Source: Gloeobacterales cyanobacterium (lineage in GTDB: Bacteria; Cyanobacteriota; Cyanobacteriia; Gloeobacterales; PMM-0068). Taken from it: a stretch of 64,000 nucleotides of DNA. This document shows, in pieces, positions 1-64,000 of this stretch. The stretch covers positions 1 through 64,000 of the forward strand of contig JBBRSB010000020.1 in NCBI GenBank assembly GCA_038245785.1, read 5' to 3'. Each line of letters begins with the position of its first letter. The stretch's first letter is position 1. A program made the position numbers and the translations under genes. The notes under the pieces are model-generated. The model did not search any database. It was not told the origin of the DNA and saw nothing but the letters and a program-made list of their open reading frames with translations.

Positions 1-172
1 TTGCTCATACGGGGTTATGGCCCCAAGCGACTGTAAGGGTTTCAGAGGGAGTAAGCGGCAACCTAGGCTCAGTCACGATATTTAGTATTTAGCATCAAGG
101 GGTTATCGGTTTACCGCTCACTCTCAACATACAAGGGGTTGGAGGCAGGGGAGCCCGGTATCCTATACTGTT

Positions 173-1381
173 GTGTTGGCAGCATTGAGACTCATCGTGG
201 ATAGAGAGCCTGCACAGGTGCGCTGGTTGGCCCCTAGTCAAGGGATAGACCAGGAATGTTTGGTGAACTTAGGAACAGACGTTCAGGTCATTCAAGAATT
301 ACCGATAGGATCTACGAAAAAAGTCCTGATGCCGGGATTAGTAGACCTCTACAGCCACTCTGGAGAACCCGGTCACGAAGAAAGAGAAACCTTAAAAAGT
401 CTGGTCAAAGGCGCTCGGGCTGGTGGATTTGTGGAGGTGGCGATTCTGCCTGATACCGAACCCGTCATTGACGATCCAGCGCTGGTGAGTTGGCTTAAGA
501 AGCAAGCGCCCAACCTACATATCTTTGCCAGTCTGACCGTGGGAGCGCAGGGAAAAGAACTCGTAGATACCAAAGAACTGCTGCGGGCTGGAGCCATAGG
601 CTTTACCGCTGAGGATGCTCTAAAAGACCTGACGTTAACGCGTAGATTCTTAGAATACCTGGGACCGAAGGCAGCACCCGTTTTCCTCTGGCCCCAGCAT
701 CCTGACTTAGCGAAAGGCGTAGCTCGGGAAGGAGTCTGGTCTACTGAGTTGGGGCTGACCGGGGTTCCGGTGCAAGCAGAAACGATTGCGGTCAGCACAA
801 TTTTGGAACTGATCACCCTCACCGGAACACCTGTGCATCTGATGCGCCTATCTTGTCAAGAAAGCGTAGAGCGCATACGAGTTGCCAAAGCACAAGGATT
901 ACCTGTCACCTGTAGCGTGACGGTTGCTCACCTCCTGCACACCGTGGAAGAACTCGTGAGCTTTGATCCTCATCTCAGGGTCAATCCGCCCTTAGGCACG
1001 ATAGAAGACCAAGCGGCTTTGATTGCCGGACTGGCCGATGGCACCGTAGATGCGATTGCCACAGACCATAGTCCCTGGACCTATGAAGAAAAAGTAGTTC
1101 CTTTTGCCGTAGCTCCTCCCGGCATGGTGATGCTGGAATTAGCGCTGCCTCTGCTCTGGATGCATCTCGTAGAGACTAAAAAGCTGAAAGCCTTAGATTT
1201 GATCCGGGCTTTAACTACAGGGCCAAGAGCGGTTTTGGGACTTCCCTCCAGCCCTTCTTGGGTCCTGTTCGATCCCCAAACAACCTGGACCGTCAACGGC
1301 CAAACGCTACAATCCCTTTCTCAAGCCACCCCTTGGTGTGGACGTACTGTGCAAGGGCGCGTCGAAAAAACTAGCTTCTAA
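173..1381 (+). CDS. pyrC: Dihydroorotase (PyrC, cyanobacterial type; possibly catalytically degenerate)
   Basis: Amidohydrolase motifs PGLVDLYSH.GEPG, ARAGGF, VNPPLG, IATDHSP; first metal-binding His of DxHxH is Tyr. Confidence 0.85.
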   Translation: MLAALRLIVDREPAQVRWLAPSQGIDQECLVNLGTDVQVIQELPIGSTKKVLMPGLVDLYSHSGEPGHEERETLKSLVKGARAGGFVEVAILPDTEPVIDDPALVSWLKKQAPNLHIFASLTVGAQGKELVDTKELLRAGAIGFTAEDALKDLTLTRRFLEYLGPKAAPVFLWPQHPDLAKGVAREGVWSTELGLTGVPVQAETIAVSTILELITLTGTPVHLMRLSCQESVERIRVAKAQGLPVTCSVTVAHLLHTVEELVSFDPHLRVNPPLGTIEDQAALIAGLADGTVDAIATDHSPWTYEEKVVPFAVAPPGMVMLELALPLLWMHLVETKKLKALDLIRALTTGPRAVLGLPSSPSWVLFDPQTTWTVNGQTLQSLSQATPWCGRTVQGRVEKTSF

Positions 1382-1642
1382 AGTGGAAAAAGGTCCTAAG
1401 AGGAGCCAGAAACTTTTGTTTGGTAGACCTTCTACTGCTTGTGAAACCGCTAGAAGTCACCGAATATGATTGTTTCCTAACCCGTATGGAGTATCGGGTA
1501 CCTAAATCTGGTATGGTGATCCCCATGCATTCCAAAACTCTGGGATTGATGGAATTTGCTTGAAAATTCCTCAGAGTGTTCATCGGGAAGTAGGTATGCA
1601 TAAAACCAACAGGCACCTTCTCTAAAAAATATTTGGAGACCT

Positions 1643-2224
1643 ATGACTGTATCTACCCTTCAGCAGGCATCCTCAGGTGAATCTGTAAAGCGCACCTTCA
1701 GCTGTTCAGATACCCTTCCCGCACGTCAGAGAATGTTGTGGAAGATAGAATCTGGGGTGCTCAGAACCTACACCATTAACGAAACAGGAACCCGCAATAT
1801 TTTGGGGTATTGGGGACCAGGCGATGTGGTGGGACATACTCTATCTCGACTCAACCCCTATGAAATTGAATGCTTAACAGCCGTTGAAGCAATCTTGATT
1901 CCTCCTGCTAACTGGCATCAATCGCTCGATGCGATCATCCTGCATACTCAGCAGACCAAAGAACTGCTCTACGTCAAAGGCTATGAACGAGCCCACCATC
2001 GTTTGCTGCATCTGCTCATTTGGTTGGCCCAAAAATTTGGTCGAGCCGTAAGCCAAGGACAACTCATCGATATGCCTCTGACCCATGAGGGTATCGCAGA
2101 ATCTATCGGTAGCACACGGGTGACCATTACGCGACTTCTCAAACAGTTTGAAAAAGCAGGAACTATTTATCGCGACCAGCGCTACATTATTGTGCCTTCA
2201 AGCTTTTGCCAAAAATCCCTATGA
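1643..2224 (+). CDS. Crp/Fnr family transcriptional regulator
   Basis: cNMP-like N-terminus (GYWGPGDVVG) and C-terminal HTH LTHEGIAESIGSTRVTITRLL; GGAG RBS upstream. Confidence 0.9.
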   Translation: MTVSTLQQASSGESVKRTFSCSDTLPARQRMLWKIESGVLRTYTINETGTRNILGYWGPGDVVGHTLSRLNPYEIECLTAVEAILIPPANWHQSLDAIILHTQQTKELLYVKGYERAHHRLLHLLIWLAQKFGRAVSQGQLIDMPLTHEGIAESIGSTRVTITRLLKQFEKAGTIYRDQRYIIVPSSFCQKSL

Positions 2225-2360
2225 TGCGTCAGCTAAAGGCTAAAATCCTTAACAAAAAGTGTTGCGAAGCTTTAACTTTTTATCAAGCTCCTCATGTTCT
2301 TGTGCTCTAAATGTTAAACCATAGACGGTAGCATCTATTCCCTATAAGAGGAACTAAGGT

Positions 2361-2594
2361 ATGAGTATTTTTGATAAAGCAAAAGAACTAGCGCAACAGG
2401 CATCTCAAGGATTATCTCAAGCAGAAGGACTTCTAGATAACGTTAAAGGAATCGTTCCAAAAGACAAGATGGAGCAGATCAAGGGTGCTCTTCATAAGGC
2501 AGAGGGCGCTGTGCAAGGTCTTACCGGACAACCCATTGCCAGCAACGAAGTAGCTAGTGAAGAAGAAGACACCGCAACCGAAGAAAAAGCTTAA
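2361..2594 (+). CDS. Small acidic hypothetical protein
   Basis: 77-aa ORF with GAGGA RBS; amphipathic helical N-terminus, acidic tail. Confidence 0.65.
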   Translation: MSIFDKAKELAQQASQGLSQAEGLLDNVKGIVPKDKMEQIKGALHKAEGAVQGLTGQPIASNEVASEEEDTATEEKA

Positions 2595-2750
2595 GTTTAA
2601 TCGTTTCCTATCCTGCAGCCTGGGTACTCCTAGGCTTTTTTTATGGGTCGCTGCACAAAAAGCTAGAAAATACCGTGCGCAGCCCACTCTTTTAGGATAT
2701 TTTGTTGTGTAAAGCCTTTTAGATACATCTGTTAATAAAAATTGAGAAGT

Positions 2751-3113
2751 ATGAAATTGACCAAGCTTTCCTGGAAAACGCTGTCCATTCCCAGCATCCT
2801 CCTCTTAGGGGTGGCTGCAGTGGGTTTGGCGCTCACTTCCTTGCTAAATCAGGAAAGCCCCTATGAGAGCGCAGTTCTCGTAAAGACGGGCAATGTGGAA
2901 ACAGGAAAAAAGATTTTTCAACAGAATTGCTCGGCGTGTCATGGCCTAGAGGCGAAAGGCTTAGTGGGACCCAGTCTGCAACAAGTCCATACCCGCAAAT
3001 CAGATGTCATTTTAATCCGTCAAGTAGTCAGTGGCAAAACGCCCCCGATGCCGAAATTTGAACTTTCTGAACAGCAGATGTCTGACCTCTTGAGCTATCT
3101 GAAGACTCTTTAA
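2751..3113 (+). CDS. cytM: Cytochrome cM-like c-type cytochrome
   Basis: N-terminal hydrophobic anchor, CSACH heme motif, GPSL and SGKTPPMPKF. Confidence 0.8.
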   Translation: MKLTKLSWKTLSIPSILLLGVAAVGLALTSLLNQESPYESAVLVKTGNVETGKKIFQQNCSACHGLEAKGLVGPSLQQVHTRKSDVILIRQVVSGKTPPMPKFELSEQQMSDLLSYLKTL

Positions 3114-3151
3114 GGTGGGTTATCACTGTTGGGTCGATTACCTCAGCCCTT

Positions 3152-3535
3152 ATGACCCAAAAAATTGGCCTACAGGCCGAGCAATTTGTTGCGGACTATC
3201 TAGAAGCTAACCATTGGCAGATTTTGGCTCGCCGTTATTGCTCCCGTTGGGGAGAATTAGACCTTGTTGCTCTGCAAGGGGATACGCTGAGCTTCGTAGA
3301 AGTGAAAGCGAGACAGGCCAACAACTGGGATTGTGACGGTTTGTTGGCCATTACGCCCAGCAAGCAACGAAAGCTCTGTCTGACCGCTACGGCTTTTCTA
3401 AGAGCGTGGCCTTCTTTAGACAGGTGCAATGGCCGTTTCGATGTGGTCTTGGTAAAGATTTTACCTTCTCAAACATTTAGCCCAAATTTTAGAATAGTCA
3501 AACATCTTACCGATGCATTTACCGTAAGCCTTTGA
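3152..3535 (+). CDS. yraN: YraN family (UPF0102) nuclease-like protein
   Basis: RWGELDLVA, FVEVKAR, RFDVV motifs. Confidence 0.9.
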   Translation: MTQKIGLQAEQFVADYLEANHWQILARRYCSRWGELDLVALQGDTLSFVEVKARQANNWDCDGLLAITPSKQRKLCLTATAFLRAWPSLDRCNGRFDVVLVKILPSQTFSPNFRIVKHLTDAFTVSL

Positions 3536-3678
3536 AGTCTTCGCACACAGGATAGAAAGGATTTGTGAGCGCTACGGTACGTTCCCCAGGAACTTTTCAC
3601 TCGTTCCCATGAAGCCACGATTTCCCCCTTGATGTAGTCCCTCAAGGAGAAAGATCCCCATCCCTATGGTCTGCACCC

Positions 3679-4866
3679 CTACCAACCAGAGGTTGCGCAC
3701 TCATAGGCAACCCGTTCAAAAACATCATTGGTATAACCCGCAAGTTTATCCCAGCGAAAACGGAGGTCCAACTCTGCATGGGCATTGTCTTTCAGCCATT
3801 GGGCATAGCTAGGGTTCTTAATCACTTCCAGGATGCCCCAGCTTAGAGACTCGGCGTTATTGGCCCAAGTCACAACTCCTGTCTTGGTATGGGTCACAAC
3901 TTCGGGGAGTCCGCCCGAATCGGATACAACGACAGGCACCCAGGCTTCCATACTCTCCAGGGCTACGATGCCAAAAGGTTCATACAGGCTAGGAAACACC
4001 GCACAATCGGCTATGCGCTGAAAGCGGTCTAGTTCCTGATCATCGACAAAGCCTGTGAAATAGACTTTATTGCCAATTCCTAAAGCCTCAGCCCGCTGTC
4101 TTAAATGACTCGTATTTCCGCCACCGATAATCACAAACTTGACGTAGCCCCCCATCTCCCAAAGGATTCTTGGCATTGCATCGACCAGAACCTGTACGCC
4201 TTTTTCGTAGGTCATGCGACCGACATAGTAGACAATTTTTTCGACGTCCTCCGCATACCTACGACGAAATCCCCAGAAATCGAAGTTTTCAGGCAGCTGT
4301 TTTTTGGCTCTCTTGATGCCATTGGCAATGACATCTATCTTGTCCCAGGGAAGATCGAAGGCTCTTTCCACTTCACCTTTCATGTACCAGGTGCAGACAA
4401 TCACCCGCCACGCTTCATGGCAGAGGCTCGCTTCTTTCTTATTAATGTATTGCTGGGTATCGGTATAGATGCCGTTGTAGCGTCCTCTCTCGGTGGCATG
4501 AATAGTTGCAATCATCGGGATCTTAAACAAGTTCTTAAGCGCAGTCGCGGCATCACCCACGAGCCAGTCGTGGGCGTGGATCAAGTCAAAAGAACCTTCT
4601 TCCATGATTAACTTTCCACCGAAATAGCCCATGGAATCGTTCATATTGACGACCCAGTGGAAAAAGTCGTTCGCTCCTGCCACGGGTACCCGGTGGATAT
4701 GAACCCCTTCAACGATTTCGTAGCCTGGACATTCTCCAAATTCCACCGTCACCAAATGGACTTCATGGCCCAAGGCCACCAATTCGGGATAGAGCTCAGC
4801 GACATGACGGGCAATACCGCCGACAATACGGGGTGGGAATTCCCAGGTTAGGACAAGAATTTTCAT
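3679..4866 (-). CDS. Glycosyltransferase family 4
   Basis: WEFPPRIVGGIARHV, HAHDWLV, PSLYEPFGIVALE. Confidence 0.92.
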   Translation of the reverse strand: MKILVLTWEFPPRIVGGIARHVAELYPELVALGHEVHLVTVEFGECPGYEIVEGVHIHRVPVAGANDFFHWVVNMNDSMGYFGGKLIMEEGSFDLIHAHDWLVGDAATALKNLFKIPMIATIHATERGRYNGIYTDTQQYINKKEASLCHEAWRVIVCTWYMKGEVERAFDLPWDKIDVIANGIKRAKKQLPENFDFWGFRRRYAEDVEKIVYYVGRMTYEKGVQVLVDAMPRILWEMGGYVKFVIIGGGNTSHLRQRAEALGIGNKVYFTGFVDDQELDRFQRIADCAVFPSLYEPFGIVALESMEAWVPVVVSDSGGLPEVVTHTKTGVVTWANNAESLSWGILEVIKNPSYAQWLKDNAHAELDLRFRWDKLAGYTNDVFERVAYECATSGW

Positions 4867-5054
4867 AGGCGCAGGGGAAAGAAAAAGAAGGATGGATTTG
4901 CTTACTAAATATTAAGTGAATAGCTATTACGTTCGACGCACAATTCTTGGAATACTTTCTGATTAGGACTTATTTTAAGCGGTCGAGAGAAAGCTAAGGC
5001 CGTGTTAACATCGGGCTTAGAACTTATTCCTCTCTCTGATTCTATGAGTATGCC

Positions 5055-6203
5055 ATGAGCACTGAAATCGGAATTGTCACCGCCCAAGTTATTCCAGACC
5101 GTACCGTTGGTCAGATCCACGTATACGATGGGGCCGGCAAAGGTAAGTCCCAAGCAGCTCTTGGGGTCGTTTTGCGCTCCATTGGCCTGGGAATTGCGGA
5201 AGACCGTCAGAACCGAGTCTTGCTGTTACGGTTTCTGAAAGGACCGGGGCGGCAATACACGGAAGATGCTGCTATTGAAGCACTAAGACGCGGTTTTCCT
5301 CACTTGATTGACCAAGTGCGCACAGGGCGTTCTGAATTTTTTGGTGCCGACGAAGTCACCGTTTTTGACAAGAAAGAAGCCCGTCGTGGTTGGGATATTG
5401 CGAAAGGAGCGATTCAGTCCGGGCTCTATAGCGTTATGGTTTTGGATGAACTCAGCCCCGTTTTAGACCTGGGTCTATTGCCGATTGCAGAGGTGGTCAG
5501 TTCGATCCAGAACAAGCCGAAAGACCTCGAAGTGATCATCACGGGTCGGGGTGCTCCTCCAGAGATTATTGAGATTGCTGACCTTCATTCAGAAATGAAG
5601 GCCCACCGCCGTCCGCCGGAGCTCCTGAATGGTCAGACTAGCGGCACAGAAGCTTCTGGGATCGAAATTTATACCGGAGCCGGTAAAGGCAAATCCACCA
5701 GCGCCTTGGGACGAGCTTTGCAGGCCATTGGTCAAGGCATTTCCCGCGACCAATCCCACCGTGTCCTGATTATGCAGTGGCTCAAGGGGGGAACGGGCTA
5801 TACCGAAGACGCAGCGATTCGAGCATTGCGTCAGAGCTATCCTCACTTGATTGACCATCACCGCTGTGGCCGAGATGCCATCGTTTGGCGCGGCAAGCAG
5901 CAAGAGTTGGACTATGTAGAAGCTGAGCGGGGCTGGGAATTGGCCAGAGCAGCCATCGCCTCCGGGCTCTACAAGACAATCATTCTAGATGAACTGAATC
6001 CAACGGTGGACCTGGAACTCTTGCCCGTAGAACCGATTGTTCATTCTCTATTGCGCAAGCCTCGGGATACGGAAATCATCATCACCGGTCGCTGCCAAAA
6101 TCAGCCAGCCTACTTTGAATTGGCTACGGTCCATTCAGAGATGGTTTGTCACAAGCACTATGCCGAACATGGCATGGACCTCAAACGTGGAGTCGACTAC
6201 TAA
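5055..6203 (+). CDS. cobO: Cob(I)yrinic acid a,c-diamide adenosyltransferase (tandem two-domain cyanobacterial form)
   Basis: Two copies of YxGAGKGKS P-loop, LDEL and IITGR motifs. Confidence 0.9.
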   Translation: MSTEIGIVTAQVIPDRTVGQIHVYDGAGKGKSQAALGVVLRSIGLGIAEDRQNRVLLLRFLKGPGRQYTEDAAIEALRRGFPHLIDQVRTGRSEFFGADEVTVFDKKEARRGWDIAKGAIQSGLYSVMVLDELSPVLDLGLLPIAEVVSSIQNKPKDLEVIITGRGAPPEIIEIADLHSEMKAHRRPPELLNGQTSGTEASGIEIYTGAGKGKSTSALGRALQAIGQGISRDQSHRVLIMQWLKGGTGYTEDAAIRALRQSYPHLIDHHRCGRDAIVWRGKQQELDYVEAERGWELARAAIASGLYKTIILDELNPTVDLELLPVEPIVHSLLRKPRDTEIIITGRCQNQPAYFELATVHSEMVCHKHYAEHGMDLKRGVDY

Positions 6204-6250
6204 ATAGCGGTTCTAGTCTATATAGGATAGGTAGTTTCTAAACGGACACG

Positions 6251-7462
6251 ATGCCCCTGAATGTGGATACACTGCTGCGAAAAGCTTTGGATGGAGATAC
6301 GCTTTCCGTCCCTGAGGCAGGCTTTCTTTTAGAGCAGAAAGAGCCTGCGGTGCTGGAATCCATTCGTCAATGCGCTGATAGTTTACGGGCCCAGCAAGTC
6401 GGTGAGCGGGTCAGCTATGTGATTAACCGGAATATCAATTTTTCCAATATCTGTGTTCAGCACTGTTCTTTCTGCGCGTTCCGTCAGGATGAAGGCGACC
6501 AAGAGGCTTACTGGTTAGACTTCGGGAGCATTTTAGAAAAAACGCAGGAAGCAATTCACTACGGTGCCACTGAAATTTGTATGCAGGGAGGACTCAATCC
6601 GAAAGTCCGAGAAAAAGTCTCCTCCGGCAGAGTGCTGGATTACTATCTAGCGCTCGTCCGAGCTATCAAAGAGCGCTTTCCTCACCTTCATCTCCATGCA
6701 TTCTCGCCGCAAGAGTCTTTCTTTATTGCTGAAGAAGATAACCTGCCGATTGAAAAAGTTCTTCAGGAGCTACGCGACGCGGGGGTCAACTCGATGCCCG
6801 GAACTGCGGCAGAAGTCCTCCATGAGCCCGTCCGCAGACGCCTTTGTCCTGAAAAAATTGATACGGAGCACTGGATTCATACCGTTACTACCGCCCACGA
6901 ACTGGGAATTCCTACCACTTCCACATTGCTCTCCGGTCATATCGAAACGCCCTTAGAACGAGCTATTCATCTGGGCGTTCTGCGTTCGATTCAAGAACAA
7001 ACGGGAGGCTTTAGCGAATTTGTATTGCTCCCCTACGTAGCCCTGAACGCCCCGAAAATGCTGCGCAACAAAGTAGGACGAGACCAACCAGAACTCCTAG
7101 ATAGCCTGCTGACCCAAGCGGTAGCCCGTATCTTCCTCGGACCTCTGATTGTCAACCACCAGCCCAGTTGGGTCAAGTTAGGACTGAATGGTGCGGCAGA
7201 AGCCCTCCGCTGGGGCTGCAATGACATTGGCGGGACCTTGATGGAAGAACACATCACTTCATCAGCGGGAGCCCAAGGCGGAACCTGCCAATCTCCACAG
7301 GATTTGTATAGAGCGATTCTCGCAGCCGATCGCATCCCCTATCAACGCACTACACTCTATGACGAGGTAGAGGCTAAAACCGCTCTGATCCCTAGAAATC
7401 AAGAGGGGAACAGGACAGAAAATCATCAAGAGTCTGATAGATTTGAGCAGCTGACTCGCTAA
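6251..7462 (+). CDS. cofH: FO synthase subunit CofH (radical SAM)
   Basis: NRNINFSNICVQHCSFCAF (CxxxCxxC), SMPGTAAE, NDIGGTLMEEHIT. Confidence 0.9.
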   Translation: MPLNVDTLLRKALDGDTLSVPEAGFLLEQKEPAVLESIRQCADSLRAQQVGERVSYVINRNINFSNICVQHCSFCAFRQDEGDQEAYWLDFGSILEKTQEAIHYGATEICMQGGLNPKVREKVSSGRVLDYYLALVRAIKERFPHLHLHAFSPQESFFIAEEDNLPIEKVLQELRDAGVNSMPGTAAEVLHEPVRRRLCPEKIDTEHWIHTVTTAHELGIPTTSTLLSGHIETPLERAIHLGVLRSIQEQTGGFSEFVLLPYVALNAPKMLRNKVGRDQPELLDSLLTQAVARIFLGPLIVNHQPSWVKLGLNGAAEALRWGCNDIGGTLMEEHITSSAGAQGGTCQSPQDLYRAILAADRIPYQRTTLYDEVEAKTALIPRNQEGNRTENHQESDRFEQLTR

Positions 7463-7488
7463 AAGAATCAGAGGAGTGACCACTCGTT

Positions 7489-8295
7489 ATGCAGGAATAT
7501 ATTCAGGCTTTTATTCTCGGGATTGTGCAGGGAATAACCGAATTTCTCCCGATTAGCAGCACCGCCCACTTGCTCATTTTTAGCCAGGTAATGGGATGGA
7601 GTCTGGGGGAGAAAACCTTTGTCGATGCTATTCAGTTTGGCAGTGTGATTGCCGTATTGCTCTATTTCTGGGCTGATATTCGCAATATTTTGGGAGGGAG
7701 TCTCTCGGCCATACAAGAAAAAGATTGGCAACGAGAAGAGTGGAAAATCCTCTTAGGAATCGCAATTGGCAGTATCCCAGCTCTCGTAGTTGGTTATATA
7801 TTCAAGGACGTATTACCCAAAAGTGCCTCAGTGATTGCTTTTGCCTCCATTTTCATGGCTTTGCTTCTAGGCGTCGCTGAAAAAGTGGGAACCCGCAAAC
7901 GTGGTTTTGATGAGCTTCAGACCAGCGACGGAATTCTCGTTGGCTTAGGTCAAATGCTGGCGCTCGTACCAGGAGTCTCCCGGTCAGGCTCTACTGTTAC
8001 TACCGCTTTATTTCTCGGCTTAGAGAGGCCGACGGCCGCTCGCTTTTCTTTTCTCTTGGGTATTCCGACTCTCACCATTGTCACGCTCTACGAAGCACTC
8101 AAAGTTTTGAAAGACGTTAGTGCTTTGGGTCCGCTTATCGTCGGGATCTTCTCCGCCTTTTTGTTTTCCTACCTCTCCATTGCCTGGCTCCTCCGTTTCC
8201 TTCAAACCCAAAACACCTGGGTCTTTGTCTGGTATCGATTGGCTTTTGGCGTCGCTATTTTAGGTTCTATCGCTGCCGGTTTACTGAAAGGGTAA
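7489..8295 (+). CDS. uppP: Undecaprenyl-diphosphatase
   Basis: QGITEFLPISSTAHL and PGVSRSGST motifs, multi-TM. Confidence 0.95.
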   Translation: MQEYIQAFILGIVQGITEFLPISSTAHLLIFSQVMGWSLGEKTFVDAIQFGSVIAVLLYFWADIRNILGGSLSAIQEKDWQREEWKILLGIAIGSIPALVVGYIFKDVLPKSASVIAFASIFMALLLGVAEKVGTRKRGFDELQTSDGILVGLGQMLALVPGVSRSGSTVTTALFLGLERPTAARFSFLLGIPTLTIVTLYEALKVLKDVSALGPLIVGIFSAFLFSYLSIAWLLRFLQTQNTWVFVWYRLAFGVAILGSIAAGLLKG

Positions 8296-8424
8296 AGAAC
8301 AAGAATTGAGCCACGCCCTAAGGGATCGCCACCAGCATAGGATTCCCTGAGTATCGTTTCGTTAAAGCTCTGTGCTCTGCTATGGACTAACCAACATACT
8401 AAAGTCAGCATTGAGGTATGGACT

Positions 8425-8640
8425 ATGGCCAAATTTGAATACGAACTCCTGATTGGCAAAGACGATAAATCTGTTGACAGTGGTGTGCTCTGGTATCTTG
8501 CCAGTTCTCCCCAACTGCTCGGAGCCAATCTGCTGGAGATCCTGAACAAGCTAGGCAGTGAAGGCTGGGAAGTCGCGGGCATAGGAGATCTGATGTTTGA
8601 TGCACGCACTGAAATTATTCTCAAACGCTCCCAAGGCTAG
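8425..8640 (+). CDS. Small hypothetical protein (DUF4177-like)
   Basis: MAKFEYE...LNKLGSEGWEVAG...IILKR pattern; GAGG RBS. Confidence 0.6.
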   Translation: MAKFEYELLIGKDDKSVDSGVLWYLASSPQLLGANLLEILNKLGSEGWEVAGIGDLMFDARTEIILKRSQG

Positions 8641-8759
8641 AGCATGCGCAGGCAAAATTACGACCGCTGCAAAGGTCAAGCAGTACTTCGAAAACACACA
8701 GCGGGACCTCGTGGATCTAGTCGGATGGTTAATCTCTGCACTTAAAGAATTTCCCAGTA

Positions 8760-9032
8760 CTAGAGGTCTTCAGGCCATTGCTGGGAACCATGGAGCACCG
8801 CAAGGATCTCTACATGTTCACCCACCCTGTAGGGCACTACAAAAGGAGTGTTCGACACAGGTAATTCTCGGGTATTGCTGACTCGTCCCGGTCGCCCAGC
8901 GAAGGGAAAGCGCTCTAGGGTCTTGACTACCTGCTCAATACGCTCGATAAAGCGTGGCTTGGAATCGGGGTCAAATCGCTCACGGATACGGGCGAGATCC
9001 TCAATGGCTCGCCTACGCCAGAGTACCTTCAC
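8760..9032 (-). CDS. RelE/ParE family toxin
   Basis: VLWRRRAIEDL, FPFAGRPGRV.NTREL, VEILAVLH; overlaps upstream antitoxin stop. Confidence 0.88.
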   Translation of the reverse strand: MKVLWRRRAIEDLARIRERFDPDSKPRFIERIEQVVKTLERFPFAGRPGRVSNTRELPVSNTPFVVPYRVGEHVEILAVLHGSQQWPEDL

Positions 9033-9262
9033 TCAGACTGTTTCCATTTGTCAAACTCGGCCTGTACTTCTTCTTCCGTAGCCATCTCGGTTGAGTTGAG
9101 CGCTTTCTCGATGTGTTCACATGACCAGCGATAGTAGGCAATGTGCTGCTCAATGGCCGCGTTAATGATAGCAGTGCGGTCCACACCTTGAGCACGAGCA
9201 ATCTCATCAACGACGGTAAGGTTTTCCTCTTCTATTTGAAACGAGACGGTCTTTGGTTTCAT
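9029..9262 (-). CDS. CopG/RHH family antitoxin
   Basis: ATG at 9262, MKPKTVSFQI...DRTAIINAAIEQHI ribbon-helix-helix; coupled to toxin. Confidence 0.8.
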   Translation of the reverse strand: MKPKTVSFQIEEENLTVVDEIARAQGVDRTAIINAAIEQHIAYYRWSCEHIEKALNSTEMATEEEVQAEFDKWKQSE

Positions 9263-9364
9263 GGACAATTTTTCCCTATTGGATTCATCATACAAAATAA
9301 TATTCTGTATGAAAGGGTCAATTCGGGATTGAGTATCTCCTGCCAAGCACTTTGATTAAGATTC

Positions 9365-10912
9365 TCAGCTCACTCCAATATCTTTCAGCATAGCTAAATG
9401 CTTATCTAGAGGAGCTAAGGTATTGGCTGCAATCATTCCACTGGCCGCCACTGCCGGGATGCCGATACCGGGAAACGTTGAATCTCCACAGCATAGAAGT
9501 CCGGGGATAGGTGTACCAGGGCCGGGGAAAAGACCTTCTCCTGCTTGAATCGCTGGACCATAGCAACCTCGGTGGCGTCGTAAGAAACGCTCATGGGTTA
9601 GCGGAGTCCCGACCAGCGTTACTTCACAGCGGGAGCGGATATCTGGAATCACACGCTCCAAAGCTTGCCACATCACTTCTGCCCGCGCTTGCTTTTGCTG
9701 CCCATAGGACTCACTGCGTCGGTCCATCCCTTTCCAAAGTGCATAGGGTTCGTTCCCTGGCGTATAGACATGAATTCCATGTTTTCCGTCTGGAGCCAAA
9801 GAGGAGTCTAGGACCGAAGGAATAGAGACCACCACTACGTTTTGAGGAGCCGTGACACCCAAGTTCCAGTCATTGACCACAATGTAGTGGCAGGCAAGAT
9901 CTGAGCGGATACCTGTTGCATCAATTCCCAGATGCAGATGCATGAAACTATCACATTCAGGTGTTTGCTCCCGTTGGACCCGAAACTGTTTGGGCACCGT
10001 TTCTTCTGGCAGGAGCTTGAGCGTATCCCAAACGGAGGCATTGGACACGACAGCTTTGCGCGCCTTTAGAATCTTGCCATCACGCAAGCGTACGCCGACC
10101 GCACGATTCCCTTCGACCAACACCTGTTCCACATGGGCACCGAGCATCAGCCGACCCCCATGCCGTTCAAGTCCCCGGACGAGGGTATTCACCAGAGCTC
10201 CACTGCCTCCCACGGGATAGTCCAGCACCACACCGGGTCGATACCACTCGGCAAACATAAAGGCCATTTCTGCGGCAATCGTGCCCTTGGCCGGTAAGCC
10301 AGAAAGCAGAAAACATAATAGGTCAAGCCAGTTGCGGATAAACGGGTCTTGGACCACGCTACCCATAATTCGGCTAAAAGGGCCTGTCAGCTTGGTCATG
10401 CTGGCTGCATGTTGAAGCAAAGAAGGGGCAAAGCGGCCCACGGACAAAGGCGCACCCCAATCAAAACGCAACGCTGAAGGAGGCAGGGCTGTCGCTGCTT
10501 TCGATAAAGGTTCCATCACCCGTTGTAGGGCGCGCCATTCCGCAACGGCTTTCTGGCCCCGAAACTTGCTCAGCACCTCACAAAACTGGTCTGCCCCAAC
10601 GGTGGTATCAAAATCACCTTCCGGTAAACAGCAACCCCAGGTGTCGTAGTTCACACAGGGCAGTTCTTCTCCAATAGCATCAAGGACCTGTCGTAAGGGA
10701 TTAGAAGAAGGACGGTAGGACAGACCAGAGTGCAAGGACGGTCCCGAATCAAACAGGAAGCCATTCCGTTCAAAGGAGTGCGCTGCTCCACCCGGAATCG
10801 TATGACTTTCACAGACGATGACCTCAAAGCCATAGCGTGCGAGCAATGCTGCACAACTCAAACCGCCAATCCCACTGCCAATCACGACTACATCTACTGT
10901 TTCTTGACTCAC
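9365..10912 (-). CDS. Phytoene desaturase/carotenoid isomerase (CrtH/CrtISO-like) FAD oxidoreductase
   Basis: VVIGSGIGGL Rossmann motif, FDSGPS, GTPLTHERFL, CGDSTFPGIG. Confidence 0.85.
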   Translation of the reverse strand: MSQETVDVVVIGSGIGGLSCAALLARYGFEVIVCESHTIPGGAAHSFERNGFLFDSGPSLHSGLSYRPSSNPLRQVLDAIGEELPCVNYDTWGCCLPEGDFDTTVGADQFCEVLSKFRGQKAVAEWRALQRVMEPLSKAATALPPSALRFDWGAPLSVGRFAPSLLQHAASMTKLTGPFSRIMGSVVQDPFIRNWLDLLCFLLSGLPAKGTIAAEMAFMFAEWYRPGVVLDYPVGGSGALVNTLVRGLERHGGRLMLGAHVEQVLVEGNRAVGVRLRDGKILKARKAVVSNASVWDTLKLLPEETVPKQFRVQREQTPECDSFMHLHLGIDATGIRSDLACHYIVVNDWNLGVTAPQNVVVVSIPSVLDSSLAPDGKHGIHVYTPGNEPYALWKGMDRRSESYGQQKQARAEVMWQALERVIPDIRSRCEVTLVGTPLTHERFLRRHRGCYGPAIQAGEGLFPGPGTPIPGLLCCGDSTFPGIGIPAVAASGMIAANTLAPLDKHLAMLKDIGVS

Positions 10913-10981
10913 TCCGGTCCTTTCGCATGGGCTTGTACTCTAACTGTAAAGGTTCCAAGCTTTGTCGCTCTGGTGGCTAGA

Positions 10982-13030
10982 TTATCTGATCTCTTGATGC
11001 CAAAGGATTTCAGCGATACGGGTCATGCCTGTCTTCAGGTGACGGCGAAAACTACTAAAAGGGATATCCAAGATTTCGGCGGCTTGTTCTTGGGTAGAGG
11101 TGGGATGGAGATAGGTATGATACACCGCTCGATAGCCTTTTGCCTCACGGGGAGAGCTTTGTAAGGATTCTGCAGCTTCTCGCACTAAGTCTTGCAGCGC
11201 TACAATGCGTTCTGTTTTGTTAGCCTGAGCACCTACCCGCTCCACGACTAAACGGGATTGCAACAGCGGATGGTTATGTAGGGCATCGGGACGGGTGAAA
11301 TAGCGTAGGACCTCATGAACAGCTTCTACAAAATCTGTTTGGCTGAGCACTAACAGAGGAGTGCTTACCGTGCTTGGTGCTATGGTCTGGGCCGATGCGG
11401 CAATTTCCCGCTGAGCAAGCAGAGCCTGCCACTCTTTAGGCGGAACCACCCGCCAATCATGACCATAAACTCCGTAGGGACGCCCTCCTACCTCAAAATC
11501 AGCTTCTGCTAAGCGTGCCAGATCTGCATAGGCAAACATCGCGGCCCAAAAGTCAGGATTAGCGCAGGCAAAAAACGTATAGGCAACAGGAGTCAGTCGG
11601 TGATGCTGGACAAAATTGATAAAAATTAGACTCTGGATAGGGGAAACTTCTTGATAGGTATCGGCGGCCATCCAGAAGCGGAAGAGCGTGGCGCCTTCGC
11701 CTGTGCGTAACGGGGCATGGTTTTGCAAGTAGTCCCAGGCTGCTTTGGTAGCCGAGTCTAAGTCGCGGTCTTCAGGAGTAGTTTGATGAAGGGCTATCTT
11801 TAAAACAAATCCAGCAGGTTCTTGCTGAGCATTATGGAAGACGAGGATTCCTTCTGGTTGCCGTTGAAGCCAATAGGTCACTAGCTGAGCAGAAGCTTCT
11901 CCTTCATGCTCCGTCACCATGTTTACTAAAGCGGCTTGGTCCTCAGGTTTCATGAGGTCGGTGGTCAGGCTGCTATGTTCCTGCCAGGTGAAACGAGGCC
12001 GGACCGCTGGATTATCCCGATGGAGAAAGATGTAATCAAACAGTACGGCATGCTGTTCCTGCCCCTGGGTCTGCTGTAGGCGGGTGGTGTAATAAGTACG
12101 AGCCCGCTGGTGCAGTTCGCCATAGCGGTCAGGATTACGCCAGCGCAAATCGGCAATCAAAACTTCACGCGCTAAGTCGTGGGGGAAAATCCCCCGCGTT
12201 CCATACTCAATGAAAGATAATCCTCTGAGCCACTCAAATAGTTCATGGACATCAGGCAAGTCCAGCATTCCCGCCAGCAGGGTTTCGGTAGTCAGGCGGA
12301 TCAAGGCACAGGCTTCCAGGGCCATCCGATGGGTCGGGCTCGGAACTTCTTGAATCAAGCGCTCCATCAGCACTTTCACCACATCAGATACTGCTTCGGG
12401 CTGGAACTCTATCTCTTGATTCTTTTGGGCGAAGACATCCACAACCAAGGAAAGAGCCAAGGGATAGCTGTGGGTGAAATCCAGCACGGCTTGATGCTGG
12501 GTCTGGGGAATTGCTCGCTGGGTTAAATAGGCTCGACTTTCTTCTGCGTTGAGATTGCGGAGGGGTAAAACCCGCACTAAGTCCTGCCAACCAGGGTCAG
12601 TTCTCCAGGCGGTAGCAGGAGAATGACGACCCGCTAGAATGACCAGCGTTTGGTCCGGGAGTTGAGGTAGAAATTCATCCCGCAACCAATCATCCAGAGG
12701 AGCCATCAATTCATAGGTATCCAGGAGCAGCACTTGCTTGCCCTTGGATTGTGATACCTGTACTTCTTGCCAGGCACGTCCAAAAGATTCTGCAGTCGGT
12801 TCTATATTCCGGGCATCTAGATAGAGGGCTGGAATTCCAGCTTGCTCACCAAGTTGCATAAATTCCTGCAGCAGGCTCGTTTTTCCCACCCCTCCAGGCC
12901 CAAAGACATACAAAACGTAAAAGGGAAGTTCATCCGCCTTTAAAGCCGCTTGCACAAGGGCACACTCGTCAGTCCGTCCGACAAAACGACGACGACGGGC
13001 TGTATTCAATCGCTCTGCAAGTGGAGACAT
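10982..13030 (-). CDS. AAA/STAND-like ATP-binding regulator with C-terminal HTH
   Basis: FVGR, GPGGVGKTSL Walker A, LLLDTYE Walker B, C-terminal TQEQAAEILDIPFSSFRRHL; ATG at 13030. Confidence 0.75.
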   Translation of the reverse strand: MSPLAERLNTARRRRFVGRTDECALVQAALKADELPFYVLYVFGPGGVGKTSLLQEFMQLGEQAGIPALYLDARNIEPTAESFGRAWQEVQVSQSKGKQVLLLDTYELMAPLDDWLRDEFLPQLPDQTLVILAGRHSPATAWRTDPGWQDLVRVLPLRNLNAEESRAYLTQRAIPQTQHQAVLDFTHSYPLALSLVVDVFAQKNQEIEFQPEAVSDVVKVLMERLIQEVPSPTHRMALEACALIRLTTETLLAGMLDLPDVHELFEWLRGLSFIEYGTRGIFPHDLAREVLIADLRWRNPDRYGELHQRARTYYTTRLQQTQGQEQHAVLFDYIFLHRDNPAVRPRFTWQEHSSLTTDLMKPEDQAALVNMVTEHEGEASAQLVTYWLQRQPEGILVFHNAQQEPAGFVLKIALHQTTPEDRDLDSATKAAWDYLQNHAPLRTGEGATLFRFWMAADTYQEVSPIQSLIFINFVQHHRLTPVAYTFFACANPDFWAAMFAYADLARLAEADFEVGGRPYGVYGHDWRVVPPKEWQALLAQREIAASAQTIAPSTVSTPLLVLSQTDFVEAVHEVLRYFTRPDALHNHPLLQSRLVVERVGAQANKTERIVALQDLVREAAESLQSSPREAKGYRAVYHTYLHPTSTQEQAAEILDIPFSSFRRHLKTGMTRIAEILWHQEIR

Positions 13031-13139
13031 CGGGCTTCCGTAACGCTGCAAGAGTGCCTAACCTTCTCTAAGCTAATATAATCGCGAAAGTACTGTCCAA
13101 AGCCTTAGCTATAGTTCATGAGGTAGGTTAATGAATTAT

Positions 13140-13418
13140 TCAACCCAACTTATCATCCAAAGCTTGCTTGAATCCCAAAACAACGAAGATATTAGAAATA
13201 GTCAATAAAGATTCCGCCGGGCCATGAAGCCAGTCCACATTAGACAGCGTATCTTTGAGGACTAACTTGCAATAAATACCAATCGGAATCGTAACAGCTA
13301 CGAAAACCAATAAAAAATAGAAACCAAACATAGCCAGCTTTGGAGCTTTTCCTGACTTTTGGAGAAAGTAGAGAAAAGCTAAATAAGGAAATAGACTTAA
13401 CGCAAAAAGAGCTTCCAT
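13140..13418 (-). CDS. DUF3593 membrane protein
   Basis: LFALSLFPYLAFL, NVDWLHG.AES; TAATG overlap with upstream ycf49. Confidence 0.8.
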   Translation of the reverse strand: MEALFALSLFPYLAFLYFLQKSGKAPKLAMFGFYFLLVFVAVTIPIGIYCKLVLKDTLSNVDWLHGPAESLLTISNIFVVLGFKQALDDKLG

Positions 13419-13720
13419 TATTGCTTCTGTGTCCGATTCCGGTATAAACCGTAGGCAGCCATCATCAGGGTGACATTTCCAAGCAGGGTCATCGCTCCCT
13501 GGAAATGTCCCATCCAAGACAGAGCCAAATCATTATCAAAATAGTGCCAGACTACTACGGCAGTCCCCCCCATCAAAGCCGGAATCATGGCAAAAGCAAA
13601 TCCTTTCCAGGCGGGTTCATTCGTTACGGTCGCATAGCGCCAGACCAAAACCATAGCCACCATCCACTCCAATAGACTGGAAATATGAATAATCCAGGTG
13701 CCAAAAGAAAGGGCATTCAT
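13418..13720 (-). CDS. ycf49: Ycf49/DUF2499 membrane protein
   Basis: MNALSFGTWIIHISSLLEW, WHYFDN. Confidence 0.85.
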   Translation of the reverse strand: MNALSFGTWIIHISSLLEWMVAMVLVWRYATVTNEPAWKGFAFAMIPALMGGTAVVVWHYFDNDLALSWMGHFQGAMTLLGNVTLMMAAYGLYRNRTQKQ

Positions 13721-14325
13721 GCAGCGGCTCTCTTGAGAATAAATAAACTTCCCTGATTGCCTAAGCCTATCCTCAAGGTTTCATCCAGATAGATAATGTC
13801 TAGCCAGCCACTTTGTCCTTGAGTAGAAAAACTCAGTGCAGGAGGTGTATGAGCCTGCTGGCTGAATTGAGCCAACCAATCAGGAATATTCTTCCCCGAT
13901 AAGAGGCCAGGGGTCGTGATAAATGCTCTTTCAAAGATAACTTTAAGTCGTTTGGGACTTATGACTTCAAAACGGGCTTTGATCGCGGCTACCGCTTGAA
14001 AAAGACCAGGGATTTCTAGTTCGATCAAGTTCAGAACTAATCCTTGATGCACGTCAATACGCTGCCAAACCTGTCTCTGTTTGACTCCAGGCAATCGGTC
14101 TAGAGGAGAAAAACTGTCTCGGTTGGTATACAGCAGCTTCCAGTTTGCAGTGAGCAGATCTGCCCGTTCTGACTCTGTGCGCGGTGGGTCTAACTTAGCT
14201 AGATGGTCTACCAGAATCCGGATGCGGGGATGCGCGGTAGCAGCATCAAGTTGCCCTTCGCGATAGGCCAGTATGGCCTCTAAGAGCGCTAGTTTTTCGG
14301 TGAGTCTTTCTGGAGGACTAGTCAT
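13717..14325 (-). CDS. PAP/fibrillin family protein
   Basis: WKLLYT, GWLDIIYLDETLRIGLGNQGSLFIL; likely ATG at 14325. Confidence 0.85.
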   Translation of the reverse strand: MTSPPERLTEKLALLEAILAYREGQLDAATAHPRIRILVDHLAKLDPPRTESERADLLTANWKLLYTNRDSFSPLDRLPGVKQRQVWQRIDVHQGLVLNLIELEIPGLFQAVAAIKARFEVISPKRLKVIFERAFITTPGLLSGKNIPDWLAQFSQQAHTPPALSFSTQGQSGWLDIIYLDETLRIGLGNQGSLFILKRAAA

Positions 14326-14464
14326 ACTTATTTTTAACCAAGTTCTCAGTGTAATGGCTACACCAAATTTTATTAGGAAGCTCAGGTAACAGAGAACATC
14401 CTCAAAGCTACCACCGTTTGTAGGAATTGCCACTGGGCACCATCATCCGGGGATGTGTATGTCC

Positions 14465-15160
14465 TTAGTGCTTTACTAGACCCGTAATCGTGGCATACAT
14501 CCCCCAGAGGCCGACATAGGAGTCCTGGATGTTAAATAGGTGGGGAAGCCAGCTATAGACTGTAGAAGAATCCCCTCCAGTCGCAATCACTTTCCCTTCT
14601 GGTTGCCTCTGTCGCCAGGCCAAGCAAAATTGTTCAATACCCGCTAGCGTCACCTGAATAACGCCGCTCTGCATCGCTTGCTCCGTAGTGAGAGCCATCG
14701 CAGGAGGTAAAACTTCAGGCAAACTGACTTGAGGAAGCAGAGCCGTATGTTCCTGAAGAGATTGAAACTGCAAATTGAAACCTGGCATAATACAGCCACC
14801 GATAAATCGGCCAGAGTGGTTGGTGGCACTAATGGTGATCGCCGTTCCAAAATCGACAACCAGGGTCGGATAACCATAGCGATAGCTAGCGCCTAGAATA
14901 TTGAGTGCCCGGTCTACCCCTAGCCCCAGGTAGCCCCCTGTAATCGGCACATCCTCTAGGTTTAATATCTGCACTTTAGCCACAGACTGCCAGGGCTCTA
15001 AGGCTTCGGGAACCACAGAGGCAACTACGATAGCAGTGGCTTTCTCTAAAACCTCTTCGTCCCAATAATCATGGGGATAATCCGCAGTAAGAAGCAATTC
15101 ATTGCCATGAAACCAGCCCCAATGCTGCCGAGAGTTGCCAATATTAACGAGAAGCCACAT
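14465..15160 (-). CDS. coaX: Type III pantothenate kinase
   Basis: IGNS, LGVDR, VVDFGTAIT, GGCIMPG, ATGGD. Confidence 0.92.
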   Translation of the reverse strand: MWLLVNIGNSRQHWGWFHGNELLLTADYPHDYWDEEVLEKATAIVVASVVPEALEPWQSVAKVQILNLEDVPITGGYLGLGVDRALNILGASYRYGYPTLVVDFGTAITISATNHSGRFIGGCIMPGFNLQFQSLQEHTALLPQVSLPEVLPPAMALTTEQAMQSGVIQVTLAGIEQFCLAWRQRQPEGKVIATGGDSSTVYSWLPHLFNIQDSYVGLWGMYATITGLVKH

Positions 15161-15207
15161 AAAGAAGAACTAAGAATTAAATATATGAGAACTATAGTAT
15201 GGGTTTT

Positions 15208-15735
15208 TTATTTCTTATGCATAAACTTGCGCAACAGAATTTCACGAGTTTCTTGATCCAGGTGATCAATGAGTTTGTGTCCTACTTTTTTAGAAGCTTT
15301 ATGTTGTTGAATTTTTTGTTCTTGCTTAGACTGTCTTACCTCGGCCAAAAGGCGGTCAGCGGTATAGAGTCTAGCGCCCTGACCATAGACTATGTGCTGC
15401 TGCGTGCGGTCTGAGGTAGCAACATAAACGGAGGGGTGTCCTTCTCGCAAAAGCTGGTAACTTCGAGACTCAATGTAGGTATCCGCCGTTTGGAGATAAT
15501 CCGTGTAAAGTATATCCAAACGGGTGCTTATTTGTTCCTGCGTCGATGGATTCGCTTGATACTGGGCATCAAAAACAATCGTCGTATACCAATCTCGAAA
15601 ACTAGAAAAATCTACGAGGGTTTCAATAAGTTTTCTTCGGGCACGGTCTAAATCGCCTTTATTTTTGAGATGGACTAACTTAGGCCAAGCTCCAATGATG
15701 TTGTATCCATCTACCAGTAAGAAAACGTTGGGCAT
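15208..15735 (-). CDS. NYN-domain RNase (YacP/Rae1-like)
   Basis: LLVDGYNIIGAW, VFDA, TADTYIE, VATSD. Confidence 0.9.
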   Translation of the reverse strand: MPNVFLLVDGYNIIGAWPKLVHLKNKGDLDRARRKLIETLVDFSSFRDWYTTIVFDAQYQANPSTQEQISTRLDILYTDYLQTADTYIESRSYQLLREGHPSVYVATSDRTQQHIVYGQGARLYTADRLLAEVRQSKQEQKIQQHKASKKVGHKLIDHLDQETREILLRKFMHKK

Positions 15736-15815
15736 AGAAAAAGTTTGAGATGTCTTTACATATTGTCATGTATTTTGGTGTTCAGCCCTACCGATGTGTG
15801 TCAAGGAAAATCATC

Positions 15816-16010
15816 ATGCGGATGCAAACCTTAGGAAATCTACTCTCTATTGTGAGTATCGTCCTGCTTGCAGGAGCCATTTTTACAGGAACAGCGATCA
15901 AATCTGGAAGCGTTTCTAGTCAAGCGCATGCACTTTACTCCGGAACGATATCGATTATTGCGATCGCTGCTTTGGCCATTAATTTGTGGCAAATCCAAAA
16001 TAAAGACTAA
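15816..16010 (+). CDS. Small two-TM hypothetical protein
   Basis: Two hydrophobic segments; AAGGA upstream of ATG 15816. Confidence 0.5.
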   Translation: MRMQTLGNLLSIVSIVLLAGAIFTGTAIKSGSVSSQAHALYSGTISIIAIAALAINLWQIQNKD

Positions 16011-16060
16011 GTATTTATGCGCAGAACGTCTTTTCTCGGTAGACTTGGCTAAGATAGCAA

Positions 16061-16423
16061 ATGACAATTGCGAGAAGACCAGTGTTCTACCGACTGTCCG
16101 ACCAATATCGCCAATTTGTGCGAGAACTCATCGTTAACCTTCAAGCTTTGGCTATGGTCCTTGAGCGTAGAGGCTATATTGCCTCTTGCTATACCTGTGG
16201 GGATGATCTGGAGCGTGCAACTTTTATAGTCAATATCGGTCCTCAGCACCTAATCCGACTTTTAGTTTCAGACTATGGCATTAGCTGGACGGAAATACGG
16301 GATGACCGTGAGTTGATGAAGATGGAAGGGGCAGAAGCTATTGTTCAACTCCAGGAACTGATAGACCGCCTGGACAATCATGAAAGTACACGTCCCGTTC
16401 CGCTGGTTGGCCTGGAAGCGTAA
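16061..16423 (+). CDS. DUF1815 family cyanobacterial protein
   Basis: LQALA..LERRGYIASCYTCG, LVSDYGISWTE. Confidence 0.8.
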   Translation: MTIARRPVFYRLSDQYRQFVRELIVNLQALAMVLERRGYIASCYTCGDDLERATFIVNIGPQHLIRLLVSDYGISWTEIRDDRELMKMEGAEAIVQLQELIDRLDNHESTRPVPLVGLEA

Positions 16424-16462
16424 TCATGGGGCCATCAGCCCGTACCTTAATCCGATATCTAC

Positions 16463-17056
16463 ATGACACTTACGCCCGAATACTGGGAAAACCGCTATCA
16501 ACAAAACAATGAGCCTTGGGATATAGGAGAACCTGCACCTCCTCTTGTTTCTTTCTTTGAGTCCGAGGAGGCTCCTCAGAGCGGAATTATGGCGGTCCCT
16601 GGTTGCGGCAAAGGCCATGAAGCGCTCTTCTGTGCCCAAAAAGGCTTTACCGTCTATGGTTTTGATTTTGCGCCTTCTGCGATTACGACGGCTACAGGGC
16701 GGGCTTTGGGTGAAGGGGTAAAAGCTACTTTTCTAGAACGGGATGTTTTCACGTTAGGCCAAGAATTTCCCGAACATTTTGATCACGTTTTGGAACACAC
16801 TTGTTTTTGTGCGATTAATCCTGAACAAAGGGCTGAATATGTTCAGGTCATTCATCAAATATTGAAACCAAAGGGTTCTTTGATTGCTCTCTTTTTCACC
16901 CACTCCAGACCCGATGGTCCTCCCTATGGTACGAATCTAGATGAATTGGAATACTTCTTTGACCCCTATTTCAGCGTTCAGTTTCTAGAAAAGCCGAAGA
17001 ATTCTGCGGCAGGGCGCGAAGATGATGAGCTTTTAGCCCATTTGATCAAGATTTGA
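16463..17056 (+). CDS. TPMT/thiol methyltransferase family SAM-dependent methyltransferase
   Basis: YWENRY...PWDIG, VPGCGKGHE, EHTCFCAI, GPPYG. Confidence 0.88.
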   Translation: MTLTPEYWENRYQQNNEPWDIGEPAPPLVSFFESEEAPQSGIMAVPGCGKGHEALFCAQKGFTVYGFDFAPSAITTATGRALGEGVKATFLERDVFTLGQEFPEHFDHVLEHTCFCAINPEQRAEYVQVIHQILKPKGSLIALFFTHSRPDGPPYGTNLDELEYFFDPYFSVQFLEKPKNSAAGREDDELLAHLIKI

Positions 17057-17063
17057 GGAAGTG

Positions 17064-17242
17064 GCGATGGGGTTCACGAATCGCCCAAATGCTTATTCTT
17101 GCGTTGACCCCGTCGATACCTATTCAGGCAAGGCTTTCAGCCATTTTTTTACGACAAAATTCTCAACTTCCGAGAGAAAATTCAGACCCCGTCGCAAACC
17201 GCCTCTGGACACCCTACCTGGCAAGGGTTTTAATGGAGACTA
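17064..17242 (+). promoter_or_regulatory. CRISPR leader 1
   Basis: Directly 5' of first repeat; close copy at 31528-31705; internal GACCCCGTCG direct repeats. Confidence 0.85.
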
Positions 17243-18179
17243 ATTGCTTCCCTTCGGGGAAGTTGAACTAATGGAAACAATAAAGTGTAGCCTTTTGCGA
17301 CTTGACGCACTGAAATTGCTTCCCTTCGGGGAAGTTGAACTAATGGAAACATCTACTAAACACAAGTTTTACTGTTCGTTCAAAGACAATTGCTTCCCTT
17401 CGGGGAAGTTGAACTAATGGAAACATCTTTGAGTAACATACTAGCGTTAACTCGCTAGACCCATTGCTTCCCTTCGGGGAAGTTGAACTAATGGAAACGC
17501 TAGCTTAAGTCTAGACTCAAACGATGGCGATAAAACAATAATTGCTTCCCTTCGGGGAAGTTGAACTAATGGAAACTTTATGTGGTTCTGGTACCCCCTA
17601 CCATACCTGTCAGATTGCTTCCCTTCGGGGAAGTTGAACTAATGGAAACAGGCTTGCCAAACCTTACTGGATCACAAAAACTAAACACTTGCTTCCCTTC
17701 GGGGAAGTTGAACTAATGGAAACGGAGTAACTGTAGTGCTGTTTGGACATATCTCAGATTGCTTCCCTTCGGGGAAGTTGAACTAATGGAAACGTGACTT
17801 CACGTATGATATCCTCCTTAAGTTTCCAGATGTTGATTGCTTCCCTTCGGGGAAGTTGAACTAATGGAAACAGGTAAGCTTCGGCTTCATTCCACTCAGG
17901 AGAACCGAATTGCTTCCCTTCGGGGAAGTTGAACTAATGGAAACACTGAGCCTTGGGCAGGCCCAACGCACTGAAGCTCATAGCACGCACACGAACGATT
18001 GCTTCCCTTCGGGGAAGTTGAACTAATGGAAACAAAACCCATGCTTGATTAACTTCTAGGAACTTTAAAATTGCTTCCCTTCGGGGAAGTTGAACTAATG
18101 GAAACCTGTCCTTTCCAATCGCTTGTACTAGATCATTGGGGTGGTTACTTCTCTTTGGGGAAGTCGAATTACTCAAAAC
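17243..18179 (+). CRISPR. CRISPR array 1: 12 near-perfect 36-nt repeats plus degenerate terminal repeat (18144-18179), 12 spacers of 34-53 nt
   Basis: Repeat ATTGCTTCCCTTCGGGGAAGTTGAACTAATGGAAAC with CTTCCC-TTCG-GGGAAG hairpin; orientation from leader, GAAAC 3' end and decayed trailer. Confidence 0.98.
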
Positions 18180-18200
18180 GCCCCCCCGGCCCCTCAACTT
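18179..18200 (-). repeat. GC-rich REP-like element fragment at array 1 trailer
   Basis: Reverse complement AAGTTGAGGGGCCGGGGGGGCG resembles AAGTTGGGGGGCTAGGGGGCG at 34663-34683. Confidence 0.5.
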
Positions 18201-18229
18201 ACCCTTCGGGAAGCAAGCTAAGGGTGGAG

Positions 18230-18307
18230 AAGCAACCTTAGGTTGCTTGCCTCCGTGGAGGTTGAGAAAATATAGGAGCCCTATTTCTTACGAATAGAGC
18301 TCCTATA
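18230..18307. promoter_or_regulatory. Cluster of palindromes upstream of WYL gene (terminator and/or operator)
   Basis: AAGCAACC-TTA-GGTTGCTT, CCTCC-GT-GGAGG, TATAGGAGCcCTATT-N7-AATAGaGCTCCTATA. Confidence 0.55.
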
Positions 18308-18351
18308 TAATTTTTGAAATATAGTAGATGTTTATTTTCTAAGAAGAGATT

Positions 18352-19383
18352 ATGCTACCTTCTCCAGAAGAGCCGCGTTTCAAGCAGCGCTTTCAAAGAT
18401 TGCAGAAAATTTTAGAGATACTTTCAGTCTCTGCACAAGGAATGACGGCAAAAGAGTTGTTGAAATCTCTTGAAAAACTGGGTTATCCCTATGAAGTTAA
18501 GGAGCGGAGGTTATATGAAGACCTTCGGTTTCTGATTGAGGAGGTAGATAGTCCGCTGCTCAAGAAAAAAGATGGGTACTATCAAAGAATTCTCTCTCAA
18601 GACTATTTATTGCTGAGTGAAAAGGAAGCTTTATTCTGTTTAAGCTTGGTTTCTAGCATAGGGAATGCTTTGCTTCATAAATCTACTCGCAAGTATAGAG
18701 ATGCGCTCCTGGCAAAAATGGCACAAACTCATCCCAATCTTGTGGAAAAAATAGAGCATCCTATACGCCAACTTATTGTTCCCATCGTTCGTAATGTGCA
18801 AGATGATGATGACCTGGATGATGGCATTTCTTCTCAATTGATCACCGCTATCGAGCAGAAAAAGCAGGTAAATCTGACCTTTAAACAAGCTCAACTGGGT
18901 AGAGTTCTTGGCTGCTATCCACTTCGGCTTATTTTTTATATCCGTTCCTGGTATCTGGTCGGCTATTGCAACCCACCGTCAGGACTAAGCAAAAAGATGA
19001 ATCGACAGCTATGCACTTTTCGCTTGGATAATATCAGTCAGGCTGAAGTGTTATTAGCGGAATTTACTTTAACTTCCAAAATGGATGTGGATGCAGCGCT
19101 AGATCTCGCTTGGGGACTAAATTTTTATGACCCTATTAGCCCTGTAACTTTACGCTTTAGCCAAGAGCTTGCACCGCATATTGAAGGTAATAAGCGACAT
19201 CCCAGTGCCGTCTTAGAAAAGCAATCTGATGGTTCTCTTCTATACAAAGCCCAATACTATCAAGGCTCTCTAGATTTTCTACAGTGGATTAGGCAGTACG
19301 GCGCAGGAGTAGAAGTCAGAGAGCCGGAGGAACTACGCCAGGAACTTATTCAGGATCTGAAGCAGGCATTGGCGCTTTACTAG
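18352..19383 (+). CDS. WYL-domain transcriptional regulator (HTH-WYL-WCX)
   Basis: N-terminal wHTH (RRLYEDLRFL), YPLRLIFYIRSWYLVGY, TFRLDNI, WIRQYGAGVEVREPEELR. Confidence 0.92.
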   Translation: MLPSPEEPRFKQRFQRLQKILEILSVSAQGMTAKELLKSLEKLGYPYEVKERRLYEDLRFLIEEVDSPLLKKKDGYYQRILSQDYLLLSEKEALFCLSLVSSIGNALLHKSTRKYRDALLAKMAQTHPNLVEKIEHPIRQLIVPIVRNVQDDDDLDDGISSQLITAIEQKKQVNLTFKQAQLGRVLGCYPLRLIFYIRSWYLVGYCNPPSGLSKKMNRQLCTFRLDNISQAEVLLAEFTLTSKMDVDAALDLAWGLNFYDPISPVTLRFSQELAPHIEGNKRHPSAVLEKQSDGSLLYKAQYYQGSLDFLQWIRQYGAGVEVREPEELRQELIQDLKQALALY

Positions 19384-21088
19384 ATTCCATCAGTTGATTA
19401 ATAACCCATGTTCGGATCCGAGAGTAAATATAGTACCCGCCATCTTCATCAAAAGTTCTAATTGCGTGAGAACCTGAAATCCCTGCACTGATTTCATATA
19501 TTTTTTTCATATTGCTAAGAATTTCATCGGGCAAACAAGCGTTTCTTAAATTTTCTTTTTCATAGAAATTTAAGTTACCAGTATTTTTTTCATCTGATTC
19601 TAATCGTTGTAGCATTTCTTCTTTTGATACACCTTTAGCATTATGAATTATTTGGTTCCTTTGGTTGATCCAATAATCTAGCGTACTCATGAGTTGAGAT
19701 AGCTCATTCCATTTGTCTTCAGGAAGTTTTGCCAATTGTGTCTTGTCATATCTAACTAGAGCCTCAATAAAATTTAGTCGCCTGCTGCGACTTTCTAGTT
19801 TGCATTCCTGTAAATCTATACACTTAGGCTCTAGGTCTTCAAATATTTGCTTTAAGGCTTCAGGCATTTTGTATATTTTTAGAAAATAACCATTAGACTT
19901 CTGTTCTGTAGTCGCTAATTTTTTATCCCATTTCTTAATAAGTTGATTTAGAGTTTCTTCATAGAAACAAGACATTCTCCATAAATGATCAGGTATTTGA
20001 CCTAATTCCCATTTGATTTTGGATTGAGCATATAGATCTAAAAGTAAATCATGGTTCGCAAGCAATTTTCCTGGAAAAGTTTCGTCCTTCTCCAGAATCT
20101 TAGATTTTTGCATCAGATTCTTTGCATTCTTACTATCCAAATTCAGATAATAACAGGTCAGATCTAAAGCATCCAAAATTAATGATATGGATTCCTCATC
20201 AACTGAAATACTTTGATTAGAGATCCAGGCTAGATCCTCCTGCCAACTTTTTAATATTTCGCGGGCTCCATCAAAATCCCAGCGATTTAAAAGCTGTATA
20301 ACCGTTTGATATTTTTGACTCCTCATATATTGCCAATAGGAAGTAGGCTTACATGTAGAAGGTTTTCCTGCAAGGACATCCTCAATTCTAAGAATAGGTT
20401 CTAGGAAGAGCTGCTTGCGAATATTTGAAGAAATGCCTTGAATCTGGAGTGCCATCTGCATCTGAGGAGTTCCTCCCTTAAGGCTAATCAAGGCTATTTC
20501 ATTGTTAGATAGCTCACTACTATTGAAAAAATCATAATAGTAATTGAGCAATTTGTCTTGATCATTTGCTGGTATATCCAGTGGAACTATATTTGCTATC
20601 AGGGTAATACTTGACAACTCGTACTCAAACCACTTTTCTAATATCTTGAACAAGAATATTGAATCTTGGGAATGCCCAAAGGGATTTACATCACTAACTT
20701 GATCAGTAACAAAGGTATAGACAGTTTTAACTTTAAAATTCTCTCTAGCTCGCTTAATCACACCCCAAATTCTTCCTGGTCGAATACGTTTATGCCAGAT
20801 CTCAGGATTTTGGTTATATGCATCTAAGAGTTTACTGGTGAGTTCTCGTAGAGAAAAGGTATATTCTTTTCTTCCTTGCTTCTCTATAACCTTTACTGGC
20901 AAGCTAAGTTCAGGACACAAGGAAGTTCCTAGTAATTGGTTTCTAGAATCCCATATATTTCTCTCTTCCTCGTTCAGCCCAGAAGAGTCAACATTCTTTT
21001 CATCACGGTCAAAGCCTATAGGGATATAGTACTCACCTATTTTTACTGCTAAATCAGAGGTGCCAATATTAGCAATTAAGATAGTCAT
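19346..21088 (-). CDS. CARF-HEPN accessory ribonuclease (Csm6/Csx1-like)
   Basis: ILIANIGTSDL and ISLKGGTPQMQMAL CARF-like motifs; C-terminal RNQIIH (RxxxxH) HEPN motif; last gene of cmr operon. Confidence 0.78.
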   Translation of the reverse strand: MTILIANIGTSDLAVKIGEYYIPIGFDRDEKNVDSSGLNEEERNIWDSRNQLLGTSLCPELSLPVKVIEKQGRKEYTFSLRELTSKLLDAYNQNPEIWHKRIRPGRIWGVIKRARENFKVKTVYTFVTDQVSDVNPFGHSQDSIFLFKILEKWFEYELSSITLIANIVPLDIPANDQDKLLNYYYDFFNSSELSNNEIALISLKGGTPQMQMALQIQGISSNIRKQLFLEPILRIEDVLAGKPSTCKPTSYWQYMRSQKYQTVIQLLNRWDFDGAREILKSWQEDLAWISNQSISVDEESISLILDALDLTCYYLNLDSKNAKNLMQKSKILEKDETFPGKLLANHDLLLDLYAQSKIKWELGQIPDHLWRMSCFYEETLNQLIKKWDKKLATTEQKSNGYFLKIYKMPEALKQIFEDLEPKCIDLQECKLESRSRRLNFIEALVRYDKTQLAKLPEDKWNELSQLMSTLDYWINQRNQIIHNAKGVSKEEMLQRLESDEKNTGNLNFYEKENLRNACLPDEILSNMKKIYEISAGISGSHAIRTFDEDGGYYIYSRIRTWVINQLMESSKAPMPASDPE

Positions 21089-21111
21089 TGTATCCCTAAA
21101 TAATTTCTATT

Positions 21112-21693
21112 TTATCTAGCCTGTAAAACTTGGTTCGCCGTTAATTCCAAGTCGGGAAATAGCTGCGAAATGATTTTCTCATCACTCGCATACTCTTTTG
21201 TCTCATACAATCCCTCATTCCATACCAAAATCGAAACTTTCAAACTGAGTGGATCGACAATCCAGTATTCAGAAATGCCTAATGCTGCATACTCTGACTG
21301 TTTATACCGATAATCGATGGCCTGTGAACCAGGACTCACTACTTCAACCGCTAATAGAGGGGTAGTCTGAAGTACCGCAGAGATATTCCTTAATTCAGCC
21401 CATTGGCTACTCGTCATCACACACAGGTCTGGATCGCGAGAGGTATTGATACCTGTGCGCACCCCAACATCCCTTTTCGCAAGCCATGGTAGCTCACGCC
21501 TTCTAATTTCCCCTTTGAATACATCCTGGAGAAATTCAATGATGTCGGAATGGAGTCCTGTAGGCAGTGGAACCATCAGTAATGCTCCATGTGCAAGTTC
21601 ATAGCGATTGTCTGTACCATCCTCTAAAACCAAATATTCTTCAAAAGTTAAACTGGCTGACTTAGTAGAAACCATTTTCTTTCCTTCACTCAT
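21112..21693 (-). CDS. Uma2 (DUF820) PD-(D/E)xK nuclease-fold protein
   Basis: LTFEEYL, RYEL..G, PDL, LAVEVVSPG, EYWIVDP; ATGA overlap with cmr6 stop. Confidence 0.9.
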   Translation of the reverse strand: MSEGKKMVSTKSASLTFEEYLVLEDGTDNRYELAHGALLMVPLPTGLHSDIIEFLQDVFKGEIRRRELPWLAKRDVGVRTGINTSRDPDLCVMTSSQWAELRNISAVLQTTPLLAVEVVSPGSQAIDYRYKQSEYAALGISEYWIVDPLSLKVSILVWNEGLYETKEYASDEKIISQLFPDLELTANQVLQAR

Positions 21694-23660
21694 AGGGGCC
21701 AAACTTGCATTGCTCCATCCCTCACCAGTACTTTAGCGAATTCTGCTCGGTCTTTATGGTCAGCGCCAAATATTGTCACTGCCTGATAAGACCGTCCCTG
21801 CTCTGGAAAATTGGATTGAATTATAACGAATGATGGTGCTTCAAGTGTTCCCCCTACATTAGGATTTCCCTGTCCATTCCGATTACTCCCCTTATATTTT
21901 TCGCTGCTATAGAGCAGTTCCAGTGCTTCACCGCGTACAGATGTTTTGTCACCATCCCTTCGCCAATCACTAACATCTTGAGGGTGTGTCAGGTCTTCAG
22001 AAGGCATTAAACAGATGTGTGTATTGCGATTCAATACATCTTGGTTTCGCCTGTTTCTAGCCCCTTCTCCAGGATTTCCATCTCCTGGTTTGCCAGTTGG
22101 CTTTTGTATATTTAGGAATTCTTGGTGTACCTGTCTTAAAAACTTTTGCCAATCCTCTTTGGCGAGGGGCAAAATGGAACCCATTACTTCCCAGTGGCAA
22201 CCCCTCATTCTGCGGTCTAGTAAGTGCAGAGGGCGTCGGGAACCCCGGCCTAAACCGCCAAGTAAACTTGCTAGAAATAGAATCTTTTCAATGAGCTCTA
22301 GTTCTTGCTGGCTTCCCTTGGCTTCTAGAAGAATTTTTCCACTACAGAAATAGGGACTGTTACCTTTACCTTGCTGCCATTCCACACCAATACTGAGATT
22401 CCCCTGTTTGCCAAGAGCCCCAAAGAGTTTTTCTTCTAGTATTTGAACTTCATCGGGTGCATACATGCCTAAAGCGATAGCACGAAACCAGTAGCGTAGG
22501 ACTCCCCGTAAAGCAACAGGACGAAACTCTAGCGTTCCTTGCCAGTCATTTTCTTTACTAGGAGGAGAAGCTCCATATATACCCTGACTCCAAAGTTTGA
22601 AATCATAGGTCCGGGAATGGGAAAATCCTGCACCTAGCTTTGTTCTGCCATAGCCTGCACTGACCCGTGAACCAATTCCTTCTTTCAAGGCTTCTCCCAG
22701 CCATTCTTTTACTACTTCGACATCTTTTTGTTGACCACGACTGGTAGGCAGTATCCCAATTACTAATTCAGGTTGATCCATGGTCAGTAGAGGATGGGGG
22801 ACGGGACCATATTTTACTTGACCGTTCTGCCAAGACCATTGGGGATTAGCCATGTCTATACTTAGGTTTGGCCTAGTTGGAAAAGCATCTAAAATTTGAA
22901 CTCGACCTGCGCCGTGTTCTAAAGTTCCTAAAAGCCTATCTGCTTCTGATGACTCACCGTTTCGTCTTGCCCAAGCCCGTGCTGCGCCTTTTAAGCTACT
23001 TGCCGGAATATACGGGACGCCATAAACGGGATGAAATGCAGGTAGCAATAACTCGCGGAAGCCACGCATTCCCCCAACCCGTAAGCGCCATGGAAACTGG
23101 ACTGCCAAAACAGTGCCATTTTGGGCTAACTTGCGCGTTCGATTCGCAAGTTTTGCGTACAGTTCTTTGCACGTATCATCGGCATCTACCGCCGATGCAA
23201 GAACTGGTTGGGCTAGTTCGTTATTTTTATTATCTACTCCGAAGGAAGCAAAGTTTAGGGCTTGAAGTGGACTTTTTATAGCAGTTGAGCTTACTCCTCG
23301 GCTTACTTGATTTGGCACAGGCTGTCCTGCTGGCCTGAAACTTTTATTGATAGCTGTTGCAACCACTGCTTTTTGTGGTGCAATTCCCACCTGACAAAAA
23401 ACCTTGTCTCGTTTTAGTTCAATAGGAAGAGCAGATTGTATTTTTGGCCGTAATTTATTAGCTTCATTTTTAAGTTCTTCACTAGGAAAATATATTGTTA
23501 GACTCTCGTTAGTAATAGAACCAAAACTACTTTCTTTGAGGGCAGGATAAAAAGCTGGAGGTTGGGGTTTTCTCCTGCTCAAATCATCTAGAAAAGCCTG
23601 CCACTCCTGCTCAGGAGATTTACCCTGTTTACTTCCACGACCATCACGACTGAAGCTCAT
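21690..23660 (-). CDS. cmr6: Cmr6-Cmr1 fusion RAMP protein with extra N-terminal domain
   Basis: Cmr6 part: FHPVYGVPYIPASSLKGAAR, GIGSRVSAGYG; Cmr1 part: RPVALRGVLRYWFR, LGGLGRGSRR; ATG 23660 overlaps cmr5 stop. Confidence 0.88.
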   Translation of the reverse strand: MSFSRDGRGSKQGKSPEQEWQAFLDDLSRRKPQPPAFYPALKESSFGSITNESLTIYFPSEELKNEANKLRPKIQSALPIELKRDKVFCQVGIAPQKAVVATAINKSFRPAGQPVPNQVSRGVSSTAIKSPLQALNFASFGVDNKNNELAQPVLASAVDADDTCKELYAKLANRTRKLAQNGTVLAVQFPWRLRVGGMRGFRELLLPAFHPVYGVPYIPASSLKGAARAWARRNGESSEADRLLGTLEHGAGRVQILDAFPTRPNLSIDMANPQWSWQNGQVKYGPVPHPLLTMDQPELVIGILPTSRGQQKDVEVVKEWLGEALKEGIGSRVSAGYGRTKLGAGFSHSRTYDFKLWSQGIYGASPPSKENDWQGTLEFRPVALRGVLRYWFRAIALGMYAPDEVQILEEKLFGALGKQGNLSIGVEWQQGKGNSPYFCSGKILLEAKGSQQELELIEKILFLASLLGGLGRGSRRPLHLLDRRMRGCHWEVMGSILPLAKEDWQKFLRQVHQEFLNIQKPTGKPGDGNPGEGARNRRNQDVLNRNTHICLMPSEDLTHPQDVSDWRRDGDKTSVRGEALELLYSSEKYKGSNRNGQGNPNVGGTLEAPSFVIIQSNFPEQGRSYQAVTIFGADHKDRAEFAKVLVRDGAMQVWPL

Positions 23661-24055
23661 GTATCGTCTGCCTCCCCAAGAATAGCGGATGCCCAGAACG
23701 ACCATTCCCTCGCCAATTCAACAGCTAAGTGATTCAGCGCTGCATATTCTTTGAGCGGCATATTGATTAAACTTCCAGGATCATTGACAGTGAATCCTTG
23801 TCCGCTAAACGTTTTTAGTTTTTCGAGGAATTTCTGATACACCTTACCTTTGTACTTCGTATCTTCTGCTTTACCTGCCAGGAACTTAACAGCGTCCCCG
23901 CTGAGTCGATGTAGACCCCAAGTAGAAATATAAGCGGTTAGCCCTTGTATCAAACCGCTAGCTTTTTTGTGATGCGAACTTGCCAAATCTTTTTTGAGTT
24001 CAGTAAGAGCTGCATAGGCTTCCTTACTAAAATTCCGAGAGTCTAGTTTGAGCAT
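23657..24055 (-). CDS. cmr5: Cmr5 small subunit
   Basis: 132-aa helical protein between cmr4 and cmr6; YISTWGL, LAREWSFWA. Confidence 0.8.
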   Translation of the reverse strand: MLKLDSRNFSKEAYAALTELKKDLASSHHKKASGLIQGLTAYISTWGLHRLSGDAVKFLAGKAEDTKYKGKVYQKFLEKLKTFSGQGFTVNDPGSLINMPLKEYAALNHLAVELAREWSFWASAILGEADDT

Positions 24056-24058
24056 GGT

Positions 24059-29146
<5,088 letters not shown>

Positions 29147-29240
29147 AAAAGACCTACGGGAAAATACGGAGAATGTAAAGTGAGGCAAGCGTATCCAGAA
29201 AGTGCTTGATATCTGTCAAAACGAATACTTTATTCACAAT

Positions 29241-29319
29241 TGAGGCTACGTGCCTCATCCGTCTTGGCTCACGTACATAAACCACAGTAGAAGAATCGCA
29301 CTGCACCATACAGTGCAGT
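29241..29319. promoter_or_regulatory. Putative operators in divergent cas10 / csx18-cas1 promoter region
   Basis: TGAGGC-N5-GCCTCA (29241-29257) and ACTGCAC-N6-GTGCAGT (29300-29319). Confidence 0.55.
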
Positions 29320-29361
29320 CGCAATGACCCATACTCAAAAAGTAAGTATTCAGGCAAAATC

Positions 29362-29580
29362 ATGAATTGGGTGAGGCTTTTGCTGCTTCGTCACGTTTCG
29401 GGAGCGGCAGTGAATGGTTTGATTACCCTAGTCATTTTGCTCATTGCTCCTCTGGGGTTAGCGTCCGTTTTGACCTGCACGGCGTTGATCAGTTTGAGCA
29501 CTTTGGTCGTGGGTGTAGCGGCAGATGGGGTGCAGTACTGGTTAGAGGATGGCTCTACTGGGATTGACAAGACTCAGTGA
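29362..29580 (+). CDS. csx18: Csx18 small membrane CRISPR-associated protein
   Basis: AVNGLITLVILLIAPLGLA motif; directly upstream of cas1. Confidence 0.8.
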   Translation: MNWVRLLLLRHVSGAAVNGLITLVILLIAPLGLASVLTCTALISLSTLVVGVAADGVQYWLEDGSTGIDKTQ

Positions 29581-30569
29581 TGGCAACCCTATATTTGTTG
29601 GACCAAGGGTGCCGAGTCGCCCTCAGGGATGAAGCTTTACTGGTTTATCAGCAAACAGACCTGAAACAGACGGTGCCGCTACCAACTTTAGAGCGTGTGC
29701 TGGTTTTTGGCAGTGCGCATCTGACTACGCCTGTAATCCGAGCCTGTTTAAGACGCGAGGTGGGGATAGGCTATCTATCTCGTCAGGGGCGCTGCTATGG
29801 TCGGATTTTACCGATTCGTTTGGGCTATCGTTCTCTATTTCGGTTGCAACAATCGCTAGGAGCGGAAGCAGCGCTGGGCGCAGCACGGGCGATGGTCACC
29901 GCCAAGATTCAAAATAGCCGGGTTTTGCTGTTGCGTTCTCAAAGACGAAGACCGCTGCCTGCTCTAGAACAGGCGATTACTTTTCTAGATTATTTTGCTC
30001 AAAAGGCTCGTGAGGCTTTGAGTCTAGAAACTTTACGAGGATATGAAGGGGCAGCGGCTGCTCAGTATTTCCCTGCTTTTGGTCTAATGCTGACGGAACC
30101 AGATTTTGTGATGACCCAAAGAAGTCGTCGTCCCCCGCTGAATCCGGTAAATACACTTTTGAGTTTTGGCTATAGCGTCCTCTGGAATCATCTTCTCGGA
30201 CAGATAGAACTGCAGGGATTAGATTCCTATCTGGGGATCTTCCATACAGCCAATGACCGTCATCCAGCTTTAGCTTCTGATTTGGTGGAGGAGTTTCGTT
30301 CACCGATTATTGATTCTTTAGTAGTTTGGCTAATTAATAGTCGAGTAATCCAGGTTATGGATGACTTTGAATTTCGTGATGGGGGTTGTTTCCTAAATGA
30401 AAGAGGAAGGCGCAAGTTTCTCAAGTACTTCATTCAAGAGATGAACGAACTTGTTCAGGTGGATAATTCTATGCTTCCACGTTGGGCTTTATTGGAGAAG
30501 CAGGTGAGCGCTTTCAAAAGGTTTTTGTATCATCCTGAAGAAGATTATCAGCCCTATCGGATACGTTAA
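29580..30569 (+). CDS. cas1: Cas1 (no RT or Cas6 fusion)
   Basis: TLYLLDQG, LRGYEGAAA.QYF, RRPP.NPVNTLLSFGY, LASDLVEEFR. Confidence 0.97.
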   Translation: MATLYLLDQGCRVALRDEALLVYQQTDLKQTVPLPTLERVLVFGSAHLTTPVIRACLRREVGIGYLSRQGRCYGRILPIRLGYRSLFRLQQSLGAEAALGAARAMVTAKIQNSRVLLLRSQRRRPLPALEQAITFLDYFAQKAREALSLETLRGYEGAAAAQYFPAFGLMLTEPDFVMTQRSRRPPLNPVNTLLSFGYSVLWNHLLGQIELQGLDSYLGIFHTANDRHPALASDLVEEFRSPIIDSLVVWLINSRVIQVMDDFEFRDGGCFLNERGRRKFLKYFIQEMNELVQVDNSMLPRWALLEKQVSAFKRFLYHPEEDYQPYRIR

Positions 30570-30845
30570 ATGCTGTATATTATTACCTACGATATTCCCA
30601 GTAATAAGCGAAGAAATAAAGTAGCTAAGCTGCTAGAAGGCTATGGTAAAAGGGTGCAGCTTAGTGTTTTTGAGTGCGAATTGCCGGAGAAGTTATTAAT
30701 AGAATTAAAGACAAAGCTTCGTAAGAAGGTTGATATGACTGAGGATTCAGTGCGCTTCTATGTCATATCCAGTCATACCTTGGGTCAGGTGGAAATATGG
30801 AATGGACCTCCTGTAGCGGAATCTGCGAAATCGGTAATAGTCTGA
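30570..30845 (+). CDS. cas2: Cas2
   Basis: YIITYDI..NKRR.KVAKLLEGYGKRVQLSVFEC, DSVRFY. Confidence 0.97.
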   Translation: MLYIITYDIPSNKRRNKVAKLLEGYGKRVQLSVFECELPEKLLIELKTKLRKKVDMTEDSVRFYVISSHTLGQVEIWNGPPVAESAKSVIV

Positions 30846-30856
30846 CTATGGCTAGA

Positions 30857-30892
30857 ATTGCTTCTTTTCAGAGAGGTCGAACTAATGACAAA
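30857..30892 (+). repeat. Solitary degenerate CRISPR repeat downstream of cas2
   Basis: ATTGCTTCTTTTCAGAGAGGTCGAACTAATGACAAA, 27/36 identical to array repeat, stem still pairs. Confidence 0.75.
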
Positions 30893-30948
30893 TCAGGCAA
30901 AAAGTTGACGTTAAATCATACAGGTCGATTTAGACCAGGAGATGTGAA

Positions 30949-31194
30949 ATGAGAGCAATTACTGGTGTTTTTATTTTTCTACCTGCCATGGCCCTCGTGA
31001 TAGGTATGGGTATCGGTTCGCCACTTTTAGGTACGCTGGCCTGTGTTTTTATAGCATGGCAGGAGGCATCACTTTGCAGCAAAGTATTTCCTACTGAGTT
31101 TCAGCTTCCTGTAACTATAATAATTATGTGCGGAGTTTGGATTTTGGTGCACCAAAAAGAATCTGAAGCAAATAAGGAAAATCAAGATGTTTAA
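30949..31194 (+). CDS. Small hydrophobic (2-3 TM) hypothetical protein
   Basis: 81 aa, AGGAG RBS 7 nt upstream, mostly hydrophobic with charged tail. Confidence 0.6.
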   Translation: MRAITGVFIFLPAMALVIGMGIGSPLLGTLACVFIAWQEASLCSKVFPTEFQLPVTIIIMCGVWILVHQKESEANKENQDV

Positions 31195-31527
31195 TCCAAT
31201 TTATTTCTTTTTCATGAGTGATCAAAGCCTGCTATCCTGAACAGTCAGTAGGTATACAATTTAGCTTCCATGGCATTGATTCCTTTAGTTTGGCGAGGCT
31301 CTCCAAAATTGTGTTCAAACACTTGGCACAGGTCAACCTATTTAACCTCTTTTGGGTTGTTTATCCTGTGGTCAATAATTTTTAGGGTAGCCGCCATATT
31401 TTATGTAGTACCACTTGTCTATTACAGAAGGTTCAATTCCTTCTGACTTAAGAACTTCGGTTGCAGTATGAAAAGGACCTCCCACAGCAAAATTTACGGA
31501 ATTGGCGGTGATTTGATGATGTTTGGA

Positions 31528-31705
31528 GCGATGGGGTCACCAAAAAGCCTAAAGGCTCATTCTTGCGCTGACCCCGTCGATACCTATCCAGGCAAGACTT
31601 TCAGCCATTTTTTTGTGACAAAACCCCCGCTGTACGAGAGAAAATTCAGACCCCGTCGCAAACCGCCTCTAGACACCCGACCTGGCAAGGGTTTTAATGG
31701 AGGCT
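31528..31705 (+). promoter_or_regulatory. CRISPR leader 2
   Basis: Close copy of 17064-17242, directly 5' of first repeat. Confidence 0.85.
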
Positions 31706-33839
31706 ATTGCTTCCCTTCGGGGAAGTTGAACTAATGGAAACAATCATTTCAAACTCTCCTATTGTTGTTTTTCAGTATTGCTTCCCTTCGGGGAAGTTGA
31801 ACTAATGGAAACTATATTCCATGACAAATCTCCAATGAAAAGAATGAATTCAAAAGAAAAATTGCTTCCCTTCGGGGAAGTTGAACTAATGGAAACGACA
31901 CCTACCAGTCTGAAAAGGAAAGCGCCCGTTCCGGGTTATTGCTTCCCTTCGGGGAAGTTGAACTAATGGAAACTATTTATGCATAAAAAGAGAGCGCCCT
32001 TCGGTAGTTAAAATTGCTTCCCTTCGGGGAAGTTGAACTAATGGAAACAAGGAAGCAGAATCATCTGCTTCTTTAGATGAGCTTATATTGTTAATTGCTT
32101 CCCTTCGGGGAAGTTGAACTAATGGAAACTGCTTAAAGCTTTGTCAACCTTCTCGGAGGTTGATATTGCTTCCCTTCGGGGAAGTTGAACTAATGGAAAC
32201 AGACCTTCAGGGATAGGCCCTATACATTCTTCCCAGATATTGCTTCCCTTCGGGGAAGTTGAACTAATGGAAACGGTGATTTAGAAAACCTTGGAGTTCT
32301 CCCCAGAGAAAAGACATTGCTTCCCTTCGGGGAAGTTGAACTAATGGAAACAGCCCGCAGCAAAGCTATAATTTCCGTGGTTACAATTGCTTCCCTTCGG
32401 GGAAGTTGAACTAATGGAAACTACCAAACTTCTGGATTGCTTGGCGAAGTGTGAGACAATTGCTTCCCTTCGGGGAAGTTGAACTAATGGAAACTCTCCT
32501 ACTTCTCAAGAATGGGAAGTGTTATCTGATAAATTGCTTCCCTTCGGGGAAGTTGAACTAATGGAAACACCAAGCGCAATGCCCAAGTGTACACTTTCTA
32601 AAAATGAGCTATACTATTGCTTCCCTTCGGGGAAGTTGAACTAATGGAAACTACCAAGGGTTACATAACCTTTAACCGTCTTATTTATTCCATAATTGCT
32701 TCCCTTCGGGGAAGTTGAACTAATGGAAACTCTTTTGTAGTCAATCAACGCGTTATCTAGGCATCGATTGCTTCCCTTCGGGGAAGTTGAACTAATGGAA
32801 ACTAAACGTGCCCTACTACAGCACCTTTAGGCGTGTAGACATTGCTTCCCTTCGGGGAAGTTGAACTAATGGAAACTTGTAATGCGGCGCGCCAGAGGAC
32901 AAGTTTCAGGAATATTTCTTCACTTCGGGGAAGTTGAACTAATGGAAACACCGTAAATTTACTTAGAATTTCACGCATAATAATGATTGCTTCCCTTCGG
33001 GGAAGTTGAACTAATGGAAACTTTAGGACCGTAGCAGACGGCATAATTTCCGGATAAAGTATTGCTTCCCTTCGGGGAAGTTGAACTAATGGAAACCTTG
33101 TTATGAGGAACCTCAATGAAAAAGAAGAAGACAATTGCTTCCCTTCGGGGAAGTTGAACTAATGGAAACCGGATAAGGTGCTCTTCAACATAGTTGATGA
33201 TGATATTTCGGCATTGCTTCCCTTCGGGGAAGTTGAACTAATGGAAACATCAGCTTCTTCAAACACCTCATCGCCCCATCGTGACTCCAATAACCCTATT
33301 GCTTCCCTTCGGGGAAGTTGAACTAATGGAAACCAGTTGAGCAATCAGCACAACCAGAATTAACGCCCCATTGCTTCCCTTCGGGGAAGTTGAACTAATG
33401 GAAACTTGCGGAGCGCTTGATAGAGGTCTTCAAACTTCTCAAATTGCTTCCCTTCGGGGAAGTTGAACTAATGGAAACACAGTTAAAAGTAATTCTGCGC
33501 CCAGCATGAAAGCTGCATTGCTTCCCTTCGGGGAAGTTGAACTAATGGAAACTTAAATCTTTCATTGCAGTACAAAAAACAAAAGGATATTGCTTCCCTT
33601 CGGGGAAGTTGAACTAATGGAAACATTAATCAGGTCTTTGGCTACTTGCACTTTGTACACGTATTGCTTCCCTTCGGGGAAGTTGAACTAATGGAAACAA
33701 CAGTTACGCCATCACGAGCGAAAGCCTTGATGATATTTTCCTATTGCTTCCCTTCGGGGAAGTTGAACTAATGGAAACAGATAGTCTTTGTTGAAGGCAA
33801 TTTCATAATCACCTGTGATTGCTTCCCTTCGGGGAAGTT
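31706..33839 (+). CRISPR. CRISPR array 2: 28 full repeats (variant at 32914-32949) plus 5' 22 nt of a 29th; 28 spacers of 34-49 nt
   Basis: Same 36-nt repeat as array 1; last repeat cut after ...GGGGAAGTT at 33839. Confidence 0.98.
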
Positions 33840-33848
33840 TCGGAAAGC

Positions 33849-33878
33849 TTGCCCGTAGCATGAATTCCGTGCTACTAT
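33849..33878 (+). promoter_or_regulatory. higBA promoter with overlapping operator
   Basis: TTGCCC-N18-TACTAT with GTAGCA-N9-TGCTAC palindrome; start codon immediately downstream (likely leaderless). Confidence 0.6.
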
Positions 33879-33881
33879 GCT

Positions 33882-34178
33882 ATGGTGATAGCTTCATTTA
33901 AAAATGATGGTGTAGAAGATATCTTCAACGGTGCAGACACTAAAGTTGCTCGTAAAACCTGCCCCATGTCTTTATGGAAAGTCGCTGCTCGAAAACTCGA
34001 TCAGATTGACTCCGTTGCAACATTAAATGAATTGCGTCTACCGCCAGGTAACTTCTTAGAAGCCTTGTCCGGTGATCTTAAAGGGCAGCATAGTATCCGT
34101 ATCAACGACCAGTACCGAATCTGTTTTGTATGGTCAGAGCAAGGACCTGCTCAAGTAGAAATTGTTGATTATCACTGA
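33882..34178 (+). CDS. higB: HigB toxin (plasmid maintenance killer family)
   Basis: IASFK, LRLPPGN.LEAL.GD.KGQHSIRINDQYRICF, VEIVDYH. Confidence 0.92.
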   Translation: MVIASFKNDGVEDIFNGADTKVARKTCPMSLWKVAARKLDQIDSVATLNELRLPPGNFLEALSGDLKGQHSIRINDQYRICFVWSEQGPAQVEIVDYH

Positions 34179-34199
34179 ATCGTTATAGAGAGTACCGTC

Positions 34200-34505
34200 A
34201 TGGTTCGCATTCCTACACACCGTTCCCCCACGCATCCCGGCGAGATGTTGCTAGAAGAGTTCCTAAACCCCACGGGCTTGACGCAGCGTGAACTTGCCGA
34301 TGCTATTCACGTCCCGTATCAGCGCATCAATGAGATCATCAATGGACGTCGAGGGATTACACCAAGTACCGCACTTCGGCTAGAGAAATTCTTTGGAATG
34401 TCGGCAGGCTTCTGGATGAATCTTCAACTCCGCTGGGACCTCTATTATGCCCAACAGACTGAGCAAGAAACGCTCAAATCCATTCACCGCTATGTATCAG
34501 CTTGA
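34200..34505 (+). CDS. higA: HigA antitoxin (HTH)
   Basis: PTHPGEMLLEEFL.P, ITPSTALRL..FFG.SA.FWMNLQ. Confidence 0.92.
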   Translation: MVRIPTHRSPTHPGEMLLEEFLNPTGLTQRELADAIHVPYQRINEIINGRRGITPSTALRLEKFFGMSAGFWMNLQLRWDLYYAQQTEQETLKSIHRYVSA

Positions 34506-34531
34506 TGCCTAGAGGTTGTTCGGTAAACCGA

Positions 34532-34541
34532 TAATGGAAAC
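34532..34541 (+). repeat. 3' end of split CRISPR repeat
   Basis: TAATGGAAAC equals repeat positions 27-36, 26 nt after higA stop. Confidence 0.7.
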
Positions 34542-34592
34542 CCATTAAATCCTCCAATACTGGTGGACTTCCGATCTGTTTTTTTCTGGTCT

Positions 34593-34628
34593 TATTCTTC
34601 TGCTCAGTGAAGTTGAATTGCTAGAAAG
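34593..34628 (+). repeat. Strongly degenerate CRISPR repeat
   Basis: TATTCTTCTGCTCAGTGAAGTTGAATTGCTAGAAAG, about 23/36 identical, core GAAGTTGAA kept, one spacer length after 34541. Confidence 0.5.
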
Positions 34629-34651
34629 TTCTGGAAAATTTTACGTTAACT

Positions 34652-34683
34652 GTTTCCCCCCAAAGTTGGGGGGCTAGGGGGCG
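34652..34683 (+). repeat. GC-rich cyanobacterial REP-like hairpin element
   Basis: CCCCCC-AAAGTT-GGGGGG-CTAGGGGGCG. Confidence 0.55.
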
Positions 34684-34988
34684 AATTTATCACTCTTCTA
34701 GAAGATGATGTGCCTACCCATGAGGGAGCTAAACTCCATGCAGACAGTGCTCCAAGACTTGAAGAGTTAGGAGGTTCTGAGCCTCAAGCACAAGATATTC
34801 CTCGCCGTCGTTATGACAGCTAGACGAGCATAATGATTCCTGCTGATACCCTCAACCATTCCATTCCACCAATGTAAAACTTCTGGGCGATTGACCCTTT
34901 TCCATCCTTGATGCTTTGACGTGATTGATTTAGAGTGGCTTGCAATAACCTAAGCGTTGGGTTAAGCTGGGCGTGTGCAGGAGTGAGT

Positions 34989-35234
34989 ATGCCAACGGTT
35001 CTTAGGAAACAAGGTTTTCGAGTCGTCATTTATTCCAACGATCACTTGCCTTCTCCTGTCCACGTTTTTAAAGGAAGCGGTGAAGTGCGAATTGAGTTAG
35101 GAGATGAGGAATCGGCCCCTAAGCTATTGACCGTCAGTGGACAAATCAGCGACAAAGATGTAGGCAAAGCGCTGTATCTCGTGAAGGAACACCAAGTCAA
35201 ATTACTAGCAAAATGGAGAGAAATCCATGCGTAA
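34989..35234 (+). CDS. DUF4160 protein (putative toxin partner)
   Basis: MPTVLR..GFRVVIYSNDHLP.PVHV, LLAKWREIH. Confidence 0.85.
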   Translation: MPTVLRKQGFRVVIYSNDHLPSPVHVFKGSGEVRIELGDEESAPKLLTVSGQISDKDVGKALYLVKEHQVKLLAKWREIHA

Positions 35235-35709
35235 CGATAATCTTGTAATTGACGCAGCGTTGCAATCGCAGATCAATAAAGCTCGTCAAGCAGGTGAAAC
35301 GCTAGATGAAAATGAACCGCGTGCGGTAAAGGCCTGGTACGAACTCATCTCAACAAGGGTTTTCATTGAACTAAGGAATGGCGTTGTGATTGGGTTTCCT
35401 TTTAAACTGCTGCAAGGATTAGAATCGGCAACTCCTGAGCAGATTGCAGAAGTTGAAGTCACACCCTCTGGCTATGGTCTTCACTGGGAAAGTCTGGATG
35501 TAGACCTAGGAGTACCGCAACTGGTTGCGGGTATTTTTGGGACAAAAGCCTGGATGACAGAATTAGGACGTCTAGGTGGACAGGCAAAATCAGCCGCGAA
35601 AGAGAAAGCTGCTCGCGAAAATGGTAAGCGTGGAGGCCGACCTCGGAAGCCTGAAACTGTGCAGGAGGATACTACTAGACCGATAAAACATTCGATTGCT
35701 TCCCTTTGA
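35227..35709 (+). CDS. DUF2442 protein (putative antitoxin)
   Basis: LQGLESAT.EQ, GLHWESLDVDL, AARENGKRGGRPRK; last codons and stop lie in a CRISPR repeat half. Confidence 0.85.
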   Translation: MRNDNLVIDAALQSQINKARQAGETLDENEPRAVKAWYELISTRVFIELRNGVVIGFPFKLLQGLESATPEQIAEVEVTPSGYGLHWESLDVDLGVPQLVAGIFGTKAWMTELGRLGGQAKSAAKEKAARENGKRGGRPRKPETVQEDTTRPIKHSIASL

Positions 35710-35711
35710 GG
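35695..35711 (+). repeat. 5' half of split CRISPR repeat
   Basis: ATTGCTTCCCTTTGAGG vs repeat 1-17 ATTGCTTCCCTTCGGGG (15/17). Confidence 0.7.
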
Positions 35712-35855
35712 GTGCGAAGAGTCGGTGGGATGTGCCGAAGATTCTTGATAGGTATGTGGAGAGCAAGATGAATAGTGAATTAATTATGCATTTGACATAA
35801 TGAAGAAAGGCGAAGGTATTCGGACGGTCGAGACATTTTAAGAGAGGTCGGGAGA

Positions 35856-36518
35856 ATGGTAGCAGCGCTCGATTCGATTTCAGTTGCAGAAATTGATTTA
35901 CAGGAAGGCAATGTGCTGGTGCTGCATGATGTTTCGTGGGAGCGCTATGAGGCGATCGTGGCTACCTTACAAACTCGCCACAACTATCGAACTGCGTATT
36001 TAGATGGAGTGTTGGAAATTATGGCTCCGATGCCTGCCCATGAGCGTCCCCATCGCACTATTGGCTATTTTGTGACTGCATTACTCGATGCGGAAGAACG
36101 AGACTGGGAGGATTTTGGGGCGACGACGTTTCGCAAGAAGGAAAAGCGGGCGGGGTTGGAGCCGGATACTTGTTTTTACGTGGATGAGAATGCGCGAGTT
36201 GTTCGCGCTTGTATGGAGCAGATGGATTTGGCGGTCTATCCGCCACCGGATTTGGCAATTGAAGCGGATGTCACTTCTGGGACAACGTTAGAAGTGTACT
36301 TAAGATTGCAGGTGCCGGAGGTTTGGATTTGGCGCAAGAATGAGCTAAACATTAATCTGTTGCAAAATGGGAAATATGTGGAATCGCAGCAGAGTCAGGT
36401 ATTTCCCAACTTTCCGATTCAGGAGTTGATTCCGCAGTGGCTCGATCGGGCGTTGCAAGATGGTACGAGTAAAGCCCTTCGCGATATACGAAAGTTGTTG
36501 ATCAAGGCAACGTTGTAA
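35856..36518 (+). CDS. Uma2 (DUF820) family protein
   Basis: VSWERYE, YLDGVLEIMAP.P.HE, GLEPDTCFY, PPPDLAIE, VPEVWIW. Confidence 0.9.
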   Translation: MVAALDSISVAEIDLQEGNVLVLHDVSWERYEAIVATLQTRHNYRTAYLDGVLEIMAPMPAHERPHRTIGYFVTALLDAEERDWEDFGATTFRKKEKRAGLEPDTCFYVDENARVVRACMEQMDLAVYPPPDLAIEADVTSGTTLEVYLRLQVPEVWIWRKNELNINLLQNGKYVESQQSQVFPNFPIQELIPQWLDRALQDGTSKALRDIRKLLIKATL

Positions 36519-36520
36519 TT

Positions 36521-36737
36521 TCATGTGGCGCCTCTGAGCGAATTACGAATCCGTGCCTCGTTGCGGAGTTTAGCGAGAATAGATGGGACGTTAGCTTGAG
36601 AGGTCATAGGTGAGAGCCTGAAGAATCGGGCGGAGTCTGCGTTCGGCACCACACATCCGCGCAGTTTCGGTGAGTTTTAGGAGGTTCGGTTTCGGCTTGC
36701 GACGCTTGAGATAGTTCTTGAGTCCCTCCAGGAAGAG
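36521..36737 (-). pseudogene. Remnant of AbiEi-AbiEii (type IV TA) junction
   Basis: Minus strand LFLEGLKNYLKRRKPKPNLLKLTETARMCGAERRLRPILQALTYDLSS* (AbiEi C-terminus-like) overlapping MTSQANVPSILAKLRNEAR (AbiEii N-terminus-like, ATG 36607), both truncated. Confidence 0.6.
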
Positions 36738-36757
36738 GAAGTCGAATCAATGGAAGC
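36737..36757 (+). repeat. 3' half of split CRISPR repeat
   Basis: GGAAGTCGAATCAATGGAAGC vs repeat 16-36 GGAAGTTGAACTAATGGAAAC (17/21). Confidence 0.7.
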
Positions 36758-36837
36758 TAACGGGTGCCGTTACTTTACAAGGTCGAGGATGGGTTGTTGT
36801 ATCAGATTACGCCCTGCCGCAGGTTTGAAACCATCCC

Positions 36838-37503
36838 CTACAACCAGTTGCCTTTCCAATCAAAATATTCGAGTGGGGCAAGTCGTTTTTTGTAATCGTA
36901 AGCCGAAGGCTCGAGTGTGGCGTATCCAGGGTAATAAAATGTTTTGCCCAGCGCAATTGAATACTTAATACTGCATAAAATTAAGTACACGCCAAGGCTG
37001 TGTTTTGATTCCTTTGGGTCGTAAATCGAGTAGATGCTCGATGTGCTGCTTGCGCCAATGTCGAGGAAGGTCACGCCAATCAATCGTCCTTCTTTGAAAA
37101 GCGCAAGTTCTTTGGTTTCGCATGGCACTCGAGCGGGATCAAATCCGAGAAAAGAATAGAGCGAATCGGGAACGTTTTCTGTGAAGCGCTGCCTGTGCAG
37201 GGCAAACAGTTTGCGTTTTTCGAGGTCAATGAGCGCGTCACGGATGACCAATTCAAAGGAGGCATTTCGTTTCAGCACTCGAGCTTGACTGTTGCTAGGC
37301 TCAAAATGCTCGAGCCGCATTCTGAGCGGCATCACGGTTTTGAAGCCGTGAGCCTCCATCATGCGACTATAACGAAAAAAGTACGAACCAAAATGCCGCC
37401 AACCTCCAGCCCAAGCACGATCCATCAATTCTGGACTGGCAAGCTCGAGTTCGCCCGATTCGTCGATGTTTGGCACGGTCATAAGTTTTGGAGTATCGCT
37501 CAA
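36838..37503 (-). CDS. Arginyl-tRNA-protein transferase-like (ATE/Bpt family)
   Basis: WAGGWRHFG.YFFR, F.PSNSQARVLKRN, SSIYSIYDP, SLGVY.IL, YYPGY, YDYK. Confidence 0.8.
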   Translation of the reverse strand: MSDTPKLMTVPNIDESGELELASPELMDRAWAGGWRHFGSYFFRYSRMMEAHGFKTVMPLRMRLEHFEPSNSQARVLKRNASFELVIRDALIDLEKRKLFALHRQRFTENVPDSLYSFLGFDPARVPCETKELALFKEGRLIGVTFLDIGASSTSSIYSIYDPKESKHSLGVYLILCSIKYSIALGKTFYYPGYATLEPSAYDYKKRLAPLEYFDWKGNWL

Positions 37504-37584
37504 GCCTCAGTGTTTTTCTCCCAGGGCAAGATTATCATGTCACGCTCAAGCGTCCGTTCGTGACCTTTTCCCTCCTTATTATTT

Positions 37585-37801
37585 GATTGAGGTAACACCA
37601 TCTGGCTATGGTCTTCACGGGGAAAGTCTGGATCTAGGAGTACCAGAACTGGTTGCAGGTCTTTTTGGTACACAAACCTGGATGAAAGAGTTAGGACGTC
37701 TAGGCGGACAGGTAAAATCAGCCGCGAAGGAGAAAGCTGCTCGCGAAAATGGCAAGCGTGGAGGCCGACCTCGGAAGCCTGAAGCTGTGCGGAAGAGTTG
37801 A
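37585..37801 (+). pseudogene. 5'-truncated second copy of DUF2442 gene
   Basis: High nucleotide similarity to about 35451-35660 with 6-nt deletion; no N-terminal half. Confidence 0.8.
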
Positions 37802-37860
37802 ACGCAGGGTTTACCATACTAAAACGTAGACTTGGCCTAACCGCAATCTATCACGTAACT

Positions 37861-38187
37861 TCAATCTGCAATCAACTTACTGCTTACTAGACGATTTAGA
37901 CTTATGCCCTGTTCAGCCGCTCGGGTCGCCAGTTCCCGATGCTGTTCAGGAGGAATTCTGACCATGAACCTGCCGCTGTATTGTTTTTTAGATAAGGGGG
38001 TTGGAATAGGCTCATTGTGAGCCGCTAAATCAAGAATGCATTCTTGTACTAGAGCAACAATTCCAGAGAAGGCTTTTTGGTGATCCTTATCCAGCCAACT
38101 CATGCCAGGAAATTCAGCACATAAGCCAACGAACTCTTCATCCTCTTCAGACCAGAACACTCGGTAGGTATAAAATTTAGCGTCCAT
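37861..38187 (-). CDS. hicB: HicB antitoxin
   Basis: YTYRVFWSEED.EFVGLCAEFP, YSGRFMVRIPPE.HR.LA..AAEQGISLN; ATG at 38187. Confidence 0.9.
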   Translation of the reverse strand: MDAKFYTYRVFWSEEDEEFVGLCAEFPGMSWLDKDHQKAFSGIVALVQECILDLAAHNEPIPTPLSKKQYSGRFMVRIPPEQHRELATRAAEQGISLNRLVSSKLIAD

Positions 38188-38432
38188 CACATTGATTCCT
38201 TTTTCTTGATAGCGGCTAAGACTTGCTTTACTTGGTACGGTTTTCCCATGCCTTTTTTCGGCTGGATGTTGACGTATGGCTCTCCTTCCCAAAGCGTCCG
38301 ATAAAAGCGATGGCTCCCGCTGCTTTGTCGAGGTTCTCCAAAATAGTGGTCACACACTTTGCACAAGTCAGAGAACTTAATGCCTTTTGGGTTATTCTCC
38401 ATGCTGGCAACAATTTTTTGGATATTAGCCAT
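38187..38432 (-). CDS. hicA: HicA toxin
   Basis: NNPKGIKFSDLCKVC.HYFGEPRQ.SGSH, KPYQVKQVL. Confidence 0.88.
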   Translation of the reverse strand: MANIQKIVASMENNPKGIKFSDLCKVCDHYFGEPRQSSGSHRFYRTLWEGEPYVNIQPKKGMGKPYQVKQVLAAIKKKESM

Positions 38433-38544
38433 ACTTTATATGGTATCAATATTAGTATCAATATATCATCACTAAAAGCTCAATAGCCACTGAAACCATA
38501 GCGTCAGTAGTCTTGGTAAATCTAGCTAAGTGTTAATCTGGTCA

Positions 38545-38739
38545 TGAACTTGCTGATGCCATTCACGTCCCGTATCAGCGCATCAATGAGATCATCGATG
38601 GGCGTCGAGGGATTACACCTAGCTCTGCGCTTCGGCTAGAGAAATTCTTCGGAATGTCGGCAGGCTTCTGAATGAATCTCCAGTTGCGATGGGACCTCTA
38701 TGACGCCCAAGAGACTGAGTAGGAAGCACTCAAATCTAT
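38545..38739 (+). pseudogene. Truncated higA copy with nonsense mutations
   Basis: Similar to 34289-34483; TGG>TGA at 38669-38671 and TAG at 38720-38722; 5' third missing. Confidence 0.85.
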
Positions 38740-38812
38740 TTGTTATACACAGCTTGAGAAATTTAGTTAAGATTGCGAGCGGGAGCTTAAATTAACTCTT
38801 CAGAGGCAAACC

Positions 38813-40150
38813 GTGAGTTTATCGAGACGAGGTTTTTTTACTTTAGCGGGTTCGAGTACTGCTAGTGTGATTTTAGCTGCACCTTTGAAAAACTTGTATG
38901 CTAAAACTTTGTCTAAACAATCGATTAAGGGAAGAGGTTTTGGAAAACTTATCCCCGATCCTAATGGCATCTTAGATTTACCCAAAGGGTTTAAGTATAG
39001 AGTGCTCTCTAAAACTGGAGAGATGATGAGCGATCGCACCAAAGTACCAGATAAAAAAGACGGTATGGCGGCTTTTCCTGGGACAAACGGTACGACTATT
39101 TTGGTGAGAAATCACGAACTCAAGCCAGATCCAACCCAAAAAATAGCAATCGTCAATGCCGCAGATTCTTGTAAATATGATAAATTAGCGCCAGGGGGAA
39201 CAACTACTTTAGTTATCGACAATAACTATCAAGTTCTCCAACAATACGTATCTCTAAGTGGTACTATCCGCAACTGTTCTGGTGGGACGACTCCCTGGGG
39301 TTCTTGGATTAGTAGCGAAGAAGATGTTTCTACTCCGATTACTGTTGCTAATAATTCAAGCGATCGCATGAAAGAATCTTTTCAAGTATCTCTCAAACAC
39401 GGATATAACTTTGAAGTTCCTTCTCATGGAAAAGTTACTACTCCAGTTCCTTTAAAAGCAATGGGCAGATTTCGACATGAAGCCATCGCTGTCGATCCGC
39501 AAACTGGATATATTTACCAAACTGAGGATCGAGAAGACAGTTGTATCTATCGTTTCATCCCTACACAAGCAGGAAAATTGGAAGCAGGTGGAACTTTAGA
39601 AGCTTTGGTAATTGACGGAATGCCAAAGATGAACACATCTGTTGATTTTCCTATGGACGAACCGAAAAAAGTTACATGGATCAGACTAGAAGATGTCGAT
39701 CCCAACGAAGATACTCTACGTCAAGAAGCACAATTTAAAGGTGCAGCAATTTTCAGACGTGGAGAAGGAATGTGTTACGGCAATGGCGAAATTTTTTGGA
39801 CTTGTACTAATGGTGGTAAAGCGAAAGTGGGTCAAATTTTTCGTTACAATCCTAAAGCCGAAACAGTCGAACTCTTTGTTGAGTCTCCCAGCTCTGAGGT
39901 TTTAGACTTCCCTGACAACTTGATTCTATCTCCTTTCGGTCATTTAATTGTTTGCGAAGATGGTAAAGGCGAACAGTTCGTTACGGGAGTAAATCCCCAA
40001 GGAGAATGTTACCATTTCGCACGTAATGCTTTAAATAAAGCAGAGTTTGCAGGGGTCTGTTTTTCTCCAGATGGGAAAACAATGTTTGTCAATATTTACG
40101 AACCTGGTATTACTCTGGCTGTTTGGGGAAATTGGCAAGCTGTGTTGTAG
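38813..40150 (+). CDS. phoX: PhoX-family (DUF839) Tat-secreted alkaline phosphatase
   Basis: SRRGFF Tat motif, LVRNHE, RNCSGGTTPWGSWISSEE, MGRFRHEA, PDNL, EFAGVCFSPDG. Confidence 0.85.
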   Translation: MSLSRRGFFTLAGSSTASVILAAPLKNLYAKTLSKQSIKGRGFGKLIPDPNGILDLPKGFKYRVLSKTGEMMSDRTKVPDKKDGMAAFPGTNGTTILVRNHELKPDPTQKIAIVNAADSCKYDKLAPGGTTTLVIDNNYQVLQQYVSLSGTIRNCSGGTTPWGSWISSEEDVSTPITVANNSSDRMKESFQVSLKHGYNFEVPSHGKVTTPVPLKAMGRFRHEAIAVDPQTGYIYQTEDREDSCIYRFIPTQAGKLEAGGTLEALVIDGMPKMNTSVDFPMDEPKKVTWIRLEDVDPNEDTLRQEAQFKGAAIFRRGEGMCYGNGEIFWTCTNGGKAKVGQIFRYNPKAETVELFVESPSSEVLDFPDNLILSPFGHLIVCEDGKGEQFVTGVNPQGECYHFARNALNKAEFAGVCFSPDGKTMFVNIYEPGITLAVWGNWQAVL

Positions 40151-40215
40151 TAATTTTTCTCAGTACAGCAACCTTCCCAGAAAAACAATTCTGCTATTGA
40201 ACAGGAATAAGGACG

Positions 40216-40251
40216 ATTACTTCTCTTGGGAAAAGTTGAACTAATGGAAAC
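40216..40251 (+). repeat. Orphan CRISPR repeat
   Basis: ATTACTTCTCTTGGGAAAAGTTGAACTAATGGAAAC, 31/36 identical, last 19 nt perfect. Confidence 0.9.
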
Positions 40252-40596
40252 TCTTGGCTCCCTTGAGATTGGGACTAGTGCTTTCGAACACCTATTTCCG
40301 ACATTTTGCGATCGAAACTGAGGGCGACACCGGGTGAAGTAGCTGCTTGCGATTGACTTGATACTGAATATAAAGTTAAACTGCCCAGTGTAATGGCCGT
40401 TGCACTAAGGCCTAGCATCAGTTTTTGTCTGGAGAACATTGATTATCCAATTGATTGGCATCATTTTGCAATAAAGTGACAAAATAATCTAGCCTATTGA
40501 AATACTTTCTTAAGTAGACCGCCTGGATCGCCCTATAATTTATTTCTTGGCTCTCTTTGCCAAAGAGGACTAGCGGCTTTGATAAACGCTCAGCAC

Positions 40597-41035
40597 TTGA
40601 CACTCCCACGGCTGCAGCTTGTGCTTTGCACGGGCTAAGCCCTACGCGAAGCATAAGCGCGTGGGATTCTTGTTTGAACGAGCTACCTTTCTAAATTTTA
40701 ATCCCCACAAGGGAATTAGCCCCAAAAAGCCCACTCCGAAGGGTAGGCTCTAGCGCAAAAGAAGGCAAGACTATTCGTTCATGTACTCGTTTAACTGGTG
40801 CCCAAGCCCACCATCAGGGTTATGGATCATGGGTATCCGGAAAATCTTTTCAAGCTTCCAAGAGTCTTAGCTAAATCTGCCTGGACAAACACCTGTGAAA
40901 CAAGTGGCCGAACCCTATGCGGTCGTCCATCCCAAAGTGCAGGTGAGCAGAGGTCTCACCAATAGCAAGCTAGCTTTATAGGCAAAGATGAGGGGCTAAT
41001 TAAAGTGGAATCTGACTGAACCTTTGAAAACTTAG
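40597..41035 (-). mobile_element. Non-autonomous IS200/IS605-type right end with omegaRNA-like non-coding region
   Basis: Minus strand ends AGAATCCCACG...GCCGTGGGAGTGTCAA (typical IS605 right-end hairpin plus TCAA); no tnpA/tnpB ORF; 5' boundary uncertain. Confidence 0.6.
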
Positions 41036-41268
41036 CAGAGTAAAAAAAACACAAAATTGAGGTGTTCCTCAGCTTAAAACTGATAAAAACAGAAGCCTAG
41101 AAGAAATGAATTGGTGTTTGCATCTAAAACCATTGCCATGACACTTCAATCAGACATTAACAAGCCTCTTGTCATAAATGTTTGCTAGAAGCACATAAAG
41201 TATCTTTATTGTGACATCATCGTTCAAAATTGGCATTATTCTATTCATAAATTTGTTGAGGAGCCTCC

Positions 41269-41940
41269 ATGCGAAAGTTAATTCGAGGTTTGCGCGAGTT
41301 TCAGGATAACTATTTCCCATCACATTTAGAACTGTTTGAGAAGCTGGGCATGGAGCAAAAGCCCAGAGTTCTATTTATTACCTGTTCAGATTCGCGGATT
41401 GTGCCAAACCTGCTTACCAAAGCGGATGTGGGCGAACTGTTTATTATCCGCAATGCGGGTAATATCATCCCTCCCTACGGGACCTTGAGTGGCGAGGGTG
41501 CAACCATAGAGTATGCCATTCAATCGCTTGAAATTGAGCAAATCATCGTCTGTGGACATACCCACTGTGGAGCCATGAACGGCTTATTAAAGCTGGACCA
41601 ACTGCGTGAAGAAATGCCGATTACCTATCAATGGCTAAAACTGGCTGAGGGAACAAGACGATTGGTGAAAGAAAACTACACGCACCTCATGGATAAAGAA
41701 TTGCTGGAAGTCACCAGTGCGGAAAATGTATTGACGCAGATCGATAATCTTAAAACCTATCCGGTAATACGGTCGCGCCTTTACCAAGCCCGGCTAAATA
41801 TTTATGGTTGGGTGTATAACCTCGAAACGGGTCAAGTACTGGCCTATGACTCAGTGAGTCATTCCTATGTGCCGCCTCAACATCAGTTAGTAGATGAATT
41901 GCCTGAGCCATCTTTACCTTCAGATTTGTCAAATCTGTAA
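41269..41940 (+). CDS. Beta-class carbonic anhydrase (CcaA/CynT-like)
   Basis: FITCSDSR, IRNAGN, VCGHTHCGAM zinc ligands. Confidence 0.93.
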   Translation: MRKLIRGLREFQDNYFPSHLELFEKLGMEQKPRVLFITCSDSRIVPNLLTKADVGELFIIRNAGNIIPPYGTLSGEGATIEYAIQSLEIEQIIVCGHTHCGAMNGLLKLDQLREEMPITYQWLKLAEGTRRLVKENYTHLMDKELLEVTSAENVLTQIDNLKTYPVIRSRLYQARLNIYGWVYNLETGQVLAYDSVSHSYVPPQHQLVDELPEPSLPSDLSNL

Positions 41941-42026
41941 TCATCTATGGGAGTTGCTACCCATTGACTTCTATCGCGGACAGCCCTACCCGTCAGAGGT
42001 TCTGGGGTGTTAACTATTGGATACGC

Positions 42027-43412
42027 CTAGTCTAATTTTTCAAACCTTGCCTGAAAAAATCTAAGGTACTTTGGTTCATAAATCATTTTTAATCCTTTTA
42101 TATGGTGGCGTTGTTCATATACCCTACCTGCCGATTCAGCAATCACATCCATGTGTGCCTGGGTATACACACGCCGGGGAATGGTAAAACGGACCAGTTC
42201 CAGTTTGGGATAGTAGTTTTCACCATTAGCTTTTCTGCCAGAAGAAACAATTCCACGTTCCATGGTTCTTACACCAGAATCCAGATACACTTCTGCAGCC
42301 AATGTTTGAGCAGGGAAATCATCCTGCGGGATATGGGGTAAAAACTTTTTAGCATCCACAAAAATGCCATGTCCACCGATGGGTTTTACGATCGGTATTT
42401 CGTATTCCATCATTTTTTTACCAAGATAAATAACCTGTCCCACCCGTGCACGGATATGGTCATCGGATACACTCTCCTTTATACCAATTGCCATAGCTTC
42501 CATATCTCTTCCTGTCAGACCACCATAGGTATGCAAGCCCTCATACACCACCACCATGTTTCTTGCTTCTTCAAAAACATCCCAGTCATTAATGGCAAGA
42601 AATCCACCGATATTCACCAATGCATCTTTTTTAGCGCTCATCGTGGCACCATCGGTGTACGAACAGATTTCCTTGACAATTTCTTTTATGGGTCTGTCCC
42701 GATATCCTTCTTCTCTTTGTTGAATAAAGTAAGCATTTTCTGCCACTCTGGTCATATCGTGAATGATGCGGATGCCATGCTTTTCAGTCAAGGCTCTTAG
42801 CTCTTTCAAGTTTTGCATACTGATAGGCTGACCACCTGCCATGTTCACACTGGTGGCCATACTGATATAGGGAATTTTTTTTGCACTATATTTTTTGATA
42901 AGCCCTTCTAATTTATCTAAGTTGACATTCCCTTTGAACAAAGATTCACTCTCCGGGTCATGAGCTTCATCAACAATTACATCTTCAAATTTTCCACCAG
43001 CCAGTTCCTGGTGCAGACGGGTAGTCGTGAAGTACATATTGCCAGGAATAATATCGCCTTTCTTAATTAAAACCTTTGATAAGATGTTTTCGGCTCCACG
43101 GCCCTGGTGGGTAGGGATGAAATATTTGTAGCCATAAATCTCTTTTACTGTTTCTTCTAAGTGATAAAAATTACGGCTGCCTGCATAGGCTTCATCACCC
43201 ATCATCATTCCCGCCCACTGGTGATCACTCATTGCAGAGGTGCCGCTATCGGTGAGTAAATCAATATAAACATCTTCTGACTTGAGAAGAAAGGTATTAT
43301 AGCCAGCTTCTTGCAAAGCACTTTTTCTTTGGGCCAAAGTTGTCATCTTTAGCAACTCAACCATTTTTATTTTATAAGGTTCGGCCCAGCTTCTATTAGA
43401 ATGCTCACTCAT
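42027..43412 (-). CDS. tpl: Tyrosine phenol-lyase
   Basis: AEPYKIK, IDLLTDSGT, MSAKKD (PLP Lys); YFTTTR and LRFF residues typical of TPL rather than tryptophanase. Confidence 0.85.
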   Translation of the reverse strand: MSEHSNRSWAEPYKIKMVELLKMTTLAQRKSALQEAGYNTFLLKSEDVYIDLLTDSGTSAMSDHQWAGMMMGDEAYAGSRNFYHLEETVKEIYGYKYFIPTHQGRGAENILSKVLIKKGDIIPGNMYFTTTRLHQELAGGKFEDVIVDEAHDPESESLFKGNVNLDKLEGLIKKYSAKKIPYISMATSVNMAGGQPISMQNLKELRALTEKHGIRIIHDMTRVAENAYFIQQREEGYRDRPIKEIVKEICSYTDGATMSAKKDALVNIGGFLAINDWDVFEEARNMVVVYEGLHTYGGLTGRDMEAMAIGIKESVSDDHIRARVGQVIYLGKKMMEYEIPIVKPIGGHGIFVDAKKFLPHIPQDDFPAQTLAAEVYLDSGVRTMERGIVSSGRKANGENYYPKLELVRFTIPRRVYTQAHMDVIAESAGRVYEQRHHIKGLKMIYEPKYLRFFQARFEKLD

Positions 43413-43499
43413 TGTTTTAGATTTTAATTTAATGAAATTTAGTCTAGCAAAAAATATCTCAACATCGGTGCTTCTTTAATAATTTTAATTCTTTTATTT

Positions 43500-43536
43500 A
43501 TTGCTTCCCTTCGGGGGAAGCTGAATTAATGAGAAC
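43500..43536 (+). repeat. Orphan CRISPR repeat at right edge of island
   Basis: ATTGCTTCCCTTCGGGGGAAGCTGAATTAATGAGAAC, first 17 nt perfect, 32/36 plus one G insertion. Confidence 0.9.
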
Positions 43537-43645
43537 TTAGTTATTAATTGAATAATAGTTTGCTATTAGTTAGTGATTAAATAAGTAGATAAAATAAGAT
43601 AATAACGGACACAATACCCATCTTGAACTGGGAGATGACTACACG

Positions 43646-44185
43646 ATGACTTTTACTTTTGAATCTGCTATTGAGGAAGCTCAAAGTCTCCTAGACTCAG
43701 AGAATTTAACAGAAGCAGAGCTAGTAGCTAGAACTAAAACGCTTCTAGAGACAGAGGTGGGTGCTCGGGGTTTATTTGTGGTCTATCTGACGGGAGATAC
43801 TCCCTTGGCAGACCAAGCTCCGGATTGGTTGCTCACCCTCTTAGCACAGGCTCCAGATTCAGCGTCTGAACTGTTGGTGAAAAATTTGGCAATGTCTACA
43901 GCAACAGGCCTTGCCCATGAAGCCCAAGGGAATCTAGAACAGGCTGATGGCTCTCGGCAAGTGGCACAGCGCACCACCGCACTCCTACAGGCTCTAAGTC
44001 ATCCTCCTTTTGGTCCTGTTCCCGCTTTGGAGCAAAGAAAAACGGCTATGCTTCAGACCCTAAAAGAAAAACAGGGAGTGTACAGTCCTTTCCTAGATCG
44101 TTGGGGCTATAATCCCGCTCAACGGGAAGCGATTGGTCGTGCGTTTCAAAACGTCACTGATCCCCCTAAGACGGATCTGGCTTGA
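43646..44185 (+). CDS. Conserved cyanobacterial hypothetical protein
   Basis: GARGLFVVYLT, LLVKNLAMSTA, FLDRWGY; GGAG RBS. Confidence 0.7.
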   Translation: MTFTFESAIEEAQSLLDSENLTEAELVARTKTLLETEVGARGLFVVYLTGDTPLADQAPDWLLTLLAQAPDSASELLVKNLAMSTATGLAHEAQGNLEQADGSRQVAQRTTALLQALSHPPFGPVPALEQRKTAMLQTLKEKQGVYSPFLDRWGYNPAQREAIGRAFQNVTDPPKTDLA

Positions 44186-44423
44186 ACAGGTCTGGATTGA
44201 TCAGGCTGTCGATGTCAGCAGGAGGCTCTACCACACCGCCTGAGGTATAGATGGCCGCCGTCTCCATAATCGTGTCCCAGTCCGTGTTGGTAATATACTC
44301 GCGGGCAGCCTTGGCTGATTCTAAATGGGGGCATTGGTCCCCTAAAACACAACCATTCACGCAGACTTCTGCACAATTCACCGTCTTGGGATCGGTCACT
44401 TGGATAACCTCTTTTTGAGTCAA
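44166..44423 (-). CDS. Small Cys-rich cyanobacterial protein
   Basis: VNCAEVCVNGCVLGDQCPH motif. Confidence 0.65.
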   Translation of the reverse strand: MTQKEVIQVTDPKTVNCAEVCVNGCVLGDQCPHLESAKAAREYITNTDWDTIMETAAIYTSGGVVEPPADIDSLINPDLFKPDPS

Positions 44424-44441
44424 CGCTATTTTGCCACGCTT

Positions 44442-44873
44442 TTAAATGTAGTACATCAACGTTGCTTGGCGGAGCACTCGATTCTCACAGAGATCTTTAA
44501 GACTGACAGTCCTGAGCGTTTTTTCTACCTGACAGGTTGCTTTAGTCCAGGCTTCGCGGATTAGGGTCAGTTCCAGGGTGGATTCCGTCGGAGTGGTTTG
44601 TTCACACTCTTCTCCTTCGATGGTTTCCATGATTTCCCATAGGCTAATGGCACTGGGAGACCGAGACAGAAGATACCCTCCCCGCGCCCCTCTCTGGCTT
44701 CTCACCAAACCTCTACGGCGTAAAGTTGCCAGCAGTTGTTCCAGATAACGGTCAGGAATATTTTGACGACTGGCTAATTCTTTTATCTGCAAAGGCTCGC
44801 CTGCTTCATAGGCAAGTGCCAATTCGAAGACAGCAAGCAGGGCATAGGTGCCACGGCTGGAAAGTTCGAGCAT
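44442..44873 (-). CDS. Rrf2 family transcriptional regulator
   Basis: YALLA, IPDRYLEQLL, VRSQRGARGGYLL. Confidence 0.92.
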   Translation of the reverse strand: MLELSSRGTYALLAVFELALAYEAGEPLQIKELASRQNIPDRYLEQLLATLRRRGLVRSQRGARGGYLLSRSPSAISLWEIMETIEGEECEQTTPTESTLELTLIREAWTKATCQVEKTLRTVSLKDLCENRVLRQATLMYYI

Positions 44874-45002
44874 GGGGCAATTATACCCCGCAAATCAAGT
44901 AGGGATTTAGGACTTGAGAGATTTGCTATCTTGGACACCGAAGCAAATTCATGGGGCTAGTGCCACACCTCATGGTACAACCCCGCTCAGCAGTACGACC
45001 TT

Positions 45003-46400
45003 ATGTTTGCAGCAGGACAAATTCTACAAGACCGATATCAACTGAAACAGAAGTTTCGACAAGGTGCACCAGGTCGCCAAACATGGTTAGCCACTGACTT
45101 ATCACTACAACCTCAGGAGGATGTAGTGATAAAACTTTTAGCCTTCACTTCTGATATGCAGTGGGATGATTTAAAGCTATTTGAACGAGAAGCCCAAGTG
45201 CTTCAAAATCTCAATCATCCTCAGATTCCTCACTATAGAGATCATTTTTCCATTGCAGGCTCAGAACTCAACTGGTGGGGTTTAGTGCAGGCTTATATTC
45301 CTGGCTATACGCTGCAAGGACTATTAAATCAGGGTAGAAAATTCAGTGAAACTGAACTTCGAAGAATTGCCAAAGAAGTTTTACAGATTTTGGGCTATCT
45401 TCACGGTTTACATCCTCCAGTTCTTCATCGTGATATAAAACCGAGTAACTTAATTCTGGGGGAAGATAAACAAATTTATCTTGTTGATTTCGGGTCAGTA
45501 CAAAACAAAATGGCTGTCACAGGAGCAACTTTCACGGTGGTTGGAACCAGTGGATATACTCCGTTAGAACAATTCGGTGGGAGAGCTATCCCAGGTTCTG
45601 ACCTCTATGCTTTAGGGGCAACCTTAATTCATCTACTTACAGGTGTTTCCCCCTCTGAATTGCCGCAACATAACTTGCGCATTCATTTCGCTGAGCAGCT
45701 GTCTAGCTACACAAATTTAGATGCAGGTTTTGTCCGTTGGATTGAAAAGTTAACGGAACCATCCTTAGAAAAACGCTTTTCTAGGGTGAAAGAAGCTCTT
45801 AGTACCCTTGGACATATCGCTGCAGTGGCGCCCTCTATGGTTTATGAAAATTTTGAAAAACCAGGAAACTCCATCATCGTTGGTAAAAAATCCAAGGCAG
45901 AATTAGAAATCTATTGCCCTAAAAAATCTTCTGCCACCAAGATTGCTGCTCTAGTTGGAGTTGCCTTTTTAGGCTTACTTGCTTATGCTCCAAGTACAGA
46001 GAGAGCGATTGTTAGCATTCTATTTGGAATTGGCGTTGTCGCCTATGTTAGTTTGCTTCTCAATTATTTATTTGCTCAGGACTCTCCCTTCAAAAAGTCC
46101 ACCTTCTTCGTCCATTTCGATGCTAAAAATAATAGATTTGAATACGGATGTGCAAAAAGTCTTACGCGTTTTGATGCTAAACACAACGGACTGCAGCAGG
46201 AATTTGGCACTATTTTAAAAATAGACCATGTATCCATATTTCAATATGTGCCTGAGGATGGCTCTGGTCCATTAACTTGGGGAGTAATAATACTTGGGGC
46301 TGAGCAGACCTATAAGTTGCAGTGGGGCTTGACCGAAAAAGAATCTATCTGGTTGGCTAATGAAATTCAATCTTGGATTAATTCTGTTGAGATTGGATAG
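45003..46400 (+). CDS. Membrane Ser/Thr protein kinase
   Basis: VVIKLL, LHRDIKPSN, LVDFG, GTSGYTPLEQ, SDLYALG; two TM segments after kinase domain. Confidence 0.92.
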   Translation: MFAAGQILQDRYQLKQKFRQGAPGRQTWLATDLSLQPQEDVVIKLLAFTSDMQWDDLKLFEREAQVLQNLNHPQIPHYRDHFSIAGSELNWWGLVQAYIPGYTLQGLLNQGRKFSETELRRIAKEVLQILGYLHGLHPPVLHRDIKPSNLILGEDKQIYLVDFGSVQNKMAVTGATFTVVGTSGYTPLEQFGGRAIPGSDLYALGATLIHLLTGVSPSELPQHNLRIHFAEQLSSYTNLDAGFVRWIEKLTEPSLEKRFSRVKEALSTLGHIAAVAPSMVYENFEKPGNSIIVGKKSKAELEIYCPKKSSATKIAALVGVAFLGLLAYAPSTERAIVSILFGIGVVAYVSLLLNYLFAQDSPFKKSTFFVHFDAKNNRFEYGCAKSLTRFDAKHNGLQQEFGTILKIDHVSIFQYVPEDGSGPLTWGVIILGAEQTYKLQWGLTEKESIWLANEIQSWINSVEIG

Positions 46401-46506
46401 TGTTGCCTCGCGCGCTTGCTAAAGGTCTAGCTTATTAAAAGCATTTCCCCTTTCGCTATAGGACGATGGATATGGCAGTCTTAAAGACACCCCTGTATTC
46501 CTCACC

Positions 46507-47619
46507 ATGTTTTTGCGACAACTCCACCTCCGCAATTTTCGTAACTACCTTGACCAGGTGGTGGATTTTGGCGCGCCTAAAACGATTGTGCTAGGCGAAA
46601 ATGCTCAGGGTAAATCTAATCTTCTTGAATCTGTTCAGCTTTTAGCCACAGGCCGTACCTATCGCATCAGCAGAGACCGGGAGCTGGTTTTACAGCAAAA
46701 AGACCAGGGCAAAATTTCAGCAATGGTCGAGCGGGCCGGAAGTTTAATTGAACTGGATTTGCTGCTGCGGATTAATGGACGGCGTACGGCCAGGATTAAC
46801 GGCACGACCCAACGGCGCGTGTCAGATTTGCTCGGTCAGATCAATGCCGTTTGTTTTTCAAGTCTGGATTTGGATCTGGTGCGGGGTGGGCCAGAATCAC
46901 GTAGAGATTGGTTAGATGGCGTCTTGGTCCAACTAGAGCCTCTCTATATCCATCTTCTGGAGCAATATCGGCGGGTTCTACAACAGCGAAATTCGCTTTT
47001 GAAACAGGCGGTGGATCATCCTCCTTCGACCGACGAACTAGCCCTTTGGGATGCGCAACTAGTGACTACTGGAGTTGCAATTGCGCGGCGGCGAGCACGG
47101 CTCATCAACCGCTTGGCTCCGATGGCGATTCAGTGGCATACGGCGATCAGTGGCGGTCGGGAAATCTTACGAGTAAGCTATAGCCCAAAAATTCCGATGC
47201 TTTCTGATGAACCCGCTCAGCTTCAACAAGACTTTCTTGCAGCGATTGAGGAGAAGAAAAAATTAGAACTGATGCGAGGGACTTCTTTGATTGGTCCACA
47301 TCGAGATGAAGTAGAACTTTTTATTGATGACACACCCGCTCGCCTTTTTGGTTCTCAAGGACAGCAGCGGACGCTGGTTCTCGCCCTCAAACTGGCAGAA
47401 CTGGCTTTGATTGAGTCTGTGGCAGGGGAACCGCCTTTATTGTTGTTGGATGACGTGTTGGCAGAACTGGACCTCAATCGCCAGAACCAACTCCTCGATG
47501 CGATTGGTGACCGCGTACAGACCATTGTTACCACGACCCATCTGGGCGCTTTTGATAGTAATTGGTTGAAATCGGCTGAAATTTTTACAGTTAAAGCAGG
47601 GGTTGTCAGTCCTGGATGA
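46507..47619 (+). CDS. recF: DNA replication/repair protein RecF
   Basis: NFRNY, GENAQGKSNLLE, GPHRDE, GSQGQQR, LLLDDVLAELD. Confidence 0.97.
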   Translation: MFLRQLHLRNFRNYLDQVVDFGAPKTIVLGENAQGKSNLLESVQLLATGRTYRISRDRELVLQQKDQGKISAMVERAGSLIELDLLLRINGRRTARINGTTQRRVSDLLGQINAVCFSSLDLDLVRGGPESRRDWLDGVLVQLEPLYIHLLEQYRRVLQQRNSLLKQAVDHPPSTDELALWDAQLVTTGVAIARRRARLINRLAPMAIQWHTAISGGREILRVSYSPKIPMLSDEPAQLQQDFLAAIEEKKKLELMRGTSLIGPHRDEVELFIDDTPARLFGSQGQQRTLVLALKLAELALIESVAGEPPLLLLDDVLAELDLNRQNQLLDAIGDRVQTIVTTTHLGAFDSNWLKSAEIFTVKAGVVSPG

Positions 47620-47678
47620 TTTTGTTAGCAGAGGCATCGTTAAAATAGTGAAACGGAAACTCTCCAGGAGAGCGTGCT

Positions 47679-47765
47679 ATGCCGAAAATTACCCTTTAAG
47701 TCTCAGAAGAACTCTCTAAACAATTAGCTCAACTAGGCTACCGTCTCCCTGAGCTATTAGACGGG
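47679..47765 (+). pseudogene. Remnant of small antitoxin-like gene
   Basis: AGGAG RBS, MPKITL*VSEELSKQLAQLGYRLPELL with internal TAA. Confidence 0.45.
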
Positions 47766-47817
47766 GATACAATGGACACAGCAATTCAGACCGTTTAATC
47801 GTTGACGGCTCTAAACT

Positions 47818-48069
47818 ATGCAATCTGCGTTACACATCACTACCAAAGTGTTACCCGGAAATCGGGTCGAAATTCAGCTTCCTTCCGGCTCCGAAGGGCA
47901 AGAAGTGAATGTATTCATTGTTTTGTCAACGGCAGCCTTACCGCTAAACCCACAAAATCGGACTGACCAGCTGGCCAAAATGGCTGAAGATTCCGATATT
48001 CAGTCAGAGCTGGCTGCAATCAATGCCGACTTTGCGATCGCTCAAATGGATGGCCTAGGCATTGAATGA
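47818..48069 (+). CDS. Putative antitoxin
   Basis: 83 aa, ATGA overlap with downstream MazF-like toxin. Confidence 0.7.
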   Translation: MQSALHITTKVLPGNRVEIQLPSGSEGQEVNVFIVLSTAALPLNPQNRTDQLAKMAEDSDIQSELAAINADFAIAQMDGLGIE

Positions 48070-48413
48070 GTATTCAGCGAGGACAGATTTATTTTGTCAA
48101 CCTCAACCCAGTCCAAGGGCGAGAACAGGCTGGGCAAAGACCCGTTTTAGTCTTCTCGATCAATGAAATCAATGCGTTACCGCTGGTTGTTACCGTAATC
48201 GTGGGTACAAAAGGTGCCAATATCCGCCAAAACTACCCAACCAACGTGCGAGTTGCACCAGAAGACAGTGGATTATCCTTAGAAACCGTGTTCCTCTGCT
48301 TTCAAATTCGATCCCTAGATCCCAAACGGTTTACGCAACAGCCAGCCGGAATATTGATCGCAACCAAAATGGTAGAAGTTGAAACCGCCGTCCGATATTG
48401 TCTAGCACTGTAA
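48066..48413 (+). CDS. MazF/PemK family toxin
   Basis: RGQIYFVNLNPVQGREQAGQRPVLV, FQIRSLD. Confidence 0.9.
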   Translation: MSIQRGQIYFVNLNPVQGREQAGQRPVLVFSINEINALPLVVTVIVGTKGANIRQNYPTNVRVAPEDSGLSLETVFLCFQIRSLDPKRFTQQPAGILIATKMVEVETAVRYCLAL

Positions 48414-48445
48414 CGTCTGATTCCGTCAGCGGTGACGAGACATCG

Positions 48446-48901
48446 TTAGAAATCTACTAACTGTTTGGTCATGAGGATACGCTCATGGCTTTGATAGCCA
48501 GTTCTGTGATAGAGACGCTGGGCATCAGGATTTTTAAAATCTACTTCTAAATGAAGTGCTTGCACACCCGAAACTCGGCAGGCATCCTCTGCAAAGGCTA
48601 ACGTCTTGGTTCCAATTCCTTGTTGCCGATATGGGGGAGAAAGATAAAACTCATCGAGAAAGGCATCTCGTCCCCGGTATTCAAGGCTATAGCCGAAAGT
48701 CACCATGATATAACCAATCACTTCGCTCCCTAGCTGAATCAACCACAATTGCCCTAAAGATGTGTCAGACAAGAAATTTGCGAGAACCTCACGATCGATG
48801 GTTTCATCGAAGGGCAACTGCTCAGTTTCATGGAATTTCCTTACCAATTCCAGCAAGATGGGGAGATCTGAGATCGCTGCAACTCGATAGTTAATAGTCA
48901 C
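48446..48901 (-). CDS. GNAT family acetyltransferase
   Basis: FLDEFYL.PPYRQQGIGTK, LHLEV...N..AQRLY. Confidence 0.88.
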   Translation of the reverse strand: MTINYRVAAISDLPILLELVRKFHETEQLPFDETIDREVLANFLSDTSLGQLWLIQLGSEVIGYIMVTFGYSLEYRGRDAFLDEFYLSPPYRQQGIGTKTLAFAEDACRVSGVQALHLEVDFKNPDAQRLYHRTGYQSHERILMTKQLVDF

Positions 48902-48959
48902 CTCATACCCTCTCTATGCAACAAGTAATCAGCCTTTTACTCCGCGCTGTACTGGCACA

Positions 48960-49285
48960 TTACGAAAGATCAGGACCAGCATCCTGGTGGCGCGGAAGCT
49001 GATCTACTGTATCAAACCAAGAAATTTGACTTTGAGTCCAGATGTGGTACTCCGGTTTGAGCATCACTGGATCATCCAGACTGGCAATTGTGACGTCAAT
49101 AGTGGTAGCGTCCTCAACCTTTTGGAAGGCGATTTGAGTGCCACAAATACCACAAAATTCCCGCTGGCTCTGGGGAGAGGATAGATAGACTAATGGCTTC
49201 CCTTTTATATAAGTGAACGCTTTAATCGGGAACGTTGCCCATGCCAAAACGGGCGCACCTGCTGAGCGCTGACAACTGCGATTTT
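48960..49285 (-). pseudogene. 5'-truncated GFA (CENP-V) family gene
   Basis: RSCQRSAGAPVLAW...REFCGICGT...PEYHIW; N-terminal Cys motifs missing. Confidence 0.7.
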
Positions 49286-49300
49286 CTTTTCCCTACATCA

Positions 49301-49597
49301 TCAAACCTTTTTATCTTTATCGGGCAAAACTGAGAGCGCCACCGCTGCAAAGGATTCGAGTGTTTTGCGATCGGTTTGTATATATGTGAGAACTAAAAGC
49401 CCCTGAAAGCTCGTCAGTAGGTGTATTGACAATAAGTGTGCATCCTCTGCCGATAAAACGACTATGCGAGCAGCGAGACGAGCGAAACCGTCCTGAGTAA
49501 GTTGAAAGCCTCGACGAACTTGGGTAGCGCTCTCCGGATTAGTTAAGCCGATTTCGATCGCGGTGTTGGTAAGGATGCAGGCACGTCCATCTTGCAA
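49301..49597 (-). pseudogene. TetR-family C-terminal fragment
   Basis: GRACILTNTAIE...LLTSFQGLLVL; no HTH N-terminus in frame. Confidence 0.55.
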
Positions 49598-49749
49598 CGA
49601 ATAATCAATAGCAGAGTGGAAGAACCACCGAATGCCGTCTTCCGGAGATTCAAATCCACAGGCACTCGCGTTTGTGCAAAAACTGGCGTACCACTCATCA
49701 CATCTGGTGTTGCAGTCATGATTTTAGGCTAAGTAGTTCTCTAAGAAGT

Positions 49750-50085
49750 TTACGCTCTGTCTTTCTTCAGGCGCTCTAATTCTTCATCAAATTCATCCGT
49801 AGCCTCTGTCAAAAGTTTGAGGTCTGGATTCTCAGGATTGGCGAGGCGGGCGGGGAGAATGGCCACAATATCTTCTACTTCTACGTGCCCTTTTACCCTG
49901 GCCCGTTCCATAAGCGCTTCGATGAATTTACGGGCCTCCTCTGCGGATAAAAGTCCTCGTGCAATCAGTTCATCAAGGAGGGGTTGGGCCCTGGCTAGCA
50001 AGTTTTCTAACCGTACTCCGACCAAGGCAGCCAGCCCTAAACCTAAGAGCAAAGTTCGGTGAGCGATAGTCTTGAGTTCATCCAT
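49750..50085 (-). CDS. Phasin-like/coiled-coil cyanobacterial protein
   Basis: LLLGLGLA, LDELIARG.LSAEEARKFIE. Confidence 0.65.
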   Translation of the reverse strand: MDELKTIAHRTLLLGLGLAALVGVRLENLLARAQPLLDELIARGLLSAEEARKFIEALMERARVKGHVEVEDIVAILPARLANPENPDLKLLTEATDEFDEELERLKKDRA

Positions 50086-50183
50086 AGGGAATAAGCATAC
50101 ACGTCAGTTCTAGTCTGGCAGTTTTTTGGATGTCGCAGACATAGGAATGCTTGAGTTAGATTAGAAAAAACCTGAGGTCGACT

Positions 50184-50384
50184 ATGTTTCCTTTAGAAGC
50201 GTTCTACAACTCCTGTTACGGTTCAGAGCCTCCTTCTCGCAAGGCACGTCTGCAGCGCAAACTCAAGTTCCTGAAGCGCATGAAAGATGGCTTAGAAACC
50301 CGTCTATCGGCTGTAGATGCAGCGATTGGCACCGTCGAGCGGCAAATTGGTGAGGAAGATAGCACCGATGCTGCTTCTGCTTAA
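50184..50384 (+). CDS. Small coiled-coil hypothetical protein
   Basis: GAGG RBS; LETRLSAVDAAI..VERQI. Confidence 0.6.
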   Translation: MFPLEAFYNSCYGSEPPSRKARLQRKLKFLKRMKDGLETRLSAVDAAIGTVERQIGEEDSTDAASA

Positions 50385-50398
50385 CGTTGGAAGCGTGC

Positions 50399-51049
50399 CT
50401 AGCTCCTGGGAGCAGCCATCACAATCGCTCCCAGGACAGGCACGTTGTCATCCATGAGAACGGCTTGAATCTCATTCAGCGTAGCGCCCGTAGTGTAGAT
50501 ATCGTCTAGGAGCAAAACGCCTGTATTTTGCAATTTACCACTTCCTTTCCAGAGGAAAGCTTGCTTTAGGTTCTCTTGACGAGCCCTAGGAGAAAGCCCA
50601 AACTGAGCCTGAGTGTCACGCCTACGCACTAAGCTCTGCGTATCCAGGGTATATCCAGTCCAACGACAAAAAGATTGCCCTAATAATTCTGTTTGGTTGT
50701 AGCCCCGCGTCTTGCGTCTTTCTACAGAAATAGGCACAGGTACTACCCGCACGTTCTTGATCCCCAACTGCTCAGTTTGTTCAAAAGCTTGCCACCAAGC
50801 CCCTAATTTGTTTCCCAAGAAAAAACCGATATCTTTTCGACCCTGGTATTTCACCAGCGAAAGCAGATGCTCTAAAGTGCCGTAGTATTCTCCCCACGCC
50901 CATAATTTCATCGGGTGTGTCTGCACCAACGCTGTAGCTCTTTGCTCCGAGTCCAAGGCTTTCAAGCAATAAGCACATAAAGCTTCAGGAGATGAACGCT
51001 GGCAGAGGGCACAGGTATTTCGCGCCAGGAGCTTGACCAGAGGCTGCAT
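50399..51049 (-). CDS. comF: ComF family phosphoribosyltransferase-like protein
   Basis: CALC..CAYC, VPVP, RGYNQ, LLLDDIYTTGATL. Confidence 0.92.
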   Translation of the reverse strand: MQPLVKLLARNTCALCQRSSPEALCAYCLKALDSEQRATALVQTHPMKLWAWGEYYGTLEHLLSLVKYQGRKDIGFFLGNKLGAWWQAFEQTEQLGIKNVRVVPVPISVERRKTRGYNQTELLGQSFCRWTGYTLDTQSLVRRRDTQAQFGLSPRARQENLKQAFLWKGSGKLQNTGVLLLDDIYTTGATLNEIQAVLMDDNVPVLGAIVMAAPRS

Positions 51050-51076
51050 GTCTATATCTATTAATGATTCGCTGCA

Positions 51077-51763
51077 CTACATCATCATCGCGCCAATCAG
51101 GAAAATACCATTGACCAGAAGCGTATTCAAAACAGCACCACTGAAGGCCCACCAGTGAGGCTTATCCGAGCGCAAACCGAGTAACCCAATTACTAATAAA
51201 GACGCAACAATCAGACCAGCCCAGGCAAAGCTCAGAGGAGTATTCATCTGCCCCAGCGCCCCTTCCATGATTGGAGCAATATCGCCCTGCTCGTTTTGCA
51301 TCATCTGCGTCCACCATTCGGGTAGACCAGCACCAAAGATATAAACATCGGTCAAAGCTGTGCCGATGAAGGAACCGAGAAAGAATAAACTGCCAATTCT
51401 CAAACGGGGGAAAGTAAGGGCCAACAGGGCAATGGGAACGCCTAGGGCTTCGATAGGAAGATGCAGATAGGGATTGGTACGCAGCCACCCCCAGTAAAGG
51501 GTGCCGCACCACCAGCTCAAGGTGAATCCAAAAAGCAAGGAACCCCAAAGTTCCTGCTTACGCTTTAAAAGATAAATACTCGACAGCATCCAAAAGAGCG
51601 TTAGCGCCAGGCTCACGCCAGGGGCAAGACGGACAAGCGGCGCTTGAAAAAAGACAGGGACCGATACCAGGAAAGCTCCAGCCAGGAAAGCTACAGTATT
51701 CGGAGACCAGGCAATAGCTTTGGTCTTGGCTTTTCTAGGAGTAAGGAGAGAGAAAGTAGACAA
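51077..51763 (-). CDS. DUF3120 membrane protein
   Basis: FLVSVPVFFQAPLVR, YWGWLR.NP.LHLPIEA. Confidence 0.8.
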   Translation of the reverse strand: MSTFSLLTPRKAKTKAIAWSPNTVAFLAGAFLVSVPVFFQAPLVRLAPGVSLALTLFWMLSSIYLLKRKQELWGSLLFGFTLSWWCGTLYWGWLRTNPYLHLPIEALGVPIALLALTFPRLRIGSLFFLGSFIGTALTDVYIFGAGLPEWWTQMMQNEQGDIAPIMEGALGQMNTPLSFAWAGLIVASLLVIGLLGLRSDKPHWWAFSGAVLNTLLVNGIFLIGAMMM

Positions 51764-51832
51764 AATAATTTCTTAAAATAGCTTCGCACATCTTAACATA
51801 TCTAGTCATATTGAGCATGGTAGTTTACATTT

Positions 51833-52534
51833 ATGGCCTCAGAACTTCCTCGGAGTCTGGCGAGCACAGGATATCAAGTACAGCAGGCAATCAAAGCGGC
51901 CCTTGCTGATGGTCATTCCTTGCTGCAAGTAGACATTCAAAACCAACGCACTACTTCAGTGGATCTGACACGACCTCTGCTAGAAGCTCTGCCAGAGCCA
52001 GTTTCTATTCTGTTTGCAACGGGTACGGCGGGATTGGCAGAAGAGCGTTGGGCTACTGTTCCCCCCGATTGTCAACTTATCGATGTGGGACTTCGGGACA
52101 GACTTCTGCGCAAAAATTGGAAAACCTTAGTGCTTGTGGATGGCAGTTCGATCGACCTGCCTGTTCTTGATGAAATCATGCAACCTGCCCGTAAGCGGCC
52201 TGTTCTGATTGTCAATAATTGGCCTGAAGCTCCTGGGACGATCGGGACAGGCCGAGGAAGCTCAAAAAAGCGCAAAGAGTTCCGTGAGAAAGTAGAAGTC
52301 ATCTACTATCTCCAGGCAACCCGTTATGTTCCCCTTATCATTTCTCGTCAATATCCAGGCCCCTGGTGCATCTGGGAAGAACAAGGTTCAGGAGCCTATA
52401 GATTACTAGAAGAATTCACCAATCCTCCTACGACCAAAGATTTGAAACGCTGGAGCAGCAAAGTTCCTTTTCCTGGCCCGATTAAAATCTGGGACCATTT
52501 TTGGGGCGGCCCTAATTTCTTTCGCTCCTGGTAA
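51833..52534 (+). CDS. DUF1995-like hypothetical protein
   Basis: ELPRSL, AALADG, YYLQ, RQYPGPW. Confidence 0.55.
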   Translation: MASELPRSLASTGYQVQQAIKAALADGHSLLQVDIQNQRTTSVDLTRPLLEALPEPVSILFATGTAGLAEERWATVPPDCQLIDVGLRDRLLRKNWKTLVLVDGSSIDLPVLDEIMQPARKRPVLIVNNWPEAPGTIGTGRGSSKKRKEFREKVEVIYYLQATRYVPLIISRQYPGPWCIWEEQGSGAYRLLEEFTNPPTTKDLKRWSSKVPFPGPIKIWDHFWGGPNFFRSW

Positions 52535-52558
52535 ATTTTCCTAGCAACTAACCTTCAT

Positions 52559-53506
52559 TTAAAGACTCGCAAACTTATCCGTTGCTTCGATCAAACCACT
52601 TCGGATACCCGGTTCCATCATTGAGTGTCCGGCATCGGGTACAACGACGAACTCTGCTTCCGGCCAAGCTTGGTGCAGTTCCCAAGCGCTGATCATCGGA
52701 CAAACGACATCGTAACGCCCTTGAACAATTACGGCTGGGAGGTGTCGAATACGATCTACATTTTTCAACAGTTGGTCTTCAGATTCAAGGAAGCCTTTAT
52801 TCACAAAGTAGTGACATTCAATACGGGCAAAAGCATCCGCAAAAGTCTCTCGACCAAAGTTTTGAGCAGCATTAGGGTCTGGGTAAAGTCTACTGGTACT
52901 TCCCTCCCAAATACTCCAGGCTTTAGCGGCTTCTAGGCGAATATTTCGATCGGGGCTACACAGTCTTTTGTAATAGGCTGAGATAAAATCATGTCGTTCT
53001 TCTATGGGAATCGGTTTTATAAACTCTTCCCAGGCATCGGGGAATATATAGCTCGTTCCTTCCTGATAGAACCATTGCAGTTCTTTTTGTCGAAGAAGAA
53101 AAATGCCGCGCAGAATCAGACCCTTACAAGCTTCAGGATGGGTTTGGCTATAGGCCAAAGAAAGCGTACTGCCCCAACTTCCGCCAAAGATAACCCATTG
53201 GTCAATACTTAAATGTTTACGCAGCGTTTCTATATCTTGAACTAAGTGCCATGTTGTATTTTCTTCTAACTCTGCATGGGGTGTACTTTGTCCACAACCA
53301 CGCTGGTCAAATAGAATCAGACGCCATTGTTCAGGGTTGAAATATTGACGATAGGCCGCGTTTATTCCACCACCCGGCCCCCCATGTAAAAAGACGGCGG
53401 GCTTCCCTTTTGGGTTACCTGCTTCTTCGTAGTAAATCGTATGTAGATCTGAAACTTTTAATGTGCCCGTTTGATAAGGATGAACAGAAGAGTACAACTC
53501 GCGCAT
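52559..53506 (-). CDS. pip: Proline iminopeptidase
   Basis: LHGGPGGG, FDQRGCG, FGGSWGS, QGRYDVVCP, DAGHS. Confidence 0.95.
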   Translation of the reverse strand: MRELYSSVHPYQTGTLKVSDLHTIYYEEAGNPKGKPAVFLHGGPGGGINAAYRQYFNPEQWRLILFDQRGCGQSTPHAELEENTTWHLVQDIETLRKHLSIDQWVIFGGSWGSTLSLAYSQTHPEACKGLILRGIFLLRQKELQWFYQEGTSYIFPDAWEEFIKPIPIEERHDFISAYYKRLCSPDRNIRLEAAKAWSIWEGSTSRLYPDPNAAQNFGRETFADAFARIECHYFVNKGFLESEDQLLKNVDRIRHLPAVIVQGRYDVVCPMISAWELHQAWPEAEFVVVPDAGHSMMEPGIRSGLIEATDKFASL

Positions 53507-53515
53507 AGAAGAAAA

Positions 53516-54277
53516 CTAACCTTGGGTGAGCGTTTGAATAAAATTACGAACCACGGGTCCCGTAAATCGGTCCACGAATCGTTTCATAAAATCTAAAAAG
53601 TCATCTTCCATTTGGTGGTCTGCATTATCAGAAATAATTCGGACCACAGCAAAGGGAATTTCTTGACTACGACATACTTGGCCCACCGCCGCACTCTCCA
53701 TGTCGACACTCAAAGCACTCGGGAAGAGCTTTAAAAGTTCTGACTTCTTCACAGGGTCAAAAATTATCTGGTCTCCAGTCAGGGCTAACCCCTGATGTAC
53801 CGTTAGTTCTGCAATCCCCAACTCAGCCAGCTCTTCAGGGCTAAAGCTGCTTTCTTGAATAACCTGTAGACAAGCTTGATAGGCATTTTCCAATAGAGAA
53901 GTTTCAGCCATCAGTTCCCGTAGCCCTAGAAGTGGAATTTCTCCTTGAGCAAAGAAGGGTCGAGCATCCATATCGTGTTGGGCAACACCTGTAGCAACGA
54001 CAATATCTCCTCTACGAATTTGAGGACTCAGACCACCTGCTACACCAACAAAGAGAATAGCATCCACCCCAAAGAAATCAATCATGCTCTGGGTATGGGA
54101 CGCAGCTGCCACCTTTCCCCAACCAGAACGACCCAAGACCACAGGAAAACCCAAGAGTTGACCTTCATGAAAAGTCGTCCGTCCCCGTAAAACTTGCTTT
54201 GCCTGCTCTAACGTATGTTCTAGCGCCCAAGTCTCTTCTTCCATGGCACTGAGAATGCCCAACTTTTGGATACGCAT
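53516..54277 (-). CDS. mtnN: MTA/SAH nucleosidase
   Basis: SAMEEE, SGWGKVAAA, GVAGG, VDMESAA, VRIISDNAD. Confidence 0.92.
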   Translation of the reverse strand: MRIQKLGILSAMEEETWALEHTLEQAKQVLRGRTTFHEGQLLGFPVVLGRSGWGKVAAASHTQSMIDFFGVDAILFVGVAGGLSPQIRRGDIVVATGVAQHDMDARPFFAQGEIPLLGLRELMAETSLLENAYQACLQVIQESSFSPEELAELGIAELTVHQGLALTGDQIIFDPVKKSELLKLFPSALSVDMESAAVGQVCRSQEIPFAVVRIISDNADHQMEDDFLDFMKRFVDRFTGPVVRNFIQTLTQG

Positions 54278-54394
54278 CAGGACTGTCCTAATAATTTTAA
54301 AGAATATTTATTTAATAGTAGTTTGCACATTAGTCTCCTATAGGACACCTACTCTTTCTAGCTAATACCCGAACGAGGGGCAAGAATATGAAGG

Positions 54395-55264
54395 CTAAGA
54401 GCGACTGAATGCTATCTTTTCAGCATCAATGGATTGAATGGGCGTCAGCTCTCCCGTGCTGTTGTTCACGCTCAGTAAGAAATTTTTATCCCGCTCTTCG
54501 ACATCAGCCAGGGCAAAAAGCTGGTTTGTGTCTGAACAAGCTAGATCTTTTAGATCACTGGACAAGGTGCGTTTGCCGAAACGCAGGGTTGAAAGGTTAA
54601 TAATCTTTTGATTTTGGAAATCCAACTGCACGAGACGGGTAGAGCCTTCTAAGGACAGAGCCGTCATGTAAAACGTTCCATCAGGGCATTGGGTTAGATT
54701 GCTGAATCGTTCCGTTGCAGAGAAGTTGAAACCCTCTATCACTTTTGCTTGGCCCGTTGTCGGGTCAAGGGTGGCTAGACGAAAAGGTGGAATTCCACTA
54801 TTTAGGCTGACAATGGCAAGTATGGAGCCATTATCAGGTGCTAGACTCTCAATCGTGCTGTTTTCCCCAAGCCCCGTCACCTTCAGGGTCTGTGTGGATG
54901 AATTAGAGATCGTTAGACGACTGATAATCACTGGCTCTCCAGGAATGCCTTCTATCCTTGAAATTAGGAGACTTCCTGTGGGTAAGGTAGTAAAGCCACC
55001 AATCCGTTCTTTGCGGGGAATGGCGAAGGGCGTATTTCCTGAAATCTGACGTCGTGACCGTCTTTGGGTTTTGCCGTTCTCTATTTCTATGCTGTCGATC
55101 ACGAGTTCAGTGTTGGCTTCATCGCTTGTCGGTTGCCGCCGAAGGCTATAGAAGACGGGTTTCGATTGAGCAAAGGCCCCCTCCGCAGGAACCCCCAGCG
55201 CTGCCACCGTTGCACTTGCCACTACAAATTGATTAAATTGCCGCCGATTTATCTTTTTCATACT
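54395..55264 (-). CDS. Tat-exported beta-rich (propeller-like) protein
   Basis: MKKINRRQF twin-arginine signal, AFA cleavage site, repeated beta motifs. Confidence 0.65.
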   Translation of the reverse strand, partial: SMKKINRRQFNQFVVASATVAALGVPAEGAFAQSKPVFYSLRRQPTSDEANTELVIDSIEIENGKTQRRSRRQISGNTPFAIPRKERIGGFTTLPTGSLLISRIEGIPGEPVIISRLTISNSSTQTLKVTGLGENSTIESLAPDNGSILAIVSLNSGIPPFRLATLDPTTGQAKVIEGFNFSATERFSNLTQCPDGTFYMTALSLEGSTRLVQLDFQNQKIINLSTLRFGKRTLSSDLKDLACSDTNQLFALADVEERDKNFLLSVNNSTGELTPIQSIDAEKIAFSRS

Positions 55265-55292
55265 TATTTCCACCTTCCAAAGAATAATCAAG

Positions 55293-57494
55293 TCAAGGCA
55301 CAGTCAGATTTGCATCTGGCGTAAGTGGTCTTGCTTGCATATCCGCAAACACATTGATCGCTATTTGTTTAGCACGGAGGTCCTCTCGAGGAGATGGAAC
55401 ATCCGCACTATCTAATCCCCACATCCACTGTATCGAGCCTGTGGCGAAGACCTTAGCTCCACTGGCCGCTGTGTATCGAACAGCATTCGATAAGAGGGGG
55501 TCTGTGCCTACCGGGAGGTCCGCATCCGTGGCACTGGGGGGTTGCTGTTCAGGAGGGAATGGAGACTGGGATAGAACTACCAGTCCAGGAGGACCAAATC
55601 CGTTATTGATTACCGCATCCCATTCAAAGCCCACTAAACGGCCCAATCGGTCTCCATTTTGTAGACCCGTATTGGCATAGTAGGGGTCTGCGCTGTTGGT
55701 TACGACAAAATCATATCCTGCATACACATCATCTTTATCCGCCACGTACATTACGCCGAGTAAGGCATTTTCCGGCCGATTGTTCTGAGGACTTCGGAAC
55801 TTATTGGTGGCAGCAGATGAATTGCTGGCTGCAGCAGGATCCTGCTGCCAATCATCCTTGTAGCAAGCCGTGACCCGATTGGCGACTCCTGTACTAGAGT
55901 TCTCAAAACGTACACGCCAATAGGCGGTGTTCGCAGAGAAGAAGGCTAGATTCAGACCTGTGTTGCGGGCTTGCTCGACGGAATTACGCTGCTCCAAAGA
56001 CCAGTACTCATCATGACCGACCGATAGAAAAAGCTTGTGTTGGCTTAACAACTGGGGATTGCTGTGGATATCTACGCTTGTTACGTAGGAGATGTCATAG
56101 CTTTGGGATTCCAGCCAGCGCACCATGTTGTACTCCCAGCGCAGGATGTTATTGAATTCACCACTCCCAAACGTTGTTTGCGAGAACGGTCGGTCAAAGG
56201 AAACCTTGAAAGCTCTTTGACCATCAGGGTTGCCAAAGCCGTACAAGCTCCGGCCCCCATAGCTGTTGTAGGCCAGAAAGGTGGTGAAACTGCTTTGAAA
56301 CAAGATGTCGGAGGTGCTGTTATCATCGCGCACCACAAACCAAACCTGGGACTGTTTTCCTGTTCTTTGGTCCGTCAGTTTGGCAATGTACAAGCCACTG
56401 GTCCAGTTAGCACCGACTTGCAACGTATAGGAAGTTGGCCAATTGCACTGGATAAGGAGGGTTTTTGGGTCTGGAGTGGGAATGGCGCGATTGGCCCCGC
56501 GAAGGGTTCCACTACTGGTGATGAACGTTCCCCCAGCGCCCCCGTAGTAGCCCAATCGGTAGATATCAATTGTGTAGTTTCCTGTTCGAGCCAGAGAAAC
56601 CTTAATCGGTAACGAGCCGCCTCGGTTCACGCTGGTGGCCGCTGCATAGCCCGCAATCTCCGTGGTTGCTTGATTCGTAATTTTCCAGGCGGTGGTACCT
56701 TGTTTTTGATTTTCTAGATAAATGGCATTGGGATTGGCCACGGCTGTAAAGGTCACGCTAGTACCCGCAGCCGATGCATTCACCCGATTGGCTCCGGTAG
56801 TCGGCCCCAACTTCAAAACAGTACTTGCCTGCCCACTGGTATTCGTAACTGCACTGGTCGGAGAAACTGAACCACCACCAGTTGTAACGTTAAAGCTGAC
56901 GGTTATGCCTGCTTGGGGATTGCCCGAACTATCATTAACTTGAACAACGAAAGGATTACTGAGAGTTGTACCTGCTGACGCACTTTGGTTATCTCCACTT
57001 ACCTTGGATATCATTGAAGAATTACTCGCAACGAAAACTATATCTCGAAAGTAGTTACTGCTTTGATAGGAATTGGTAGGGAAAACGCCAGGATTGCCAA
57101 ACACACCATTACTTCCATCAGCAATGCTGCTGAGTTCTCCATTACTAACTGAAATTGCTAGACCACTATTGGTAACTGGAAAAAAGCCATTACTGTTGAC
57201 AGAAACAACATGGGTCGTATTAGCTTGAATAGATAGAGGAGTTGTAAGGTTTTGCTGTTGCCATCCAGAAGCTGTCTCATTGGTGAAGGTAATCGTTGCT
57301 AAAGGTATTCCTCCACTTATCGCCCAGATTCTGCCTTCATGAGTTCCACTATCACTGGCGGCTTTCCAGTAGCGGATGGCCGTAATTTCTCCAGCCCTAT
57401 TGCTTTGAAACTTAGTACCTAGTTCGTAGGTCATGCCATTATCACTGGCATCTGGGACACTAGGGGTTTGGGTCGTAAATAGTGAGGTGGGCAT
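55293..57494 (-). CDS. DUF4082 + Ig-like (Big-1) + N,N-dimethylformamidase beta-subunit-like domain protein
   Basis: YELGTKF...ITAIRYWK...ASGWQ...NYFRDIVF; KVSGDNQS; AYNSYGGRSLY, FLSVGHDEYWS. Confidence 0.75.
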   Translation of the reverse strand: MPTSLFTTQTPSVPDASDNGMTYELGTKFQSNRAGEITAIRYWKAASDSGTHEGRIWAISGGIPLATITFTNETASGWQQQNLTTPLSIQANTTHVVSVNSNGFFPVTNSGLAISVSNGELSSIADGSNGVFGNPGVFPTNSYQSSNYFRDIVFVASNSSMISKVSGDNQSASAGTTLSNPFVVQVNDSSGNPQAGITVSFNVTTGGGSVSPTSAVTNTSGQASTVLKLGPTTGANRVNASAAGTSVTFTAVANPNAIYLENQKQGTTAWKITNQATTEIAGYAAATSVNRGGSLPIKVSLARTGNYTIDIYRLGYYGGAGGTFITSSGTLRGANRAIPTPDPKTLLIQCNWPTSYTLQVGANWTSGLYIAKLTDQRTGKQSQVWFVVRDDNSTSDILFQSSFTTFLAYNSYGGRSLYGFGNPDGQRAFKVSFDRPFSQTTFGSGEFNNILRWEYNMVRWLESQSYDISYVTSVDIHSNPQLLSQHKLFLSVGHDEYWSLEQRNSVEQARNTGLNLAFFSANTAYWRVRFENSSTGVANRVTACYKDDWQQDPAAASNSSAATNKFRSPQNNRPENALLGVMYVADKDDVYAGYDFVVTNSADPYYANTGLQNGDRLGRLVGFEWDAVINNGFGPPGLVVLSQSPFPPEQQPPSATDADLPVGTDPLLSNAVRYTAASGAKVFATGSIQWMWGLDSADVPSPREDLRAKQIAINVFADMQARPLTPDANLTVP

Positions 57495-58356
57495 AGCTTT
57501 GGTTCTGTATATTTTTTATGGGATATGTCCAAGAACGGCTGTGGGGCAGAGATTAAATCAAACTCATCAACTAAGAGACTTTAACTGAGCAAAGACAAAA
57601 AATGCATGTCATATGCATCACATTGCTGTGCAGAACCCAATGCCTTATATGATTTGCACTGCTCTACTTATACCCGATGTCTTATCTATAACGTGTGTTT
57701 CAGAATACATCAAAGATATCTGCAGAATTACACTTTGCATACTTATATGTTGTCTAAGTACTCACTAGTAAAGAGAGCTTAGTGATCTATAATGCGGATA
57801 GTTGAGGAACTACATTTAGCACTAATAATATAAAAACTGTATCACTGATAACAATAATTGGTAAAAGCAGTCTGAACGATACAGTTAATCTCAGCATAAC
57901 TTCTGGAAATCTATACAAAGTATTGGAATGTCCTTTTGATAAATGTGTGAATTTGTAAACAAAATTATATTTATTTATCTTTTCTCTTCTCAGATTATTT
58001 CCTGAATATATATTGCTACTCAAATACATAAGTATGGAGGTACGGGGAATACCAGACTTCTTAAAATTAAGACTTAGCTCTATCTGTAATTAGGCTTTTT
58101 TAGCGAAGAGAGCAAATTAAATAAAGCAGCTATGCATAGTCAAGTTACTGAACTTGATTGCTTAAATCATGCCTTATTTCATAAAGTAAATCTCCTTACT
58201 TTCTTTTTTCCTAACAAGGTTAAGCATCATGCTTGGCCTTGTAAGATTTGGCGTGGTGCGGAATACATAGCTCAAGGATTGATTTTTTGCACAGTGCTTG
58301 TGTGCTGATGAGGAAAAGAAATCTAACTAGTTTTTCTATGCAAGGAGCTTACTAGC

Positions 58357-58728
58357 ATGCTGAGAGATGTTAAAGCATTTCGAGGATTCTTCTTCATTGT
58401 AAGTTTAATAGCAGCGTTGGCAATCGGGTTATGGCCTAACTACCCACCTGCTTTGTCCCAGGCCAGCAATTCATTCAGCCGTGTAGACAAAAAGTTTTTA
58501 AGGAGTTATCGCCGAACCATGATGCGGATGCGATCTTCTGCAAAGGCAGAGGCGTTAACTCAACTCCAACAGGATCCTCAGAAAGTAATTACTCAAGCAA
58601 AGGGCGTATGTACAGATCTCAATTCAGGGATGCCCAGAGAGCAAGTCCAACCTAAGGGAACCCCTGAAGCTGATGTCTTCAAGTCTCTAGCTTCTCATTA
58701 TTATTGCCCTAACTCTACGTTCAATTAA
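58357..58728 (+). CDS. Secreted small protein (DUF732-like C-terminus)
   Basis: AAGGAG RBS, signal-like N-terminus, AKGVCTDL...ASHYYCP. Confidence 0.6.
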   Translation: MLRDVKAFRGFFFIVSLIAALAIGLWPNYPPALSQASNSFSRVDKKFLRSYRRTMMRMRSSAKAEALTQLQQDPQKVITQAKGVCTDLNSGMPREQVQPKGTPEADVFKSLASHYYCPNSTFN

Positions 58729-58801
58729 CGCGCGTTCAGTTACTGAGAATTCTCTAACGTCCCTCTATAAACCCTGTATTTATTAAGGAATCAAAGAGCA
58801 T

Positions 58802-60979
58802 ATGATTAACCGACGATTTTTCATTGAGTTGAGTGCAGGCGCTGCGGGGGGACTGATTTTGGTCAAGGCTCTACAAGCCTACGGTCAGCAATCAGCCACT
58901 CAAGTATCTTGTGATACCCTTGACCCAGCCACAATTGAAAAATATAGTGCGTTCCTTGTCATTCCTCCTGCTATGCCGCGCACCAGTGTAATCAAGGCGA
59001 AAGGTGAAAAAGATGACGACAATAATGATGATAAAAAGCAAGAAGACAAGAATAGAGATTACGAAATCGATTATTACGAGATTGCTGTTCGACAGTTCAA
59101 GCAGCAGGTCTTACCTTCTTCGTTGCCCGCAACTACTGTTTGGGGCTATGGATCAATAAAATCTTCCGGTACGGTAGGCCAAGGCGGTAGCTTTAACTAT
59201 CCATCGTTCACTATTGAGGCCAGATATAACAGGCCCGTGCGGGTAAAGTGGATCAATGACTTGGTTGAAAATCCCCTTGAAGACGGCCCAGGTAAAAGGG
59301 GGAAATTCCTTCCACATCTTCTGCCTGTGGACCCGACCGTACATTGGGCCAATCCACCGGGTGGCAACAAGGGTAGGGATTCACGTCCAACGTTTACGAG
59401 TACACCTGGTCCCTACACCGGGCCAGTTCCAATGGTCACCCATGTCCATGGTGCAGTGGGCGTTGGCGACGAGAGCGATGGCTATACCGAAGCCTGGTTC
59501 CTTCCGGAGGCGAAAGATATTCCCGGAGGCTACGCAAAGTTTGGCACTTTTTACGAGACGTTCAAGAAGCAGTTCAAGAAAAATCTCAAAGCCAACCATC
59601 CCTCAGACGAATGGAAGGAAGGTACCGCAACGTTCCAGTATCCAAACAAACACCGGGCCGCGACACTTTGGTACCATGACCACACGTTGGGAATGACTCG
59701 GCTCAACGTGTATGCTGGTCCAGCAGGCTTCTTTAACGTGCGGGGAGGTCCTGATGACCTGCCTCCCTCATTGCTACCCGGTCCTGCTCCACAGCTTGGA
59801 GATTCTCCAGGGACGAAATACTACGAGATCCCTATTGCTGTTCAAGATCGTGCCTTTAAACCAGATGGCTCTCTGTGGTTCTATCCTCCTGCGCGGCAGT
59901 GTGCTGGTGACACAGCGGGCAATGGTCCTTTCATTCCAAACGGAGTTTTTTCCCCGATCTGGACCCCTGAGTTTTTCGGTGACACCATGGTCGTCAATGG
60001 TAAAACCTGGCCAAAACTTGAGGTTGAGCCACGCCGCTATCGCTTCCGTTTCTTAAATGGGTGCGACTCGCGCTACCTGATCCTAAAGATCGTTAGCGAT
60101 CTCAACCAGGTAGCAGCACGACATCAGGCCAAACAGCCAGCAGAGCCCTCCCTTAAGTTCTGGCAGATTGGTTCAGAGGCGGGCTTTCTCCCTGTCCCAG
60201 CTAACTTGGACCAACTCCTGATCAGTCCGGCAGAGCGGGCCGATGTGATTGTCGATTTCACCAATCTTTCGGTTGGTACGGAGTTCTACCTGATCAATGA
60301 GGGGCCGGATGGACCCTTCGGCGGGATAGGACCTGATTACTATGACTCTAATCCAGGGGCCGGGGAAGTCGCAGATGTGGCTACAACTGGCCAGGTGATG
60401 AAGCTCCGTGTGGTACCGCTAACAAGCCAGGATACCAGCACGCCACCGGATCAGCTTCAACTGCCAGCCATCACGCCTATCGGCAAAGAAAATAGAACGC
60501 GTCCATTAGCGCTCCTTGAGGATTTGGCGAATATTCCCGGTAATCCCTCTGTTGGTCTAATGCTAGGCACCATCTCTAAGGGGAAAGCACAAATGAAGAT
60601 GTGGCAGGACCCGATTACCGAGAACCCACAGGTTGGTGATATTGAGATATGGGAGTTCTACAACTTTACGATGGACGCCCACCCAATCCACATCCATGAG
60701 GTTGCATTCCAGGTCGTCAATCGGCAAGAGGTACAGGTAGACCCATCCACAAAACAATTGGCAGGACTGATCGGTGTTCCCGTCGCCCCTCAGCCTTGGG
60801 AGACTGGCTTCAAAGACACAGTCACCGTCTATCCAGGTCAGGTGACGCGTGTGAAGGCGCAGTTTAATACGCCAGGTCTGTTCGTTTGGCACTGCCACAT
60901 TGTTGAGCACGAAGACAACGAGATGATGCGCCCGTATTATATTGGCCCTATCCCGAAGGATCTCCCAAGACCAATGTAG
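58802..60979 (+). CDS. Tat-secreted multicopper oxidase (CotA/bilirubin oxidase-like)
   Basis: NRRFF; THVHG, WYHDH, HPIHIH, WHCHIVEHEDNEMM copper motifs. Confidence 0.93.
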   Translation: MINRRFFIELSAGAAGGLILVKALQAYGQQSATQVSCDTLDPATIEKYSAFLVIPPAMPRTSVIKAKGEKDDDNNDDKKQEDKNRDYEIDYYEIAVRQFKQQVLPSSLPATTVWGYGSIKSSGTVGQGGSFNYPSFTIEARYNRPVRVKWINDLVENPLEDGPGKRGKFLPHLLPVDPTVHWANPPGGNKGRDSRPTFTSTPGPYTGPVPMVTHVHGAVGVGDESDGYTEAWFLPEAKDIPGGYAKFGTFYETFKKQFKKNLKANHPSDEWKEGTATFQYPNKHRAATLWYHDHTLGMTRLNVYAGPAGFFNVRGGPDDLPPSLLPGPAPQLGDSPGTKYYEIPIAVQDRAFKPDGSLWFYPPARQCAGDTAGNGPFIPNGVFSPIWTPEFFGDTMVVNGKTWPKLEVEPRRYRFRFLNGCDSRYLILKIVSDLNQVAARHQAKQPAEPSLKFWQIGSEAGFLPVPANLDQLLISPAERADVIVDFTNLSVGTEFYLINEGPDGPFGGIGPDYYDSNPGAGEVADVATTGQVMKLRVVPLTSQDTSTPPDQLQLPAITPIGKENRTRPLALLEDLANIPGNPSVGLMLGTISKGKAQMKMWQDPITENPQVGDIEIWEFYNFTMDAHPIHIHEVAFQVVNRQEVQVDPSTKQLAGLIGVPVAPQPWETGFKDTVTVYPGQVTRVKAQFNTPGLFVWHCHIVEHEDNEMMRPYYIGPIPKDLPRPM

Positions 60980-61057
60980 GTAGAACAAAGAGCCCAATCT
61001 ACGACTTATAGGTTTGCTGTCTAAGCTCTCCCTATAAGAGTTAAAGCTCTGTCAAGA

Positions 61058-62140
61058 CTATCTTGAAGTCTTATGGAATTCACTCAGAATCGCAGGGATG
61101 CGTTTGGCTGCTTGGCCATCTCCATAGAAAGGCGGACGGCTTTGAGGGTAAATATTTGGGGAAAGGGCTTTAAGAATGGCTGCCTTTTCCGCTGCCACTA
61201 ATTGGTTCCAACCCGCATCTACAGTTTCTTGCCATTCTGTTTCTGCCCGGACGGTTAGGCAGGGAACCCCTAATAAGTAGGCTTCTTTTTGGACACCGCC
61301 TGAATCCGTTAGGATGCACTGTGCATTTTGTTCCAGTTGGAGCATATCCAGATAGCCTAAGGGCTCAATGCGCCGGAGACGAGGGCTTTTTTGAAGCATA
61401 TCTTCGAATCCCATTTGCTGGATACGCTGCTGTGTGCGCGGATGCACAGGGAAGATGATGGTCAATTCACTAGAGCATAGGGCTTTTAGAATCGCTTCTA
61501 GTCGAGCGGGGCTATCGGTATTCTCAGCGCGGTGAATCGTGGCAAGCACATACCCTCGCGATTCTAGGGCCAGTTTGTCCAGGATGTGTGAGCGCTGTTG
61601 GGCTAGGTTTAGATAGTTCAGTAAAACGTCATACATGACGTCGCCCACTTGATGAACGCCCTGGGTAATGCCCTCTCTCCTGAGATGTTGCGTTGCCAGA
61701 TCTGTGGGTGTGAATAGTAGAGTCGAGGCATGGTCGGTTAAGCGACGATTGACTTCCTCAGGCATGTTCATATCGAAACTACGTAAGCCCGCTTCAACGT
61801 GGGCAATCGGAATATGAATTTTCACTGCTGCCAAGGCTGCTGCCAGCGTAGAGTTGGTGTCGCCATAAACCAATACTAGGTCTGGTTTTTCCTGCTCTAA
61901 GAGCGCTTCGATTTTCTCGATCATTTGAGCAGTCTGGACCCCGTGAGAAGCGGAGCCGACGCCGAGGTTATAGTCTGCTTGCAGTAAATCTAATTCATCA
62001 AAGAACACCTGGGACATTCCAAAATCGTAGTGCTGCCCGGTATGAACCAGAATCTCTTGGTGCTCCTGCCGGACCACGCGACTGACAGCCGCCGCTTTAA
62101 TGAACTGGGGTCGTGCGCCCACTACTGTAAGGATACGCAT
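61058..62140 (-). CDS. UDP-GlcNAc 2-epimerase family (WecB/WbpI-like)
   Basis: VVGARPQFIK, HTGQHYD, YGDTNST, HVEAGLRS, TDSGGVQKEA. Confidence 0.92.
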   Translation of the reverse strand: MRILTVVGARPQFIKAAAVSRVVRQEHQEILVHTGQHYDFGMSQVFFDELDLLQADYNLGVGSASHGVQTAQMIEKIEALLEQEKPDLVLVYGDTNSTLAAALAAVKIHIPIAHVEAGLRSFDMNMPEEVNRRLTDHASTLLFTPTDLATQHLRREGITQGVHQVGDVMYDVLLNYLNLAQQRSHILDKLALESRGYVLATIHRAENTDSPARLEAILKALCSSELTIIFPVHPRTQQRIQQMGFEDMLQKSPRLRRIEPLGYLDMLQLEQNAQCILTDSGGVQKEAYLLGVPCLTVRAETEWQETVDAGWNQLVAAEKAAILKALSPNIYPQSRPPFYGDGQAAKRIPAILSEFHKTSR

Positions 62141-62143
62141 GGC

Positions 62144-62728
62144 TTAGGGAATGAGGCTAACGGAATTAGCCTGTAGCAGGTATGTGCGAGTGCATTCAGG
62201 ACATTTTCCTTTCTCTGCTTCAAAGACAAGCCGCACCCCACACTGACAAGCCCATCCCCGCTGTCGGGCCGGGTTGCCGAGGACAATGGCATAGTCAGGC
62301 ACATCTCGTGTAACCACAGCCCCTGCTCCAACTAGAGCATGACAACCAAGTGTTGTTCCGCACACAATCGTTGCATTAGCGCCAATGCTGGCTCCGCGCT
62401 TAACCAGGGTTGGAAGATGGTCTGCACTGGTATTGCGGACAAAGGCAGAACGGGGTGTTTTGATATTGGTAAAAACCATGGAAGGACCACAGAAGACGTC
62501 ATCTTCTAAGGTGACTCCAGCGTATACCGAGACATTGTTCTGAATTTTGACGTTATCGCCAATGGTTACACCGGAGGCAATAAAGACATTCTGGCCGATT
62601 TTGCAGCCTTTTCCCAGGCTGGTGTTCTTGCTGATGTGGCAAAAGTGCCAGATTTGGGTCCCTTCGCCGATGTCCACGGGCTCATCCACGTAGGAGGAGG
62701 GGTGGACGAGAAAAGGGCACTCAACCAT
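62144..62728 (-). CDS. WbpD-like hexapeptide N-acetyltransferase
   Basis: [32 protein letters not shown] 62728 overlaps upstream stop. Confidence 0.88.
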
Positions 62729-63773
62729 GATGGGCTGCCTCCAGAGAGCGGACTGAAATGCTGGCCCCACCCTGCTCCAGAGAGCGTTGGGCTGCCTGGA
62801 GAACTTGCAGGACAGCCAGACCATTCTCGCCATCACTGATCGGTTGCTTGCCCTCACGGATGCACTCTAAGAAGTGCAGGCATTCGTTGCGCAGTGGTTC
62901 ACTCATCTTGATCGCAGGGATAGTGATGTCGCCCTGGCGTAGGGTCAGAGCCTCACCGTAAGAATTGTAAGACTCAGCAATATCGACGCCCTTGTTATAG
63001 AGGCGTAGTTTCTCGGCAGGTTCCATATCATCAAAGACCGCCATCTGACGGCTACCGACAATCGTGAACTGGCGAATTTTGCCGGGGTCCAGCCAACTGG
63101 CATGACTGTGCGCTATTTGCCCGCCTGGAAAACGGAGCGTGAAGAAGACCACATCCTGAATCGTTTGCCTGAGAAACGCCTGCCCAGTGGCAGAGACGCT
63201 CTCCGGTAGCTGACCGAGCAGATGCAGCATAACCGAAATATCGTGGGGGGCTAGACTCCACAGCGAGTTCTCATCCTTGCGCACCTGACCCAGATTGACC
63301 CGCTTGGAGTAAATATAATGGATCGAACCCAGAACCCCTTCTTGGATGCACTGTTTGAGCCGAACGACTACTGGATGGTAGAGCAGGATGTGGCCGACCA
63401 TCAGAACCCGTTGCTGCTTTCTGGCAAGCTCAATCAAGTCTTGGCTCTCTCTGATATCCAGGGTCATCGGTTTTTCCACCAGGACGTGCAGACCCCGTTC
63501 TAGGGCTGCCCGTGCAATTTCATAGTGACTGGCTGCGGTAGTAGCGACTACTACGGCCTGGAGTCCCGCTAAGTCCAGAACCTTTCGGTAGTCCGATTCG
63601 GTCAAGACCTCCGGAAACTGTTGGCGGACCTTTTGAAGATTAGTGGGCACTAGGTCGCTGACGGCGTGCAGATGACCGCCTGGAAGCTGGGCAAAGGTGC
63701 GGACATGGTTAAAGCCCCAGTTGCCTGCACCAATAACGGCTAATTGGATGGGTTCTAGCATGGGTTTTTCCAT
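62721..63773 (-). CDS. Gfo/Idh/MocA oxidoreductase (WbpB-like)
   Basis: [24 protein letters not shown]; with WbpD/WbpI-like neighbours suggests a diacetamido-uronic acid sugar pathway. Confidence 0.88.
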
Positions 63774-63791
63774 AGAAGTGGGTCATTTCCC

Positions 63792-64000
63792 TTATGGTTG
63801 AGGGATAGCTATGGCCTGGGGCAGCATTTGGCTTGCTACCTGATTTGCCAACTGGATCACAGCCTCACAGTTAACCAGGGCTGGATAAATCTGGGCCGTA
63901 CTGGTCTGGAAAAGTCCTGGCACGGGAGCTGTCACCGGTAGGAGCTGACTACCGGCCCCTAGTCCATGAACAGGCTCGATGTTGCGTGCACGCAGCATCT
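63792..64000 (-). CDS. 3' end of a gene cut by the window edge (polysaccharide locus)
   Basis: Open frame running off the window, co-oriented with wbp-like genes. Confidence 0.5.
   Translation of the reverse strand, partial: MLRARNIEPVHGLGAGSQLLPVTAPVPGLFQTSTAQIYPALVNCEAVIQLANQVASQMLPQAIAIPQP

Follow-up and report, generated by a model that had tools for sequence, protein, structure and literature searches.

Repeat relics and cargo genes at the far end of a type III-B CRISPR island in a Gloeobacterales cyanobacterium: a probable decaying array trailer

The 9.7 kb stretch beyond the second CRISPR array of the analyzed window (64,000 nt of contig JBBRSB010000020.1 from a Gloeobacterales cyanobacterium) is probably the fragmented, decaying far end of a type III-B island, a hot spot of insertion and recombination in which the CRISPR repeats are passive homology. 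Seen directly were the repeat relics, a mixed gene content, structural differences among close relatives, a sister genome with a collapsed array, and the insertion of a REP-like element.

The island includes array 1 (17243–18179, plus strand; 12 repeats and a degenerate end repeat at 18144–18179, 27/36), followed by the type III-B effector genes for Cmr2/Cas10, Cmr3, Cmr4 and a Cmr6/Cmr1-like protein (19346–29188, minus strand; NCBIfam) and by cas1 and cas2 (29577–30845, plus strand; Pfam, NCBIfam). A stand-alone repeat variant of the 'GTCGAA' type (30857–30892, plus strand; 27/36), located 11 nt past the cas2 stop, corresponds to a stand-alone repeat that is conserved at this post-cas2 position in other cyanobacteria. 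The extra DNA from there to the leader (30893–31517), absent from genome G002, contains an ORF of 81 aa as well as a hicAB relic (31236–31413) similar to 38152–38448. The leader of array 2 (31529–31705, plus strand) is homologous to that of array 1, and array 2 itself (31706–33778, plus strand) comprises 28 full repeats of 36 nt, the first at 31706–31741. The 5' 22 nt of the repeat recur at 33818–33839 (plus strand; repeat search, genome scan and nhmmer). This piece could be the left half of a repeat that was split, but it looks like an ordinary truncated end repeat closing array 2. Comparable 5'-only partial repeats were found 15 times in other arrays of the same repeat family, with truncation points scattered across repeat positions 15–30, and therefore at no fixed site.

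Eight repeat-derived pieces had been claimed downstream of array 2, all on the array strand. An ungapped genome scan for the 36-nt repeat (2 x 5.0 Mb, +2/-2 scoring) gave 46 positions with a score of at least 26 outside the island, which corresponds to an expectation of 0.045 per strand in 9.79 kb, while the plus strand of 33.81–43.6 kb alone contained six such loci, interspersed with non-CRISPR genes, and the minus strand none. This density and strand bias agreed with the original prediction and count in favor of a decaying trailer. The six loci scored 44 (33818), 26 (34593), 26 (35695), 26 (36722/36737), 52 (40216) and 34 (43500). In an nhmmer search with a profile of the genus repeats (E<=1000; 751 matches, of which 692 fall outside the island) the 33818 piece obtained 16.1 (E 0.061) and the degenerate relic at 34593–34628 (plus strand) 13.4 over 34596–34626 (E 0.45), beating all background except a copy on contig C5 (next-best background 11.0). 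The 35695–35711 piece (plus strand; repeat positions 1–17, 15/17) obtained 6.2 (E 86), and its complement at 36737–36757 (plus strand; positions 16–36, 17/21, 'GTCGAA' type) 10.3 (E 4.2), which falls within the background range genome-wide and is significant only in a 9.7 kb search space. The nhmmer E-values of the stand-alone repeats at 40216–40251 (plus strand; 31/36) and 43500–43536 (plus strand; 32/36 with one extra G) are circular because both copies were in the training set; the two were recognized by plain identity and by the ungapped scan. Of the eight pieces, 33818, 34593, 40216 and 43500 exceed the whole-genome background, 35695 and 36737 reach significance on the local scale only, and the remaining two are at chance level when taken alone: the 10-mer matching the 3' end of the repeat at 34532–34541 (plus strand) has an ungapped score of 20, with 1.6 such matches expected per strand, and the gapped score of the weak stretch at 42000–42024 (plus strand; 20/26 with a gap) was equaled at three other places in the window.

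The identity of the relics to the repeat ranges from about 61% to 89%, and some are in the 'GTCGAA' state, which is that of the active repeat in the order-level relatives G006 and G010; the differing decay and this state indicate relics of different ages rather than products of one process. Further relics lie inside the island at 18144, 18243 and 30857. The claim that no copies exist outside it did not hold for the whole genome, since a 27/36 copy is present at C5:54778 within another toxin–antitoxin (TA) island.

That the pattern is an artefact of chance matches or of a chimeric metagenome contig is extremely unlikely: two of the eight claimed pieces are indeed at chance level alone and the assembly consists of 255 contigs, but the background statistics of both searches disfavor chance. 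Logan contigs of run X1 tile 33752–47500 without differences at an even depth of 55.7–61.8 and cover cas1-cas2 (29500–31664) at depth 59, with array 2 represented only by fragments among the matches listed and the tiling breaks including the higA duplicate; X1 is probably the source run, and its tiling is therefore not independent evidence. The junctions from tpl through the 43500 repeat to the following hypothetical gene are also present in relatives from runs X3 and X5 of other studies.

The genes between the relics were mostly identified as predicted, and unless stated otherwise the assignments rest on Pfam. The plus strand carries a higB-like toxin gene with an HTH_3 antitoxin gene (33882–34505), a DUF4160/DUF2442 gene pair (34935–35709), whose last DUF2442 codons overlap the 35695 relic, a Uma2-family PD-(D/E)XK gene (35856–36518), phoX (38813–40150) and a beta-carbonic anhydrase (CA) gene (Pro_CA, 41269–41940). 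The minus strand carries an arginyl-transferase-like gene (ATE_C, 36838–37503; Pfam, NCBIfam), hicB with a small hicA-like partner ORF without a Pfam match (37861–38432) and the tyrosine phenol-lyase gene tpl (42027–43412; NCBIfam, 749.7 bits against a cut-off of 720.7). HicB has a paralogue at C5:52278–52626 with 87% nucleotide identity. A predicted AbiE remnant and IS605 end were not upheld: the sole PF08843 match of the genome is on contig C1, none of the four OrfB_IS605 matches is on this contig, and neither blastn of the region against the genome, which gave no hit to them, nor Rfam revealed such an end. A partial second DUF2442 copy (37587–37801, plus strand; 89% identical to 35453–35662) and a broken second higA copy with in-frame stops (38545–38740, plus strand; 88% identical to 34289–34484), together with the hicAB fragments, point to recurrent recombination and count for the decaying trailer. 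The low GC of phoX (0.409, near the 5th percentile for 1-kb windows of this genome) and tpl (0.414) and the patchy distribution of tpl, present in 6 of the class's 401 genomes, count for the decaying trailer. No DNA match to phoX was found in G001 or G002, and the carbonic anhydrase orthologue in G001 adjoins genes that are on contig C15 in the genome studied here (G000). Among the 26 ORFs scanned with Pfam there were no integrase, transposase, HUH or phage genes. As originally noted, conserved genes resume right after 43536, with a hypothetical gene (43646–44185, plus strand), an Rrf2 gene and recF in the same synteny as in G001, G002, L025 and L026.

Two halves of a dispersed REP-like element (34542–34686, plus strand; at least 16 other genome copies) lie about 80 nt apart, and the stretch between them holds the 34593 relic. 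A 51-nt 'spacer' after 34541 was rejected, as it is one half of this element; the presence of the element inside a supposed spacer counts for the decaying trailer.

Counted against it is the position of higBA between repeat positions 1–22 and 27–36 and of Uma2 between positions 1–17 and 16–36. Such complementary halves are the prediction of insertion into a repeat, while random insertion into an array would strike a repeat only about half of the time. Active insertion of gene-sized DNA at the repeat by Cas1-Cas2, a hairpin-recognizing HUH transposase or a Uma2-like PD-(D/E)XK nuclease would account for these halves, and cas1-cas2 adjoin array 2; in locus L133, moreover, a repeat of the same family is split cleanly 20|16 by a 1.1 kb insert with a nuclease-family DUF4351 gene. 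Such a process is nevertheless very unlikely. Cas1-Cas2 works at leader-proximal repeat borders and duplicates the whole repeat, while here the pieces are split within the repeat and located at the trailer; the 26 ORFs scanned yielded no domain of an HUH enzyme, integrase or transposase, and the window has no OrfB_IS605 match; the truncation points of the 15 other partial repeats vary as described above; and four other Uma2 copies (C1, C3, C4 and C7; tblastn) have no repeat-like score of at least 24 nearby in the genome scan. Events of the kinds seen here recur in other cyanobacterial arrays of the family: besides the split repeat, L133 has Phd/YoeB directly 3' of its array, L131 has Uma2 genes between its array and a lone repeat, and there are the 15 5'-truncated repeats. 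These parallels count for the decaying trailer.

Relatives at about 90–95% identity (Logan contigs of runs X2, X3 and X5, from three other studies) have the cassettes in other order or with parts missing, which confirms the region as a site of gene turnover and counts for the decaying trailer. In X2 the order is tpl, CA, hypothetical gene without the 43500 repeat, 34542 is joined to 42029 and 34831 to 36822, and a 35-nt piece (34508–34542) adjoins the tpl cassette. X3 has an internal deletion in tpl and phoX cut at the 5' end, and its 43500 repeat lacks the extra G. Among the joints listed (15 of 24 joints, 32 of 232 pieces), 14 non-array joints provide 28 breakpoint ends, of which three (34542, 42029 and 43503) lie 5 nt or less from an edge of a claimed relic, compared to about 0.5 expected, and one does when only the statistically solid relics are counted. 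The excess over expectation is counted against the decaying trailer, as are the position of tpl exactly between the weak 42000–42024 stretch and the 43500 repeat and the ends of several cargo genes 0–90 nt ahead of a relic.

Alternatively, repeat-bounded cassettes might move by recombination between CRISPR repeats, a circle of cargo and one repeat leaving and re-entering at another repeat as in a slow, integrase-free integron. The relics are all in one orientation with cargo genes facing both ways, X2 swaps tpl and CA, one of the junctions falling on the opening bases of the 43500 repeat, X2 also has a clean 3' end of a repeat directly ahead of tpl, at the spot matching 42000–42024, the filler ACTAATGCA is found at another X2 joint, and the C5 TA island combines the hicB paralogue (87%) with a Uma2 gene plus a lone repeat that is genus-ancestral in type. 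Entry of viral genomes into host CRISPR loci via solitary repeat units has been proposed (PMC8616872). This explanation is unlikely, however, as the other 25 of the 28 ends listed are away from relics, the 36 letters after 43503 in X2 are not repeat-like, the left CA border (41197) is not at a repeat, the relics share low identity for RecA-type recombination to use them today, and neither a circular form nor, among the pieces listed, an empty site with a rejoined repeat was seen. The original prediction of the repeat as an integron-like attachment site is not supported, given the missing recombinase, the cargo on both strands, the breakpoint count, the spread of truncation points and the REP-like nature of the supposed spacer. 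Several observations in the source sample and in other genomes count for the decaying trailer. One contig of the probable source run jumps 387 nt within array 2, linking its first repeat to its sixth, and suggests that repeat-repeat deletion is active. Exactly at the array 1 site, with the upstream genes shared (13136–17060 of the window), G001 has just one repeat, and elsewhere it has repeats adjoining gyrA and other housekeeping genes. In G002 an ion-channel gene is flanked by two same-strand degenerate repeats, and the complete genome G008 has one lone copy (pattern search, up to 3 mismatches).

The lone repeats at 40216, 43500 and elsewhere might instead have been retained for a function, be it as sites of processing by Cas6/RNase or as crRNA-like (CreTA-like) genes of one repeat that regulate the cargo or safeguard the locus. 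The 40216 copy keeps the full 3' handle and a compensatory stem change, the 43500 copy is kept in X3, and the repeat family has its conserved one-repeat element downstream of cas2. Such a function is improbable: the 43500 copy is absent from X2, no repeat is found upstream of the hypothetical gene in G001, G002, L025 and L026, the complement of the 45 nt downstream of each relic has no significant genome match apart from dispersed repeats, inspection of the sequence revealed no terminator after the relics, and type III stand-alone repeats were judged non-functional by Shmakov et al. (PMC10120712). Blastn detected no leader remnant beside 40216 or 43500, and these are therefore not simply independent collapsed arrays, a point that counts against the decaying trailer.

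Integrons consist of a row of unrelated genes, many closely trailed by a hairpin-forming repeat, in an order that varies between strains, and the present region resembles them in all these respects; it differs in lacking IntI, attI and attC-type sites, in having genes on both strands and in most breakpoints being off-repeat. The phenomenon is not undescribed: published work covers the fragmentation of arrays in cyanobacteria, degraded stand-alone repeats next to type III loci, and CRISPR loci as hot spots where cargo and TA genes are shuffled. Reimann et al. (2020; 10.1101/2020.04.14.041012) describe cyanobacterial arrays as fragmented and scattered, with pieces that retain the parental repeat as here; those are multi-spacer orphan arrays processed by Cas6, while the pieces here are lone repeats, some of them truncated, separated by genes. 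Shmakov et al. (2023; PMC10120712) tie an excess of ectopic repeats to CRISPR loci adjoined by TA and 'cargo' genes, termed 'hotspots of gene shuffling', with some relatives free of cargo, and for type III flanks their account gives an excess of degraded repeats with no conservation reported; the repeat copies with TA and cargo genes found here at a type III locus match this. The functional cases in that account are two-repeat mini-arrays with a promoter-matching spacer, mostly of types I-D, I-F and V-A, in contrast to the lone or half repeats here, with no target found in the genome. The proposal of Faure et al. (2019), as summarized in PMC8616872, that solitary repeat units recombine homologously with the repeats of an array, shares the use of the repeat as homology for foreign DNA entering an array, but concerns repeat-carrying viruses, while here the cargo is TA and metabolic and no phage genes were present among the ORFs scanned. 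In Sulfolobales, TA genes are located between CRISPR-Cas modules (Garrett et al., 2015, PMC4390879), a similar interleaving in another phylum and with other TA families.

For the decaying trailer we infer the order of events and the contribution of repeat-repeat recombination as follows. Array 2 would stop at about 33839 with its end repeat reduced to the 5' 22 nt, followed by a variable region that would have accumulated TA modules (higBA, DUF4160/DUF2442, hicAB), the Uma2 nuclease-like gene and the REP-like element, and in which phoX, carbonic anhydrase and tpl would be acquired or relocated metabolic genes. The cargo would lie between repeats that remain from older parts of the array; insertions would be tolerated because the relic DNA has no essential function. 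The repeats would have no enzymatic role as attachment sites, but as direct 36-bp hairpin-forming homologies they may occasionally serve ordinary recombination, namely inter-repeat deletion, collapse of an array until one repeat is left, and duplications or deletions by which cassettes are reordered, while the majority of rearrangements would be illegitimate, repeat-independent events. Overall, the stretch looks like a much-recombined array tail and not like a new gene-capture machine.

The type III-B CRISPR island, located in the first 64000 nt of contig C20 in a genome assembled into 255 contigs, included array 1 (17243–18179), the cmr genes on the minus strand (Cmr2/Cas10, Cmr3, Cmr4 and Cmr6/Cmr1-like by NCBIfam; 19.3–29.2 kb), cas1-cas2 (29577–30845; Pfam) and, preceded by a leader, array 2 (31706–33778) with 28 identical or nearly identical 36-nt repeats, in which a hairpin whose 6-bp stem closes a 4-nt loop is predicted. 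After the last spacer only positions 1–22 of the repeat were kept (33818–33839), and the Pfam and NCBIfam searches characterized the 9.7 kb between the end of array 2 and 43536 as cargo: a HigB-like toxin with an HTH antitoxin, a DUF4160/DUF2442 pair, Uma2, an ATE_C arginyl-transferase-like gene, HicB with a small partner ORF, PhoX, a beta-carbonic anhydrase and a tyrosine phenol-lyase (tpl) exceeding its equivalog cut-off. All of these had been named in the original prediction, while the AbiE remnant that it also listed found no confirmation in the window. Among the Pfam-scanned ORFs, ATE, hicBA and tpl were on the minus strand and the remaining genes, including phoX and the carbonic anhydrase, on the plus strand. 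The tpl gene was present in 6 of the 401 genomes of the class, tpl and phoX had a GC content of 0.41, below the genome mean of 0.478, and the carbonic anhydrase orthologue of the same-genus genome G001 adjoined genes located on contig C15 in the source genome, on the basis of which the cargo is a mixture of relocated and probably acquired genes. The tpl homologues in five other genomes were repeat-free within flanks of ~1.5 kb, apart from one match at chance level. The Rfam scan of 16–46 kb gave nothing at E ≤ 0.1, and self-targeting was rejected, as none of the 38 spacers extracted had a match longer than 20 nt elsewhere in the genome.

The recurrence of decayed or partial repeat copies (relics) in the region 33818–43536 was evaluated by ungapped repeat scoring at every genome position on both strands (2 × 5.0 Mb). 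A score of at least 26 was reached at 46 positions outside the island, giving 0.045 expected per strand per 9.79 kb, against six loci in the region on the array (plus) strand (33818, 34593, 35695, 36737, 40216 and 43500) and none on the opposite strand, in agreement with the predicted single orientation. In a second test with nhmmer and a profile built from the genus repeats, the matches at 33818 (16.1) and 34596 (13.4) exceeded all 692 non-island hits used for comparison except for the true copy on contig C5, while those at 36737 (10.3) and 35695 (6.2) were convincing only within a small search space. The six loci thus stood, 35695 and 36737 only locally, but two other sequences counted as repeat pieces previously, the 34532 10-mer and 42000–42024, were each at chance level on their own. 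Additional relics were present inside the CRISPR island at 18144, 18243 and 30857. Decay was uneven, with ~61% identity at 34593 and 86–89% at 40216 and 43500, and three relics (18144, 30857, 36737) carried GTCGAA, the active-repeat state of the order-level relatives G006 and G010; the relics are therefore of mixed age. Searches with the 45 nt that follow each of 10 relics gave only dispersed-repeat matches or chance matches of 13–17 nt. Independent collapsed arrays with their own leaders were rejected as an origin of the lone repeats, since blastn found no third leader-like sequence. The DNA past the end repeat of array 1 (18180–18265) matched dispersed sequences on C65, C5, C28, C34 and C4 and contained more repeat-like pieces on both strands; a further repeat-like sequence (26/36) was found at C12:104209–104244 on the minus strand, ~5 kb from a tnpB (OrfB_IS605) at C12:99394.

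A dispersed, REP-like element was also present in the trailer. It is about 70 nt long, has two G/C hairpins, CCCCCAATNCTGGGGG and CCCCCCAAAGTTGGGGGG, and occurs at least 16 more times in the genome (for example, C2:302224–302309, C11:94499–94552 and C8:92211–92264). Its left (34542–34575) and right (34655–34686) halves are separated by ~80 nt within which the 34593 relic lies, and some copies, including that of the window, have 30–80 nt of unrelated DNA between the hairpins. The 51-nt gap 34541–34593, the only one of array-like length, is not a spacer but is filled by the left half of this element, which weakens the picture of an array extension. Among 80 loci of the same repeat family fetched from other cyanobacteria, 15 repeats retaining only the 5' part were found, ending at repeat positions 15 to 30, and, judged by these counterparts, the 33818 piece is not necessarily one part of a repeat that was split. 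A split hot spot at the 3' foot of the hairpin (positions 22 and 17 in the source genome, 20 in loci L133 and L145) was rejected, because the truncated repeats elsewhere end anywhere within the same range. The region is similar to a CRISPR array trailer in having direct family repeats on the array strand and an end repeat truncated at its 3' side, but it differs in the spacing of the relics (0.7–3.4 kb), which lacks the regular repeat-spacer period of 70–85 nt.

Sequencing run X1, probably the source run, covered the window almost wholly, and runs of other studies covered small parts of it. The X1 contigs tiled 33752–47500 with zero differences and an even depth of 55.7–61.8 (59 at cas1-cas2); the contig breaks in the tiled part included the higA/higA' duplicate, and array 2 was represented by fragments among the contigs listed. 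Misassembly had been named as a possible refutation of the original prediction, but the tiling gave no sign of it and, although X1 is not independent of the assembly, an artefact is scarcely credible. One X1 contig passed from the first repeat of array 2 straight into the sixth, omitting 387 nt (31704–32092), which points to a co-existing variant without five spacers.

Relatives with roughly 90–95% identity and differing structures were present in runs X2, X3 and X5. A 5.3 kb contig of X2 consisted of the tpl 5' region up to 43503, 36 unrelated letters, 41197–41940 with the carbonic anhydrase, 61 letters and 43646–47500, i.e., the order of tpl and carbonic anhydrase was swapped and the 43500 repeat was absent. 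In a second X2 contig, 34508–34542, including the 3' 10-mer of the repeat, was joined directly to 42029 at the end of tpl; homology between the junction pieces 34508–34541 and 41985–42024 was considered and rejected (score 14, equalled or exceeded by 20% of background windows). A third X2 contig joined 34831 to 36822 through 48 intervening letters, and a fourth had hicBA beside DUF2442 with the filler ACTAATGCA. X3 kept the tpl-repeat-hyp arrangement, its repeat being shorter by one G, and had two deletions, one in tpl between 42064 and 43158 and one at 38649–39616. The 43500 copy was present in X3, and its junction was contiguous in X5; besides X2, the copy was absent in both same-genus genomes (G001, G002) and in the metagenome contigs L025 and L026. 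The region is clearly hypervariable. However, the listing, which covered 15 of 24 joints and 32 of 232 contig pieces, contained 14 non-array joints with 28 ends, and, with uncovered stretches of X2, X3 and X5 not counted as absent, only three of these ends (34542, 42029, 43503) were within 5 nt of the edge of any claimed relic, against about 0.5 expected, and a single one when the two chance-level relics were excluded. Recombination between repeats as the main driver of cassette movement is unlikely.

The same-genus genomes had only ~80% DNA identity to the source genome and synteny blocks of 1–5 kb, and they cannot show cargo-free states of the locus, although they do illustrate the fate of arrays in this lineage; since the blocks are that short everywhere in the genus, the synteny break at 43.6 kb was dropped as a sign of repeat-mediated rearrangement. 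G001 had orthologues of window 13136–17060 followed by one lone repeat at the place of array 1; in the same genome, gyrA, a carbonic anhydrase paralogue and TA genes had degenerate repeat copies next to them. In G002 an ion-channel gene lay between two degenerate repeats of the same strand, and a complete genome of the order (G008) had a single repeat copy by the pattern search used. A closer relative sought through the hyp protein in metagenome contigs was not found, the best identity being 73% at the amino acid level (L025, L026, both repeat-free). A Ser/Thr protein kinase gene located between Rrf2 and recF in the source genome (45003–46400) was absent from this position in G001, G002, L025 and L026. 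The statement that repeat copies are confined to the CRISPR island proved incorrect for the genome as a whole: a lone 27/36 copy of the genus-ancestral type was found at C5:54778 (L016, positions 6779–6814). It belongs to a second TA/defence-type island (C5:48000–60000) with DUF5615/PIN, Uma2, an HTH_37 antitoxin, FRG, a HEPN-like gene and an IS3 transposase; the hicB fragments of this island were 87% identical to the window hicB.

The predicted lack of an integrase gene was confirmed by Pfam, with no integrase or recombinase domain in the 26 ORFs of 29.5–47.6 kb. In contrast to integrons, there is no IntI-type tyrosine recombinase beside the cargo, the cargo is not co-oriented, the strain breakpoints are mostly away from the relics and the repeat hairpin does not appear to have the attC layout; the first three of these differences speak against the integron-like attachment sites originally proposed. 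The locus is also unlike IS200/IS605 elements in having no tnpA/tnpB gene and no ends resembling the genome's own copies: Y1_Tnp was absent from the Pfam-scanned ORFs of 29.5–47.6 kb, OrfB_IS605 had no match in the window (its four genomic matches are on other contigs), and 40252–41268 had no blastn match elsewhere in the genome. The previously suggested IS605 end was supported neither by this search nor by Rfam and blastn. In contrast to Cas1-Cas2 spacer integration, the inserts are at the trailer rather than the leader end, and on either side of higBA and Uma2 there are repeat halves instead of full duplicates. Regulatory mini-arrays and CreTA-like systems differ in that the relics here are lone and the sequences following them had no match beyond dispersed repeats and chance. 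Enzyme-driven gene capture at repeats is highly improbable. Uma2 as a repeat-homing nuclease survives only within this improbable alternative, since the genome-wide scan gave no repeat-like match of at least 24 near the other Uma2 copies on C1, C3, C4 and C7.

The same kinds of events are seen in arrays of this repeat family from other cyanobacteria. In locus L133, a 1.1 kb insert bearing a DUF4351 gene divided a repeat cleanly into 20|16, and a Phd/YoeB pair lay immediately past an array; in L131, two Uma2 genes lay in the interval from an array to a lone, near-perfect repeat located 6.4 kb downstream. Most of the lone repeats in these loci represented one conserved element, a stand-alone repeat variant 1–1.4 kb after cas1-cas2, found in at least 16 loci (L107, L112, L113, L115, L118, L133, L138, L141, L145, L146, L152, L155, L156, L170, L181 and L183; Cas1/Cas2 confirmed by Pfam in 6/6 tested, L113, L115, L118, L133, L146 and L152, and elsewhere inferred from ORF sizes). 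It preceded the next array by ~350 nt or lay upstream of cmr2, and had a conserved GACTTC/GAAGTC stem, a variable loop, an intact 3' handle ..AATGGAAAC, ~40 nt of partly conserved 3' sequence and, in many cases, a terminator-like hairpin with a T run. In the window, 30857–30892, 11 nt past cas2, is its degenerate counterpart; in G002 the leader follows cas2 directly, and the source genome thus carries an additional ~665 nt at this point, with a hicAB relic among them. In its features the element looks like a stand-alone crRNA-like gene and may be a more promising lead than the trailer cargo, the accessible part of a survey (PMC10120712) reporting no conserved stand-alone repeats for type III. 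For the lone repeats of the trailer, such as 40216 and 43500, a function is quite improbable.

The simplest fit to everything, and in our opinion a fairly probable one, is a passive account of a decaying, dispensable trailer rearranged mostly by illegitimate events. The array trailer and the DNA beyond it would be dispensable, so that TA modules, REP elements and stray genes landing there persist; repeats severed from the active array would decay, and direct repeats may occasionally recombine, causing spacer deletion, array collapse and reordering of the intervening DNA, with illegitimate rearrangements in the majority. Alternatively, the trailer repeats might be portable recombination sites, with cargo-plus-repeat units excised, reinserted and exchanged between strains, perhaps assisted by breaks at the repeat hairpin, which is rather improbable; the corollary of a type III-B trailer as an integrase-free shuffling platform stocking TA modules, tpl, phoX and carbonic anhydrase is just as doubtful.

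Much of this has precedents. According to the accessible part of Shmakov et al. (2023; PMC10120712), ectopic repeat copies in excess are linked to CRISPR loci, degraded repeats flank type III loci, TA and other cargo adjoin mini-arrays in 'hotspots of gene shuffling' and lone repeats are possible recombination targets; integration into arrays by homologous recombination at solitary repeat units had been proposed earlier (PMC8616872, as far as accessible). The supposition that the system was undescribed therefore fails for relics, cargo and shuffling hot spots, but an integron-like use of CRISPR repeats was not found in the searched literature on in-array genes, many subscription papers being outside the search.

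In the ordinary reading, the locus is a well-documented case of CRISPR array ageing, in which the trailer loses its function and gathers TA modules, REP elements and stray genes, their arrangement being reshuffled from one close strain to another. This helps to annotate lone repeats and broken-up arrays in MAGs of cyanobacteria and cautions against taking half repeats for attachment sites. The bolder reading, if true, would add CRISPR repeats to attC sites as natural cassette borders and would link immunity loci to the flow of accessory genes.

Follow-up and report, generated by a model that had tools for sequence, protein, structure and literature searches.

Type II toxin-antitoxin (TA) modules of the HigBA/GraTA type are the closest described relatives of the insert reported here, which shares with them the protein families, matches to both chains of PDB 6f8s, the toxin gene in first position and a putative palindromic operator over the promoter; location alone differs, the insert lying inside a CRISPR repeat. 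The two 6f8s chains are titled 'Putative Killer protein' and 'XRE family transcriptional regulator', and the entry is presumably GraTA. In the superintegron of Vibrio cholerae, higBA cassettes are scattered along an extended array of repeated sites and are reportedly able to stabilise DNA.

TA genes have also been described at CRISPR loci. Pectobacterium atrosepticum is already on record as having a TA pair between two stretches of CRISPR; as far as the extract of that account used here goes, the likeness lies in a TA pair between stretches of one repeat family with cas genes adjoining, and the difference in subtype and phylum. In the Gloeobacterales locus, the position of the break can be given to the single base, and one unit only lies beyond the insert. 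In CreTA, an RNA toxin is reportedly repressed by the effector via a crRNA-like RNA from ectopic degenerate repeats (PMC9458426); the idea of a TA unit that makes cells depend on CRISPR-Cas is common to both cases, whereas the HigBA insert has a protein toxin and its own protein repressor. The Synechocystis plasmid pSYSA offers a likeness in its cyanobacterial type II TA loci, many of which lie beside CRISPR systems and for which a maintenance role is proposed in the portion cited (PMC4963859), where none of them is placed within an array. Cyanobacterial arrays can also be landing sites for foreign DNA: array-targeting Tn7-like transposons have, in the excerpted description, tnsAB, tnsC and tnsD, a fixed spacer position and no cargo (Chacon Machado and Peters 2025, PMC11837452). 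The HigBA insert differs in that it has no tns genes and no transposon ends, and in that its break lies inside a repeat. The reading that we favour, with a probability of roughly two in three, is that an ordinary higBA was captured by illegitimate recombination in an eroding array tail and has been inherited vertically as a tolerated passenger.

The window (the whole 64,000-nt stretch analysed) holds two arrays of a 36-nt repeat, ATTGCTTCCCTTCGGGGAAGTTGAACTAATGGAAAC, which account for all 40 full repeats of the genome; the assembly contained no further arrays for comparison. Regular repeats, unique spacers, leaders, degenerate terminal repeats and adjacent cas genes (Cmr2, Cmr3, Cmr4, Cmr6/1, Cas1 and Cas2) were all found, and the locus that hosts the insert is of type III-B (cmr). 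All features given below are on the + strand. The leader of array 2 (31525..31705) had ~90% column identity with the region upstream of array 1, and was followed by 28 full 36-nt repeats with their spacers (31706..33778) and by spacer 28, the last ordinary spacer (33779..33817). A search of the whole window against Rfam returned no family at gathering score.

With up to 3 mismatches allowed, the window contained 41 copies of the 5' 22-nt part of the repeat where 0 were expected; array 1 accounted for 12 of them and array 2 for 29. The copy at 33818..33839 (repeat 29), in which the hairpin CTTCCC-TTCG-GGGAAG is intact, was the sole one of the 41 genome copies without a 3' part behind it; the repeat breaks off cleanly, 2 nt past the hairpin. 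The 3' 10 nt of the repeat, TAATGGAAAC, reappear at 34532..34541, and GAAC (repeat positions 23-26) was lost at the insertion with no duplication. Counted over the two strands of the 5.0-Mb genome, TAATGGAAAC had 49 occurrences (40 in full repeats, one in a solo repeat at 40216, one at the insert and seven elsewhere), a scarcity that puts the odds of finding it by chance on the correct strand within 1 kb at about 1 in 1000. Coordinates and copy counts thus bear out an earlier note on this DNA, which had repeat 29 broken after 22 nt, its tail resuming at 34532 and GAAC missing. The interval between the two parts (33840-34531) is 692 nt long. The same note had pointed out that it starts TCGG and ends CCGA; both ends are present, but they are merely 4 nt long, and longer similarity between the flanks was no better than in shuffled sequence, the observed score being reached in 936 of 2000 shuffles for direct and 1787 of 2000 for inverted matches. 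An imperfect direct repeat across the junctions that had been spotted by eye, GAAGTTTCGGAAA versus GAGGTTGTTCGGTAAA, was likewise rejected as not above shuffles.

Beyond the insert, a 51-nt interval (34542..34592) occupies the place of spacer 29 and is followed by the terminal degenerate repeat of array 2 (34593..34628), with 23 of 36 consensus positions and the variant GAATT.CT that is common to the terminal repeats of arrays 1 and 2. The proposal that the array resumes past higA therefore stands as regards the terminal repeat but not as regards the interval, which is no ordinary spacer: its length is within reach of the others (34-53 nt), yet 25 of its nucleotides (34546-34570) make up half A of a hairpin element that is dispersed through the genome in 19 copies. 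Half B, which has 26 copies in the genome when up to 4 mismatches are allowed, lies at 34659..34684, so that the A-to-B distance, usually 39-40 nt, is 113 nt at the end of array 2.

The content of the insert agreed with the description of a complete minimal HigBA module embedded in a single repeat, made up of promoter/operator, higB, higA and a 26-nt trailer. The first 16 nt (33840..33855) are a filler common to no homologous module, in which a possible -35 (TTGCCC) could be read by eye. A putative palindromic operator/promoter block, TAGCATGA...ATGCTA with TACTAT (33856..33881), follows; it was not flagged by a strict sigma-70 scan, and was kept upstream of higB in nine of nine cyanobacterial and three of three metagenome homologues shown. 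higB (33882..34178) encodes a RelE/ParE-fold toxin of 98 aa, matching PF05015 over residues 5-98 with 63.7 bits (cut-off 27; E 2.3e-17) and PDB 6f8s chain B with E 1.9e-23; no NCBIfam toxin model matched HigB. Its C-terminus carries, in the 6f8s alignment, the residues DYH, which we take to be catalytic. higA (34200..34505) encodes an HTH antitoxin of 101 aa, with 107.5 bits to the equivalog TIGR02607 (cut-off 47.7), 45.6 bits to HTH_3, E 2.6e-13 to 6f8s chain A, and 13 solved relatives that include HigA entries. The two genes share a strand with a 21-nt gap, higB upstream, which is the toxin-first operon order. The trailer (34506..34531), with a small hairpin TCGG-TAAA-CCGA, has a single genome copy. 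Judged from sequence, HigB and HigA are ordinary, intact members of type II TA families. HigB would be toxic as a ribosome-dependent mRNA endonuclease, and HigA would act as antitoxin and repress the operon at the palindromic operator; conservation of this operator in distant homologues makes the self-regulation ascribed to the cassette apparent, if putative. The GC content of the insert, ~46% against 42-50% in the surroundings, is uninformative. That the insert coincides so nearly with a single operon is not predicted by random capture and, like the clean break, speaks against the favoured reading.

Of 400 other cyanobacterial genomes, 75 had modules with nucleotide homology to this one, as had contigs from metagenomes; the homology was confined to the segment that begins with the operator at 33855/33856 and ends near the stop codon of higA. 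None of the 111 homologous loci elsewhere (31 genome, 80 metagenome) lay inside an array: a k-mer screen flagged two of the 31 genome loci, both of which were whole-unit tandem repeats, and one of the 80 metagenome loci had an array 3 kb away with a different repeat. TAATGGAAAC stood straight after a foreign higBA in none of the 112 loci fetched. Two copies occurred in these loci (L035 and L117), each being the start (ATGGAAAC) of the next gene, and were rejected as repeat tails since no repeat-like sequence lay ahead of them. The module matched no phage record; homologues among plasmid records were all below 72% identity and were named RelE/ParE toxin and HigA antitoxin by PGAP.

Both junctions were recovered independently in metagenome assemblies. 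Logan contigs of run X1 spanned 33752-34334 and 34311-34900 without difference, at depths of 55.7 and 59.5, and the depth of the repeat 36-mer in this run (2391.7, ~40 times that of the contigs) fits 40 genome copies. Contigs of runs X2, X3 and X5, from two other studies, ran through the right junction as far as about 34708, with 6-16 differences. A chimeric join in the metagenome-assembled genome, which a 255-contig assembly and the tendency of repeats to invite misjoins might suggest, is therefore very hard to credit: an independent assembler covered both junctions at even depth, and three runs of other studies covered the right one. The presence of the right junction in two other studies argues that the insertion is old and inherited, and that it is no assembly error. 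The continuation beyond higA was kept in these relatives, so that neither of the two outcomes that the earlier note had named as refuting was observed. Against relatives of ~94% identity in other metagenomes, the differences in higBA were mostly synonymous: of the 30 coding differences listed 21 were synonymous and nine were not, a partial count pooled over contigs, since 40 of 71 differences were listed; no indel was reported in higB or higA. Such an insertion can evidently last through about 5% divergence in sequence while both its genes stay intact. As for an uninterrupted repeat 29, the first 31 nt of the 51-nt interval had no exact match in metagenome_contigs, and X1 had no contig linking spacer 28 straight to that interval, although contigs drop rare variants and this is uninformative either way. 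The congeners G001 and G002 are without the repeat type of repeat 29 and without the entire tail.

On the left, the alignment to X5 ended at 33856 and ~82 unmatched letters preceded a full repeat, so that the left junction of this relative may differ. On the right, 35 nt of trailer and repeat tail (34508-34542) recurred with two differences and unrelated flanks in X2, X3 and X5. This second context means that the right junction could be a recurrent site and no one-off scar, and it counts towards the idea that a recombination system directed a cassette to a fixed point in the repeat, the hairpin trailer being part of its site. The clean break 2 nt after the repeat hairpin and the small hairpin of the trailer itself would suit such a system as well. 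We nevertheless regard site-directed insertion as very improbable. The trailer is present once in the genome and is absent from other modules and from the higA fragment at 38.5 kb; the 35-mer had no match at up to 3 mismatches in the 400 other cyanobacterial genomes, and exact searches likewise returned nothing for a 24-mer of trailer plus tail in genome_contigs, a trailer 24-mer in viral_contigs and a repeat 3' 23-mer in genome_contigs. No recombinase gene adjoins the insert, and no repeat is shared by its two junctions.

Other routes of entry were compared with the same junctions. The insert was neither flanked by a target-site duplication nor bounded by terminal inverted repeats, the hallmarks of insertion sequences and MITEs, and apart from higB and higA it held no gene, transposase or other transposon gene included. 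Mis-integration by Cas1-Cas2 was rejected because Cas1-Cas2 integration would duplicate whatever lies between its staggered cuts, and at this site 4 nt were lost and none duplicated. Integron cassettes are mobile by attC recombination, with GTTRRRY as the recombination core; GTTGAAC in the repeat fits this core, yet by eye neither junction had the expected cassette ends, and no attC-like core site, likewise judged by eye, was seen at either of them. The absence of other marks points to illegitimate recombination as the joining mechanism. Under the favoured capture, a 692-nt piece of DNA with little beyond the operon would have been joined into the penultimate repeat by such non-transpositional recombination with loss of 4 nt, and would have passed vertically within the lineage thereafter; the event would have been tolerated because only the oldest unit of the array was cut off.

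The earlier note had also suggested that the cassette addicts the host to the CRISPR locus. Loss of the region would then release HigB with lethal effect, and transcripts that read on from the leader promoter would couple expression of the module to pre-crRNA. Among RNA runs, none was listed that contains this stretch. The module is oriented as the array is, no terminator-like site was found on the + strand from the array to higB, both genes are intact with mostly synonymous divergence, the right junction is inherited across strains, and the TA loci of pSYSA cluster with CRISPR systems, with a possible maintenance link in the portion of that report cited (PMC4963859). A selected guard of this kind is nonetheless unlikely. 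The module, with its own conserved operator/promoter (putative), would be independent of the array promoter and would not need it. Lying at the trailer end, at a distance of 2-14 kb from cas1-cas2 and from the cmr genes, it would penalise only deletions that reach it, leaving spacer loss and cas mutations unpunished. Its family shows no preference for arrays elsewhere, the adjacent TA genes are decaying, which does not suggest selection for guarding, and purifying selection is equally expected of any selfish TA. None of 41 spacer-like intervals matched 33840-34531, and with no spacer complementary to the module nothing ties it to the effector in the manner of CreTA. The module may still, if at all, have some stabilising effect on neighbouring DNA. 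Taken jointly, a guard running on pre-crRNA read-through, or a repeat-directed cassette whose trailer and tail footprint recurs in related populations, seems a doubtful proposition, with perhaps one chance in eight or so set aside for it. If the 35-nt junction were a recombination site, or if the module did stabilise the array, a type II TA would be linked to CRISPR maintenance, a link of a kind so far shown for the RNA-based CreTA only.

The surroundings are in keeping with capture and tolerance in a decaying tail. The 5.7 kb past the insert contain more TA genes (DUF4160/DUF2442, a second DUF2442 fragment, and HicB with a HicA-sized partner), a decayed second higA and three repeat relics. 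A 12-nt relic of the repeat 5' end lies at 35694..35705, at the end of a DUF2442 reading frame. The second higA copy (38545..38740) is 88% identical to 34289-34484, lacks higB and the 5' part of higA, and has in-frame stops. These extra TA genes, the decayed copy and the relics point to serial, unselected accretion, and the insertion would be one among several events that turned the 34.5-40.3 kb tail into a toxin-antitoxin junkyard with repeat relics. The module looks like a tolerated passenger among many such units, and not like a novel sort of CRISPR device; as the evidence stands, it is a neat curiosity rather than a new system, and its value is that of a base-resolved case in which a CRISPR array erodes at its old end and gathers selfish TA genes. 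Downstream of phoX, a solo degenerate repeat (40216..40251) retains 31 of 36 positions, with an exact 14-nt 3' part. At the opposite end of the array, a contig of run X2 carried a near-identical leader end, then the repeat, and then a different first spacer.

The penultimate repeat of array 2, repeat 29, was broken between positions 22 and 27 with GAAC missing, as the earlier note had described and as the sequence bore out. The full 36-nt repeat has 40 copies in the genome and its 22-nt 5' part has 41, the copy at 33818-33839 being the sole one not continuing into GAACTAATGGAAAC. An insert of 692 nt (33840-34531; first letters TCGG, last CCGA) follows 33839, and the repeat tail TAATGGAAAC (34532-34541) lies directly 3' of it; outside repeats, this 10-mer has only 7 copies on both genome strands. 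The terminal degenerate repeat (34593-34628), 51 nt past the tail, matched 23/36 consensus positions and has a GAATT.CT variant in common with the terminal repeat of array 1. The 5' half lacking its 3' part, the displaced tail and the terminal repeat together identify the penultimate repeat as split.

The CRISPR-Cas locus is type III-B and lies in the first 64 kb (the window) of an 85-kb contig (assembly of 5.0 Mb, 255 contigs). Array 1 (17243-18105; 12 repeats and one degenerate terminal repeat) is followed by a WYL-domain gene, the cmr genes on the minus strand (19.3-29.2 kb; Cmr2/Cas10, Cmr3, Cmr4 and a Cmr6/Cmr1-like protein), cas1 (29577-30569), cas2 (30570-30845) and array 2, which starts at 31706. 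Array 1 and array 2 are each preceded by 180 nt that are ~90% alike between them, which puts the leader at the left end and makes the right end the old one. No Cas6 family match was obtained among the scanned subset of locus ORFs (18352-30845). Two ORFs in the cmr row, of 580 aa and 132 aa, were without a family match. A degenerate repeat (30857-30892; 27/36 positions matching), which lies 12 nt past the stop codon of cas2 and precedes array 2 by 850 nt, may be a relic of an older array start.

The insert contains two reading frames, both on the plus strand. The first (higB, 33882-34178; 98 aa) matched Pfam HigB-like_toxin over its full length (63.7 bits, cut-off 27), and the second (higA, 34200-34505; 101 aa) matched the NCBIfam HigA equivalog (107.5 bits, cut-off 47.7) and also HTH_3. 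HigB resembled chain B (E 1.9e-23) and HigA chain A (E 2.6e-13) of one solved complex, 6f8s. The module is a real and intact HigBA. Homologous modules were found by nucleotide search in 75 of the 400 cyanobacterial genomes sampled besides this one (identity at most 69%) and in metagenome contigs (identity at most 77%, with HigA up to 94% identical). Homology began at 33855/33856 and ended near the higA stop in all full-length matches; the insert is thus a single operon flanked by unshared DNA, 16 nt long at the left end and 26 nt at the right. Conservation begins with a palindromic block, TAGCATGA...ATGCTA, which encloses TACTAT a few bases upstream of the start codon and was kept in 12/12 homologues inspected. 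It is read as a putative operator/promoter; a strict sigma-70 scan did not flag the block.

The window was compared with Logan contigs from metagenome runs including X1, X2, X3 and X5. X1 contigs covered 33752-34334 and 34311-34900 with zero differences, at depths of 55.7 and 59.5; the depth of the bare repeat, 2391.7, was ~40 times that of these junction contigs. Since X1 is probably the source sample of the assembly, its contigs are independent as to assembler but not as to sample. Two other studies supplied runs X2, X3 and X5, in which relatives ~93-96% identical were present. Their contigs spanned the right junction, the 51-nt interval (34542-34592) and the terminal repeat to ~34708 (16, 10 and 6 differences, respectively), and the continuation past higA is therefore kept in all three. 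Among the differences listed (there are 31 more), 21/30 coding ones were synonymous and 9/30 nonsynonymous, and the one indel reported lay outside the genes. In an X2 contig, a near-identical leader end (26/30 letters, by eye) was followed by the repeat and then by a different first spacer; this agrees with the usual pattern of arrays, in which leader ends are variable and trailer ends conserved. In X5, the contig reaching higB from its left side aligned from 33856 only; ~82 unmatched letters separate that point from a full repeat (77 nt in the reference), and the contig may have either the same architecture with another spacer or a different left junction. The 35 nt formed by the trailer and the repeat tail (34508-34542), single copy in the genome, occurred in X2, X3 and X5 in a second context, with 2 differences and with both flanks unrelated to the locus (one such contig was 1001 nt long). 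In X2 and X3, this second context was covered two to three times as deeply as the higBA contigs.

Resumption of the array after the insert, proposed earlier, held for the terminal repeat but not for the 51-nt interval in place of spacer 29, which is no ordinary spacer and belongs to a dispersed element. Positions 5-29 of the interval matched five other genome sites at 92-96%. The element is bipartite and consists of two GC-rich hairpins (19 genome copies of half A and 26 of half B, at ≤4 mismatches), with a usual start-to-start distance of 39-40 nt. Here, half A (34546-34570, within the interval) and half B (34659-34684, 31 nt past the terminal repeat) are 113 nt apart, so that the terminal CRISPR repeat sits between the halves.

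No direct or inverted similarity beyond that of shuffles was detected between the two junctions, where four bases were lost and none duplicated. The array-targeting Tn7-like elements known from cyanobacteria insert into spacers and carry tns genes, without cargo (PMC11837452); in contrast, the higBA insert lies in a repeat and has no transposase gene. Elsewhere, the higBA family showed no link to arrays: 0/31 genome loci lay in one, and 1/80 metagenome loci had one, 3 kb distant and with a different repeat. Together, these observations point to an illegitimate joining event by which the higBA segment would have been joined into the repeat. The place of higBA within repeat 29 is a scar that has been inherited, in an array tail undergoing erosion. 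Among the metagenome contigs, the closest HigA (94% aa identity) is on L043, where a 22-repeat array with an unrelated repeat (46-1651) lies 3 kb upstream of higBA (4667-5302), with a large gene between. On a congener contig (L010; 1398-2024 and 2100-3524), a higBA homologue (66% nt identity) adjoins short repeated motifs and a gene start; by eye, the motifs are candidate TnsB-binding repeats at the end of a Tn7-like transposon, and the gene a candidate tnsB.

Of repeat 29, the hairpin remains in the 5' piece and the last 10 nt in the 3' piece. The unit downstream of the insert has a handle that is no longer preceded by the hairpin and probably does not mature; the repeat before spacer 28 is intact. 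Because no terminator-like site was found on the plus strand between the array and higB, read-through from the array into higB is possible. Addiction of the host to the CRISPR locus via HigBA, as suggested in the earlier note, is possible but unsupported; HigBA would penalise deletions that include the module, and no others. CreTA works via a crRNA-like guide (PMC9458426), whereas no spacer matched the higBA module. Published work places toxin-antitoxin loci in clusters with CRISPR systems on Synechocystis pSYSA, with a suggested maintenance role (PMC4963859); in Pectobacterium atrosepticum, a putative toxin-antitoxin pair is described as lying between CRISPR2 and CRISPR3 (PMC3513311). No description of such a pair inside a CRISPR repeat was found in the literature searched, whose scope excluded most subscription journals.

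The array tail was followed for 5.7 kb past the terminal repeat. A DUF4160/DUF2442 pair (34935-35709) has a second frame ending in a 12-nt repeat piece at 35694, and a copy of the 3' part of DUF2442 (37587-37795; 90% identical) lies 2.1 kb downstream. Against the NCBIfam model for the DhiT toxin, the pair gave a weak match below threshold. A gene of the Uma2 family, for a putative endonuclease, lies in the tail (35856-36518), and another within the cmr row (21112-21702). A HicB-family antitoxin gene and its upstream partner (37861-38432, minus strand), 81 aa and of HicA size with no Pfam match, have an upstream region that abuts a truncated higA fragment, as if the HicB insertion had cut a higA copy. 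This fragment (196 nt, 88% identical to the in-array higA) carries stops and points to local duplication as the origin of the in-array module and of this relic. The picture from sequence is of an array tail broken repeatedly by small cassettes that also interrupt each other. An ATE_C-domain gene, phoX and a solo repeat at 40216 (31/36 positions matching) were also found in the tail.
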